A DNA stretch of 64,000 nt, taken from the NCBI GenBank assembly GCA_964016885.1, contig OZ024751.1:27342001-27406000 (forward strand). The letters are read 5' to 3'. Shown in pieces: positions 1 through 64,000 of this stretch. The first letter of the stretch is position 1; the number at the start of each line of letters is the position of its first letter. Position numbers and translations under genes: made by a program. A model generated the notes under the pieces. That model was not told where the DNA came from. It ran no database searches and saw only the letters and a program-made list of their open reading frames with translations. This DNA is from Eledone cirrhosa. Its lineage: Eukaryota.

Positions 1-335
1 CTCCTAGTCTTCCTTAAGACATCTCTCTATGAGAAGGTCACTCTGATATAAAACCTACGACTTCATTTACATCCAATGATGTAGACCAGTTCTTCTTTTT
101 GGGTAAATGCATTTGATGTTCAGAAAGTGAGACTGGCCCCGTGCAAAGCCTTTCCTCACTTAAAAAATCTTCAAACACAGGCATCGCTTGATATGTGACA
201 TTTATTGCGATGAATGGTATTGCTGGCCACAGGCAAGTCCCTAGCAGGACTCAAAATCCACATCAGTGATGCTCATGCCTAAGTATCAAGTGATGGCATT
301 ACTCGAAATCAAGTTGCAGCTATCATCATGTATGT
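1..335 (-). mobile_element. Decayed fragment, probably Penelope-like GIY-YIG C-terminal region (same family as 11402-11795)
   Basis: Nucleotide similarity to 11440-11600 (ctctgatataa..atccaatgatgt.gac..gttcttcttttt.gtaaat..gactggc). Confidence 0.4.
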
Positions 336-539
336 TCTTCTAGTTTTATAATTTTACAAATTTTTACCAATAGAGAGAATCGCTTTCTAGCATAGACACA
401 AGTCTCTTTCCTTCGAGGTAGATATGTTTGCATGTCTGCATGCGCGCGTGTGTGTAGGTATGGATGTTATTGTATGTGTGGATGTTTTGAGTTATATGTG
501 TGCATGTGTATGTTTTGTATCTGTACATGGAGTTATTAG

Positions 540-2222
540 ATGCAGAAGTTTTGGAATGCTTTCCATATCCATTAATGGATTGTACCTGTAATTTCCTAAC
601 TAGTTGTGTTTTTCTGTTTCTGTGAAGCCCAGCTTCTCAAGATTTGTATCGAGGCAGTTACTAACATACCCCAGTGCCCCAATAATCACAGGTATAAATC
701 TGAAGGTATAATCAGGGTGGAGTATCTGCAGATTTCTCATCAGTTCTGCATAGATGTTCTCCTTTCACTAATCTTTTATATTATATTGACATCTGCTGGG
801 CAGCTAACTTTCACTACTGTGCATGTCTTCTTTTCCCTGTCCCATATCATTATATCTGGTCAATCATACTTGCATTTTATTGGGGTTTTAACTGGAACAT
901 TCCACCAGTACTCTTTCATATTATGTATGCATATAATCTTCCAAATTGCTATCACTTTTAATAAATTTATTGTCGGGGCTATCTTTTCTACGGATTGCAT
1001 TGTACAGTGTTTTGGCCACAACATCATGCCTCATAGGTAGATAGTACCGCGATAACATCTCTGGACAGTTGCTTATGTAATGGGTGACATCTTCGGTGTT
1101 AATTTGCAGAGTCTGCACTTGTCACATATAGGTGTTTTGCATGCATCTCTATCTCTTTTGTGAATCAGGTACTTTGTATTGATTTCCTGTTCTTGGATTG
1201 CAAACGCGTATCCTTCAAAGTGGGAGCCAATATAGCGGTTGCTTGTCCAAGATAGACCACTTTGTTTATCTATATTACTCTCATTTCGGAGCCTCCTGGC
1301 AACATATCCATGCATGCTTTGTTGCTGATAAGCATGCAGTTTATCATCCATGGATTCACTGTGGTATTGTTGGGCAATTTCTCTGGGTGTGAGTTTTTGA
1401 TTATCACGTATGGAGTATCTTTCAAGGAGTTCCTTCCCAACTCTCATAATCTTATCTGTCTCATACAGACAAACTTTCTCGATAGACGGGCTCCTTCGTT
1501 TGGAGGTTCGTAAATGTTGTCGGGGGGATATGATGCGACATTCAAATGCTGTCTGGACTGGTGTTAGGCCTCTGCCTTCCTGCTTACGTTTCAAGTAGAA
1601 GTGGTCTATGTCATTTTTGATGTGGAAGTTTCCTGTGTTGTTTAGTATTTTTCGAGTCCTAACATCAATTGCTCAGATTTCGTCTATCGTCCAATCAAGT
1701 ATTCCAAACGTTGGTGTTAGGACAGGCACAGCAAACACATTGTGAGCCACTGTTTTATTGTGCGCAGATAAAGATTTTTCTTAATCGGGTGTAATATTCC
1801 CTGGTTACGCGTTCCTTATTACAGATACCATTATAGGATATGTTCTCATCTATCTCCAGGTATCTGTAGCAGTCCTCATCAAATATCGGTGAATCAGTTA
1901 GGCCATTGATGACAATGTTGCTAGATTGGGTTGTAGTTTTTCCCCGCTTTACAATCATATATGAACATTTATCTTGGCCAAACTCCATTCCTATATCCTT
2001 GAGAATGTTTAACCAGGTCAAGATTTTTCTTCATCCCATTTATGTTCTTGATTATGGGTTAAGTTCGTATTTCTGTCCTCCTGTGAGCCAATGATGTATC
2101 CCTCACATTTCTTGAACAGAAAAGAGAAGGGTTTAATGACAGAGAGACTGTCTCCTTCAAATATTCCCCTGTAATATTCTATTTTATCAGTGAAAATAGA
2201 GTCCTCCTTCTCCGTATTTATT
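540..2222 (-). mobile_element. Decayed R4/Dong-like non-LTR retrotransposon (RT end, CCHC finger, restriction-like endonuclease)
   Basis: DIGMEFGQDKC, EGRGL, AIQEQEINTKY, CDKCRLC..EDVTHYISNC, RHDVVAK, PDIMIWD, PVIIGALG spread across frameshifts. Confidence 0.85.
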
Positions 2223-2460
2223 CGAGAGAGAGAGAGAGAGAGAGAGAAGAGAGAGAGATAAGAGAGAGAGAACTAAGCGAGAGAGTGAGAGAGAGAGATG
2301 AAGTAGGAAAGAAACATATACGAAGTATGTATCCCAGGACAGGTACTTGATGTATCGACTTGGAAAGGATGAAAGGCGTCACTCAGAGATGGGCCAAATA
2401 GCACAACACATTCTATCTTTTAACGACTCTATTGACAAATAGGTAAATCTTGTTATAGGG

Positions 2461-2570
2461 ACACTGCTCTATCATACATGTAGTACTCAATACCTCCTAC
2501 ACTGCTCTATCATACATGTAGTACTCAATACCTCCTACACTGCTCTATCATACATGTAGTACTCAATACC
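2461..2570. repeat. 38-bp tandem repeat, about 3 copies
   Basis: acactgctctatcatacatgtagtactcaatacctcct. Confidence 0.9.
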
Positions 2571-2828
2571 CTGGTACACAGTTTCCTGTGTTGTGAAATC
2601 ACAGTTTCCTATGTTGTGATATCACACAGTTTCCTGTAATACATCTACAATCATCAGCGGGAAAAGCTGGTTCTATTATCATACGAACGGACTGACATGC
2701 TACGACTTATTTATATAGAATCTGGTCATTCTAATTGTTTTGTTCTGTTCTGAGTAATTTCGGAAACGTGAGCCTACTACGACACATAATTATGAAACCC
2801 CTCTATATCTCTCTCTCTATACTTTTCA

Positions 2829-3320
<492 letters not shown>

Positions 3321-3487
3321 AAAATATTTCATTTCATTATAATATTTAACTCCGTAATAGCACCACCACCAACTACAAAAACAAAGACGGTTGAACTGCT
3401 TTACGTTGAGTACTCTCTATATTATTACATTACGATTGACCATACGGAATAGACCAGCTCTATACAGTGGTGAACCTCAAACCTGAA

Positions 3488-3570
<83 letters not shown>

Positions 3571-4051
3571 CTAGCTATCTATATACCTGTCTGTCTGTCT
3601 GTCAGATTTATTCAACTATTATTTATAGTTATCTGCATTGTGACAATTATATTTTCAAACACATATACATACACACACACGTACACATATACATACACAC
3701 ACACACTCACTCACACAAACACCTACACAGACACGTGTATGTGTGTATGTGTGTGTGTAGTTAGCTGTAAATAGTAATCCGTGTACGCATATATTCACAT
3801 TTACAAATACATGTTTATATAAACAAATATATTCCCCAAAAATGTATATATATATATATATATATCTGTGTGTGTGTGTGTGCGCGCATATAATTGTTTC
3901 TATTTTTGGCACAAGGCCAGCAATTACTCAGTACATTACTGGTACTTTATTTTATCGACCCCGTAAGGATGAAAGGCAAAGTTACCCTCAGCGGGATTTG
4001 AACGGAACTTCATTAGAACTCCCTTACATATACTGTTCATCAGTTGTGTAC

Positions 4052-5133
4052 TTACAAACACACACTTCTACACACACACACACTTCTACACACACACACT
4101 TCTACACACACACACACTTCTACATACACACACTTCTACACACACACACTTCTGCAAACACACACACTTCTACACACACACACTTCTACAAACACACACA
4201 CTTCTACACACACACACTTCTACAAACACACACACTTCTACACACACACACTTCTACACACACACACACACACACTTCTACATACACACACTTCTACACA
4301 CACACACTTCTGCAAACACACACTTCTACACACACACTTCTACACACACACACTTCTACACACACACACACTTCTACATACACACACTTCTACAAACACA
4401 CACTTCTACACACACACACTTCTGCAAACACACACTTCTACAAACACACACTTCTACAAACACTCTTCTACAAACACTCTTCTACATACACACACACTTC
4501 TACATACACACACTTCTACATACACACACTTCTACAAACACTCTTCTACAAACACTCTTCTACATACACACACACTTCTACATACACACACTTCTACATA
4601 CACACACTTCTACAAACACACACTTCTACATACACACACTTCTACACACACACTTCTACAAACACACACACTTCTACATACACACACTTCTACATACACA
4701 CACTTCTACAAACACACACTTCTACATACACACACTTCTACATACACACACTTCTACATACACTTCTACATACACACACTTCTACATACACACACACTTC
4801 TACAAACACACACACTTCTACAAACACACACACTTCTACAAACACACACACTTCTACATACACACACTTCTACAAACACACACTTCTACATACACACACT
4901 TCTACATACACTTCTACATACACACACACTTCTACAAACACACACACTTCTACAAACACACACACTTCTACAAACACACACACTTCTACATACACACCCT
5001 TCTACACACACACTTCTACATACACACACTCCTACACACACACACTTCTACATACACACACTTCTACACACACTTCTACTTACTCACACTTCTACATACA
5101 CACACACACACTTCTACACACACACTTCTACAC
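4052..5133. repeat. Compound (CA)n-CTTCTA minisatellite
   Basis: cacacacttcta units with variable CA count; source of the His/Thr-rich ORFs. Confidence 0.95.
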
Positions 5134-5339
5134 ATGCTAATAGGTACTCCTTCACAGACTCCTCACTTTCATTAGTATTTCATTCATCTTCTCTCTCTCG
5201 CCCCCCTTTCTCTACGGTGTCTGATTGACACTCAACCATCCCCCTCTTTCTCCTACGTAGCATTGCTCTCACAATTACCCCTCCCCCTCCCCCTCTCTCT
5301 CCCTCTCTCTCTCTCTCTAGCTCTATCTCTATCTATCTA

Positions 5340-5370
<31 letters not shown>

Positions 5371-5380
5371 GCTTACTCAC

Positions 5381-5600
5381 GTGCAGACAACACACACACA
5401 CAATTCACATACACAAACACAATTCACACATTCACAAAAGACAACTGCACAACACACACGGACAGACAGACAGACACGATCAAACGCCCCCGTCCCCCTA
5501 CTATCAGCTCTAGTGTCCTGATAACTCCCACGCAAACATCTCGATCCTCTGACGTAGCTATCGATCTTCAACTCGTGTCAGTTGCGTGACTGATTGGTGA
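5381..5600 (-). promoter_or_regulatory. Putative promoter and non-coding first exon of a minus-strand gene running out of the window to the left
   Basis: Minus strand CCAAT overlapping TCAGTC (Inr-like) near 5588-5597; unique CpG-containing segment; strong donor CAC|GTGAGTAAG at 5380. No downstream exon recognised. Confidence 0.4.
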
Positions 5601-5604
5601 GTTG

Positions 5605-6800
5605 TGGGAGGAGTGGGAAAGAGAGGAGAGAGGGGGCGAGGGGGAAAAGAGAGAGGGGGGAGAAGGAGAGGGGGAAGAGAGGAGAGAAAAATGAAGGGAG
5701 AGGGGGAAAGCGAGAGAGGAAGGGGGAAAGAGAGGGTGAGAGGGGTGAAGGGAGAGGGGAGAAAGAAGGAAAGAGAGAGGGGTGGGAGAAAGAAGGAAAG
5801 AGAGAGGGATGGAGAGTGGGAGAGAGGGAGAGAGAGAGGGGAGAAAGAAGGAAAGAGAGAGTGGGAGAAAGGGGGAGAAAGAAGGAAAGAGAGAGGGATG
5901 GAGAGTGGGAGAGAGGGGAGAAAGGGAGAGAGAGAGGGGAGAAAGAAGGAAAGAGAGAGTGGGAGAAAGGGGGAGAAAGAAGGAAAGAGAGGAATGGAGA
6001 GTGGGAGAGAGGGGAGAAAGGGGGAGAAAGAAGGAAAGAGAGAGGGATGGAGAGTGGGAGAGAGAGGGGATGGAGAGAGGGAGAATGTAAGAAAGTGTGG
6101 CAGAACAATGAAAGGGTGAATTTATCATGGGATTGAAGATAGAGAGATTGGGAGAGAGTTGCAGGATGAGGAAAGAGAGGAGAGATATAGTAGAGAGAGA
6201 GAGGGGGTGTTTGAAGGTGTAGGAGGGGTAGCAGATAGACAGATAGAGAGAGAGAGAGGGGGGGGGTAGCTATATTAATAGATAGATATATATGGAGAAA
6301 GAGAGGGTGAGAGAGAGAGGGGTAGCTAGATAGATAGAGTGGAAAATGGAATATGAGAGAGGGAGAGGGGATGAGAAAGAGGTAGATGATGGAGGAAGAG
6401 TAGCAGGTGCAGGAGAACGATAAGAAAGTGAGGAGAGTGAGGGGGAGGAAAGTGAGTAAGGAAGGAGTATTAGCGAGGGGGAGAGTGGTGAAATGTGTAG
6501 GTGGTTGGAGAAACAAGGATAAAGAGAGAGGAGGAGGAGGAGGAGGAGGGGAGTAGATGAGGTGTGTGAGAGGTAAGAGGAAATAGATGACGGAGGAGGA
6601 CGTAAGAAGTTGACGTGGGGGGAGTGATTGGTGGCAAAAGAAGCAGACGACAGAATGAAGACATTTTGAAATAGGAGAGAGAGAGGGGAAGGATAAGGAA
6701 GAGAGGGAGAGGGAGAGAGAGGGGGAGTGAGAAAGAGAACAACAGGACGAAAATGAAAAAAGAGAGAGAAGAGAGGGGGAGAGAGTGAGGAATTAATGGA
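5605..6800. repeat. Polypurine GA-rich tract with higher-order repeats
   Basis: ggggagaaagaaggaaagagagagggatggagagtgggag units in 5750-6080. Confidence 0.9.
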
Positions 6801-6861
6801 GGAGAAAGACGTGTTTAAAATATGGCAGATGTCTGTTTATGTATAGATAGATAGATATGTT

Positions 6862-7572
6862 TCTTTATTAGCCACAGGGGCACAAAAGAAGGGGACAAAT
6901 ACAAAAGGGGAAGTTTACATACAATAAAAACGTGTAAACACACCCCGAAAAAATGTACAACTCTCATCTCCAGGAGCACCAAGAGTGAGTACTCCCTTCC
7001 TCTCTTCCTCTTTTTCCTCAACATACAGGCTTATATAGAGAGAAGGCCCATTCACTCAGGCCATTCTCGCCACTTTCACCCACCTTTTATAACATTTGCT
7101 GGGGTACAGCACCTCTCTCTCCATCCTGATTCTTCTTCCAAAATGATATTTGAAAAAACGAATCAGTTGTTGGCCGGAGAGAAAGGTGTCTGACCTCAGC
7201 CCTTTTAACCTCTTTCACCATAGCTATAACACAAAGGAAAACCGCCTCTCCTTCGTTTTTGAAGGAGGGTGGCGGTTTGATCATGACAATGGACTCGGTG
7301 GTCAACTGGATTGGTCCCACCCGCGACAATAGTCGTTCTACATAGCCCCACAGGTTGGTAACGTCCGGGCAGTGTACAAATGCGTGTGCGGCGGTTTCCT
7401 CGTCTCGCACGCATCTTGGACAGATCTTTTTCGAAGGGTCCCTACCCGGGCGCCCGTGTCTGTAGAGCTTGTTTCGAACTGGTAGAGCTCCTCGGTAGCA
7501 CTGCCAGGCCCAGGGACTTTTGGAAGTTGTCCATTGGTCCCTGGCGGAAGGTCCTACCAAACAAACTGGCCA
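6862..7572 (-). mobile_element. Tx1/L1-like LINE 3' fragment
   Basis: WQCYRGALPVRNKL..CPRC..EETAAHAFVHCP zinc finger; minus-strand AATAAA near 6865; flanked by (GATA)n. Confidence 0.8.
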
Positions 7573-7859
7573 GACAGATAGATAGACGGATAGATAGATA
7601 GATAGACAGACAGATAGACAGACAGATAGACAGATAGATAGACGGATAAATAGATAGATAGAGAGATAGATAGATAGACAGATAGAAAGACAGACAGACA
7701 GACAAATAGATAGATAGAGTGCCTTTCTCAGGGCATATTTGCGAGATATCTTGCTTAATTAAGCCTCATACTGGCAAAGTTGAGCTCAGCATGATTTGAA
7801 CCCAGAACAGAAACAAATAATGAATTTATTTTGACTGGCCACCTGCCCGCTGGCAAAGT

Positions 7860-8245
7860 TGTAAGGAAAAGGACATTTTCGTTGTCCCTTATGCAATCGT
7901 TCTTTGAATCTTAAGAATATTTTACAGATTTTGAAGGTTCTAGATATCGTGACCATTGTAGCTTATAAATTAGAGAACTGCGTTCTTTCTCCAAGATTCT
8001 AAGTTCAATCATACTTTGGTCCAGGTGGGTTGGTATATATCCTGTAGTTGCCGTAGATATGACAGGTATTTTAGGAAGTGGAACTACAAACTCCTCATCA
8101 GAGATCCGTAGTTACCTTTCAATATTTCTAATTATATTAACATCGAGTGGGCAGCTGATTTCTACAACAAAGCATCTTATTAATCTATCGTCTCACACAA
8201 CAATATTAGTCTGGCTGTGTGTGTATGTTCTTCTGGTTTCATAAT
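7860..8245 (-). mobile_element. R4-like LINE 3' (RLE) fragment
   Basis: Minus strand PD/TNIVV..D......VEISCPLDVNI pattern paralleling 540-860. Confidence 0.6.
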
Positions 8246-8676
8246 TTTATAGATGTTTACCAATAGAGAGAGAGCCGGTTTCTAACACATACACAAGACT
8301 CTTTCATTGGAATTTAGACATCAACTAAGTAGATGTCTGCATGCATGTGTGTGCAGGTATGGATGTTATTGTATGTGTAGATATGCATATGCTTTGTATC
8401 TGTGCCAAATTGCCCTCCACCGTTTTCTATCTCTGGCCATATTAGGGGGGGGGGGGGGCTGAGTTATGGGGCCAGATCCTGGCCGCCCTCTGGTAATTCT
8501 CCGCTGCCTTGCTGTTTACTCTATTACTCCAATGTATATCAAATTGAGAAGCTGTGTCATGGCTGATGTCATACAGAATGAATAGAAACGAGGCGTAACA
8601 CAGGACAATAGATTCTCATCAGTCGACCGTTTGAGGTCCTCCTGGTTTCGGTGTTTTTAAATATATATATGTAATA

Positions 8677-9157
8677 AAACCTGGATACTTTTGGCAGAAA
8701 CAGAGATGGAAGGATCCAGGCATTTGATGACAAATGCATGAGAAATCTCCTTCGTATTTCCTATTGAGAAGTTAAAACCATTGAATACGTGCGGAGAAAG
8801 GTTGAAAGTTGTTTGGGTCACCAAGAACCTCTCCTCGCAACTGTCAAGACGAGGAAACTGGCATGGTTTGGCCATGTTAAATGACATGACAAGACCATCA
8901 TGCTAGGTACTGTTGAAGGTGGATGCAGGAGGGGACACGAATGCAAAAACTGGTTAGACAATGTGAAAGAATGGACACAAATGATGACACCAGATTTATT
9001 GACGTCCGTCGTTGATAGACTATTTTGAGTGTGTACTGCTTCTGCAGTAGGATCACTCTGACGACTACCGAAGTCAAGGGACTGATGATGATGATGTGGT
9101 GATGATGATGATGATGATGGTGATGGTGATGATAATGATGATAATGATGATGATGAT
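8677..9157 (+). mobile_element. RTE-clade LINE 3' end with (TGA)n tail
   Basis: RRKLAWFGHV, IMLGTVEG, WLDNVKEWT. Confidence 0.75.
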
Positions 9158-9249
9158 TTAAAGATGTACCTAATGTTTTTATATTTTCATGCAAAATAAA
9201 TTATATTTATAAATATGTTTGAGTATATAATATATATGTATTTATAAAC

Positions 9250-9309
<60 letters not shown>

Positions 9310-10337
9310 ACGAGTGATTAGCTAAACATATAAATCAGATAAGGATAAATGTGTGAGTGTGTGTTTATACATTTGTGTGTGGGTGTGTGATATATTTCTC
9401 AGAATTCTATCTGTTGGTAAAGCACAATCTGTGCCACACACACACATACACACATGTATATGTATAGATAAATGTGTGTGTGTGAATATATATACATATA
9501 TGTTCTAGCGTAGTGAATGTGTGTGTATATATATATATATATATGGAAAAGAGGGAGATATAGGTGGGGGGAGAGAGGGGGAGAGAGAACAGCTTTTCTT
9601 TCCAACATGTTGAAGACACGACTGTTCCAGTTCAATCTTTTCTATTCAGTATTGTTGTGTGTGTTTCACATTAATTCTTCATATCTAGTTTTGAACAATA
9701 ATCTTCCAAGGTTCATTAATGGCCTTATCATGTGCTAGATCATAATAACGACTTATTACAGCATGTTGCTGGATCATTGGAATAATGTAACTGATAACAT
9801 CATCAACAGATTTAAACTGGTTTCACCGTTGGCTCACCGTTGACTCACCGTTGACTCACCGTTGACTCACCGTTGGCTCACATACACATCCACACATACA
9901 ATAACATCCATATCTACACATGCATGCAGATATACATACATATCTACCTAGTTGATGTTGTGTAAATTCCAATGAGAGAGTCTTGTGACTATGTTAGAAA
10001 CTTATTAGGAAAAAAAAAGTGAAATTATAAAACCAGAAGAACATACATACATACATATATATATACATATGAAGCGAAGTTTTTGATTGTTGTTGAAGAG
10101 GTTGATAAACACGACAAATACCAATAATTCTAGTAGAATATATATCTTTACTTCACTTCAGCAAAAAGGGGAAAAAAACATGATTACTTCGAATTATAAA
10201 TATAAAGTTTGATGGTAGCACTCCCAAATGTGTTTATAATAATAATAATAATAATAGTAATAATTGTTTCTACTTTAGGCACAAGGCCAGCAATTACCCA
10301 GTGCATTACTGGTACTTTATTTTATCGACCCCGTAAA

Positions 10338-10712
10338 GTGCTCAGGTGCACTACAACTCGTCAAAGGTGTATGTATAGTACATAGAATAATACACAAATG
10401 TCAGGGAAGTGAATAGTGTTTGAGTCATTGTATACATGTGTGTATGTGTATGGTGGATCTCGGGAAGCATGGAGGCCTTAAAGGATGCAGTGTCTCGACA
10501 GCTAACAACTGATGCAGGTAGTTTGTTCCATGCTTCAGCAACTCTGAGCGTGAAAAAATGTTTCCGAAAGTCATGGGAACTGTGCTGTTTTCTGACTTTG
10601 TGGGCATGTCCACGTGTGTTAGACACATGGAAATCAAAAAGGTACTCAGGGTTGTTGTTGGCAAGATGGTTAATAATTTTGTGGGTGTTTACCAAGTCAG
10701 TTGCCAGGCGTC
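10338..10712 (-). mobile_element. CR1-like LINE 3' end
   Basis: RRLATDLVNTHKII..TRGHAHKV..RKHFFTLRVAEAWNKLP. Confidence 0.85.
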
Positions 10713-11401
10713 GAGTTGCTGGAGAATCTTTGTTTAATAAACTCAACTTGATTAAAAAGTGACAAGCTGTAGTCAGTCAGTATTACCAGCAGAGGTAGTA
10801 GTAAGCAGTGGGAAGGAAGCTGTGTTGTCAATATCAAGAGGCAGATGAGTGACCAGGGAAGAATTGCTGTCAGGCTACATCTCGCTACATGCTTGAGCAA
10901 CCGGAAGTGATCCTTCTCTTTCGGGGAACCACAGTCGAATGACCTAAAGAAAATCTTATTTCATTTAAACCCAAGTTGGCCAGCCACTCCAGACCAGTGA
11001 TGCCAACCTGAGATAAAGAGAAACAGCAGCCAGATGTCATTCCGGGGTCAATATGTGCGAAGAGATCTCGCTACACACACACATACACACATTTAATAAA
11101 ATAACAATGAATTACCAGTTAAGATTTACAACATGACTCTACGAATGTTTCAATGCAGGAGGGTAGGCCGTGCCTCACCTCTGCTCAGATGTATCTATAG
11201 TGTGTATGTATGTGTGTATGTATGTATGTACAACCTGTCTCATGGTCGGGTCGTTGGCGACTAAACTGGCAACCCCACCAAGGTTTCTTCGTGAGGAGGG
11301 TGACTTTGGACATCCTGCAGGACTAAAAACAAAACCTGTCAAAGGGCAAAGGAGCTCTTAAGAGTCAATGGCCATCCAAAATCACCGGGAGAGATGACCC
11401 C

Positions 11402-11795
11402 TTAGCCTTTGTCAAGGCAGAATTCTAGGAGAAGGAAAACTCTGATATAACACCTGCAACCCTGATGGTATCCAATGATGTTGACTTGTTCTTCTTTTTG
11501 GTAAATATCATCTTGGTTAAGAGAGTGGGACTGGCTTTGTGCAGTGCCTTTGCTTACTATAAAAGCTTCACGGCACAGGCATTGCTTTATATCTGGAGAT
11601 CTCTCTGCACTTGTCGTCACATGGTACCATGGTACCAGCACTATGTGTCAATAATTGTCACAAGTGTAGTGTTTGTACCAGAGTTTTCAAGTCGCTGGCT
11701 GGACTAAAAAGTCACACTCGTTCAGCGCATCGGTAGGGGTTCTCCTACATGGATATAAAGTAGTGGCCGTACTCGAAAACGAGTTGGCAGCCACC
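11402..11795 (-). mobile_element. Probable Penelope-like GIY-YIG C-terminal remnant
   Basis: Frameshifted VGE..MR..E..NS..H..W..V..REAFI..LNQD pattern; weak. Confidence 0.35.
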
Positions 11796-11914
11796 ATGTA
11801 TGTATATATGTATGTGTGTATGTATGTATATATGTATATATATATATATGTATATGGACGAATAGCGAGGTTATCTGGCCAATTCATCCATTATAGTCTA
11901 TGTGCTCTGTAACT

Positions 11915-12125
11915 GGATTGGCAGTAATCGGTAGAGCGTCAGACAACATGCTTTGCAGTATAGAGTTATGGCCTTTTACTTTCTGGGTTCAAATCCCGTC
12001 GAGGTTAGTTTTAAATTTCATAATTTTGTAGTCGATAAAATCAAGTACCAATAATGCACTGGGGTTTATTTAACCGACTTCGCCTTGCCTGAAATTGCTG
12101 GCCTTGTGCCAAAATTAGAAACGAT
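11915..12125 (+). mobile_element. tRNA-derived SINE with Meta-like central domain (other copies near 3893-4005, 10262-10337, 14105-14290, 15700-15800, 16740-16905, 17005-17107, 21820-22030, 22435-22625)
   Basis: A box TGGCAGTAATCGG, B box GGTTCAAATCC, family body GCCTTTCATCCTTACGGGGTCGATAAAATAAAGTACCAG, tail GCTGGCCTTGTGCCAAAA. Confidence 0.85.
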
Positions 12126-12297
12126 TCTCCATATTCTCTCAGCATTCATACGACCCATCGGATTTCCTAATGCTGCTTTTATCTGAACTTTTATTCATTT
12201 AGGTTTGGGCCGCCTTCTCGTCTTGGGCATTTCTCTCTGCTTTTCAGCCCCTTGGATTGTGTCTATTATTATATTCCTTTGTTGGATAAATTTTGGA

Positions 12298-12355
12298 ATA
12301 CCTGATGATGTCACCGGATTCATACTGAACCCGATCATTGAAATGTTCATAGTAT
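12298..12355 (+). ncRNA. Minimal type-I hammerhead ribozyme motif (Penelope-like)
   Basis: atac-CTGATGA-[cggattca tac tgaacccg stem II]-GAAA-tgttca-TA-gtat, then AATAAA. Confidence 0.65.
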
Positions 12356-12777
12356 AATAAATCTTTAAGAAATTACACCAGTCCAGCCTCCTGTCATTTT
12401 ATAATATATATATATACAGACTACGTAATATATATATCAACTAGTCTGTGTATGATTATAATATTATGCTGCAGTGTTAAAAGAGCATGTATAGCCTACA
12501 GCAGACCCAAAAGTGCGGCCCATATAAAATTGTTGCCCAAGGCGGATCGCCCCCTCGCTCCTCACCCCTCTAGCTACGCTATTGCATACACCATCCGTGT
12601 AAAAATTCAATGATTTTCAATTCATTATAAAAATGTACATTAAATGAATGGAATATTAAAGGTAGGACTTCACCTGACATTCCTATATGTAGCAGTAATT
12701 TAAACTTTTGTTCTGATGTTAGCAATGTAGGTCAGTTTGACCTCATATGCACTTTGCTAATTTTTGTTTTTTTTTTG

Positions 12778-13370
12778 TTTCAACATCTGGTGTCACCCGG
12801 TCTGGTAGTTTATCAGAGATTAACTAGATTCTACACACATTCTACTCTTGTCTCTCAAAAATAGGACATCACCCGGAGTTGCTCTAGCAAGTAGAGAGAT
12901 ATAGCACTTAACCAAACATTCTGGCCCTCTCAACAAGGGCCCGACAACAATTCTTTCATTGGCACTTCATCAACTTTTAGTCATCTACCTCTTCTCCTAG
13001 ACCACAGTTCCTTGTCACTACGTTTCTACAACACAACTTCACCATAATAGAGTTTACTGCTACCTTTGTTGGTACATGCTGTCTGAGTACAATTTGTCAC
13101 CTTTTAAGGGAACATACCTATAGAAAACAAAGAGACCCACACACAACACAGAAGCTTTAGGGAACACTATAATCAAACTTTATATTTACAATTCGAAGTA
13201 ATCATATCTTTTCCCTTTTTACCTGAAGTGAAGTAACTTTGATAACTTTCGGCCAGTATTGGCCCAGGCCATGTCTAACTTAATAGCACCACCTGGTAAA
13301 GATATAAATTCAACCAGAATTATTGGTATTTGTTGTTTCCTCTTCCAACAACAACCCAAACTTCGCTTCA
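12778..13370. mobile_element. Interspersed repeat, possibly solo-LTR-like; internally deleted inverted copy at 10069-10230
   Basis: TG...CA ends; reverse complement of 13150-13370 matches 10069-10230. Confidence 0.45.
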
Positions 13371-14589
13371 TATATATATACAGTGGCGGACTGGGTCTAA
13401 AAATGTTGGTTGCCAGGAGACAAAGGGGGCCCACCCACATATAGTATGCTATAATTTAATTTTTATAATGACTAAATAACATTTTTAAAAAATACATAAG
13501 TGAAAGCAAAACTGCAAGCAAATTTTTGCGGGAAAAAATGTGTATTTCTTCTTACTAATTAAAGTGTATATATACTGTATATATTACTGGCAGTATACAG
13601 TAATACTAAATGTTAGTACAGAATGTTATAATTGAATTTCTAAATAATTGTGAATGTATAGTATATTATTATTTAGAGTAGAGTATGCAAAGCTACTCTC
13701 TGCGGGATTTGAACTCAGAATATGATGTACTGTTACAATATGCCACAAACCATGATGTCCAATGCTCTACTGATTCAATCTGCTGCGCTAATAAAAGGGT
13801 TAATAATGGATTTTCAAAAGTGTCAATAGAGCTAAAGTGTTTTGAAGGGATGGTATTCATATATGGCGAGCAGGATACTTCTTTGAATAAATTTCTGGTG
13901 TCAAGTAACATTTACTAAAAAATGTTAAGTTGCTATTTTACATATGATGCAAACTTTCTGTGAAAAATCTGTCAAATGAAATATTAAAACATATGGCAAT
14001 CAATTAATTAAGGACTTTCCTGATTCAGCAGAAATATGTCGACTTGTGTGGGGGAGGGGGTTTAGTTTCCAACTAATGTAGATCCTCTTTCAATCCTTTC
14101 TAATAATTGTTTCTACTTTTGGCACAATGCCAGCTATTACCCCAGTACATTACTGGTACTTTACTTTATTAACCCCCGTAAGGATGAAAGGCAAAGTTAA
14201 CCTCGGCAGGATTTGAACTTAGATCGTAAAGGTGCGTAACTCCATGCCGCAAAGCATGGCGTCCGTCCCTCTACCGACCGTGCCAATCCCTGGAAATATT
14301 AGAATCCCTTCTAATATTTCCAGAAACATCACTCCAAACCAACTTTCACATCTTCTCTCACTTCTACTCATTACCTACACTCAAAGACCGCCCCTCTTCC
14401 TCCTCCTACTCCTCTCTAACACTCCACAACTTGTCATTCCCCCTACACCGGCACACTGTCAACGGTCACTCCCTTTCCTACACTCACACACTAGTCACAC
14501 TCGACCCTCCTACTACCTACACTCACACACTCCTCCCCCTCCTATTACCTACACTCTCACACCAGTCACTCCCCCTCCTACTAACACTA

Positions 14590-14998
14590 TCACCACCACC
14601 ACTACAACCACCACCATCGCCATCACCACCACCACCACTACAACCATTACCACCAACACCACTACAACCACCACCACCACCACTACAACCACCACCATCG
14701 CCATCACCACCAACACCACTACAACCACCACCACATTCACCACCACCACCACCACTACAACCACTACCACCAACACCACTACAATCACCACCATCACCAT
14801 TACCACTACCACCACCACCACTACAACCACCACCACCACCACTACAACCACCACCACCACCACCACCTCCACCACCCCCACAAGGTGTGACCTTCACCTA
14901 TATTAACAGCTGTGAACACTTTAACCACAATCAATAATAATTTCTGGTTGAAAGGTGGAGGTGGGGGCGGTGAATATAGTGTAACTAATAGCACCACC

Positions 14999-15030
<32 letters not shown>

Positions 15031-15265
15031 CACCACCACCACTGCCATCACCAACACTGCTCCCATTACCAACATCACCACCACTGCCACCAACATCACC
15101 ACCACCATTGCCATCACCACAAACACCATCCCTATCACTACCACCACCATTACCTCCATCACCACCAACACTCTCCCTATTACCACCCACATCACCTACA
15201 CTCTTCCATTATCACCAACACCAGCACCAACACCACTATCACCCCCCCCCTCCCCCACCACCATC
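14590..15265. repeat. (ACC/ACT)n degenerate trinucleotide tracts
   Basis: Source of the poly-Thr/Pro/Val/Gly ORFs. Confidence 0.95.
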
Positions 15266-16915
15266 ACTAGGCAGTGTGATTTGTGAGAGATTTGGCTAAT
15301 GTTTCTGGCACATTGAGCGACAGTGTAGCAGACTCTCCGTTTTAAATTCGTCATTATTAGTTTGCCCTAATTGAGCAAAGACATTACATTATATAACGTA
15401 TCCTAAGAATAAAAGTTGGCACGATCTGAGTGAGATTTGACTGCGTTTTCTAGCAGGTCAATCTATATGACACCTGTATATATGTTGAAACAGCAGGAGC
15501 TCAGCCGTCGGTGCCCCGACTCTTTTATATAATCATATTCTACTACCGCAAGTATTCAATATATCCCAAGGGAATGATATTTTATCAACGCGTTAGTGTT
15601 ATAAGATGTTCTATATGTTTACTTCCCTCAATAAGGAGTCTTGAAGATATCTTTTCATTGGGATGCATGTTCGTGGCGAATTTTACTGCTCCTAATTAAT
15701 TGTTTTTGCTTTTGACACAAGGCCAGCAATTATCCCAGTGCATTACTGGTGCTTTATTTCATCGACTCCGTAAGGATGAAAAGCAAAGTTAACCTCGGCA
15801 AGATGACCGTATTGACTGCTTCTTCTAACGGCATGTTATGCCTGTTTATTCAAATATATACTTGCAGTCGTTCACTAATGTTTCTGAAGAAGACGGCCGT
15901 TCGAACGGGGATTTCGAGACTAGAAATAGGTAGAAACTTAACCACTACCATGCTAGTCGGTACATCGATCAATCGACTCTCTGAAACGATCGTAAAACAA
16001 TGAACTAACGTCTGACTTCTGTTGTTTTTTTTTATTGCTCTATGCACAAACATATGGAAGACGCTATGTAGCCTGTAAGAGTGTCAGACACCATGAGTTG
16101 CGGCCCGAGTTAAGAGAATTTTAAATCTTTTCTACCATCAATTGTTAAAAAACAAGTTTAAATTTTTTCGTCGTCCACTCGTAACGTAGATTACACTTAC
16201 AGGTGTCGCACCTATTTGTTGCTATCGTCTGCATATACTGAGAAAATACTAACTAAATTTAAAATAATCTTCGTTATATATAGAAAAGCATGGATCATCT
16301 GACTGATAGACAAGTCGGTCAACATATTGGTGGCCTCCCCAGTAGTCCCGGCAGACAGAATAGAGAAGGCGTTTACCCGGAGGACGGCAAGGGAGACGTG
16401 CTGAAAGTCTCATATTACACTTACATACACACACACATCTGCACCTAAATACATAAACAGATATAGACAACAGAAGGAAGGGGATGGTGAACCGCTATAG
16501 CGATGTGTGTTGCGTCATTCTAGGGTTTACCGGCTATATAGCCTATTAGCAAACATATATATGTAACTGACTGTAACCTGGACGGATTTTCTTCGAGGAT
16601 ATCTAAAGCAGTGATTACCTACCACAAAATACTACTGGGGATACTGCCCAATCTCGCTGTAACCATCCTTCCAAGGACACAGAGTTCTAACAATGTTATT
16701 AGCCCCACCACAACCAGGTGGCCTCCGATATATATATATATTGGCAGTATCGGTAGAGGGTCGGACGCTATGCTATGCTTTGCAGCAAAGAGTTACGGCC
16801 CTTTATGGTCTGAGTTCAAATCCCGCCGAGGTTAACTTTGCCTTTCATCCTTACGGGGTCGATATTACACTGGGATAATTGCTGGCCTTGTGCCAAAAGT
16901 AGAAAAAATTATATA

Positions 16916-17315
16916 CAGTTGTAACTCGGTATTCGCTGGGGTACCCACGAAGAATGAAAAACCGCGAATATTGGACGTTATGTGAAAACATAACGTAAAA
17001 TATAGAGTTTCTACTTTCGGCACAAGACCAGCGAATACCTCAGTGCACCACTGGTACTTTATTTTATCGATCTCGTAAGGATGAAAGGCAAAGTTAACCT
17101 CGGCGGAGGCTGACAAATACGGTATATTGTTATTAATAATTTAGCGCTAAAAACGTGAAAAAATATATATTGCCACGAAAAAGTCATTAAAAAATCGCGG
17201 AAGATATTTATGATTTAGCGAATATGCGGTGGTTTCCACGAACAATTATTAGTTAGGTTCCAAAGAAAATTCCGCGAATAACTGGGACCGCGAAGTCGGG
17301 ACTGGGGGTACACTG
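16916..17315. mobile_element. pogo/Tigger-like MITE (TA-flanked, CAGT..ACTG ends) with an internal SINE fragment
   Basis: ta|cagttgtaactcggtattcgc ... ccgcgaata..gggggtacactg|ta. Confidence 0.55.
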
Positions 17316-17438
17316 TATATATATATATATATCGGAACATGTATGACCATACATGTTCCTATTACCCACTCTACTACCCTAAGTATTGAGTACTCTGGTG
17401 TGTTATGGTCCATCTGGTTCCCTACCACAACTCCTTCG

Positions 17439-17523
<85 letters not shown>

Positions 17524-17599
17524 AGGTTTGTTGTAGAGGGTAATATGTTGGTAGCACACCGTTTCCTTGCCGATGCTATGTTGTTGGTTTTATGAATGA

Positions 17600-17705
17600 A
17601 TGATGAAGGAAATATTAAAGAAGATAGAAGAGTTACAACTGTTAATTCCCCATTCAACTTACATCACTTCACATAACCACATTAAACAGTTTGCTTGGTC
17701 GTCAG
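17600..17705 (+). CDS. CHD1L: CHD1L putative exon 1 ([35 protein letters not shown])
   Basis: ATG at 17600, open frame to donor CAG|GTAATT; phase 1 matches exon 2 (G+AT=Asp). Weak sequence conservation, so less certain. Confidence 0.65.
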
Positions 17706-17829
17706 GTAATTCCACAATACACACTTTACACCGTCTTTTCTTGTCAAAAAATATAGCGCGGGTAAATTGCGTTGTTTTGGTGGGGAAGTATGTATATGTG
17801 TATGTATGTATATTGGTGACAAATTTACT

Positions 17830-17887
<58 letters not shown>

Positions 17888-20800
17888 CACTTCTAAATAA
17901 TTGTTGATGTTATTGTATTTCTAGGTCTAGTTTCAGTTTTTGTTATATTGTATTTCCTCTGCGTATAACTGCAAGGCTTACATACACATACATATATACA
18001 TACATACTCATTCATACAAATATACATACATAGGCTGCTTGCCTAACAGAGGTAACTGGTGTTGCTTGTGGGGGTGCTTCGTTGTTCCAGCACCTCAGGT
18101 AACGCTGCCAGTGTACTGGCCCGCCTCACATATCATTAGAGAGGTTTCCCACTACTCCTCGCGATATTGTTACCTTTTGCTCTGGCGGCGGTTTGTTTGT
18201 TTACTCCTTTCGCCGCCCTTTTCTTGTATGTATCATAAAACCAGAGGTAGGTTCGGGTGATTTGGTATGCTTAGTGTTAGACTCACAGCGCTCTCTCTGC
18301 CGAACAATCCCAACAGCTTAACTAGTTATAGATGGTTATTGCTGTCTTAGCAAGAGCTTCTATTCTTGTCGTCCTACAGAAAGAGAAAGATAGCAGTGTT
18401 GATGAACTGTGTGTCTCTGTGTGTTTAGATATATTGTGAAGGTTTGTCCTGCTCTTTCAAGGTCTAATGTTTATTAAAGACATACATGCCAATCAAGGAG
18501 TGAAGAGGACTCTGTAATTGTGTCACCGGCATGACAATCTCCCTAGTGTTGGTGCCATGATAAAACACACTGAGGACACAGTGGTTGATGATAGGAAGAG
18601 CATCCAGCCGTAGAAAACTTGCTAGTGTTGGTGCCATGATAAAACACACCAAAGACACTCTGTAAAGTGGTTTGGCATGTTTCTATAGCATCCAGCTATA
18701 GAGAACATGTCAAACAAAAGGTACAATGATTCACATCATTATCATTTAACATCCATTTTACCTGCTAGCAAGAATTAGATGAGTCATCACTGATCAAGCC
18801 AGAACTCAATTGGAGCTACTGACCTCTAAATGAGCAGGAAGGTGTACTACTGAGTATTCAGATGGGCTTGGGGTGTATTCATCTCACATTCCTGCACTCT
18901 ACTGTGTCTACTTTATCATAGCACCATCACTAAGAAAGTTGTCATGTCTTTGACACAGCTAAAGGTTCCTCTCAAACTGTCATTTGGTAGATTTTCTACA
19001 GCTGGATGTCCTTCCTATTACCAACACAAGGAAGGTTGTCATATCACCAACACGAGGAAGGTTGTCCTGTATATCACCAACACGAGGAAGGTTGTCATGT
19101 ATATCACCAACACGAGGAAGGTTGTCCTGTATATCACCAACACGAGGAAGGTTGTCCTGTATATCACCAACACGAGGAAGGTTGTCATGTATATCACCAG
19201 CACAAGGAAGGTTGTCATGTATATCACCAACACGAGGAAGGTTGTCCTGTCTTTGACATAACTGAAGAGTCCTCTCGACCCTTTCTACAGCTGGATGCTT
19301 TTGACATATTCTGGTCATCAATGAGGGTCTCAAGAGTGATTTGGGATGTACATGAAGGCTTCGGAATGATAGGGAAAGATTGCTACTGTCATCTACAGTA
19401 TTGAGAGGAAGGTCCACCATCACGTGGTGCTAGAAAAATGACATAAAATTGAATTAGATTTTGCGGTCTGAAATTTCGGAAGTTGAAATAGCCTCATCAT
19501 CATCATCATCATCATCACCAGCCCCACCACCACCATTATATTTTCCTTTGATTTCACTTTATATGTCAAATACTACCAAGTCCTCCACCTGATAGGACAG
19601 GTATTGTTGGTTTTGACAGTTTTATGTCAAATACTACCAAGGTCCTTTGGGCAATAGCCAAAGGTCCTTTGGCCAATAACCAAAGGTCCTATGGCCAGGT
19701 CCTATGGGCAATAGCCAAAGGTCCTTTGGCCAATAGCCAAAGGTCCTTTGGGCAATAGCCAAAGGTCCTTTGGGCAATAGCCAAAGGTCCTTTGGGCAAT
19801 AGCCAAAGGTCCTTTGGCCAATAGCCAAAGGACCTTTGGATCATTCCTTCTTCAACTTTCCAACACCCTTCTTAAAATTCCTGCTGTTCTAGCAAAGCTG
19901 TTTTCTGCAACAATCCTGTCCTGGTGGTAATTCCTAGCTTCTTAAGCCATCTAACCTTTTACTAACTATTCCCAGTGCACCAACCACAATCAGTACCACT
20001 TCTACATTTCAGATTCTCCATAGTTTCCTGATTTCTCTTTTCAGCTCCTGGTATTTCTCAACTTTTTCACTTTCCTATTATTATTATTATTATTATTATT
20101 ATTGTTTTTCCTTTTCCTTCAGTATTGTTTCTGATATATGTTGGGGCAATCCCTGTTCAAGTGACCATCCAGGTCCATAATCGGAGAAGAGTTTGTGCCA
20201 GAGGAGGACTTTTCCATCTCAGGTTGGCACCTTCCTGAGGGACGCACTTCCTGATTAACCATAGGACAAGTGATTTGGTGTTCTGTATTAATTTTTATTT
20301 GTTCTTCCTGCAATACATACTTTGTTACGTATTATTATTATTGTTATTATTATTATTTCTACTTCAGATCTCCAACTCCATCAGTACCAACAATCTGGTG
20401 CGAACTGGTTGCTGTCTCAGTACTATAACAATCATGGCTGTATCCTTGGAGATGAAATGGGACTTGGTAAAACCTGCCAGGTACCCTCAATCTTTTCATC
20501 TTTTTTCTCATTCATATCTCTGTGTTTGGTTCTTCCTTCTTCCAGCTAACCAAGCAGCCCAATCGTACTCCAGGAACTCACCATAATTCTATATCTAATG
20601 ACATACACTCATTTCAATTATTTAATGAAGAACATTGGAGGATTTATTAAAATTATTAATTATTTCATTACTAAGATAGTAACTTAACAAATGCTTCTTA
20701 TATAAAATTATGTTGGAAGATTTTGATTTAATTAGGAACCCTTTAAAATGTGTGGTTCTGTTTCATAGAACCAGAGCTGGGTTGGTACCAAAGAACCAGA

Positions 20801-23800
20801 GCTGGAGTTGGCTGGGTTGGTATCAAAGAACCAGAGCTGGAGTTGGTACCAAAAGGGTTAAATTGCCGTTAATACAATTCTATTCTTTTTGCAACTCATA
20901 AAACTGGTTTCTGTCTCCTTCAGTGAAGAAAACATTAAAATTTCTCTCCATAGAATACTTAAAATAGGGACTATGTGAACTTCTGAAAGATCCTGTTTAT
21001 AGTGAGTTGTTCTGCCCAATATAACAGCCAGGTTTCTCTCAACAAATTCCTGTAGGTTTCCCTCAATTCTCTGCTACAACTCAGTTCTATACTTTACTAT
21101 TGCTGGCAAATTGTCACAGTTGTTAAGGCATAACATAAAATGCTTCGCAACATTTGTTCTAGCTCTCTCTTAGTTCAAATCTTGCCAAGGTCAACTTTAC
21201 TTTTCATTTTTGTGGGTTCAATAAGTAAAGTATCAGTCAGGTTCTAGGGGTCAGTTCTTCTCTCTCTCTCGCTGGAGAGGGATGGGCTATACTAGGTTTA
21301 GATGGTCAAGACACACCCTAGGTCATGGTGTCATACTGCTTCCATCTTCTTCCTCAGAGTAAAAACGTCTGATTTGTCTCAAAAGGGTTAGCTGAGACAG
21401 GGACTTGACAGAATTGTTAGAATATAGAACCAAATACCTGGCAGTGTTTGTTCCAGCTGTTTGCACATTCAGTTGAAATCCTGTCATGGTCAACTTTATT
21501 TTTCAGTACCGGTTGTGGCTGCTGTACTCACTGAATCGGTAGAGCATCAGATGAGATATCTTCTGCTATTCCAGCTCTCTGTGTTCTCAGCTCAAATAAC
21601 CCTGCGGTCTACATTGGAGGTAGATGTAATCCAACACGCAGTTTAACCCCACAAACTGGCTCTGGGGTGCCTTTAGCAGAGTCCACTCTGTTGCAAGCAT
21701 TTAGGCTAGTTCTCCTGTTTGAAAATACCTTTTCCCTTCCCACCAGTATTGGAGGTCCTGAAAACTGCAATGGGCATTGCATCTCCCCCTCTGTCTAGCT
21801 AGTAAAATAATAATAATAATTGTTTTTGACATTGGCACAAGCCCAGCCAATTCAAAGGGAAGGGGGGAAAGTCAGTTAAATCAACATCAGTACATTACTG
21901 GTACTTTATCAACCCCGTAAGGATGAAGGTCAAAGCTAACCTCGGCGGGATTTGAACTCAGAACGTAAAGGTCTGTAACTATATGTTACAATACATTTTG
22001 TTCAACACTTTAACAATTCTGCCAATCTGCCTAATAACAAAGTTAGAACTAATTAGGAATTTTAACGAAATAGATACAGGAAATAAGTAATGAAAATAGG
22101 TTGGGAGTTTTAATGGTAAACATCTTCTGATTTTTAATCTGTTGAATATGTTCTGTTTTAAAGTGGTGAAGTACATCTAAGAAGTACTGAGGTCGCCTGG
22201 CAGTCTGAGGTCACCTGGCAAAGCTGAGGTCACCTGGCAAAGCTGAGGTCACCAGGCAAAGCTGAGGTCACCTGGCACAGCTGCTAGCTTCTTAACTTAA
22301 TTCTTATTGAAAACCTTCATTCCAGCTGTTTGAAATGGGTTTCAAGATTAACTGCAATATAGAAATGTTTTTTTTTTTTGTTTTTCTTTTCATAAGCTAT
22401 TTTCCATGGTTTATTATTATTATGTGTATAGAAGTGAATTGGTAGAATTGGTAGAGCATCGAACAAAAGACTTTGTGGCATTTAATTACAACCCTTTAAG
22501 TTCTGAGTTCAGATCTCATCAAGACTAACTTTGCATTTCATCTGGGGTTGATGAAATAAAGTACCAGTAAGACACTGGGTTAGATTTAATCTCTCTCCCC
22601 CCCAAATTGTTGGCCCTGTGCCAAAGCCATCATTATGTTTTGTTTTCTTTCCCAGACAATTGCCTGCATCTTGTACCTCCGTAAAGTGGAGAAGATTAGA
22701 AGACCGGACATTATTATCTGTCCACGATCAATCCTGGAAAACTGGCAAGTGGAGTTTGAGAGGTAGGTTGGAGTGGAGGTAGTGCTTGAGTGTGAGGTGG
22801 TGGTTGGAGTGGAGGTGGTGGTTGAGTGTGAGGTTTACTGTAAGAACTAGAGTGGAGGTGGTGGTTGAGTGAGGTTTAATGTAAGAACTGGAGTGGAGGT
22901 TTAGTGTTTAATATCTAACTCATGATTTACAGTGTCTAAACTTTTTGATTTCAATCTCACTGCTTAGCATCTTAACCAGCAAATTTGGTTGACTGAAACT
23001 GTGTGGAAGACCGTTAGAGAAACTGTTCCAGCACCTTTGTCATTGGGTGCTTTTAGTGGTGCCTTACTCTATTATAAGTATTCTGATCAAATCTCTGATT
23101 TGGGGGTGCCTCCCTCCCAACAGTCTCTGAGGTCCTGGTAAGAGCCGTGGGGGTTACCCTCCCTCCCAACAGTCTCTGAGGTCCTGGTAAGGGCCGTGGG
23201 TGTTACCCTCCCTCCCAACACTCTGAGGTCCTGGTAAGAGCCGTGGGTGTTACCCTGCCTCCCAATACTCTGAGGTCCTGGTAAGAGCCGTGGGTGTTAC
23301 CCTCCCTCCCAACACTCTGAGGTCCTGGTAAGAGCCGTGGGTGTTACCCTGCCTCCCAGTACTCTGAGGTTCTGGTAAGGGCCGTGGGTGTTACCCTCCC
23401 TCCCAACACTCTGAGGTCCTGGTAAGAGCCGTGGGTGTTACCCTCCCTCCCAACACTCTGAGGTCCTGGTAAGGGCCGTGGGTGTTACCCTCCCTCCCAA
23501 CACTCTGAGGTCCTGGTAAGAGCCGTGGGTGTTACCCTCCCTCCCAACAGTCTCTGAGGTCCTGGTAAGGGCCATGGGTGTTACCCTTGTTTCTCCCACT
23601 ATATCATGTAAAAATCCTATTGGAGTTGATTTTACCTTTTATTTCTGTGAGGAAGACAATGAAATAATTTACTGAAATGTTTGGCTAAAATACCAGTAAT
23701 ATACCAGGGTCACTGAAGTAAGCTGTGGCATATTTTGTATCCATCACTTGTGATAAATACCAGTAATATACCAGTCAACCCCCCATACTATGGTAGATCT

Positions 23801-26800
23801 ATATTCACCTCCCATACTATGGTAGAACTATTCACTTCCCATACTGTGGTACATCTATAGTCACCTCCCATACTGTGGTACATCTATAGTCACCTCCCAT
23901 ACTGTGGTACATCTATAGTCACCTCCCATACTGTGGTACATCTATAGTCACCTCCCATACTGTGGTACATCTATAGTCACCTCCCATACGGTGGTACATC
24001 TATAGTCACCTCCCATACGGTGGTACATCTATAGTCACCTCCCATACTGTGGTACATCTATAGTCACCTCCCATACGGTGGTACATCTATAGTCACCTCC
24101 CATACGGTGGTACATCTATAGTCACCTCCCATACTGTGGTACATCTATAGTCACCTCCCATACTGTGGTACATCTATAGTCACCTCCCATACTGTGGTAC
24201 ATCTATAGTCACCTCCCATACTGTGGTACATCTATAGTCACTTCCCATACTGTGGTACATCTATAGTCACCTCCCATACTGTGGTACATCTATAGTCACC
24301 TCCCATACGGTGGTACATCTATAGTCACCTCCCATACGGTGGTACATCTATAGTCACCTCCCATACTGTGGTACATCTATAGTCACCTCCCATACTGTGG
24401 TACATCTATAGTCACCTCCCATACTGTGGTACATCTATAGTCACCTCCCATACTGTGGTACATCTATAGTCACTTCCCATACTGTGGTACATCTATAGTC
24501 ACCTCCCATACTGTGGTACATCTATAGTCACCTCCCATACGGTGGTACATCTATAGTCACCTCCCATACGGTGGTACATCTATAGTCACCTCCCATACTG
24601 TGGTACATCTATAGTCACCTCCCATACTGTGGTACATCTATAGTCACCTCCCATACGGTGGTACATCTATAGTCACCTCCCATACGGTGGTACATCTATA
24701 GTCACCTCCCATACTATGGTACATCTATAGTCACCTCCCATACTGTGGTACATCTATAGTCACCTCCCATACGGTGGTACATCTATAGTCACCTCCCATA
24801 CTATGGTACATCTATAGTCACCTCCCATACTGTGGTACATCTATAGTCACCTCCCATACGGTGGTACATCTATAGTCACTCTCCATATTCTGGTAGACCC
24901 ACAGTGACTCTCCCTATACTGTGGTACATCTATAGTCACCCCCCATACTGTGGTAGACCACCTCCCTCACTCACTTCTACCCCTCTCCCTCCCATATTTT
25001 TTTATGCTGTCATGTCATATAATTGTTTGTCATCAAACTCGTTAACACTCATAAACTTGTTAACACTAATGAACTCATTAACACTAATAAACTAATTAAC
25101 AGCAATCCAAACCCATGCAAGCGTGGAACACGGACGCTAAACCTGATGATGATGATGATGATGATGAACTCATTAAACCTAATAAACTTGTTAACTCTAA
25201 TAAACTCATTAACACTAATGAACTCGTTAACACTAATGAACTCGTTAACCCTCATGAACTCGTTAACCCTCATGAACTTGTTAATCCTCATGAATTTGTT
25301 AACAGCAATGAACTCATTAACCCTCATGTTTTATGTACTTGTGATGTAATTAAATCCTTCACCCTCAGTAGTAACTATTTCACTGACACTGTCTCTCTTT
25401 CTTTCTCTCCTCCCACAAAATACCACCACCACCACCACCATCACCACCACCACCATCACCACCACTACCACCATCACCACCACCACTACCACCATCACCA
25501 CCACCACCACCATCACCACCACCACCACCACCATCACCACTGCCACCACCATCACCACCACCACCATCACCACCACCACCACCACCACCACCACCATCAC
25601 CACCACCACCTGTCTCAACAAACCAGGTTCTCCCCCAATCTAAAAGTGAAGTGTTTGATTGGTGACAAGACTACAAGACAAGAGATTCTGAACAAGATTG
25701 TTTCTATGGCAACAGATGCAGATGTTACACTTGACGTCCTGATAACAACCTATGAGGTAAGTTAGACAATCTGTTCTGCTGGGGTGGACATGGTAGGAAC
25801 GTGTCTATTGGATATAGGGACAATGATGATGATCATGTTTCAGATTTTATTGTTTATTTATTTACATAGAAGTTAGTAGAAAAGCTGAATTCTTTAAACT
25901 TTATCAGAAGGTCCCAAGTTGAAACCTTACCAGTTCTACCAAACCTTACCAGTTCTACCAAACTTACCAGTTCTACCAAACCTTACCATTATGATATGTC
26001 TGCCTATCTCATACCTGAATTCCCTTCTTAGGGACCTCTTTTATTTCTGGTTAGGGTTTTTGTTAATTATTGTTTTTTTATTATTTATGCCAGAATATCA
26101 CCGTAAATGTAAAGGAGTTACATATTTCTCAGATATATTATACTTTTAAGATGGGATGGTCATAACTGGAACACCTTTCAACAGAAATGAGCAACTTCTT
26201 TTTGTAATTGCCCATTTTTGACTTTTGAAAAATGGTGGCCCACATGTATTTCATATCATATGGTATATCATACATATAAAACTTTAAAAAGGTCTGAGGC
26301 CCACTGAGAAGTGAAAGTATGTGGCCTAGTGGTTAGAATGTTTGACTCGTGATAATAAGGTTGTGGGTTTGATTCCTGGACTGGGTGGGATGTTGTGTTC
26401 TGGAGAAAGTCTCTTCATTTCACATTGCTTTTCATAATAGGACTTTAGGCCCCCTATCATTAAAACATCCATTAAACCTCCTATGAAATGTAACATCATA
26501 GGAAGCCTGCTAAACCTGCAATAGGTGTGTGCTGAACATTTCATTTCAGTTTCACAGAGAATCTACCTGGCTCACCTGTTGTTGAGCCCCACTGTTGATC
26601 ATAAGTCTGCTGTAGGAACAGGGTGGGCTAGACAACAACACTACACCTGAGCCCCACTGTTGATCATAAGTCTGCTGTAGGAACAGGGTGGGCTAGACAA
26701 CAACACTACACCTGAGCCCCACTGTTGATCATAAGTCTGCTGTAGGAACAGGGTGGGCTAGACAACAACACTACACCTGAGCCCCATTGTTGATCATAAG

Positions 26801-29800
26801 TCTGCTGTAGGAACAGGGTGGGCTAGACAACAACACTACACCTGAGCCCCATTGTTGATCATAAGTCTGCTGTAGGAACAGGGTGGGCTAGACAACAATG
26901 CTACACCTTTTCTCTTTTACCTTTCAGATATGTCTCCGAGATGAGGTTTTGTCAAAGATCTCCTGGCATATGATGGTTGTTGATGAGGGTCACCGACTTA
27001 AGAACTACGACTCACTACTCAGATCTACTTTAGTTTCAGTAAGATCAACTTTATTTACACCTGTGTGATATGTGTGTGTGTGTAGTTTATTTACACCTGT
27101 GTGATATATGTATGTGAAGCATATATTGGATTTGTAAATGTGTATTATGTGTGTGTGTGTGTGTGCAGTTCGGATGTGTGTAGTGTAGTGTGTGCGTGTA
27201 GTTCTAATGTGTATGTGTGTAATGTAGTGTAGTGTGTGTATATGTGTAGTGTAGTGTGTGTGTGTGTAGTTGTGATGTGCATGTGTAGTGTAGTGTGTGT
27301 GTGTAGTTATGACATGTGTATGTATTTGTAATGTATGCATTCTGTAACAGTGAAATATATGTGTTGTGGGATTGTGAAATGTGTGCAATTGTTAAATATG
27401 TGTAGTGAAGTGTATGTGGTGTAATATGTATGTTGTGTAGTTGTGAGATGTGTGCAATTATGATATGTGTATGTATTTGTGAAATATGTATATTTGTGAG
27501 GTGTGTGTTGTGAAATGTGTGTAAAGTTGTGATGTATGTGTTGTATTAAGTGTGTGTAGTTGTGAGGTATGATGTTTGAAACAGCCAATATTATCTACTC
27601 CAGTGGAATGTCCATCAAAAGATGTTACTGACAGGAACTCCAGTCCAGAATAATCTCCAAGAATTATATTCCTTGTTAAACTTTGTGTCACCTCTGATAT
27701 TTCCTGGGAAGCTGAAGGATTCTTTTGTTGAGAAATATCAGCAAGAAACTGATAAACAAGGTAAAGTTAATATATACATACACATATACATACATACTCA
27801 TATATATGGGTCATTTCCATGTGAAATCACCCAGAGGGTCCCAGGTCACCCCCTCAGATGCCCCTGAAAAAAATCATACTAGCTCCTGTACCAATACGAT
27901 GGAAAAATATGAAGTATTAGGTCAATATCTTCGATAGTTTTGAAATTGTAGGCTTTTATAATCTTCATTAATTTTACATTTTTTTCTGAACGAGTCTCTT
28001 GGACCAGCTTGAGACAGCCGTTTCTCCTCTAATACGGTAAGCACAACTTTGAAATCATGTATTTGGAGCTAACTTTTTCTGTAGAGTTCAAATATCTTAT
28101 CAAATCAAGTGTATCTTGTATAATTTTCCATCTATGGTTTGGTTATTTCAAGAGTAAAAGTGGTATTTGTAAGATAAGAGGTTCTTATATCAAGTTCTGT
28201 TTAAAGATTTTAATTTGACGATGGACATTCTAAATTAAACAGTTTTATGTCACAAAACTTGCAGTGGCTTCATATCAAAATGGTTTATATAAATAAAACC
28301 TTTCCTAAAATTCCTGGTTTAATATTTCAGCCACATCTGAGCTACATCAGATATTGAAACCGTTTCTGTTGCGGCGTGTTAAAGAGTCCGTCCTTGACCT
28401 ACCACAAAAATCTGAAGTGGTTCTCTTTCACGGCCTCTCAGCTTTACAGAAGAAACTTTACAGAGCCATCCTTACAAAGGACCATAGTAAGTGACTGCTT
28501 TTAGCTTACCTTCAACTTGAAAAATCTTGTCTCTCTCTCTAACTACACATCTCTCTCTACACACACATATCTCTCTCTCTCTATCTACACATCTCTATCT
28601 ACACATCTCTCTCTATCTACACATCTTTCTCTCTCTATCTGCATCTGTCTGCTTATTTAATCTATCTATCTATCTAATTTTCTATCTGTCTGTCTGTCTG
28701 TCAGTTACATGACAAATACCCTAAATTCTTCATGTTTTGTATTTCAACTGCAGTGGCCTTTGTCAACACCAGCGGTGCAGCTTCAGAGCGCAGTCAGTCT
28801 AACTTGGTGAACATCTTTATGCAGCTGCGAAAATGTGTTAACCATCCATACTTGTTTGATGGTGAGTCTATCATGCTGGTGTTGCATCCGTATTTACTCA
28901 TACACATACATATATTCATACCTACACACACACACACACATATATTTATATATATATACTTCATTTTTGTTATTTGTTTTGCAAGATTTCTTATCTGAAA
29001 ACGTGTGTTGAAACATATATTGTTATACTTTGGGAGGGTCATGTTGCCAATAAGAAACACATGCACCAGTTGCTTTCACTTCAATTTATTACAAATTTCC
29101 AGTTGGTTGGTTTAACTTCTCCTGGTCTCTGCCTGCTACTAGTACCAATACAACCTGTTTCATTGTGAGGTGGTCAGCAACTAAACTGGCTCCCCCCACC
29201 AGGCCTTGGAAACCCAGCAGCACAAAAACAAGAGATGTCAAAGGGTGGATGAACTCCAGAGTCAACAGTCATCTACCCCAACTATGGGTTCAATAACCTC
29301 ACCAATATATATATATACACCCGTGTATATTTATATATATATATAATTGAACTCACAACCTTTCGATTGCAAGGCCAGTGGTTAGAGCATTGGCCTTGCA
29401 ATCAAAACAAAAGGTTGTGAGTTCAATTCTCAGACCGGGTGATGTGTTGTTTCCTTGAGCAAGACATTTTATTTCACATTGCTCCAGTTCACTCAGCTGT
29501 AAAAATGAGATGATAGGGACTGGGGTTCCTATCATTCCACTGCAAAGTGGTCGTGGAGGTGCCACAGCAAAAAAGCACCCAGCACTCACTGTAAATGAGG
29601 TTGGTAAATGCCCTTCCTAACACCAGTTAGGAAGGGCATCCAGCTGTAGAAATCAAGCCAGAATCAGTTCCTGTCCCACCCTTGTAAGCAGGGAAAAGTG
29701 GACGTAAAATGAAATGATGATGATGATGATGATATATATATATAGACATATATATATATATATATATATCAGTCTACATTAAAGGGGTTGTGAAGGTGTC

Positions 29801-30000
29801 ATGACAAAAACACCCAGTCCATGCTATAAAGTGGTTGTGTAGGCGACACGGTAAAAAGGCTCCCAGTTCTCACTGTAAATGTGGTTGGTGTTAGGAAGGG
29901 CATCCAGCTGTAGAGAACTTGCCAGATACAGTCCTATACCTCAAGTGGGACAATTCTCGTCTAACCCATGCTAGCGTGGAAGATAGACCTTAAACGATGA

Positions 30001-30044
<44 letters not shown>

Positions 30045-33000
30045 GTGTGTCACAGGCGTCACCTGCAATCAAGTATGACAATGTAGCCCCTATTATTAAA
30101 ACACCTGAGGAACTTCCTATGAAATACAACGTCGTAGGAGGCAAGGTAAACCTGCATAGTTGTAATAACAACATAATTGGATGGGGGAGGGGCTATCATT
30201 AAAACACCTGAGAAAGCTGCTATGAGATATATTCTCATACAAGGCCAGCTACACCTGCACAGGTGTGAGTGGTAAATTTTGTTTTGTTTCAGTTATGAAT
30301 AGTATGATGGCTTCTAAACAAATCCATTTATTCTCAATATTTAAATTTCACTGTAGGTGTTGAAGCAGAACCATTTGAAATTGGAGAACATCTGGTGACA
30401 TCTAGCGGTAAGCTGGAATTGATTGATTTATTGTTGCAACATCTGAAAAATACAGGACATAAAGTATTGATGTTTTCACAGATGACACGAATGTTGGACA
30501 TCTTACAGGATTTTCTCACTTTCCGAGGTAAAACACCAGAATAAACTGCAATATCTTTGTCTATATGTCTCTATATATGTATTTGTCTGTATATTCAGTA
30601 CAGCATCTCTCCACTCACTGTGTTTGTATATATATATATATATATATATACATGGGTTTGATGGGTCCATTTCAGCACAACATCTCTCCACTCACTGTGT
30701 TTGTATATATATGAAGTGTATATATATGAAGTGAAGGTATATAGCTTAGATGTGAGGCTGTTTGGTTTACGATCGTAAGGGTGCCATTTACCTATCAGAT
30801 ACGCCTGTATACAAATGTTTGAAAAGAGGAAAGCTAAATATTTCATGTGAAAAATGATAAGAACTCACAGAAACATGTTTAATCTTTGTGGCTAATTTAA
30901 TTTAATTCAATAACATTCTCTAAAGAACACACACACACAGGGGCATTGTGTTTTGTATATATAGATGAGTGAATGTCTGTGTTGGAAGATATATCAAGTG
31001 CAGAGAAATGGTATATATATATATATATACATAAAGACATATATATAGTTATACTTTGGGAGGGTCATGCTGTCAACAAATTCAAAAACTAAATATCACC
31101 CCCACCCCATCCACACCGCCCCTTTCAATGTAAAGTTATGTTGGTGCCACAACATCCAGGCCGAAACAAATGAGATCGTGTAGGTGTCACGACAAAAAAA
31201 CACACAGTCCACGCTGTAATGTGGTCGTGTAGGCAACACAGTAAAAACCTCCCAGCCCCACACTGTAAATGTGGTTGGTGTTAGGAAGGGCATCCAGCTG
31301 TAGAAAACCCGCCAGACAGTCCTATGCGAGCAAGACAACCACTCTTGCCTCAAGTGGGAAAACTCCCGTCCAAACCCATGCAAGCGTAGAACACGGACGT
31401 GAAACGATGATGATGATGATGATGATGATATATGTGTATATGGTATTGGGGGGGGGGGGGGTTAACCCTTTTAACATTTTAACTTTCGAATTATGATAGT
31501 CCCTGGTATAGGTTTAGGAAAACGTCAGCGAATCATTGCAACTCATTTACAGGTGTGGTGGCATGTAAATATGTATATACTGTGTGGGTGGGTGTGGCGT
31601 TGATTGCACACTTGTCTGTGGGTGCATATATAGATATTTCATAAAAAAGTTTTCAAAAAAAAACTTTAAAAAAAACTTTAAAAACTTTTAAATAATTCAT
31701 TTTTATATCTTTCTTTTATAACTTTGCAAATGGGATCGAGCCCCTGGTCTAGGTTTATGAAAAAGTCAGTGAATCATTGCAACTCATTTACAGGTGTGGT
31801 GGCCAGAGGTGGGTAAAAAGAAAATTCACTGGGAATGAAGGACCCCGAGCTGTTGTTACAGTATCTTTCTAAAAGAGGGAAACTTTGAAATAAAACCTGC
31901 AGTTGATGTGACCACTGGTCATCTGGTTTAAGCTTGTCACCAGACTATAATCACTTAAGAGAGTGGTGCTCGTGTAGTACAAGTGTTTGTCACTATAATC
32001 CAATGATGTACAGATGTCTCTTTTGTGATCTCATCTGTCATTTTATCAGCGGAATGTCCTATGGCGATGGGGGAGTGGTGACCTGTGCAGACCTGACCAG
32101 TTGGAAGCATATAGTTGTAAATCTGCACATAGGTAGCAGGGGTCTTATCATAACATCATTGTTATGTCTTCCTGTGACAGGGGCTAACTCCAGTGGCGAC
32201 TCCTGTGTCTGAGCAGTCCTATTAGGGAGAGCACTGCTCACCCAAATTCTTGGGAAGGTACTAGAAAAGGTGCATTTAAAATTGCCTGTCATATCAACGT
32301 TGGGTAGTTTACTGTGGCTATCAGCGGTTATTTCAAGCAGGAAAGGAAAAAGCGAATTACAAAGTAAAACATTTATGAAAAATCGAATCAAACTAAATAT
32401 TTGTTGTTGGAGTGTCAGAACCCTTCTGGACCAAAACTCATCAAACCGGCTAGAAAGAAGGACCGCACTAGTAACGAAAGAACTCCAAAGATTAAATATA
32501 GATATTGCAGCCTTGTCAGAAACACGTCTCTCAGGGTGTGCTCAGCTGACTGAAACAACATCAGGTTTCACACTCTTCTAGACAGGGAAACCAAAAAGAG
32601 AACAGTGAGATGGTGGTGTAGGTTTTGCAGTGCAAGATACTCTAGCACAACATTTAGAGTGTCCCTCTAGAATCAGTGACTGTATAATGAAGTTGCGCAT
32701 TCCACTTGCAATTACATCTACTCCAATTGAAGAAAAAGTGATAATTCTTGGTGATTTCAATGCCCAAGTTGGAAGAGATCATGAGACATGGGATGCACTA
32801 GGCCATTACGGCATCGGTAAGATGAATGCCAATGGTTTGAAGCTACTTGAGCTCTGTTTGGAACTCAACCTAGCCATTTGCAATACCTTCTACAAAAAAA
32901 GAAAAAGCATAAAGTTACCTGGATACACCCAAGGTCAAAAGATGGCCACATGATAGATTTCAAAGTAACCAGGAGATGAGACTTGAATGATGTCAGTAAC

Positions 33001-33526
33001 ATACATGCACATCATGTGTAGTTCAGAATGTAACACAGACCATAAGATGGTCTTATAGTGTTTGGAAAAGGACTCGTATGTGTGGGATCAAAACACTGAA
33101 TCATATTGATGTTGGAAAGTTAAAACAGCATTAGGTACGTGAGGCTTTGAATGAATGTTTGGATAATATTGACTTTGATGGCATGTGGATACACTTCAAG
33201 GATCAATTGTATACAGCAGGAGCAGCAGAACTTGGATTCAGGACGAAAAAACAAAAACACAAAGACTGGTTTGGTGATAATAATCGGATTATCAGCCAAC
33301 TATTAAAGACAAAACATGCCCTTCACGAAAAGCTTCTGAGAGAGTGCCCTACGAATTTAACTGATATTAAAAAGACACATAAAGAATATAAAGCCTCCTT
33401 TTAAATGTGTGTAACGGCTGTTATACACACCATATGTTACATTAATATGCACTCTAAATATTTGTTACTTTTTATTGACACTTTAATAAATGGAATAAAT
33501 TGTCATACACACACACACTCACACCC

Positions 33527-33558
<32 letters not shown>

Positions 33559-33621
33559 ATATACATATATATATACATATCATCATCATCGTTTAACGTC
33601 TATCTTCCACGCTAGCATGGG

Positions 33622-33652
<31 letters not shown>

Positions 33653-34200
33653 GTTTGTGTGTATATGTATTTATATATATGTTTAAAAGAGTGCAGGGCG
33701 ATCAAAATTGATGGAAGCTATGGAGTGGGTAGACCCAGAAAAACCTGGGACGAGGTGATAAAAACTGACCTTGCTTACTTACACTTCTCTAAGACAATTT
33801 CACTGGATCAAGATCTTTGGCGCTATGCAATTATACAGAAGACCCACTTTCCCTTATGTACAAAGTTAACCTACAGTCAGTAGGCACCTCTTAACCCAAT
33901 ATACACCTCACACCCCTACTCCATCCTCCCACTCCCACCAACTCCACCCTTTCTCTATAAAGTTATGTTGGTACAACAAAACATTCAGTCCACACTAAAG
34001 TGGTCGTGTAGGTGTCACTACAAAAAGCACCCAGTCCACACTGTAAATGTGGTTGGTGTTAGGAAGGGCATCCAGCCGTAGAAAATCTGCCAGAAACAGT
34101 TCTGTACGGGCAAGACACAGTCACCTGACCAATCTTGTTTCAAGTGGGACAGACCCGTCCAACCCATGCTAGCGTGGAAGATGGACGTTAAATGATCATG

Positions 34201-34254
<54 letters not shown>

Positions 34255-34290
34255 TATGTGTGTGTGTATACATAGATATATAGATATTTG

Positions 34291-34357
<67 letters not shown>

Positions 34358-34727
34358 GTGGTTACACAACAGTTAGTTCACTGTACCGAGAACAATTGTT
34401 TCACCTTAGCGGATCTTCAGCTGAGGATGTGTATGGTTATAGGAACAGGAAGGACACATCCCGAGCTGAAGATCGGCTAAGGTGAAACAATTGTTCTCGG
34501 TATGGTGAACTAACTGTTGTGTAACCACTTCTACCTAACTCGTCCCATGGACTGAGTGCTCTACCACTACGGATATTACCCTCCAGTGTTCTGCCACTAT
34601 ATATATATATACATATATACACACACATATATGTGTGCGTATATACATAGATATATATTTATATATGTTTGTATACATATATATTTATGTTTGTGTGTGT
34701 GTATATATACATATGTTTTTGTGTGTG

Positions 34728-34764
<37 letters not shown>

Positions 34765-34767
34765 ACA

Positions 34768-34807
<40 letters not shown>

Positions 34808-35636
34808 TATCTACATACACCTTACTCCTACATCTATATACACACACAAACACCTGCTATCACCTCACACACACATATGTCATTGTGTGTGTATATACAT
34901 ATAAATACATATATACATGGAAATACAAAGAGGATAGTTTGACTAACAAACTATCCTCTTGCATTAACTGCCGATGTATTTTAACTTTAATTTTGCTTTG
35001 ATTCTGTTTTAGTATGATTTTAATTTTTGAATTTAAATTTCCATGCAAAATTATTGTAATGGATGTCACCCCACTGTGCATCAATATATACATATGTATC
35101 TGTATGTCTCTTGTGTTGGAAAGGAGGTCATGAATGTATACAAACATTAAATAATGCTCTGAAGACCTCAAACCTCAGTTTGGATGAAACAATTGTAAGC
35201 TAATAAATGGTTTGAACAGAACTTTGATTCATGTGAATTCTATATACATGGAAATATGTATTTATATGTATACACACACACACACTTCTATATACGCACA
35301 CTTTGAAGATATCTGCTATATACACACATACCTCATAGAAAAATACTAATTACACACACGCACACACATTTCTACTACAACCATTGTACACATCAAACAC
35401 CTACACACACATACACCATTATCATTCATATATATTGAATGATAATGGTGTATGTGTGTGTATATATATTGAATGATAATGGTGTATGTGTGTGTGTATA
35501 TATGTATATATCTTGAATGATAATGGTGTATGTGTGTGTGTATATATATTGAATGATGATGGTGTATGTGTGTGTGTATATATGTATATATATATATTGA
35601 ATGATGATGGTGTATGTGTGTGTGTATATGTATGTA

Positions 35637-35704
<68 letters not shown>

Positions 35705-38700
35705 TACACTATATATATATATATATATATATATCAATATATACCATCATCATCATTTAATGTCCGCTTTTCCCTGCTTGCAAGAGTGGGACGGGTCCTA
35801 TTCAGCACAGCATCTCTGGAACTGATTCTGGCTTGATTTCTGCAGCTGGATGCCCTTCCTAACACCAACCTCATTTACAGTGAGTGCTGGGTGCTTTTTT
35901 TCCGTGGCGCCTACACCATTATATATAAAATATATATATATGTAAAAACCCGTAGAGCAAATATTTATTATAAGTACAGATTAAGGGTGAAAGCAGCGAT
36001 CTTTCCTTAAACTTTAATCCGTACTTATATGGAAGATCAATGGCCGATGTTTGTGACAGCAGTGACCGAAGAAGCAGCTGTTGGCCGAAGACAACGAACA
36101 AGCAAAAAGCAATGGATCCAAGAACTAACAAGCTGCCGACTCTGTGCTACGGGAAGAACAAGCCGGCTTCCGAAACAACTGAACTCGCACCGAACAGATC
36201 TTCACACTATGCAACATCCTTGAATAATGCGTTGAGTTCCAGCAACCTTGGCGGTCAACTTCGTATGGCATTCCTGCAAGATTCATCGCCATCTTCAAGG
36301 CCGAATGCTCCAGCTGCTTCATGCGAACTGAGTCCAGTGTGACAGAGTTTTTTTACATTGTCTCCGGAATCAGACAGGGTTGCATTCTCTCTCTGCTGCT
36401 GTTCCTGCTGGCAGCCAATTTCATTCTAAGGCAAACAGATGAAGGGCCTGGTCGAGGAATCCCATGGAGAGGCCTGTCGAGGCTGAGGGACCTGGCATTC
36501 GCCCAGTAACATCGCTTTGATCTCTGCAAGCCCTAACAACATCCCTGCAAGAGAGTGCGCAAAAGATCAGCCTGAGAATCAACATAAAAAACCAAGGTGA
36601 TGAGAAGAGCCAACATCACAGGTCCAGCAATCAGTCAACCAACAAGGCCTGGGAGAAGTTGATCACTTCACCTACATGGGCAGCATCCTGGCAAACAATG
36701 GCAACGCAGAGATCGGCAAAGGAGCTACAGTTTTCCAGCGGATGCGCCTAGTCTGGTCATCTTCATGCATCAGCACCAGGATCAAGCTGCACCTGTACAA
36801 GAACATTGTGTTGCTGACAGTGCTTTACACGAGTGAAACCTGGCAAAGATAAAGGGATGGCTGAACGCATTCTAACAGCAGTGCCTGTGAAGGATCCTTT
36901 GTCTTTCCTGGCACAACCGAATGATAAACAAGGAAATCCTGTGGAGAGTCAAGTTGTGGACGCTGCAGAGGATAGTCATGGAGTGCCAATGCCATCTGGC
37001 TGGCCATATTCTGTGCCTGCTCAACAAACGACACTTGAAAATAGCAATGAACTGGACTCCAAAGGGAGGTGTGGTTGCCCCAGGGTCACTCGGCAATGAA
37101 CATTCCGAAAAGACCTGAAGGCAGCCAACACCACTTGGCATGGTTACGCTGATTGTGATTGTTGGCGACTACTTACAGCTCGACGGGCCAAACGGTGTAC
37201 AAGAAGCTAAGAAAGATATATATGTGTGTGTATATATAGAGAGAGATTTATAGATAGATAGATTGATAGATATATACACGCCTGAAATGTATGTTACTGT
37301 GACCAGCTGTTCAGATTTACAAATACTTCCAGTCTTATCTAGTTTATGTTGCTGTTGTATAGCCACAGGCCAACCCAGACCAACTACACCTAGGATCCAT
37401 TCCAATTGTCGTATTTCTTCCAGATCTTTGTCTTCTCGAATGTTAGTTGCGAAGTAGCCTTGATCCATTGCTTTCACCATCACCGTCACCACCGCCACCG
37501 CCACCACCACCGTCGCCACCACCACCACCACCACCACCACCACCACCGTCACCACAACCACTACCAACACCATCACCACCGTCACCACCACCATCACCAC
37601 CACCACCACCACCACCACCACCATGACTTGGAAGGGAATTAATAGTCATGTCAGGAATATAGTCCAATCCAAATACCCAGTCTTCAGCGATGTAATAGTA
37701 ATGGTTTATTATGTGTTTCTCATTTATAAAATGTCTTTTCTGTTTCCTAGATTACAATTACGAGAGACTTGATGGATCGACCCGAGGGGACGAACGTTTT
37801 CTTGCTGTCCAGAACTTCAACTCTAATGATGGCACCTTCATATTTCTGTTGAGTACCCGAGCTGGTCAGTCATTCCTCCTCATTCTTCCCCTTTATGTCC
37901 AGTACACCAGCTGGTCAGTCATTGCTCTTGTCTATGTCCATTACACCAGCTGGTCAGTCATTCCTCTTGTCTATGTCCAGTACACCAGCTGGTCAGTCAT
38001 TCCTCTTGTCTATGGATCCCTGGACCCTCCAGCCTTATGTTAGGACACATCTTATGAATGGGGGTGATCAGTGGCCACAAGATACTCTTTAGACTGGTAC
38101 TTTACCCTGGTTTCATCAATGTTAAGTGACTGAGAGTACAACACTTCCCCTGGACAGGATAGCAGTCTATTGCAAGGTTAATTCCCAGCTACTGCTGGTT
38201 ATAGTGGTGGTAGTTGTAGTAGTAAATGTTGTGGTGGTGATAGTAATAGTATTAGTGGTGGTGGTGAAGTAGTAATAGTGGTGATGGTGGTGGTTGTACT
38301 AGTGGTGATGTGTGGTTATAGTAGTATAATGGTGGTGGTACTAGTGGTGATCGTGGTGGTACTAGTGGTAGTAGTAGTAGTATATGTTGTTGTTATGAGG
38401 TCATTAAGCATGGCTTGGACGCTGCAGACTTCCCTTCCCAGCTCGAGCCGGTGGGGCTGGATCGAGGGGACGGCAAAAGGCCAGATGGCATGACCCCTCG
38501 TCTGAGATGCCACTTGCACCGACACTTTCTGCAGCCGCAACCTGGTGCAGTCTGCGACTGAGCCAGGTTTGCGGTCGTTCCCCTGGCAGTGGAGACTTCT
38601 GGTGTCCTCGGCCCCAGGGCTACCTCCTTACTCACCACCATAGGCGCTGAGCTGGCCAGCTGCAGGTGTGAGCCCCGCGAGTTGGAGTGGCTTTTCCAGC

Positions 38701-39351
38701 ACGTCTCCCTTGCCGTCCTCCGGGGAAACGCCTTCTCCATTCTGTCCGCCGGGGCTGTGGGTGGGCCCCATCCCCTACCAATACATTAGTTAAATACCAT
38801 TCTTGATGACTGTTTCTCTGCCACCAGGTGGACAAGGTTTAAACCTCACAGCAGCTGACACGGTGATATTTGTGGACAGTGACCTCAACCCCCAGAATGA
38901 CCTCCAGGCTGTGGCAAGGTCACATCGTTTTGGTCAGTCACGGTATGTTATTATCTTCTCTCTCTCTCACCACCCCACCATCACACCTCTCTCACCCCCC
39001 CTCTCTCTCTCTCTACCCCCCTCTCTCTCACCACCCCACCATCACACCTCTCTCACCCCCCCCTCTCTCTCACCACCCCACCATCACACCTCTCTCACCC
39101 CCCCCTCTCTCTCACCACCCCACCATCACACCTCTCTCTCTCTCACCACCCCACCATCACACCTCTCTCTCTCTCACCACCCCACCATCACACCTCTCTC
39201 TCTCACCACCCACCATCAACCTCTCTCTCTCTCTCACCACCCCACCATCACACCTCTCTCTCTCTCTCACCACCCCACCACACCTCTCTCTCTCTCTCTC
39301 ACCACCTCAGCATCACACCTCTCTCTCTCTCTCACCACCTCAGCATCACAC

Positions 39352-39382
<31 letters not shown>

Positions 39383-39610
39383 CTACTTATCACCATATAT
39401 ATATGTAGGTGCCATGGAAAAAAAAGCACCCAGCACTCACTGTAAATGAGGTTGGTGTTAGGAAGGGCATCCAGCTGTAGAAATCAAGCCAGAATCAGTT
39501 CCCGTATGAGCTAGACAAGGTCAGCTGACTGGACACTGCCCACGACAGGACAACCCGTCTAACCCATGCTAGCGTGGAAGAACGGACGTAAAACGATGAT
39601 GATGATGATG

Positions 39611-39642
<32 letters not shown>

Positions 39643-40012
39643 ATTGGAAACTCTGCTTCGTAGAATCAAAACGTATCTGAGGACCTTGCGATTTCAGAGT
39701 CAGGTTCGATTGTGCCTCGAGCTGGTCGCCAGAGATACGATTGTAATATGTCTAATAAATGTTATTCATCGCAACACTGATTCTCCGTTTCTCATGTGGT
39801 ATATATATATTAAAGAGTTAAACAAGATTCAATGAGTATATCAAAGAATGAGTTTTACAGTAGAGTTTTACACTTCCTTGATTAAATCTTAACCATTTAA
39901 CATCTCATTATATTTTGTCTGATGAGGACGTGCTGTTGTACCTCCGAAATATGTATAATAAAATTTAATTGATCAAAAGAACATCTATTTTATTAATATT
40001 TGTATTTTAATA

Positions 40013-40044
<32 letters not shown>

Positions 40045-40069
40045 ATTATATATATATATATATATATAA

Positions 40070-40158
<89 letters not shown>

Positions 40159-40159
40159 A

Positions 40160-40244
<85 letters not shown>

Positions 40245-43200
40245 TCATGATCATGTGATCATCATTTTACACCTATTTTCCATCTATCTGTCTCTCCCAC
40301 CTCTATTCATCAGCCCAGTTAAAATTATCCGCCTCATTGGTGCTGATACAGTGGAAGACATCATCTTTCAGCGTAGTTCAACAAAACTGAAGTTAACCAA
40401 GCGTGTCATTGAAGATGGAGATTTTTCATTGAAGTCAAAGAAGACATCCCAGTTTTCTTCTGTCACTGATGATAAAGTCAAGGTAAGACTCACTGGTGAA
40501 CGGGCACATGTATCTAGGAATACATTATCTAATGTGTCTTTTCAATTTTTTTATTGTTTTCCTAAATTGGTGTTTGGAAGAATGTTCAACCCTAGAAACT
40601 GAAAGGACTCTTCAGTTGTAGGACATCTCTTGCATCAAGGACATATCATCTCTTGTGTCATGATTAATTCTACTTAGTAACTGCTGTAAAGGGGTTGCTG
40701 TAGGTATGGGCATCCAACCATAGAAACCATGGCAAAGAAAGGGTTGCATGAAAGGACTCTTCAGTTGTGTTAAGTGCATGATAACCTCTCTAGTGCTGAT
40801 GCCATGGTTGGTGTCAGGAAGGGCATCTAGCTGTAGAAGCTATGTCAAAACAGGAATATATGTAAATGACACATGGCCATTAGTTGGTCTAGTAGGACTA
40901 GCTCCAATTAAGAACTATCTTGGTCTGTAATAACCCATGTCAGTCTAGGAGGACTAGCTCTAATTAAAAACTATCTTGGTCTGTAACCCATGTAAAAACA
41001 GACATAGAAGTATGATAGCAGTGCTCTTGATTGTCTTCAGGGCCTCTGAGACTTGTAAGAGAGAGCGAGGAATATATCTTCTAAAGAGAGACCAGGTGAC
41101 AAATTAACTCTACCAATCAAATAAACCATGGTTCGATTTGAACTCAGAATGTTAAAAGGATGAAATATATACTGCAAGGCATCTCATCTGATAGTGTAAC
41201 AATTCTGCTCTAGATTGGTAGTATTATCTCACCTGATAGTCTAACACTGGGACTATATTTTATCATCCTCATCTCCAAGTCACAAAGCTTGGAACACAAA
41301 GTTGACCTCTTTGGGATTTCAACTCAGAACCAACAGATCAAATACAACAAAGCAGTCTATTCTATATTCTAATGACACGGTCAGCCCACAACCTGTTTAA
41401 AATAGTAAAGTGGTGGTGGTGATAGTGTGATGGTGGTGATGGTGATAATAGTTGTGGTGATGGTGGTGATTGTTGTGGTAGTGGTGGTGGTGGTGGTGAT
41501 GATAGTTGTGGTAGTGATAGTGTGATGGTGGTGATGGTGATGATAGTTGTGGTGGTGATATTGTTTATGTTTCATATGATGTGGTGACAGTAATGTTGTT
41601 GTTTTGCAGTTAAAAGATATTCTGAAGTTTGGGGTTGATAAACTCTTAGAGAATCCATCTGATGACAGTTCCTTGTCTGTTGACTTCACCTCTGTATTGG
41701 GCAGCTCGGACAACAACCAGTGGACAATCTCTGGTCAGGATGGAACAGCAGATACAATTACACAACGGGTAATATATTGTTATATCATTCTACAACTATA
41801 TTTGACAATGTTGGATTAGAATATAGAATTATATTACCATATTTAGTAATGTTATACATGGTCGTGTAGGTGTCACGGAAAAAAAGCACCCTGTCCACAC
41901 AGTAAAGTGGTCATGTTGGTGTCACAACAAAAAGCACCTAGTCCTCTCTGTAAAGTGATCATGTGGTTGTCATAACAAAAAGCACCCAGTCTATACTATA
42001 AATGTGGTTCAAGTTAAGGAGGACATCCAGCTGTAGAAACCATGAGCAAGAGATGGTCACCTGTATGAGCAAGACCTGGTCACCTGCATGAGCAAGACAT
42101 GGTCACCTGATCTGACAATGTGACAACACGTCTAACCCATACTAGTGTGGAAAAATGGCCATAATTATTGATATATCACTGTGTGGCCATAGGTGGAGAT
42201 TTTGTGTCACTCTATGACCATATATGGTAATAATATATTACAATGTTACACCAGTGTATGTTAGCTGTGAACCAGTATGTCTATATATGGTGCTGTTGCT
42301 ACATACACACTTATACACACATACATACACTCACAGACACACCACACACACACTCACATACTCACAAACACACACTCACAGACATACACACACACTCGCA
42401 GACACACACACACACACATAGATACACAATCACACACACTCTCACTCACACACGCAGACACTCAAATACAGATATACTCACACACTCACATACAGATATG
42501 CACAATCACACGCACACACACAGAAAAACACATTGTCATTTCTTGCCCTTCTTCTCCAGTGTTTCAAACGTGATGACAAGGAGGACCAACCATCTACAAT
42601 TTACAAATTTGAGGGTCTCGACTACTCAAAGGCGCCATCTGCGACTGATCTCGATGCTTTTGACAAACTCGGTGATGGTAAGTAGGAAGGGTTTCATTCT
42701 CACAGATTCTTTGTTTCATTTTGTTGCTAGGTCAAAGAGATAATGATAGTGTCCATTACCTTGGTCTCTGAGACTGGTGGGAGGGTGAGGCAACAACCAT
42801 GATACTAAAACTTGTGGGAGGAAGTCAGACCCCATGACCTATTTCAGGGCCACTGAAGTAGTGTGAGGGAAGTCAGACCCCATGACCTATTTCAGGGCCA
42901 CTGAAGTAGTGTGAGGGAAGTCAGACCCCATGACCTATTTCAGGGCCACTGAAGTAGTGTGAGGGAAGTCAGACCCCATGACCTATTTCAGGGCCACTGA
43001 AGTAGTGTGAGGGAAGTCAGACCCCATGACCTATTTCAGGGCCACTGAAGTAGTGTGAGGGAAGTCAGATCCCATGACCTATTTCAGGGTCACTGAAGTA
43101 GTGTGAGGGAAGTCAGACCCCATGACCTATTTCAGGGCCACTGAAGTAGTGTGAGGGAAGTCAGATCCCATGACCTATTTCAGGGCCACTGAAGTAGTGT

Positions 43201-45743
43201 GAGGAAGTCAGACCCCATGACCTATTTCAGGGCCACTGAAGTAGTGTGAGGGAAGTCAGATCCCATGACCTATTTCAGGGTCACTGAAGTAGTGTGAGGA
43301 AGGGCAGTCCCCATGACCTATTTCAGGGTCACTGAAGTAGTGTGAGGAAGGGCAGTCCCCATGACCTATTTCAGGGTCACTGAAGTAGTGAGGGAAGTCA
43401 GATCCCATGACCTATTTCAGGGCCACTGAAGTAGTGTGAGGGAAGTCAGACCCCATGACCTATTTCAAGGTCACTGAAGTAGTGTGAGGAAGGGCAGTCC
43501 CCATGACCTATTTCAAGGTCACTGAAGTAGTGTGAGGAAGGGCAGTCCCCATGACCTATTTCAAGGTCACTGAAGTAGTGTGAGGAAGAGCAGTCCCCAT
43601 GACCTATTTCAGGGTCACTGAAGTAGTGTGAGGAAGGGCAGTCCCCATGACCTATTTCAGGGTCACTGAAGTAGTGTGAGGAAGGGCAGTCCCCATGACC
43701 TATTTCAGGGTCACTGAAGTAGTGTGAGGGAAGTCAGTCCCCATGACCTATTTCAGGGTCACTGAAGTAGTGTGAGGGAAGTCAGACCCCATGACCTATT
43801 TCAGGGTCACTGAAGTAGTGTGAGGGAAGTCAGTCCCCATGACCTATTTCAGGGCCACTGAAGTAGTGTGAGGGAAGTCAGTCCCCATGACCTATTTCAA
43901 GGCCACTGGAATGAAACTGTTTGATATATTTATTGGGTTGAGTCATAAATAATTTCCGTTTGTTGTAACTACACATTTCAAACTTTCAATTACCTGATTG
44001 GAGAGATTCTTCATCGGTCATTCTTATTTCATTAGTGAAAGAGTGCACATCATAATTTAATCAATGGTTTCACATCCCTAAAATGGAGGAACTGAAAGTA
44101 CATATTTGACACGTAATGTTGTGGGAGTTTAAGAATAAGAAAAAAGCTACAGAAACAGCTGAGAAAATGTGTAGTGTTTATAGCCAAAGTGTCATTACTG
44201 ACCGCCAAGTCCGAAATTTTGTTCTGGGTATATGTCATTGAGAGATGAACCCAGACCAGGATGCTCATCAGACCTCGATCAAGATACTTTAAGAGAAGTG
44301 GTGGAATGTAATCCACGCAAAAATACTTGAGAATTAGCACTTGACATCCAAATCCACAATCTGCCGCGACTTGGAAAAGATAGGAAAAGTGAACAAACTG
44401 GGGCATTTGGGTTCCTCAAACTCTTAGTGAGCAGAATAAGAAAGATTGCATATCCATAGCAACAAGTCTTCTTTCAATGCAAAAGAAATGACCCGTTTCT
44501 CAAGAATATCATTAAAGGTGATGAAAAATGGGTCTTTTGTGACAATGGTCAACACAAAAGGCAGTGGATTGACAAGGATAAATCTCTGCAGTTTACCCCA
44601 AAGGTGGAGCTTCCTGGAAGAAAAGTTATGCTGTGTGTATGGTGGGATCACTGCGGTATTATTTATTTTGAGTCTTTAAACTGAAATCAGACACTCAATG
44701 CAGACTTATACTCTCAACAGCTCCAACATGTGCATGAAAATCTTCTAAGAAAACACCCTGCACCCATCAACAGGAGAAACCTTGTGCTTCTCCATGATAA
44801 CACAAAGCCACACTCAGCAATATTGGATTTAGGTTGGTCTGTTCTACCCCATCCACCATATTTATCAGACCTTGCACCAAATAATTTTCATCTTTTTTGT
44901 TCTCTACAAAATGCTCTGAATGGCAAAAAATTTCTCAAGAAGATCAGCTGAAAACGTTTGTGGAAAACCTCTTGAGCTCAAAACCAGCTGAATTTTACTT
45001 GAGAGGAATCAACAAGCCACCTGGTAAATGGTAACAGGGGGTTCAAAATAATGGCAGATATACTATTGATTGAAATTAATTCATTGTTAAATTATTCATG
45101 AATAAATTATTTTATTAAAACGGAAATTATTTATGACTCAACCCCATAGAATCCCCAGTGTTAAACCAAAGACGAAATCTCTCCGACATGTTGCCATCAA
45201 CTTCTCAGCAGACTCGGGTAAAACTCTCCGCAGAACAGATTAAAGAACGAGAAAAGAAGGTAAGCAATTTTGGAAGAATTCTAAAATATACGTGTGTATA
45301 TATATATATATATGTATGGTGGCGTGTTAGTGTAATGGTAACACATTGGTCCAGCAAATTAAAGATTAATATTCGAAAAACTCAGATTACAATTATTGTA
45401 TTCAGCCATGTAGAGTGAAAATCTTTTTTTTATATATATATATATATATATTTCAATAATAATATTTTATATTATATGGATATGTTTATATTCGATTGTG
45501 TATTTTTTTATATATATCCTTTATATTATATATTTATGTGGGGTTTGTATACATATATACTTATATAGCAGCCAAATCTCACTCAAATTGGAGCTCATTA
45601 TGTAGAAAGACTAATTGGATAATCTTGTCGGTTCTAGATACAGTATATATAAAAATATAGCAAATGATGGGATGGTCACATCTGGAACACCTTTGATCCT
45701 AACTCTGCTACATCTTGATATAGTCCTTTCATCTCTCTCTCTC

Positions 45744-45777
<34 letters not shown>

Positions 45778-48700
45778 CACACACACCATTGTTACACACA
45801 AACTCGTATTGATTCTATGCCATTTGTCCAATTTAGCGCCAGGAAACTCTAGAACGGAAACTTAAAGAACGAGAGGCTTTAGCAATACAGAGAGCTGCTG
45901 AGAAGGAAGAGAAGAGGTAAGTGATTATCTATGGCACAATTTTAGATTCAGTCATTGTCTATATATATATATATATATAAATATATATATAGACACTATA
46001 GGTTCAGACATTTGCAGTTGAAGACAATTGTTTTTATAGAGATAAGTACGGTGCCAATACATATAAACAATGTATTAAACAGTTATAATTAATACTTTAA
46101 ATAGAATTCCAACATAGATGTAAGGAGAGATAGGCTAAACGTTATTTAGCACATCAAGAAGAATATAGGCAAATAATATAGAAAGGTATCAGATATAAAC
46201 AAGTTTATAAATGATGAAAAGAAGAAATAAGAAATATTAAGCTGGTGATGTACATAAGCTTGGAATAGTCTATTAAGTAGAAGTAGGGAAGTTGTGTGAT
46301 AGAATAGTCTATTAAGTAGAAGTAGGGAAGTTGTGTGATAGAATAGTCTATTAAGTAGAAGTAGGGAAGTTGTGTGATAGAATAGTCAATTCATATATTT
46401 TATCTGATGAGGATGTACTGAGAAAACAGCACAGTACCTCCGAAATATATATAATAAAACATATATTTTGATTATGTGAACGTCTTCATTTATTAATATT
46501 TTGAATGATATTAATAACTCCAGAAAACTTCATTGTAGAGTGCTTTTAATCTATTGTAAAACTATATTCATTGAGTAATCAATGAACCATATTAATCTTT
46601 AGTCATATATATATTCATTTCGTTTTACGTCCGCTTTTCCCCTGCTTGCAAAGGTGGGACGGGAACTGATTCTGGCTTGATTTCTACAGCTGGATGCCCT
46701 TCCTAACACCAACCTCATTTACAGTGTGGGCTGGGTGCTTTTTTTCCGTGGCGTCTACACATCCACTTTACAGTGTGGGCTGGGTGCTTTTTTGCCGTGG
46801 CACCTCCATGACCACTTTGCAGTGGAATGATATGGACCCCAGTCCCTATCATCTCATTTCTACAGCTGAGTAAACTGGAGCAATGTGAAATAAAGTGTCT
46901 TGCTCAAGGAAACAACACATCACCCGGTCTGAGAATTGAACTCACAACCTCTCGATTGCAAAGCCAATGCTCTAACCACTAAACCATGTGACTCCATATA
47001 TATATATATATAAATATGGCAAAATTCAGTTGCACCTGTTATTCAAGGGAGCAGCTTTATCACATTATCTTGCTGAATCTCCCTGAGAACTACATTGAGT
47101 GTTGAAATGTCTGGAATACTGAGTTACTTCTGTTGATTAATCAACTGGAAGACATTCCATTGTTGGAGATGATGGCGGTCCAATGACATGTAATCTCTCT
47201 TCTACATCATTGAATGTCTATAGATGTCTTTTACTTGTGATTGTTCCAGAAACATCACCTTGATAGGCGCCACCTGACTATTGTATATATATGACCTTGA
47301 ACCTGACTACTGTATAGATATATGACCTTGAACTTGACAATGCTGTATAGATATATGACCTTCAACCTGACTACTGTGTAGATATATGACCTTGAACCTG
47401 ACTACTGTGTAGATATATGACCTTGAACCTGACTACTGTGTAGATATATGACCTTGAAGCTGACAATACTGTATAGATACATCACCTTGAACTTGACTAC
47501 TATATAGATATATGACCTTGAAGCTGACAACACTGTATAGATATATTACCTTGAACTTGACAATACTGTATAGATATATGACCTTGAACTTGGCAATACT
47601 GTATAGATATATGAGCTGGCATGGGTTGAAGGGGGTTGCAGCTTTTCCCAGACTCTTGTTGCTGCTGTCACTCATTTTTAACAGAATGGACTGGAGCAAT
47701 GTTTAATGAAGTGCTGTGTTCCACCCAGTACAAAAATCAAACCCAAAAACTTCTGATGACGCCAACACCCTAACCACTCTGCCACATATGTTCTCTAAAG
47801 TAATTTATTGTTTCTTTGTAGGGCTGCCCTCTGGAGAGACAATGGTTATATCTCCTGTAAACTGACATCAGATGGTTCAGAAGAGGACAGTGATGATGAA
47901 GAAGACTCTATTGACCCTGTGGACATTAGTTATGTGAGAGGAGACGTGACACACCCGGTGCCTGTCTCACAAACTCATCAGAACTTCATCATCCATTGTA
48001 TTGGTAAAATATTTCTCTCAGTCATATTTATATATATTGCTTTGTGAAAGACATCCTCCATACCCTTATGTGTCACAAAAGGTATATCATATCTGTGTCA
48101 CAATAGGTATATCATATCTGTGTCACAATAGGTATATCATATCTGTGTCACAATAGGTATATCATATCTGTGTCACAATAGGTATATCATATCTGTGTCA
48201 CAATAGGTATATCATATCTGTGTGACAATAGGTATATCATATCTGTGTCACAAAAGGTATATCATATCTGTGTCACAATAGGTATATCATATCTGTGTCA
48301 CAATAGGTATATCATATCTGTGTCACAATAGGTATATCATATCTGTGTCACAATAGGTATATCATATCTGTGTGACAATAGGTATATCATATCTGTGTCA
48401 CAAAAGGTATATCATATCTGTGTCACAATAGGTATATCATATCTGTGTCACAATAGGTATATCATATCTGTGTCACAATAGGTATATCATATCTGTGTGA
48501 CATTAGGTATATCATATCTGTGTGACAATAGGTATATCATATCTGTGTCACAATAGGTATATCATATCTGTGTCACAATAGGTATATCATATCTGTGTGA
48601 CAATAGGTATATCATATCTGTGTGACAATAGGTATATCATATCTGTGTGACATTAGGTATATCATATCTGTGTGACAATAGGTATATATCTGTGTGACAT

Positions 48701-49724
48701 TAGGTATATCATATCTGTGTGACAATAGGTATATCATATCTGTGTGACAATAGGTATATCATATCTGTGTCACAATAGGTATATCATATCTGTGTGACAA
48801 TAGGTATATCATATCTGTGTGACAATAGGTATATCATATCTGTGTGACATTAGGTATATCATATCTGTGTGACAATAGGTATATCATATCTGTGTGACAA
48901 TAGGTATATCATATCTGTGTCACAATAGGTATATCATATCTGTGTGACAATAGGTATATCATATCTGTGTGACAATAGGTATATCATATCTGTGTGACAT
49001 TAGGTATATCATATCTGTGTGACAATAGGTATATCATATCTGTGTCACAATAGGTATATCATATCTGTGTCACAATAGGTATATCATATCTGTGTCACAA
49101 TAGGTATATCATATCTGTGTCACAATAGGTATATCATATCTGTGTCACAATAGGTATATCATATCTGTGTCACAATAGGTATATCATATCTGTGTGACAA
49201 TAGGTATATCATATCTGTGTCACAATAGGTATATCATATCTGTGTCACAATAGGTATATCATATCTGTGTGACATTAGGTATATCATATCTGTGTCACAA
49301 AAGGTATATCATATCTGTGTCACAATAGGTATATCATATCTGTGTCATAATAGATCTCTTAAGCTATATATATATAATATGTATGTATGTATATGTATAT
49401 ATATCTATGTATATGTATATATATATATATATGTATGTATATATGTATATATATATATATGTATGTATATATATATGTATATGTATATATATATGAATGT
49501 ATATGTATATATATATGTATGTATATATATATATGTATATATATATATGAATGTATATGTATATATATATATATATATGTATGTATATGTATATATGTAT
49601 GTATATGTATATATGTATGTATATGTATATATATGTATGTATATGTATATCATCATCATCTTTGTTTAACGTCCATTTTCGAAGATGATGATGATATACA
49701 TATACATACATATATATATGTATC

Positions 49725-49804
<80 letters not shown>

Positions 49805-49870
49805 TACATATATACATATACATACATATATGTGTATATGTATATGTGTATATATATATATGTATATGTG

Positions 49871-49941
<71 letters not shown>

Positions 49942-50477
49942 ATATATATATATACATATATAGATATATATATACATATATACATATATAGATATATATA
50001 CATATATACATATATAGATATCATCATCATCAACGTTTAACGTCCGTGTTCCACGCTTGCATGGGTTTGGACGGGGGTAGTCCCACTTGAGGCAAGAGTG
50101 ATTGTCTTGCTCGCATAGGACTGTCTGGCGGGTTTTCTACAGTTGGATGCCCTTCCTAACACCAACCACATTTACAGTGTGGGGCTGGGAGGTTTTTACC
50201 GTGTTGACTACACGGCCACATTACAGCGTGGACTATGTGTTTTTTGTCGTGACACCTACACGATCTCATTTGTTTCGGCCTGGATGGTGTGGCACCAACA
50301 TAACTTTACATAGGAGGGGGTGGTGTGGATATACATATATAGATATATATACATACATAAATATGTATATGTGTATATATATATATATATGTATATGTGT
50401 ATATATATATATATGTATATGTATGTATATGTATATATATATATGTGTATATAGATATACATATACATACATAAATA

Positions 50478-50518
<41 letters not shown>

Positions 50519-50649
50519 GTATGTGTATATATATATATGTATATGTATATATATATATGTATATGTATATATATATGAATGTATATGTATATATATATGT
50601 GTATATGTATATATATGCATATATATATGTATGTATATATATATATATG

Positions 50650-50701
<52 letters not shown>

Positions 50702-53700
50702 GTAATAATAATAAATTTGAAGACTAAAATCCAAAGAGGGCTCGATAAGGATAAATATATATCAAATAATATGTATATGTATATATTTATGTATGTATGT
50801 ATGTATGTATACTTATATATATATAGATATATATATTTAATGATAACAATAATAATTCTATTTTTTATTACCCTCAGATGATTCTGGTGAATGGGGTGTT
50901 GGAGGTGTTTTCACTGCCATCACAACCAGGTCAACAATACCAAAGACACAGTATGAATTGGCTAAAAAGATGAAAGGTTCGTAGCAATGGTGGTGGTTTA
51001 CCAGTAAAATAAGGTTTGGAGGGGGCGGTGCTACTATACATGTGAGTTTATACTTAGTGCTGCCACATGTGTGCTGTGTAGTTGATCAAGTGCTATCCTG
51101 TCAGCTGCCTCAGAAACATCCCATCAAATGTAGTATTTTAATCCAGTTCTTGAACCATGGCTATCTCTGAGAATTACTGACCCCTCCCCTTAATCCAGTT
51201 CTTGAACCATGGCTATCTCTGAGAAGTACTGATCCCTCCCCTTAATCCAGTTTTTGAACCATGGCTATCTCTGAGAAGTACTGATCCCTTCCCTCAGTGG
51301 TCGCCAACCTTTCTAAAACCGAGGAACCCTCTAAATATTTTGAATTCTTCACGGAACCTATACAATACAAAACTTTTCAAAAAAAAATAATAAAGTATTT
51401 ATTTATTTTAGTGAACTTACGTTGTGAGAACAGTGAACTGACCCTGTCTCTCGGCTGAGAGACCTCGCTGAACTGAAGTTTTCAGTTTAATGTTATGCTG
51501 TCACCGACCAACATTTACTTGTTCGTGATTGGTCAATTTCTAAGTTCAATTAGTGTATTATCAGTAGTAATCAAATTCAGAAAACTGTCTTTCCAAGAAT
51601 TGATTAGAAAGTATTCAATTTCCACGAATCTCAGAACAGTGTTTTTCTGCTAATTCAAGTGAGAAACTGAAAGTAGTGTTTTCCACAAATTGGAGTGGAG
51701 GACCTGTGTACACTACAATAGTACAAATGTATAAAGAATACTTTATACATTGCACCGTTTTCAGAAAACCCAAAATATTAATGGTAATGTAAATATTTAC
51801 TTTTTTAAGGAACCCGGAGTTTGTTTTGCGGAGCCCATGTTGGCGACCACTGCCTCCCCTTAATCCAGTTCTTGAACCATGGCTATCTCTGAGAATTACT
51901 GATCCCTCCCCTTAATCCAGTTCTTGAACCATGGCTATCTCTGAGAATTACTGATCCCTCCCCTTAATCCAGTTCTTGAACCATGGCTATCTCTGAGAAT
52001 TACTGATCCCTCCCCTTAATCCAGTTCTTGAACCATGGCTATCTCTGAGAAGTACTGATCCCTCCGCTTAATCCAGCTCTTGAGCCATGGCTATCTCTGA
52101 GAAATACTGAACCCCGGCCCAGTATATGAGGTAGAATGGGAATATCATAATTTGGTGTTGGGGTTTTGTCAGGGGGACAGACATAATATCCTGAAAATGT
52201 ACTGTGTTCCCCTGTACTATAGACAGTACTATATAAGTCCCCTGTACTATATGTCCCCAGTACTATATATGTCCACTGCACTATTGACAGTACTATATAT
52301 GTCCCCTGTACTATAGACAGTACTATATGTCCACTGCACTATTGACAGTACTATATGTCCCCTGTACTATAGACAGTACTATATATGTCCCCTGTACTGT
52401 AGACAGTACTATATGTCCCCTGTACTATAGACAGTACTATATATGTCCCCCTGTACTACAGACAGTACTATATATGTCCCCCTGTACTACAGACAGTACT
52501 ATATATGTCCCCTGTACTGTAGACAGTACTATATATGTCCCCTGTACTATAGACAGTACTATATGTCCCCTGTACTATAGACAGTACTATATATGTCCCC
52601 TGTACTGTAGACAGTACTATATATGTCCCCTGTACTATAGACAGTACTATATGTCCCCTGTACTATAGACAGTACTATATATGTCCCCCTGTACTATAGA
52701 CAGTACTATATATGTCCCCCTGTACTATAGACAGTACTATATATGTCACCCTGTACTACAGACAGTACTATATATGTCACCTGTACTATAGACAGTACTA
52801 TATATGTCACCTGTACTGTAGACAGTACTATATATGTCACCTGTACTATAGACAGTACTATATATGTCCCCCTGTACTATAGACAGTACTATATATGTCC
52901 CCCTGTACTATAGACAGTACTATATATGTCCCCTGTACTACAGACAGTACTATATATGTCCCCTGTACTGTAGACAGTACTATATATGTCACCTGTACTA
53001 CAGACAGTACTATATATGTTCCCTGTACTGTAGACAGTACTATATATGGCCCCCTGTACTATAGACAGTACTATATATGTCCCCTGTACCGTAGACAGTA
53101 CTATATATGTCACCTGTACTGTAGACAGTACTATATATGTCACCTGTACTATAGACAGTACTATATATGTCCCCTGTACTGTAGACAGTACTATATATGT
53201 CCCCTGTACTGTAGACAGTACTATATATGTCCCCCTGTACTATAGACAGTACTATATATGTCCCCTGTACTGTAGACAGTACTATATATGTCCCCCTGTA
53301 CTATAGACAGTACTATATATGTCCCCTGTACTACAGAGAGTACTATGTATGTCACCTGTACTATAGACAGTACTATATATGTCCCCTGTACTGGAGACAG
53401 TACTATATATGTCACCTGTACTGTAGACAGTACTATATATGTCACCTGTACTACAGACAGTACTATATATGTCACCTGTACTATAGACAGTACTATATAT
53501 GTCCCCTGTACTATAGACAGTACTATATATGTCACCTGTACTGTAGACAGTACTATATATGTCCCCTGTACTATAGACAGTACTATATATGTCCCCTGTA
53601 CTGTAGACAGTACTATATATGTCACCTGTACTGTAGACAGTACTATATATGTCACCTGTACTGTAGACAGTACTATATATGTCACCTGTACTACAGACAG

Positions 53701-56700
53701 TACTATATATGTCACCTGTACTATAGACAGTACTATATATGTCCCCTGTACTATAGACAGTACTATATGTCCCCTGTACTACAGACAGTACTATATATGT
53801 CCCCTGTACTACAGACAGTACTATATATGTCACCTGTACTACAGACAGTACTATATATGTCACCTGTACTATAGACAGTACTATATATGTCCCCTGTACT
53901 ACAGACAGTACTATATATGTCACCTGTACTATAGACAGTACTATATATGTCACCTGTACTATAGACAGTACTATATATGTCACCTGTACTACAGACAGTA
54001 CTATATATGTCCCCTGTACTATAGACAGTACTATATATGTCCCCTGTACTGTAGACAGTACTATATATGTCACCTGTACTGTAGACAGTACTATATATGT
54101 CACCTGTACTGTAGACAGTACTATATATGTCACCTGTACTGTAGACAGTACTATATATGTCCCCTGTACTACAGACAGTACTATATATGTCCCCTGTACT
54201 ATATATGTCCCCTGTACTGTAGACAGTACTATATATGTCACCTGTACTATATATGTCACCTGTACTATATATGTCCCCCTGTACTATAGACAGTACTATA
54301 TATGTCCCCTGTACTATAGACAGTACTATATATGTCCCCCTGTACTATAGACAGTACTATATATGTCCCCCTGTACTATAGACAGTACTATATATGTCCC
54401 CCTGTACTATAGACAGTACTATATATGTCCCCCTGTACTATAGACAGTACTATATATGTCCCCTGTACTGTAGACAGTACTATATATGTCACCTGTACTA
54501 TAGACAGTACTATATATGTCACCTGTACTATAGACAGTACTATATATGTCACCTGTACTATATATGTCACCTGTACTATATATGTCCCCCTGTACTATAG
54601 ACAGTACTATATATGTCCCCTGTACTATAGACAGTACTATATATGTCACCTGTACTATAGACAGTACTATATATGTCCCCTGTACTGTAGACAGTACTAT
54701 ATATGTCACCTGTACTATATATGTCCCCCTGTACTATAGACAGTACTATATATGTCACCTGTACTATATATGTCCCCCTGTACTATAGACAGTACTATAT
54801 ATGTTCCCTGTACTATAGACAGTACTATATATGTCCCCTGTACTATAGACAGTACTATATATGTCACCTGTACTATAGACAGTACTATATATGTCACCTG
54901 TACTATAGACAGTACTATATATGTCCCCTGTACTGTAGACAGTACTATATATGTCACCTGTACTGTAGACAGTACTATATATGTCACCTGTACTGTAGAC
55001 AGTACTATATATGTCACCTGTACTACAGACAGTACTATATATGTCACCTGTACTATAGACAGTACTATATATGTCCCCTGTACTGTAGACAGTACTATAT
55101 ATGTCACCTGTACTATAGACAGTACTATATATGTCCCCCTGTACTATAGACAGTACTATATATGTTCCCTGTACTGTAGACAGTACTATATATGTCACCT
55201 GTACTGTAGACAGTACTATATATGTCACCTGTACTATAGACAGTACTATATATGTCACCTGTACTATAGACAGTACTATATATGTCACCTGTACTGTAGA
55301 CAGTACTATATATGTCACCTGTACTATAGACAGTACTATATATGTCACCTGTACTATAGACAGTACTATATATGTTCCCTGTACTATAGACAGTACTATA
55401 TATGTCACCTGTACTACAGACAGTACTATATATGTCACCTGTACTATAGACAGTACTATATGTCCCCTGTACTGTAGACAGTACTATATATGTCACCTGT
55501 ACTATAGACAGTACTATATATGTTCCCTGTACTATAGACAGTACTATATATGTCACCTGTACTATAGACAGTACTATATATGTCACCTGTACTATAGACA
55601 GTACTATATATGTCACCTGTACTATAGACAGTACTATATATGTCACCTGTACTGTAGACAGTACTATATATGTCACCTGTACTGTAGACAGTACTATATA
55701 TGTCCCCTGTACTGTAGACAGTACTATATATCTCCCCTGTACTGTAGACAGTACTATATATGTCACCTGTACTATAGACAGTACTATATATGTCACCTGT
55801 ACTGTAGACAGTACTATATATGTCACCTGTACTGTAGACAGTACTATATATGTCCCCTGTACTGTAGACAGTACTATATATGTCCCCTGTACTGTAGACA
55901 GTACTATATATGTCACCTGTACTATAGACAGTACTATATATGTCCCCTGTACTATAGACAGTACTATATATGTCACCTGTACTATAGACAGTACTATATA
56001 TGTCCCCTGTACTGTAGACAGTACTATATATGTCCCCTGTACTGTAGACAGTACTATATATGTCACCTGTACTATAGACAGTACTATATATGTCCCCTGT
56101 ACTGTAGACAGTACTATATATGTCCCCTGTACTGTAGACAGTACTATATATGTCCCCTGTACTGTAGACAGTACTATATATGTCACCTGTACTGTAGACA
56201 GTACTATATATGTCACCTGTACTATAGACAGTACTATATATGTCACCTGTACTGTAGACAGTACTATATATGTCCCCTGTACTATAGACAGTACTATATA
56301 TGTCACCTGTACTATATATGTCCTGTTATCTCATTGCCAGATATTAACCTCGGTGACTGCCATTTAATTGTGTTGAATGAAGACGACAAATGTTGGGTGA
56401 GTAGAAACTTAAACTCACAGCCTCCACTCACATCTGAACTCTCTCAGCCTCCACTTATGTCTGAACTCTTCTACTAATCTGTGTTTGAATGCTACCTTGT
56501 CACTTTAGCAATCTGTCAATTGCCAAGTGACTAGTTGCTAACAATTCAGTTTGTAAAATGGTTGACATTAGGAAGGGTATCCAACCATGACCATCATGCC
56601 AAATATGGAAAATATGAGTAAGATGAGGTTACCATGACATTCTATCAAACACATGTCAGTGGGGAAAGTAGATGTAAAATGATTGTGATGATGATGATGT

Positions 56701-58290
56701 TGGTGATCATGATGATGATGGTTGTGGTGATGGTGATGATGTTGGTGTTGATGTTGTGTTAATCAGTTTTGTCAGTTTCTTGCGGTTGATGCTCACTTAT
56801 CTCTGCTAAACCATCAGTTGCTATCTAACCCCCCCCCTCCACGTGTTGCTATGTAAACCCCCCCCCACCTCATGTGTTGCTATGTATACCCCCACCACAT
56901 GTCTGACATTCTCAACTCCTTCCTTCCCAGGTGGCACTGATTGTAGCTCAACATCGGACAAGGAGTAATAATCTATCTGGGATCAAAATGGAGTCATTAA
57001 AAGAAGGACTGAAGAAACTTTCTGTTGCTGCAAAACAAAGAAACGGTGAGTATCCAATATATTTCTACCTGTGACATCTACCTGTGACACCTCTACCTGT
57101 GGTTAAGAAGATTCTTTCACAACCAAATGGTTTGAAGTTTGCTTCCACTACATGGCACTTTGAGCTTTGGGTTGACTAATGTGTTGAGAAGTGAAACTTT
57201 GTAGACAGAAACTGCATAGAAGCCTGTCATGTATGTGTGTGTATATATGTATAGGGGAGCAGTCAGCAAAGTTAGGATTAACAATGACTATAACAAGGAA
57301 TTTAGCATTCAGGTTGTCTCTGTTCTTAGCCCTCTCCTATTATCAGATTGCAGGCTATAATAGAGGAGTTTAAGACTGGCTGGGAACTCCTGTATGCAGA
57401 ATTAGAGAGGAAATTCCAAACCTGGAAGCATGGCCTATAAACAAAGTGTCTTCAATCTGACAAAGACTAAGATCCTAGTAAGTAGAAGAGAAAACAATGA
57501 AAGGCAGACTGTATGATGTGTGTAACAGCAATGTTGCATGGTAGTGAGACTTGGGAACTGTATGTATATGAACAGCAATGTTGCATGGTAGTGGGACTTG
57601 GGAACTGTGTGCAGAGGACCTGCGTAGATTGGAAAGAAATGAAGCCTGCATGCTCCAATGGATGTGTAATAGTAATATACGTGAACAGCAAAACATAAAC
57701 GAACTGAGAGAGAAACTAGGCATGTATGTAGGAGAGGAAATTGCGTTGGTATGAACATGTGATGCATATGAAGGATGACAGCTGCCTAAAAAGGTGCAGA
57801 GTACTCAAAGGTGATGGAAGTCATGGTGTAGGAAGACCCAGGAAGACTTGGAATGAGGTAATAAAAGCTGACCTTGCCCAATTGCACCTCTCGAAGGTGA
57901 TGACACCAGACCGAGATCTCTGCCATTAGATGGCGATGGTGATGATATAGATATACATGAAGGATGACTGCTGTATAAAATGGTGCAGGGCACTCGAGGT
58001 TGTAGGGTGCTCCGAAAGAGGAAGACATGGGATGTAACGATAAAGGCAGACCTGACTCAGCTGAACCTCCCAAAGGAGATGACACAGGATCGAGACCTCT
58101 GGCACTACAAGATAGGACAGAAGACCCAAGATGACAAGCCAGCCCAATCCACAACAGAATCATCCAGTAACAGGGCCCCACAATGAGCAAGGCATGGCAC
58201 GGCCAACTGCCAGAACTCCCTCAGTTCTGTCTGAACAAGGTATGGCACAGCCATATCTCATATCTGTAAACCATGAATCTATTGAATCAG

Positions 58291-58340
<50 letters not shown>

Positions 58341-61300
58341 AAACTTTTCTACAGAAATACATAACATATATATATATAGAGAGAGAGTATGGCAGTTCTT
58401 GAATTATTGGTAATTCCATTCCAATAATGGTTCTTCCTCATATAGAACCATAGAGTTTTTTCTCATTTAATTTTAATATAGATATTGTTTCTCTGAGAGA
58501 TGTCTTTCATTGATATGTTTGGGTATTAGTGACTAATTAATATATAGAGATATAAGAAGTACACTAACGACTGAAGTTTATGATAGAATTATATCTATAT
58601 GGGGTGTGTAACGGAGACTGCACCAGTGTGTATAAATGTATACACATATCTAATATATACACATGTAGACATGCCAGAAAATATTTCCCTGTAAATTGAT
58701 TATCATTTTTTTTTAATCTCGGGGAAATTTGTATTTTCTGGCATGTCTACATATTAGATGTGTGTATATATTTATACACACTGGTGTTCTTTCGGTTGAA
58801 CTCTCTATATTTATACAGATATAACTTTATCATACACTTCAACTACTAGGGCACTTCTTAATTAATTACAAGTGCTAATTATATGCAAATTAGTATGTAA
58901 ATTAGTGTGTAACCAAAACTGTGCCAAAGTGTAAACAAGCCAGAAAATACGAATTTCACTGTAAATTGAAAACAAAATGATAAACATCTCATTATATGTC
59001 TTAATTAATTACAACACAAGTGCTAATTATATGTAAATTAGTATGTCCATTTCAGAATAATATCAAGAGAGAATGGTTATATAAACCCATGAACTACATG
59101 GATGATAGACACATCTGATGAGAGCCCAATAAGTTCTGAGAATCTATCATTTTTTTTCAATTTACAGTGAAATCCATATTTTCTGACATGTTTACATGTG
59201 TATATATTTTTACTGTTTTATCCTAGATAAGCAATCTCTTGCAGCCCAGTGGTTTTACTTGTCTTACCTAAAACTCTGTAAAGATCCACATGCAAAACAG
59301 CATTTAGCTGTAGAATACTGCCTCAAAAGGTTTCATCCAACCCATGCCAATAAAAGTAGATGTAAAAACAGGGATGATATTTATATTCTGAAAGAGACTG
59401 AAATCATTTGCTGTGCCTTATGTAATATCTCTTACCAATTCTCTTTATACAGCCAGCATCCACTTACCTAGGATTGGACATGATACACCATCATTTAACT
59501 GGTATGGAACTGAGAGACTAATCCGGAAACATCTAGCAGCGAAAGGCATCCCTACTTATATGTATCCTTATCTTACACCCTTTCAACACCAAACTGACCC
59601 TGCTAGTCATATATTGTTAAGACTCACTGCTATGACACCAACTCTGTATCTAACTTAACTCTAACTCCAGATATTATTATCCTCGGCGAAGTCATTTAAA
59701 ACGAAGGAGGTCATCACAAGAAGCTGGTCCTTCTACAAAAGGTCAGTTGTCTGTTAGTGGAGGTAGTGGTGGTGGTGGGTAGTAGTGGTGGTGGTGGTGT
59801 CTAGTGTTTCTATACCACTACCTCACACTGCCCTCTCCTGTACCCCTACTCACACATCCTTATCTCAACTCTTTCGTTTGCAGATGCTGCATCACCAACT
59901 GCTGCGTCACCAAGCCATGCTGCATCACCAACTGCTGCGTCACCAACTTGCTGTACATCTGTGGATACCAAGAAGGTCTCCAACATACTGTTGGAGACCT
60001 TCCAAGGACTCTCCCTATATCTCTGGAAGTGTAACTCTGAAGACAGCAACATCTACAAACGATATATTATTGCATATCCTTTTTTTTATTTTCTATTTTA
60101 TTGTAGTGTGCATGGCCTACTGGTTAGGGTGTTGAACTCAATCATAAGGTTGTGTGTTTGATTCCTAGATCAGGTGGCACATTGTGTTCTAGAGCAAGAT
60201 GTTTCATTTCATGTTAGGATTAGAGGCCACCCTCATTAAAACACCTGATTAAGCTGCTGTGAGATGTAATTGCTGAGCAGGTCAGTTCAATCTGATGATG
60301 CTGTAATTGCAGGTTTTGCTGTAGAAATAGGTTGTCATGTTTGGTTACCATCCTTAACAGTGTACTTATGATGGAGAGTTTCATTCTGATATTCAGGAAA
60401 GTACAACTCATGTTGTTGTCTGTGTCAACAGAGACATAGAGGTGAGTAAACCTTTAGAGATCTGATTCATTTTCCATATTAGCATGGGTTAGACAAATTG
60501 TCCTATTGTGAGACAAGCCAGATCAAATGAAATGCCTTGCTCATACAGAACTGATTTGGGCTTGGTTTCTATGGCAGGATGCCCAACCACATTTACACAG
60601 TAGACTGGGTGCTTTTTGTCATGACACTAGAAGGACAACTTTACAGTGTGTACTGGGGTGCATGGGGATTGATGTAGATCTAGGGTGGGGTGTTAGGATG
60701 TGGGTAGTGTGTTAGTACTAGTAGTATAGGTTATATAACTGTTGTTAGTAACATAACACTAGTATTGTGTTGTACTGACAAGATAACTTATACTGCCACC
60801 CTCCATGTAGGTTTTACTTTCCTCAAGCTGAAATATAATCAACAGAGATAACCCTTCTCTACCCCACATTAACATAAGACACCCAGGTTTCTGTAACATA
60901 TTTCTACATGTGCAAGTCCTAGTAGTTAGTGTTTTTAGTCATGAATTTGATTCCAAGACCAAATTTACATTGGGTCTTTGAGTATGGCACTTCATTTTAC
61001 ATAGCTCCAGTTCACTCAGCTGTTAATAAGTAGCAGCAGGCGAGGGAGAAACCTGTCTATCCTGTCTAGAAAGGGGGCTTGGATTCTCATTTAACTCCTC
61101 CTGAAACCAGGATAAGCTCTGAATTAATGAGCCTCTAGACTTAAGATGAACTTTAACTTTTAAATGTCTGCTGGGGCCATGAGGCAGACAAACCCATAAA
61201 CAATACCATCCAGTTCCACTGTGAAAAGGCTCAGCATGGCCAACTGGCTGGTCCCTCCTCATAGTGGTGTGATAGGGGTTCGGCACAGCCAATGGGTGCC

Positions 61301-61697
61301 ATCCAGTTCGGCTCTGCAAATGTGGTTGGTGTTAGGAAGGGCATCCAGCTGTAAAAACCCTGGCCATATTTTACAGTCCCATCAGAGCAAGCTAATGGCA
61401 TGGCCAGACTTATCTTTCAACGTGGACATCCCGTCTGACCCATGCAAGCATGGACAAATGGACATTAAACAGTGATGATGATATGTATAACTATAACACA
61501 TCTTGTCATTTATAAGAAATATACAAAAAGAAATTGCATTTTAAGCCAAAATTTGCTCTTTGATATTTCAGGATCTTGCTTCAACGATGCGTTCTGTGTC
61601 CTCCTCTGCATTTGTGGTGAGTATGAAGTGGCTGAAAAAATGTCTGAAGACTGGTCAGTGTTGTCCAGTTGAGCCTTTTGAACTGGACATTCTCTGA
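17600..61697 (+). CDS. CHD1L: CHD1L/ALC1 orthologue: SNF2-family chromatin remodeller with macrodomain and extra C-terminal BRCT; 25 coding exons, about 1015 aa
   Basis: Hand-spliced exons join in phase without internal stops (3048 nt). Motifs: [15 protein letters not shown] (Walker A), [10 protein letters not shown] (Walker B), [103 protein letters not shown] (ALC1 macrodomain). Confidence 0.96.
19017..19250. repeat. 30-bp minisatellite, about 8 copies
   Basis: atatcaccaacacgaggaaggttgtcctgt. Confidence 0.95.
19636..19838. repeat. 22-bp minisatellite
   Basis: ccaaaggtcctttgggcaatag. Confidence 0.95.
19840..20076 (-). mobile_element. R4-like LINE RLE fragment
   Basis: Minus strand [28 protein letters not shown]. 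Confidence 0.75.
20368..20480 (+). CDS. CHD1L: CHD1L exon 2 (Q motif, Walker A)
   Basis: ttcag|..[38 protein letters not shown]|gtacc. Confidence 0.97.
22656..22762 (+). CDS. CHD1L: CHD1L exon 3 (motif Ia)
   Basis: cccag|[36 protein letters not shown]|gtagg. Confidence 0.95.
23108..23590. repeat. 48-50-bp minisatellite, about 10 copies
   Basis: ccctccctcccaacactctgaggtcctggtaagagccgtgggtgtta. Confidence 0.95.
23780..24960. repeat. 29-bp minisatellite, about 40 copies
   Basis: catctatagtcacctcccatactgtggta. Confidence 0.97.
25030..25330. repeat. 18-bp degenerate tandem repeat
   Basis: aactcgttaacactaatg-like units. Confidence 0.85.
25627..25756 (+). CDS. CHD1L: CHD1L exon 4
   Basis: accag|[19 protein letters not shown]...LDVLITTYE|gtaag. 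Confidence 0.95.
26583..26907. repeat. 65-bp minisatellite, 5 copies, ending about 20 nt before exon 5
   Basis: tgagcccccactgttgatcataagtctgctgtaggaacagggtgggctagacaacaacactacacc. Confidence 0.95.
26928..27038 (+). CDS. CHD1L: CHD1L exon 5 (Walker B, DEGH)
   Basis: ttcag|[37 protein letters not shown]|gtaag. Confidence 0.96.
27604..27760 (+). CDS. CHD1L: CHD1L exon 6 (motif III)
   Basis: tccag|[30 protein letters not shown]...DKQ|gtaaa. Confidence 0.96.
28331..28486 (+). CDS. CHD1L: CHD1L exon 7
   Basis: ttcag|[51 protein letters not shown]|gtaag. Confidence 0.96.
28754..28861 (+). CDS. CHD1L: CHD1L exon 8
   Basis: tgcag|AFVNTSG...[20 protein letters not shown]|gtgag. Confidence 0.96.
29378..29732 (+). 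mobile_element. tRNA-head, CORE-like SINE with (TGA)n tail (relatives near 31100-31425, 33960-34200, 35745-35920, 39405-39615, 41860-42160, 46615-46995, 50025-50330, 61310-61480)
   Basis: GTGGTTAGAGC..GAGTTCAATTCTC head, CCTTGAGCAAGACA..CTCCAGTTCACTCAGCTGTAAAAATGAG core, TTAGGAAGGGCATCCAGCTGTAGAAA body, GGACGT.AAA.GATGATGAT tail. Confidence 0.8.
30357..30527 (+). CDS. CHD1L: CHD1L exon 9 (motif IV)
   Basis: tgtag|[56 protein letters not shown]|gtaaa. Confidence 0.97.
32150..33404 (+). mobile_element. RTE-clade LINE 5' part with decayed APE endonuclease
   Basis: [62 protein letters not shown]. Confidence 0.88.
34461..34500 (+). ncRNA. Minimal type-I hammerhead motif in intron 9, with an inverted twin at 34386-34425
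   Basis: ccgag-CTGAAGA-tcggctaaggt-GAAAC-aatt-GTT-ctcgg; 5-bp stem I, palindromic stem III. Confidence 0.65.
35156..35200 (+). ncRNA. Minimal type-I hammerhead motif in intron 9
   Basis: gct-CTGAAGA-cctcaaac ctca gtttggat-GAAAC-aatt-GTA-agc, then AATAAA. Confidence 0.6.
36320..37215 (+). mobile_element. RTE-like LINE RT/3' fragment
   Basis: [38 protein letters not shown]. Confidence 0.85.
37751..37864 (+). CDS. CHD1L: CHD1L exon 10
   Basis: cctag|[37 protein letters not shown]|gtcag. Confidence 0.97.
38396..38765 (+). mobile_element. CRE-like non-LTR retrotransposon RLE fragment (3' piece also at 16330-16405, minus strand)
   Basis: [44 protein letters not shown]. Confidence 0.8.
38828..38942 (+). 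CDS. CHD1L: CHD1L exon 11 (motifs V-VI)
   Basis: accag|[38 protein letters not shown]|gtatg. Confidence 0.97.
39912..39964 (+). ncRNA. Minimal type-I hammerhead motif in intron 11
   Basis: attttgt-CTGATGA-ggacgtgc tgtt gtacctcc-GAAA-tatgta-TA-ataaaat. Confidence 0.7.
40314..40482 (+). CDS. CHD1L: CHD1L exon 12
   Basis: atcag|[39 protein letters not shown]...DDKVK|gtaag. Confidence 0.96.
41610..41768 (+). CDS. CHD1L: CHD1L exon 13
   Basis: tgcag|[17 protein letters not shown]...[10 protein letters not shown]...TQR|gtaat. Confidence 0.94.
42560..42677 (+). CDS. CHD1L: CHD1L exon 14 (linker)
   Basis: tccag|[39 protein letters not shown]|gtaag; matches the ALC1 YxFEGxDYSKxPS motif. Confidence 0.94.
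42818..43908. repeat. 49-bp minisatellite, about 22 copies
   Basis: gagggaagtcagaccccatgacctatttcagggccactgaagtagtgt. Confidence 0.97.
43933..45146 (+). mobile_element. Near full-length decayed mariner (Tc1/mariner) transposon
   Basis: 29-bp TIRs ttgggttgagtcataaataatttccgttt / aaacggaaattatttatgactcaacccca, TA duplication on both sides; broken transposase from ATG 44083 with [22 protein letters not shown] motifs. Confidence 0.95.
45150..45259 (+). CDS. CHD1L: CHD1L exon 15 (linker); acceptor directly abuts mariner TIR
   Basis: catag|[37 protein letters not shown]|gtaag; an in-frame alternative acceptor ccccag lies 9 nt downstream (exon start 45159). Confidence 0.85.
45837..45916 (+). CDS. 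CHD1L: CHD1L exon 16 (charged coiled-coil linker)
   Basis: tttag|[27 protein letters not shown]|gtaag. Confidence 0.92.
46398..46459 (+). ncRNA. Minimal type-I hammerhead motif in intron 16
   Basis: ttttat-CTGATGA-ggatgtactg..cagtacctcc-GAAA-tatata-TA-ataaaa; 6-bp stem I, 9-bp stem II. Confidence 0.72.
47275..47612. repeat. 31-33-bp minisatellite
   Basis: gatatatgaccttgaacctgactactgtgta. Confidence 0.9.
47822..48003 (+). CDS. CHD1L: CHD1L exon 17 (acidic patch, macrodomain start)
   Basis: tgtag|[12 protein letters not shown]...[10 protein letters not shown]...[11 protein letters not shown]...FIIHCI|gtaaa. Confidence 0.96.
48069..49350. repeat. 25-bp minisatellite, about 50 copies
   Basis: ggtatatcatatctgtgtcacaata. 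Confidence 0.97.
50878..50976 (+). CDS. CHD1L: CHD1L exon 18 (macrodomain)
   Basis: ctcag|[33 protein letters not shown]|gttcg. Confidence 0.96.
51137..52112. repeat. 52-bp minisatellite interrupted by a MITE
   Basis: ttaatccagttcttgaaccatggctatctctgagaattactgatccctcccc. Confidence 0.93.
51295..51852. mobile_element. hAT (Charlie-like) MITE
   Basis: 14-bp perfect TIRs CAGTGGTCGCCAAC/GTTGGCGACCACTG; 8-bp TSD ccttccct/cctcccct (7 of 8 match). Confidence 0.9.
52200..56322. repeat. About 4.1-kb satellite of a 30-bp unit in intron 18
   Basis: ctgtactatagacagtactatatatgtc(c/a)c with 17-, 28- and 31-bp variants. Confidence 0.98.
56341..56396 (+). CDS. CHD1L: CHD1L exon 19 (macrodomain)
   Basis: gccag|[19 protein letters not shown]|gtgag; phases fit both neighbours. 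Confidence 0.92.
56931..57045 (+). CDS. CHD1L: CHD1L exon 20 (macrodomain)
   Basis: cccag|[38 protein letters not shown]|gtgag. Confidence 0.96.
57320..58135 (+). mobile_element. RTE-like LINE 3' fragment with duplicated end (relative at 33680-33850)
   Basis: [30 protein letters not shown]. Confidence 0.8.
58553..59200. mobile_element. Fold-back/MITE-like long imperfect inverted repeats (58553-58860 and 58930-59200)
   Basis: caccagtgtgtataaat..tgtagacatgccagaaaata versus tattttctggcatgtctaca..atttatacacactggtg. Confidence 0.65.
59453..59561 (+). CDS. CHD1L: CHD1L exon 21 (macrodomain end)
   Basis: tacag|[37 protein letters not shown]|gtatcctt. Confidence 0.97.
59562..59670 (+). other. U12-type (minor spliceosome) GT-AG intron 21
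   Basis: 5' GTATCCTT; branch-like AACTTAAC at 59652-59659, 11 nt before the end of CAG; splicing restores GIPTYIYYYPR. Confidence 0.9.
59671..59741 (+). CDS. CHD1L: CHD1L exon 22
   Basis: tccag|[23 protein letters not shown]|gtcag. Confidence 0.92.
59884..60073 (+). CDS. CHD1L: CHD1L exon 23 (S-P linker, start of BRCT)
   Basis: tgcag|[22 protein letters not shown]...[29 protein letters not shown]|atatcct. Confidence 0.9.
60074..60365 (+). other. U12-type AT-AC intron 23
   Basis: 5' ATATCCTTT; consensus branch TCCTTAAC at 60351-60358; terminal ..GTAC; splicing restores RYIIAYDG in frame. Confidence 0.95.
60366..60441 (+). CDS. CHD1L: CHD1L exon 24 (BRCT)
   Basis: tgtac|[25 protein letters not shown]|gtgag; BRCT GG-equivalent turn and THV strand. 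Confidence 0.9.
61572..61697 (+). CDS. CHD1L: CHD1L exon 25 (BRCT end, stop)
   Basis: ttcag|[41 protein letters not shown]; BRCT VxxxWxxxC motif. Confidence 0.9.
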   Translation, partial: DLASTMRSVSSSAFVVSMKWLKKCLKTGQCCPVEPFELDIL

Positions 61698-61779
61698 ACT
61701 GACCACAAGAATGAATTTGTCTGAATCAACTTTATATTTTTTTAATTATTATTATTATTGGCTGTGGAAAAGTTGAACA

Positions 61780-61785
61780 AATAAA
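61780..61785 (+). terminator. Candidate polyadenylation signal of CHD1L
   Basis: AATAAA 83 nt after the stop codon, followed by T-rich sequence. Confidence 0.55.
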
Positions 61786-62044
61786 ATATTTTCTAGTATT
61801 TAGTAACATTTTCATTTCAAATACCATCAAAGTAGGCTTTGAATTTCATTTTTGGGGGGCTTGATACAATAAGTACCAGTCATGCAGGTATCATTATAAA
61901 TTGACTATAGCCTTTATATACGAGCTGCCTATATTGGAGGAGGAAGTATATATTGACCCCAGTACATAACTGGTTAACAAAGAACGTAACTGTCCAACAC
62001 TTTAACAATACTGCCAATGTATCAGTTATTTGGCTAAAATTATT

Positions 62045-63140
62045 ATTCTTTGCCCACTTATTCCTTGGAGGGTCGTGGGAGTAGAGTCCTCAAACACTCC
62101 TTCCAGCGGGTCCTGTCAAAAACAACTGTCTCCAAGCTGATGGATGTTATCCAACCATCTTGCTCTGGGTCTCTTGCCAGTTGGTTTTGTCCGTAACATC
62201 TGTCCAGCGATTCTTTCCTGTGACATTCTAACCACATGCCCATAGTATCAGAGCTGTGATCTCTCAATTCAGAAAAGTAGCAGCTTGACCTGGAGTGACT
62301 CTGATCTCCAAGCTATGCATTTTATCGAGTAATCTTACACCAAAGACCCCATCTCAGCTGCTTGTATTCGCGATTGTATTCTTTGTCATTACCAAAGATT
62401 CATAACGAAAAGTAAGGGTTGGCACGAAAACCGAATTGAAGACAGCGACTGTCTTTTACATCTACCTCTCTTCTGATTACTGAAGTTGGTGCATTACTGC
62501 ATCAGCTCCTGCATTTCTTGCACTAAGCTTGGCAAAGAGATTGTTGAGTCCAAGCTAGCTGATAAACAATGTGGTTTTCACTCTGGCCGCAGTGTGAATA
62601 TTTGGTCGACTGTGCTGTGGCCAGGGTGAAAACCACATTGTTTATCAGCTAGATTGGACTCAACAATCTCTTTACCAAGCTTTGTAAGCCTCCTTCTTTG
62701 CTTGGATGGCATTTTTGACCTCTTGTGCCACACCAAGCCTCTCTCACCTACACTATTTAACTGCTTAAGCAGAAACTGCTTCATTAAACAATCACCTCTC
62801 TGTCTCAACGTCCTGTTTGCTCAAGGAGTTCTCTGAATTTGGATGTAATAGTATCTTCATACCTGGTCCTGACTTCCTTATTCATCAATGCTTCCCATTT
62901 TATCCTATAGGTCGTTCTGGACTTGTTAGTTTTGTGGGCTTCTTTGGCTTTAGGTAGTCTCAAGTTGTATATAACTAGATGGTGATCAGTTGACAGCTCA
63001 GCCCCTCTCTTAACACAAACATCCAGCACAGAATCAAAAAGATCAGAGACAATTATGAAATCAATTATTGATTTGTGTCCCTGATTCCCATTATACTATG
63101 TATATTTATGGATGTTTCTGTGCTGACTGAGAGTCCATTG
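62045..63140 (-). mobile_element. RTE-clade LINE remnant
   Basis: KRGAELSTDHHLV, QCGFHPGHSTVDQIFTL; 3' end adjoins a (TAA)-like tail. Confidence 0.8.
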
Positions 63141-63482
63141 CTAGAAGACGAGTGTAGCCAGGCTTCTCCATTTCTATGTCAGGTAGCTAAAATTAAAATG
63201 TAAAAAACAATAACCAGAATGGCTGGATTGGCCAGTGCACTGGTCAAACACTGCAGTAGCTGGAGCAGGGCAATATATTGACCAGTGCAGTGGTCAATGA
63301 CTGCAGTAGCTGGACAATCACCATTAGTGAAATACAAAGACCATGGAGTGACCAAGACAATTTGTGTCAACTTAAAAAAAATAAACAAAAACATTTATTG
63401 AACAAAAATAAATTTATGTACAGAAAGAAGGAATTGTCTTAAATAATTGGTTTAATTGGTCCACAGTGTGAGGGAGGGGCGG

Positions 63483-63515
<33 letters not shown>

Positions 63516-63902
63516 CATATATTTCTAGGTGCCAACATAAATACACTTGTCATTCCTACATATAACTATAGCGAAATATATTCACAAACATCAGACACGT
63601 GGCAAGATTTGTGAGATGATGTGTGTGTGTCTGCTATGTGATGTGTGTCTGCTATGTGATGTGTGCGTCTGCTATGTGATGTGTGTCTGCCGTGACGTGT
63701 GTGTCTGCTATGTGATGTGTGTCTGCCGTGAAATGTGTGCGTCTGCTGTGAAATGTGTGTGTCTGTTCTGAAATGTGTGTGTCTGTTCTGAAATGTGTGT
63801 GCCCAAGAATGTATGAAATATGTGTTCTTTTCATGATTGATTCTAATTTGGAAAATTAAAATTTATGCCATTATTTGTTTTTGATTTTCATAGGAATACC
63901 AC

Positions 63903-64000
63903 ACAGTATAGTACAGTATAGTATAGTATAGTATAGTATAGTATAGTACAGTACAGTATAGTATAGTATAGTATAGTATAGTATAGTATAGTACAGTACA
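63903..64000. repeat. (TAGTA)n pentanucleotide microsatellite
   Basis: agtatagtatagta... Confidence 0.95.

Follow-up and report, generated by a model that had tools for sequence, protein, structure and literature searches.

Introners such as IE1 of Micromonas are described as co-opting the AG of their 3' splice site from the target-site duplication (PMC11282704). In Caenorhabditis elegans, Tc1 copies beside splice sites give rise to GU-AG splices and hybrid SOS splices, intronic Tc1 was reported not to be SOS-spliced, and the authors speculate that inverted terminal repeats (ITRs) carry usable splice sites (PMC12779559). 3' splice signals derived from transposable elements (TEs) have been reported for MER58A in COL4A5 and AluY in CEP290 (PMC7951965) and for MIR/AluSp in BLOC1S2 (PMC6822395).

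Here we describe a decayed mariner located in the TAG acceptor of intron 14 of the CHD1L/ALC1 gene of Eledone cirrhosa, in a window (the whole stretch of DNA analysed) of 64,000 nucleotides. Our preferred reading, with a probability of about 0.65, is that the TA duplicated on insertion likely re-created the acceptor AG and that a weak splice signal was neutrally replaced by the AT-rich, AG-free end of the mariner. With introners the locus shares an acceptor AG from the duplicated target and a TIR directly upstream of it. Introners, as PMC11282704 presents them, insert into exonic sequence and thereby generate introns, as a repeated family habit, whereas here an existing intron, with the host's own donor, gained a new 3' end at one of 41 family ends screened, and neither the creation of an intron within an exon nor genome-wide repetition was found. 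The mariner case works like introner-type AG co-option and is not an introner. The alleles Tc1::dpy-19(n1347) and Tc1::Ngfp likewise have a Tc1/mariner element at an acceptor that is removed with the intron, and are described as young laboratory alleles with mixed, imprecise isoforms (PMC12779559), whereas the present copy is old and has one precise junction. The COL4A5, CEP290 and BLOC1S2 cases also use TE sequence as a 3' splice signal, a DNA transposon included; according to their descriptions the TEs create pseudo-exons or new alternative exons, whereas here a probably ancestral coding exon keeps its boundary. SETMAR is a fusion of host and transposase sequences. CSB-PGBD3 is such a fusion as well and shares with the present locus a sense-oriented DNA transposon in an intron of a chromatin/repair gene (PMC3459987), whereas here the transposase is broken and no fusion contig was seen.

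An AG from a target duplication and TE-derived 3' signals are already known, and the case shows tolerance rather than new function. In the literature searched, in which subscription journals and older Tc1 and maize work were thinly covered, we found no report of a long-decayed mariner occupying the TA of a TAG acceptor that already existed. The locus offers a tidy natural example of a Tc1/mariner element that entered an intron's most sensitive dinucleotide and persisted with the exon boundary intact. It also provides a small minigene test case for the speculation in PMC12779559 that transposon ends act as splice signals, as against TIR pairing that hides the mariner.

The CHD1L/ALC1 gene, of a type whose products carry an SNF2 ATPase and then a linker and a macro-type domain, has 25 exons on the + strand, from 17603 to about 61700 of the window. 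Its joined exons form an open frame of 1,014 aa, approximately 82% identical over 943 residues to the proteins of Octopus bimaculoides, O. sinensis and O. vulgaris; the identity was calculated from a translation that ended at residue 948 owing to a 2-nt slip at an exon boundary. In a protein search with the exon query, named CHD1L proteins ranked first with O. bimaculoides on top, and tblastn against the window placed the O. bimaculoides CHD1L colinearly with the 25 exons; membership in CHD1L/ALC1 was assigned on this orthology and colinearity. Exon 14 as a protein query gave no match. The donors of exons 14 and 15 are G/GTAAGT (phase 1) and AAG/GTAAGC, respectively. The residues at the exon 14/15 junction are LGD/ESP here and LGE/EAP or LGE/ETP in the three Octopus species. 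This alignment suggests that the boundary at 45150 predates the insertion and is likely ancestral, and that the CAG at 45156–45158 was not the old acceptor.

An earlier sequence-only reading had placed a mariner between TA at 43931–43932 and TA at 45147–45148, followed by a G at 45149 that completes the acceptor of exon 15 of a DNA-repair gene. We confirmed each of these points, the exon being coding exon 15 of 25 of CHD1L/ALC1, and the coordinates are summarized in Table 1. That reading had also proposed insertion into the TA of a TAG. When the mariner and one TA were removed on paper, an ordinary TAG acceptor was restored, an anatomy that supports the proposal and makes regeneration of the AG by the duplicated TA likely.

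Table 1 Features of intron 14 of CHD1L and its flanks (window positions)
Feature	Positions	Strand	Basis or remark
CHD1L coding exon 14	42560..42677	+	tblastn with O. bimaculoides CHD1L; X24 contig leaves at 42677
48-nt minisatellite, 22.8 copies	42820..43908	+	19 copies with TATTTCAG decoy acceptor
Stranded native 3' end of intron 14	43909..43930	+	putative old acceptor region
Left TA of target-site duplication	43931..43932	+	sequence
Mariner (DD34D family) copy, sense to host gene	43933..45146	+	TIRs, family alignment, Pfam matches
Left TIR	43933..43961	+	0 changes in 28 nt vs family
Transposase pseudogene, stops and frameshifts	44083..45073	+	Pfam, chain matches, family alignment
Candidate branch-point zone	45110..45134	+	motif scan, alignment
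Right TIR, last 29 nt before TAG	45118..45146	+	derived C at 45145
Acceptor TAG, right TA of duplication plus host G	45147..45149	+	sequence, X24 contigs
In-frame alternative CAG	45156..45158	+	no use seen in X24 contigs
CHD1L coding exon 15 (of 25)	45150..45259	+	X24 contigs, tblastn, single copy in G000

The mariner is 1,214 bp long with 29-nt TIRs, TA on both sides and a broken transposase. The inverted arms (43931–43961 and 45118–45148, 31 nt including the TA) are 97% complementary, with a lone mismatch at 43934/45145. Fragments of the window matched PF01359 (E 2e-13) and PF17906 (E 4e-10), and the mariner matched chains of Mos1 and SETMAR with E values of 5e-15 to 3e-14. The family has at least 61 matches in the genome assembly (G000), where other copies are 70–95% identical over pieces; a search with another query recovered nearly the same copies, with one new locus among 30 fetched. 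The majority sequence of 29 other copies gave a consensus of approximately 1.28 kb with a 342-aa frame, and on this consensus, the present copy being broken, we read the WVPHTL and YSPDLAPS motifs and a spacing of 34 residues within the final pair of catalytic Asp residues (DD34D). The TA duplication, the 29-nt TIRs with one mismatch and a transposase with HTH, WVPH and YSPDLAP features place the copy among the DD34D mariners; with those of the Mos1/Hsmar1 type, the family shares the TA duplication, TIRs of approximately 29 nt, both motifs and the Asp spacing. TA was present at 32 of the 41 family ends screened. The nearest database proteins of a sister copy were 55–62% identical, and the named ones were from bees and wasps. 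One family copy (L013, G000:C3:263282639-263286612) is rearranged, with an internal inversion and near-perfect TIRs.

Compared with the family consensus, the present copy has 85 substitutions in 1,212 sites (7.0%), six deletions and two insertions, and 24 of 36 CpGs have been lost. At a rate of 4.4e-9 substitutions per site and year, as given for insects and molluscs (PMC12130899), this divergence suggests an insertion age on the order of ten million years, a rough figure that CpG decay inflates.

Among the 24 sequencing runs listed, none was recorded as RNA, and seven were compared with the locus. One run (X24), of unrecorded library type and from the same study and organism as the DNA runs, was treated as RNA because its contigs join exons at GT..AG. 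One X24 contig followed 42559–42677 without difference and continued with 29 letters identical to 45150–45178; the 29–30 letters on the exon-15 side fall under the 31-letter threshold for a bridge. A second contig covered 45149–45257, including the nine bases ahead of the alternative CAG, and joined exon 16 at GT..AG (45259^45837). The junction 42677^45150, which the sequence-only reading had put forward as a check, is present, and use of the TE-end acceptor was observed in spliced RNA in this one run of contigs. The in-frame fallback acceptor that it had proposed exists as a CAG, but no contig used it: neither an acceptor at 45159 nor the exon-15 skipping also raised there, nor a retained intron 14, was seen in the X24 contigs, which come from one run and lose rare forms. 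Presumed-RNA runs of other organisms (X1, X9, X13, X19 and X20) gave no usable contig at the locus, the sole match in X1 being a 33-nt low-complexity piece. The X24 contigs break exactly at the acceptor, at 45149, suggesting that exon 15 is also reached by another route, either in unspliced RNA or from a further exon upstream; no such route occurred among the X24 joints listed.

Spliced RNA from an allele lacking the mariner would carry the same junction and tell nothing about how the mariner itself is spliced across, and the X24 sample (S19) differs from the sample of the DNA runs (S18); no X24 piece, among those listed, matched the present mariner copy without differences. We nevertheless consider a polymorphic insertion very unlikely. 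A divergence of 7%, together with several deletions, indicates that the mariner inserted long ago, pieces of DNA run X21 were identical to the present copy (44232–44471), no mariner-skipping joint was found among the 15 joints listed of a total of 24, and exon 15 is single-copy in G000.

To score the acceptor, we used a matrix of 21 U2 introns of CHD1L (21 of 24 kept; two U12-like introns and the test intron were dropped). At a width of 20, the present acceptor and the empty site both scored -2.8 and the family end scored -3.8, each exceeding only one of the 21 left-out native scores, on a small matrix and with a stranded flank that has itself decayed since insertion. The empty site scored higher than the present site at a width of 14 and lower at a width of 25. 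All three scores lie near the bottom, suggesting that little was lost by the insertion. Of the 217 AGs in intron 14, 38 scored higher than the AG in use, and 19 of these 38 are minisatellite decoys. This pattern suggests definition of the site by exon 15 and its strong donor. No AG occurs for 90 nt upstream of the acceptor; in the family consensus, the AG-free stretch is 110 nt.

According to the preferred reading, the mariner would have entered the TA of a TAG acceptor, and duplication of the TA would then have re-created the AG, the order of events that we infer. Its AT-rich, AG-free end would be a neutral stand-in for an already weak acceptor. The branch point would lie in the last 40 nt or so of the mariner (candidates 45114, 45118 and 45133), where a motif scan found yUnAy-like sequences at -36 and -17 and TTAA at -32. 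Exon definition, helped by the shortness of exon 15 and its AAG/GTAAGC donor, would pick the acceptor, with first-AG scanning through the 90-nt AG-free stretch, and the TIR sequence would be under no selection except against gaining a competing AG. The mariner in the acceptor is most likely a tolerated accident and not a tuned adaptation. Assuming 30,000 TAG acceptors, approximately one in 10,000 TA-targeted insertions would strike one, a rough chance that makes one case per transposon-rich genome unsurprising. Eight of the 41 family ends read TAG, and in this crude screen only the present one was then followed by an exon-like stretch.

The sequence-only reading had gone further and proposed exaptation, with the right TIR taken over as a 3' splice signal and its lone mismatch adding a pyrimidine next to the AG. 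Position 45145 is A in 77% of aligned family copies and C in none of the 29 other rows, indicating that the C is derived and, as the proposed comparison with the family consensus required, specific to the present copy. The A-to-C change adds 0.95 bit in the 21-intron matrix, and the last 40 nt of the mariner have not acquired an AG, as happened in 8 of 15 other intact right ends; the TIR CpG was also kept while only 12 of the 36 CpGs of the copy survive. However, 12 of 51 possible single changes match or beat this gain and 21 raise the score, and the adaptive half of the claim about the mismatch is not supported; at position -5 the 21 U2 introns have C in four cases and A in three. The other 7 of the 15 right ends are AG-free too, and the AG-free end fits mild constraint and also chance. 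The right end showed no extra conservation relative to other family copies: the last 40 nt have two changes against 2.75 expected (P 0.47), the last 90 nt three against 4.6 (P 0.32), and the right arm alone gave P 0.36. The acceptor is still among the weakest of the gene, and the family TACTAA at -37..-32 has been lost in the present copy, with T at 45115. Adaptive tuning of the TIR therefore appears unlikely to us, and exaptation overstates what looks like tolerance.

Family right ends (L002–L030) carry TACTAA at -37..-32 relative to the TAG that follows, are AG-free over 110 nt and look acceptor-compatible. TACTAA at such a distance precedes only 5 of 2,285 intronic AGs. We rejected a pre-adapted family end: none of 23 native introns has TACTAA, the present copy lost the motif, and the motif was chosen after the fact.

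Folding of 43890–45200 paired 45120–45144 with 43935–43959 at a predicted probability near 1.0 (duplex -45.4 kcal/mol), and the predicted stem continues across the duplicated TA to cover the AG as well. Such a stem, if formed in time, would leave the right TIR unable to act as a single-stranded branch point or pyrimidine tract. This counts against the tolerance reading and against the earlier statement that the right TIR must supply both, which we do not uphold. It also raises the alternative that the TIRs pair in the pre-mRNA, loop out the 1.2-kb mariner and bring the native signals (43909–43932) beside the AG again; selection for pairing would then preserve both TIRs, and splicing would still use the original branch point and tract, 1.2 kb upstream. 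The U-C mismatch at 43934/45145 would loosen the stem at its base, which holds the AG. In the model, the mismatch made by the derived base lies two pairs from the end of the TIR, and with it opening of the AG costs about 1.9 kcal/mol less (3.7 instead of 5.6 at 37 °C, 6.1 instead of 8.0 at 15 °C). By the sequence matrix and by the folding model alike, the lone TIR change goes in the favourable direction, a further point against tolerance.

Conservation of the TIR pair bears on the same alternative. The two TIRs have one change in 56 nt, against 5.6 expected from 11 copies, one with a doubtful arm (P 0.02), or 4.3 from all 43 aligned arms (P 0.068). This, too, speaks against tolerance and weakly hints at pairing, the unchanged left TIR being 1.2 kb from the acceptor. 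Such a low number of mismatches between left and right TIR was reached by none of the 11 other copies with both ends; the span filter had excluded L013, which has one mismatch. According to PMC12779559, pairing between the ITRs of a transcript has a function both in C. elegans and in human cells. However, the P values are marginal and clean TIRs were probably the reason why this mariner was chosen, 5 of 43 28-nt tiles of the present copy also have no change, and the TIR pairs of L013 and L021 have only two changes. Even with the mismatch, the AG is predicted to be approximately 90% paired, and the native stretch is poor, with 9 of 20 pyrimidines at -24..-5 (empty-site reading) and no yUnAy at -42..-15. 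Equilibrium folding also ignores co-transcriptional protein binding. We regard looping out, and selection on both TIRs for it, as improbable; if true, the inverted repeats of the transposon would have hidden it from the spliceosome for millions of years.

Paired TIRs might also trigger AKAP17A/CAAP1/RTCB-type excision, before or together with splicing from the host donor. Hybrid splices are reported for the dpy-19(n1347) allele, in which Tc1 and an acceptor are 11 nt apart (PMC12779559), and the TIRs here are intact and predicted to pair. The SOS hallmark is imprecise, non-GT-AG joints near ITRs, whereas the lone junction here is GT-AG at the ancestral site, in contigs that miss rare forms. 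We give such hybrid removal hardly any weight.

Intron 14 (42678–45149) comprises 140 nt of unique sequence, the minisatellite, 22 nt of unique sequence and the mariner. The minisatellite ends 22 nt upstream of the mariner, and its 19 decoy acceptors outscore the real one. The 48-nt unit was found at no other locus in G000, and its expansion may have followed displacement of the old acceptor region. One frame of the unit resembles the start of exon 15 of O. bimaculoides (35 of 2,000 shuffles and 2 of 101 windows; P about 0.02), and no resemblance was found to the exon-15 start of O. sinensis or O. vulgaris. The better DNA match of the unit is the intron sequence just upstream. An origin of the minisatellite as a "mirage", with the unit copying the adjoining intron–exon junction, is not supported; the unit has no DNA likeness to the present exon 15.

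Three further introns of CHD1L showed minor peculiarities. Intron 15 contains a very high-copy repeat (window 45330–45400) with a DNA depth above 200,000 in X21, SINE-like by eye. Intron 21 (window 59562–59670) starts with GTATCCTT and is a U12-like GT-AG intron. Intron 23 (window 60074–60365) is AT-AC; its donor is ATATCCTTT, and a branch motif, TCCTTAAC, immediately precedes the AC. For introns 21 and 23, the U12 consensus motifs served as reference. The frame is open only with the AT-AC boundary, and one O. vulgaris model (P0105) reads into intron 23.

What the first reader, a model, noticed from the sequence alone, without database searches (positions are those of the whole stretch)
59884..61697. 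CHD1L/ALC1 carries an extra XRCC1/LIG3-like BRCT domain after the macrodomain
Seen: exons 23-25 splice in frame to [52 protein letters not shown]. Knowledge: this matches the BRCT pattern of XRCC1 BRCT2 and LIG3 BRCT (F.G...YL..RY..AF.G..TH/V..W..C), which mediate BRCT-BRCT dimerisation in single-strand break repair; human ALC1 ends shortly after the macrodomain. Inference: a PAR-activated remodeller with a built-in docking module for XRCC1 or LIG3, hard-wiring remodelling to ligation. Longer orthologues may already be known in non-mammals.
Basis: partly seen in the sequence, partly recalled or inferred. Interest (0 to 1): 0.75.

Follow-up and report, generated by a model that had tools for sequence, protein, structure and literature searches.

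The report
Ancestral ligase-III-type BRCT tail on ALC1
This octopus gene for the DNA-damage chromatin remodeller ALC1 ends in an extra BRCT domain that many other animals also have and placental mammals lack; the domain shares a rare intron with DNA ligase III and likely docks the remodeller onto the repair scaffold XRCC1.

Summary
Confirmed. Exons 23-25 of an intact 25-exon, 1014-aa octopod CHD1L/ALC1 gene encode a BRCT domain. One spliced contig of a public run joins the macrodomain exons to all three. The O. bimaculoides orthologue passes the Pfam LIG3_BRCT cut-off, and its model matches XRCC1 BRCT2. The domain is not an octopus novelty: sponge, anemone, molluscs, annelids, echinoderms and hemichordates carry it, and the placental mammals listed lack it. 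New here: a minor-spliceosome AT-AC intron splits the domain at the same codon and phase as in this genome's LIG3 BRCT, whereas XRCC1's intron lies 9 nt away. The XRCC1-LIG3 dimer-face residues are largely kept. A cross-species model with XRCC1 BRCT2 scores 0.69 against a best control of 0.00, possibly from likeness to solved complexes. Likely role: docking on XRCC1 in LIG3's place. Binding to LIG3 or to itself is not excluded, and trees do not resolve the donor. No paper describing the domain was found in the searches run.

The parts
17603..61697 (+). CHD1L/ALC1 gene, 25 coding exons, 1014 aa (Snf2 ATPase, macrodomain, linker, BRCT)
47822..59741 (+). Exons 17-22: macrodomain and start of the C-terminal linker
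59562..59670 (+). Intron 21, U12-type GT-AG (donor GTATCCTT)
   Evidence: skipped in the spliced contig
59884..60073 (+). Exon 23: Ser/Pro/Thr-rich linker, then BRCT N-stretch (from 59988), strand 1 and helix 1, which form the dimer face
60074..60365 (+). Intron 23, U12-type AT-AC, 292 nt, phase 2 in the Ala codon at the end of BRCT helix 1; same place and phase as the AT-AC intron of this genome's LIG3
60366..60441 (+). Exon 24: BRCT middle (Gly turn, strands 2-3)
61572..61697 (+). Exon 25: BRCT helix 2, strand 4, helix 3 with the conserved Trp, stop codon
61780..61785 (+). AATAAA, likely polyadenylation signal
   Evidence: use as a signal is inferred

Best explanation
The gene is an ordinary, spliced ALC1/CHD1L orthologue that keeps an old C-terminal BRCT domain of the XRCC1-BRCT2/LIG3 kind, and this domain likely docks the remodeller on XRCC1's second BRCT, at the face where ligase III normally binds. 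Shown: the domain, its splicing, its presence across many invertebrate animal phyla, its absence from the placental mammals listed, and an AT-AC intron shared with LIG3. Inferred: the domain and LIG3's BRCT descend from one genomic segment. Inferred mechanism: PAR binding by the macrodomain recruits and activates ALC1, as in humans; the BRCT adds a PAR-independent tether to XRCC1; because the face is shared, LIG3 would replace ALC1 after the nucleosome has been moved. Amniotes likely lost the domain and rely on PAR and other contacts.
For: Pfam LIG3_BRCT over cut-off in 7 of 11 proteins scanned; the misses are 2 truncated models, 1 annelid with a long insert and 1 cat. AF2 model mean pLDDT 88.9; its top 7 Foldseek hits are XRCC1-BRCT2 or XRCC1-LIG3 entries. 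ALC1, LIG3 and XRCC1-BRCT2 domains form one branch at 100/98 against 8 outgroup BRCTs. Same AT-AC intron in LIG3 (G000:C3, identified by zf-PARP, ligase core and PBZ exons); own XRCC1 has a GT-AG intron 9 nt further on. A LIG3-class HMM outscores an XRCC1-BRCT2 HMM on 22 of 23 ALC1 domains. Asp at the LIG3-D876 position: 16 of 23 ALC1, 10 of 13 LIG3-type, 0 of 6 XRCC1. L539 and R564 equivalents: 23 of 23 (residue roles from passages of PMC7797052). Complex model of O. bimaculoides ALC1 BRCT with an XRCC1 BRCT2 of another, unnamed species: score 0.69, best of 3 controls 0.00, runs agree in at least 82% of contacts, partner pLDDT at least 86, contacts on the known face. The mark was reached by 51 of 78 solved and 2 of 108 mismatched microbial pairs, and by 39 of 65 solved and 2 of 126 unrelated eukaryote pairs. 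Human ALC1 and XRCC1 associate at damage sites (passages of PMC7708043).
Against: No binding was measured. Like complexes are solved (3PC8, 3QVG, 6WH1), so the model's pass may be from memory, and close cousins of a true partner passed in 10 of 12 calibration cases: it cannot pick XRCC1 over LIG3 or self. ALC1 domains also keep the XRCC1-side residue (K/R at 560 in 21 of 23, against 6 of 13 LIG3-type), which fits binding to LIG3 or self-pairing; the window's own protein has Asn there. Against PDB sequences XRCC1 BRCT2 scores higher than human LIG3 BRCT, 59 against 44 bits. AU tests reject no order of the three classes (p 0.43, 0.45, 0.49). The class HMMs are unequal (13 against 6 rows), and 4 of the 13 LIG3-type rows lack a catalytic core in the record. 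The shared intron was seen in one genome, and LIG3's splice is read from DNA only. Human ALC1 meets XRCC1 without the domain.
Confidence: 0.5

Rival explanations
1. The BRCT acts like XRCC1 BRCT2 and binds LIG3's BRCT directly, making a remodeller-ligase pair that bypasses XRCC1 (closest to the first reader's 'hard-wiring').
For: All three XRCC1-side determinants are kept: L539 in 23 of 23, K/R560 in 21 of 23, R564 in 23 of 23. XRCC1 BRCT2 is the top PDB match by sequence and by fold. LIG3 cannot ligate nicks near the nucleosome dyad, and the authors propose that remodelling is needed (passages of PMC13635136).
Against: The acidic end of helix 1, the class-HMM scores and the intron are LIG3-like. 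The window's protein has Asn at position 560. The N-terminal extension that favours the XRCC1-LIG3 pair (PMC3177190) was not tested in ALC1. This pair was not modelled.
Confidence: 0.2
2. The BRCT mainly pairs with itself, so that two ALC1 motors sit on one nucleosome or on neighbours.
For: The domain keeps both the basic and the acidic half of the face. XRCC1 BRCT2 and LIG3 BRCT both homodimerise through it (passages of PMC7797052 and PMC3177190).
Against: In the known pair heterodimers are considerably favoured over homodimers (PMC7797052). Not modelled here.
Confidence: 0.17
3. The BRCT has another ligand (PAR, DNA, a phosphopeptide, another protein) or is close to dispensable.
For: Lost in placental mammals with ALC1 function intact. 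A BRCT-less form ending in intron 22 is annotated in O. sinensis (2 of 9 cluster members). Cephalopod copies are long-branched.
Against: As conserved between the two octopods as the ATPase (79 of 95 against 368 of 431). The invariant positions include the dimer-face Leu and Arg. It groups apart from XRCC1 BRCT1, which is the PAR-binding BRCT (recalled).
Confidence: 0.13

Closest known systems
Human ALC1/CHD1L (PDB 7otq, 7epu, 7enn)
   Same: Snf2 ATPase plus macrodomain; the sponge fragment P0037 aligns to the human chain up to residue 878 of 897.
   Different: The human protein ends about 20 residues later; this one adds a linker of about 55 residues and a 95-residue BRCT.
[quoted passage not shown]
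   Same: Best BRCT Pfam family, acidic end of helix 1, three-exon layout and the same AT-AC intron in this genome.
   Different: Fused to a remodeller; usually keeps a basic residue at the XRCC1-R560 position; longer helix-2 region than human LIG3.
XRCC1 second BRCT (PDB 1CDZ, 3PC6, 3PC8, 3QVG)
   Same: Best PDB match by profile (59 bits) and by fold (TM 0.70-0.76); L539, R564 and mostly K/R560 kept.
   Different: XRCC1 domains form their own branch (95/93), lack Asp at position 570 (0 of 6) and have different introns in this genome.
Annotated invertebrate CHD1L proteins (e.g. O. bimaculoides XP_014777205.1)
   Same: Same architecture; BRCT Pfam hits are already precomputed in the protein collection.
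   Different: None of substance; the window's protein has Asn at the position where 21 of 23 have Lys or Arg.

Membership tests
ALC1/CHD1L remodellers | Snf2 ATPase followed by an ALC1-type macrodomain in one intact frame | tested here: met
   25 exons, 1014 aa, 81% identical to O. bimaculoides CHD1L; family macrodomain matches human ALC1
ALC1/CHD1L remodellers | PAR-activated nucleosome sliding | not testable with these tools
   inferred from orthology
BRCT domain | Profile match above a curated cut-off | tested here: met
   Orthologue P0006: LIG3_BRCT 43.8 (cut-off 27), BRCT_2 31.6 (27.3), BRCT 24.0 (21.3); window's domain 57.9 bits on a LIG3-class HMM
BRCT domain | Central sheet with three helices and a conserved Trp in helix 3 | tested here: met
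   AF2 model of the orthologue, pLDDT 88.9; Foldseek probability 1.00 to BRCT structures; Trp invariant in 16 of 16
XRCC1-BRCT2/LIG3 dimerising BRCTs | Groups with XRCC1 BRCT2 and LIG3 BRCT apart from other BRCTs | tested here: met
   100/98 against 8 outgroup domains, 98/98 with the mixture model; not recovered in the 64-row tree with long TopBP1-like rows
XRCC1-BRCT2/LIG3 dimerising BRCTs | N-stretch Leu and helix-1 Arg/acidic residues of the dimer face | tested here: met
   L 23 of 23, R564 23 of 23, D/N570 23 of 23, D/E572 20 of 23; window has Asn, not Lys/Arg, at 560
XRCC1-BRCT2/LIG3 dimerising BRCTs | Forms a BRCT-BRCT dimer | tested here: inconclusive
   Model score 0.69 against control 0.00, but cross-species and like solved complexes; no experiment
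LIG3-derived BRCT specifically | Sister to, or nested in, LIG3 BRCTs | tested here: inconclusive
   Shared AT-AC intron and HMM scores favour it; AU tests reject no order
Tandem phosphopeptide-binding BRCTs (BRCA1 type) | Two BRCT repeats in tandem | tested here: not met
   One stretch per protein in the Pfam scans; stop codon follows directly
U12-type AT-AC intron | ATATCCTT donor, TCCTTAAC branch site near an AC end, removed in RNA | tested here: met
   skipped by the spliced contig. For LIG3 the signals are met; removal was not confirmed

The most novel reading that the evidence does not exclude
ALC1 was ancestrally a third member of the XRCC1-LIG3 BRCT dimer system. Its BRCT was copied as genomic DNA, minor intron included, from a LIG3-type gene. 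It holds XRCC1's ligase site while the nucleosome is moved and then hands it to LIG3, and minor-spliceosome activity would switch the BRCT of both proteins on or off together. Amniotes replaced this with PAR-only coupling.
Probability: 0.2. Interest if true: 0.75.

Novelty: new variant of a known kind. Interest (0 to 1): 0.47.

Why it matters
ALC1 is studied almost only in its human form and is a cancer target alongside PARP inhibitors. If most animals, likely including zebrafish, carry a docking domain that mammals lost, non-mammalian models differ in how ALC1 reaches repair complexes. How ligase III seals nicks buried in nucleosomes is an open question (PMC13635136), and a physical ALC1-XRCC1/LIG3 link gives a direct test with two 95-residue domains. 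The shared AT-AC intron is a rare marker of common origin that a 94-column tree cannot give. It also explains why gene predictors cut the domain off: 7 of 120 listed records stop at its read-through.

Tried and rejected
Artefact of a forced splice: rejected by the spliced contig and the orthologue. Octopus-specific gain: rejected. Separate downstream gene: rejected, since one contig joins macrodomain and BRCT exons. A homologue search with the anemone BRCT region found only the query, 1 of 20 candidates. The full-library profile search (4107 hits, 150 listed) was dominated by multi-BRCT proteins and gave no vertebrate series. So amphibians, reptiles, birds, marsupials, arthropods, nematodes and non-animals were not surveyed by sequence here. 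No RNA holder was listed; run X4 was judged RNA-derived from its spliced contig only. LIG3's splice could not be checked on reads. The Atlas search gave generic BRCT clusters under 0.9. Trees of 64 and 47 rows did not resolve the donor; 2-3 near-duplicate XRCC1 rows were dropped from the first, and TopBP1-like, unassigned, long-branch and near-duplicate rows from the second. Homodimer and LIG3 pairs were not modelled (one job). Literature: listings of the searches combining ALC1/CHD1L with BRCT show no title or abstract on this domain. Term look-ups in PMC4245714, PMC7934534, PMC10386641, PMC11377751 and PMC5087659 found no passage on it. Ahel 2009 and Flaus 2006 were not held, and subscription journals, figures and supplements were not seen, so an earlier mention is possible.

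Full report
1. The observation. The window holds one intact CHD1L/ALC1 gene on the + strand. tblastn with O. bimaculoides CHD1L (P0006) finds 25 exons from 17603 to 61697. A splice-site model gives 1014 aa without internal stop and 825 identities in 1017 columns, so the organism is an octopod other than that species (inference). Two introns are of the minor (U12) class: intron 21 (GT-AG) and intron 23 (AT-AC, 292 nt). Run X4, whose kind is not on record, has a 1275-nt contig lying on exons 20-25 in six pieces that are contiguous in the record. The macrodomain-to-BRCT transcript therefore exists, and the AT-AC intron is removed. This is one study and contigs only.

2. What the tail is. In the orthologue P0006, residues 918-1008 pass the cut-offs of Pfam LIG3_BRCT (43.8 bits), BRCT_2 and BRCT; 7 of 11 proteins scanned passed LIG3_BRCT. 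AlphaFold2 on a 16-row alignment gives a BRCT fold at mean pLDDT 88.9. Its first seven Foldseek matches are XRCC1 BRCT2 or XRCC1-LIG3 entries. A profile search of PDB sequences ranks XRCC1 BRCT2 (59 bits) above the LIG3 BRCT (44 bits). Between the two octopods the BRCT is 79 of 95 identical, like the ATPase (368 of 431) and unlike the linker (33 of 55), which points to purifying selection.

3. How widespread. A search with the last macrodomain exon found 830 proteins and listed 120. Of these 120, 20 have a complete BRCT, 7 stop at the read-through of the AT-AC donor, 54 end within 25 residues of the macrodomain, and 39 are fragments or other models. Named BRCT carriers are a sponge, an anemone, bivalves, gastropods, cephalopods, an annelid, a sea urchin and two hemichordates; a second annelid came. 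Every named short-tailed record is a placental mammal. Five unnamed, fish-like sequences carry the domain or its first exon (the fish label is my inference). A review table gives zebrafish 1026 aa, chicken 900 aa and human 897 aa (PMC7934534, section 6 read), which fits loss by the amniote stage but is length only. The domain is thus ancestral in animals and perhaps much older.

4. Origin. A LIG3_BRCT search of this genome gave one match, on contig C3. Upstream exons encode the zf-PARP finger, ligase core and PBZ motif, so the gene is LIG3. Its BRCT is split by an AT-AC intron of 1225 nt after the second base of the same helix-1 Ala codon as in ALC1, with U12 donor and branch signals, and by a phase-0 GT-AG intron in the same loop. 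This genome's XRCC1 has a GT-AG intron 9 nt further on and a phase-0 intron a few codons off in that loop. U12 introns are under 0.5% of introns (abstract of PMC2831892 in the listing), so independent gain at one base is unlikely; a common genomic origin is the simplest reading (inference). The read-through mark in sponge, snail, brittle star and fish-like records suggests that the ALC1 intron is old. Sequence agrees in part: a LIG3-class HMM outscores an XRCC1-BRCT2 HMM on 22 of 23 ALC1 domains, and hhalign gives 177.5 against 139.6, though the classes had 13 and 6 rows. Trees put the three classes on one branch (100/98) against 8 outgroup domains but leave the order open (AU p 0.43, 0.45, 0.49 for the three pairings). 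With long TopBP1-like rows the branch was not recovered. XRCC1 could have lost or shifted the intron, so the donor is not proven.

5. Mechanism. In the human XRCC1-LIG3 pair, XRCC1 L539, R560 and R564 contact LIG3 D849, D876 and D878 (passages of PMC7797052; PMC3177190 passages). In 23 ALC1 domains the L539 and R564 equivalents are invariant. Position 570/876 is Asp in 16 and Asn in 7, position 572/878 is Asp or Glu in 20, and position 560 is Lys or Arg in 21, but Asn in the window's protein. The face is therefore kept and carries both halves. ESMFold2 on the O. bimaculoides domain with an XRCC1 BRCT2 from another, unnamed species scored 0.69 against a best control of 0.00. The runs agreed in at least 82% of contacts, partner pLDDT was at least 86, and the contacts lie on the N-stretch Leu and helix 1. 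The mark was reached by 51 of 78 solved and 2 of 108 mismatched microbial pairs, and by 39 of 65 and 2 of 126 eukaryote pairs. Like complexes are solved, so this shows likeness, not binding, and does not choose the partner. I commit to docking on XRCC1 BRCT2 (0.5) because the intron, the acidic helix end and the HMM scores make the domain LIG3-like. That implies exclusion of LIG3 and a remodel-then-ligate hand-off, which is inferred. Rivals are direct binding to LIG3 (0.2), self-pairing (0.17) and another ligand or little function (0.13). Context from papers: human ALC1, without the domain, already associates with XRCC1, more strongly after damage and PAR binding (passages of PMC7708043). LIG3 cannot ligate nicks near the dyad, and remodelling is proposed as the way round (passages of PMC13635136).

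6. Novelty. The architecture is visible in public annotation (precomputed Pfam hits) and was noted once before by this scan on other DNA. Seven literature searches pairing ALC1/CHD1L with BRCT (listings and abstract starts seen) and term look-ups in five papers found no description. Two key older papers were not held, and figures and supplements were not seen. The parts not found elsewhere are the AT-AC intron shared with LIG3 and the interface analysis. Verdict: real, ancestral rather than exotic, a new variant of a known kind, with a cheap and decisive test. Interest 0.47.

Noticed in passing
window 59742-59783: Reading on into intron 22 gives a stop after 13 codons and an 897-aa BRCT-less protein. 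Two annotated O. sinensis isoforms end this way, so a BRCT-less form may exist, recalling the LIG3 alpha/beta switch (recalled).
   Followed up: partly
window 60111-60336: Run X4 has a low-depth (3.4) contig inside the AT-AC intron, compatible with slow splicing or retention of the minor intron; retention would give a 976-aa protein with half a BRCT.
   Followed up: partly
P0025, P0026, P0032, P0041, P0049, P0089, P0120, P0291: Public protein models of sponge, snail, brittle star, fish-like sources and O. vulgaris read through the AT-AC donor and lose or disrupt the BRCT, a systematic annotation error.
   Followed up: yes
L004, L011 (G000:C3, about 61955400-61959500, - strand): This genome's LIG3 has a PBZ motif before its BRCT and an AT-AC intron inside the BRCT.
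   Followed up: partly
L006: This genome's XRCC1 BRCT2 has His at the R560 position and Asn at the D541 position, both interface positions in the human pair.
   Followed up: no
P0159, P0219, P0263, P0284, P0228: Unnamed LIG3-type proteins or tails with two BRCT domains in tandem, unlike the single BRCT of animal LIG3.
   Followed up: no
window 52100-56310: Long array of roughly 30-nt tandem repeats in intron 18.
   Followed up: no
window 62000-63150 (- strand), 44200-44950, 36000-37100: Stop-riddled remnants that look like a LINE (62000-63150, 36000-37100) and a mariner transposase (44200-44950); labels recalled from motifs, not searched.
   Followed up: no
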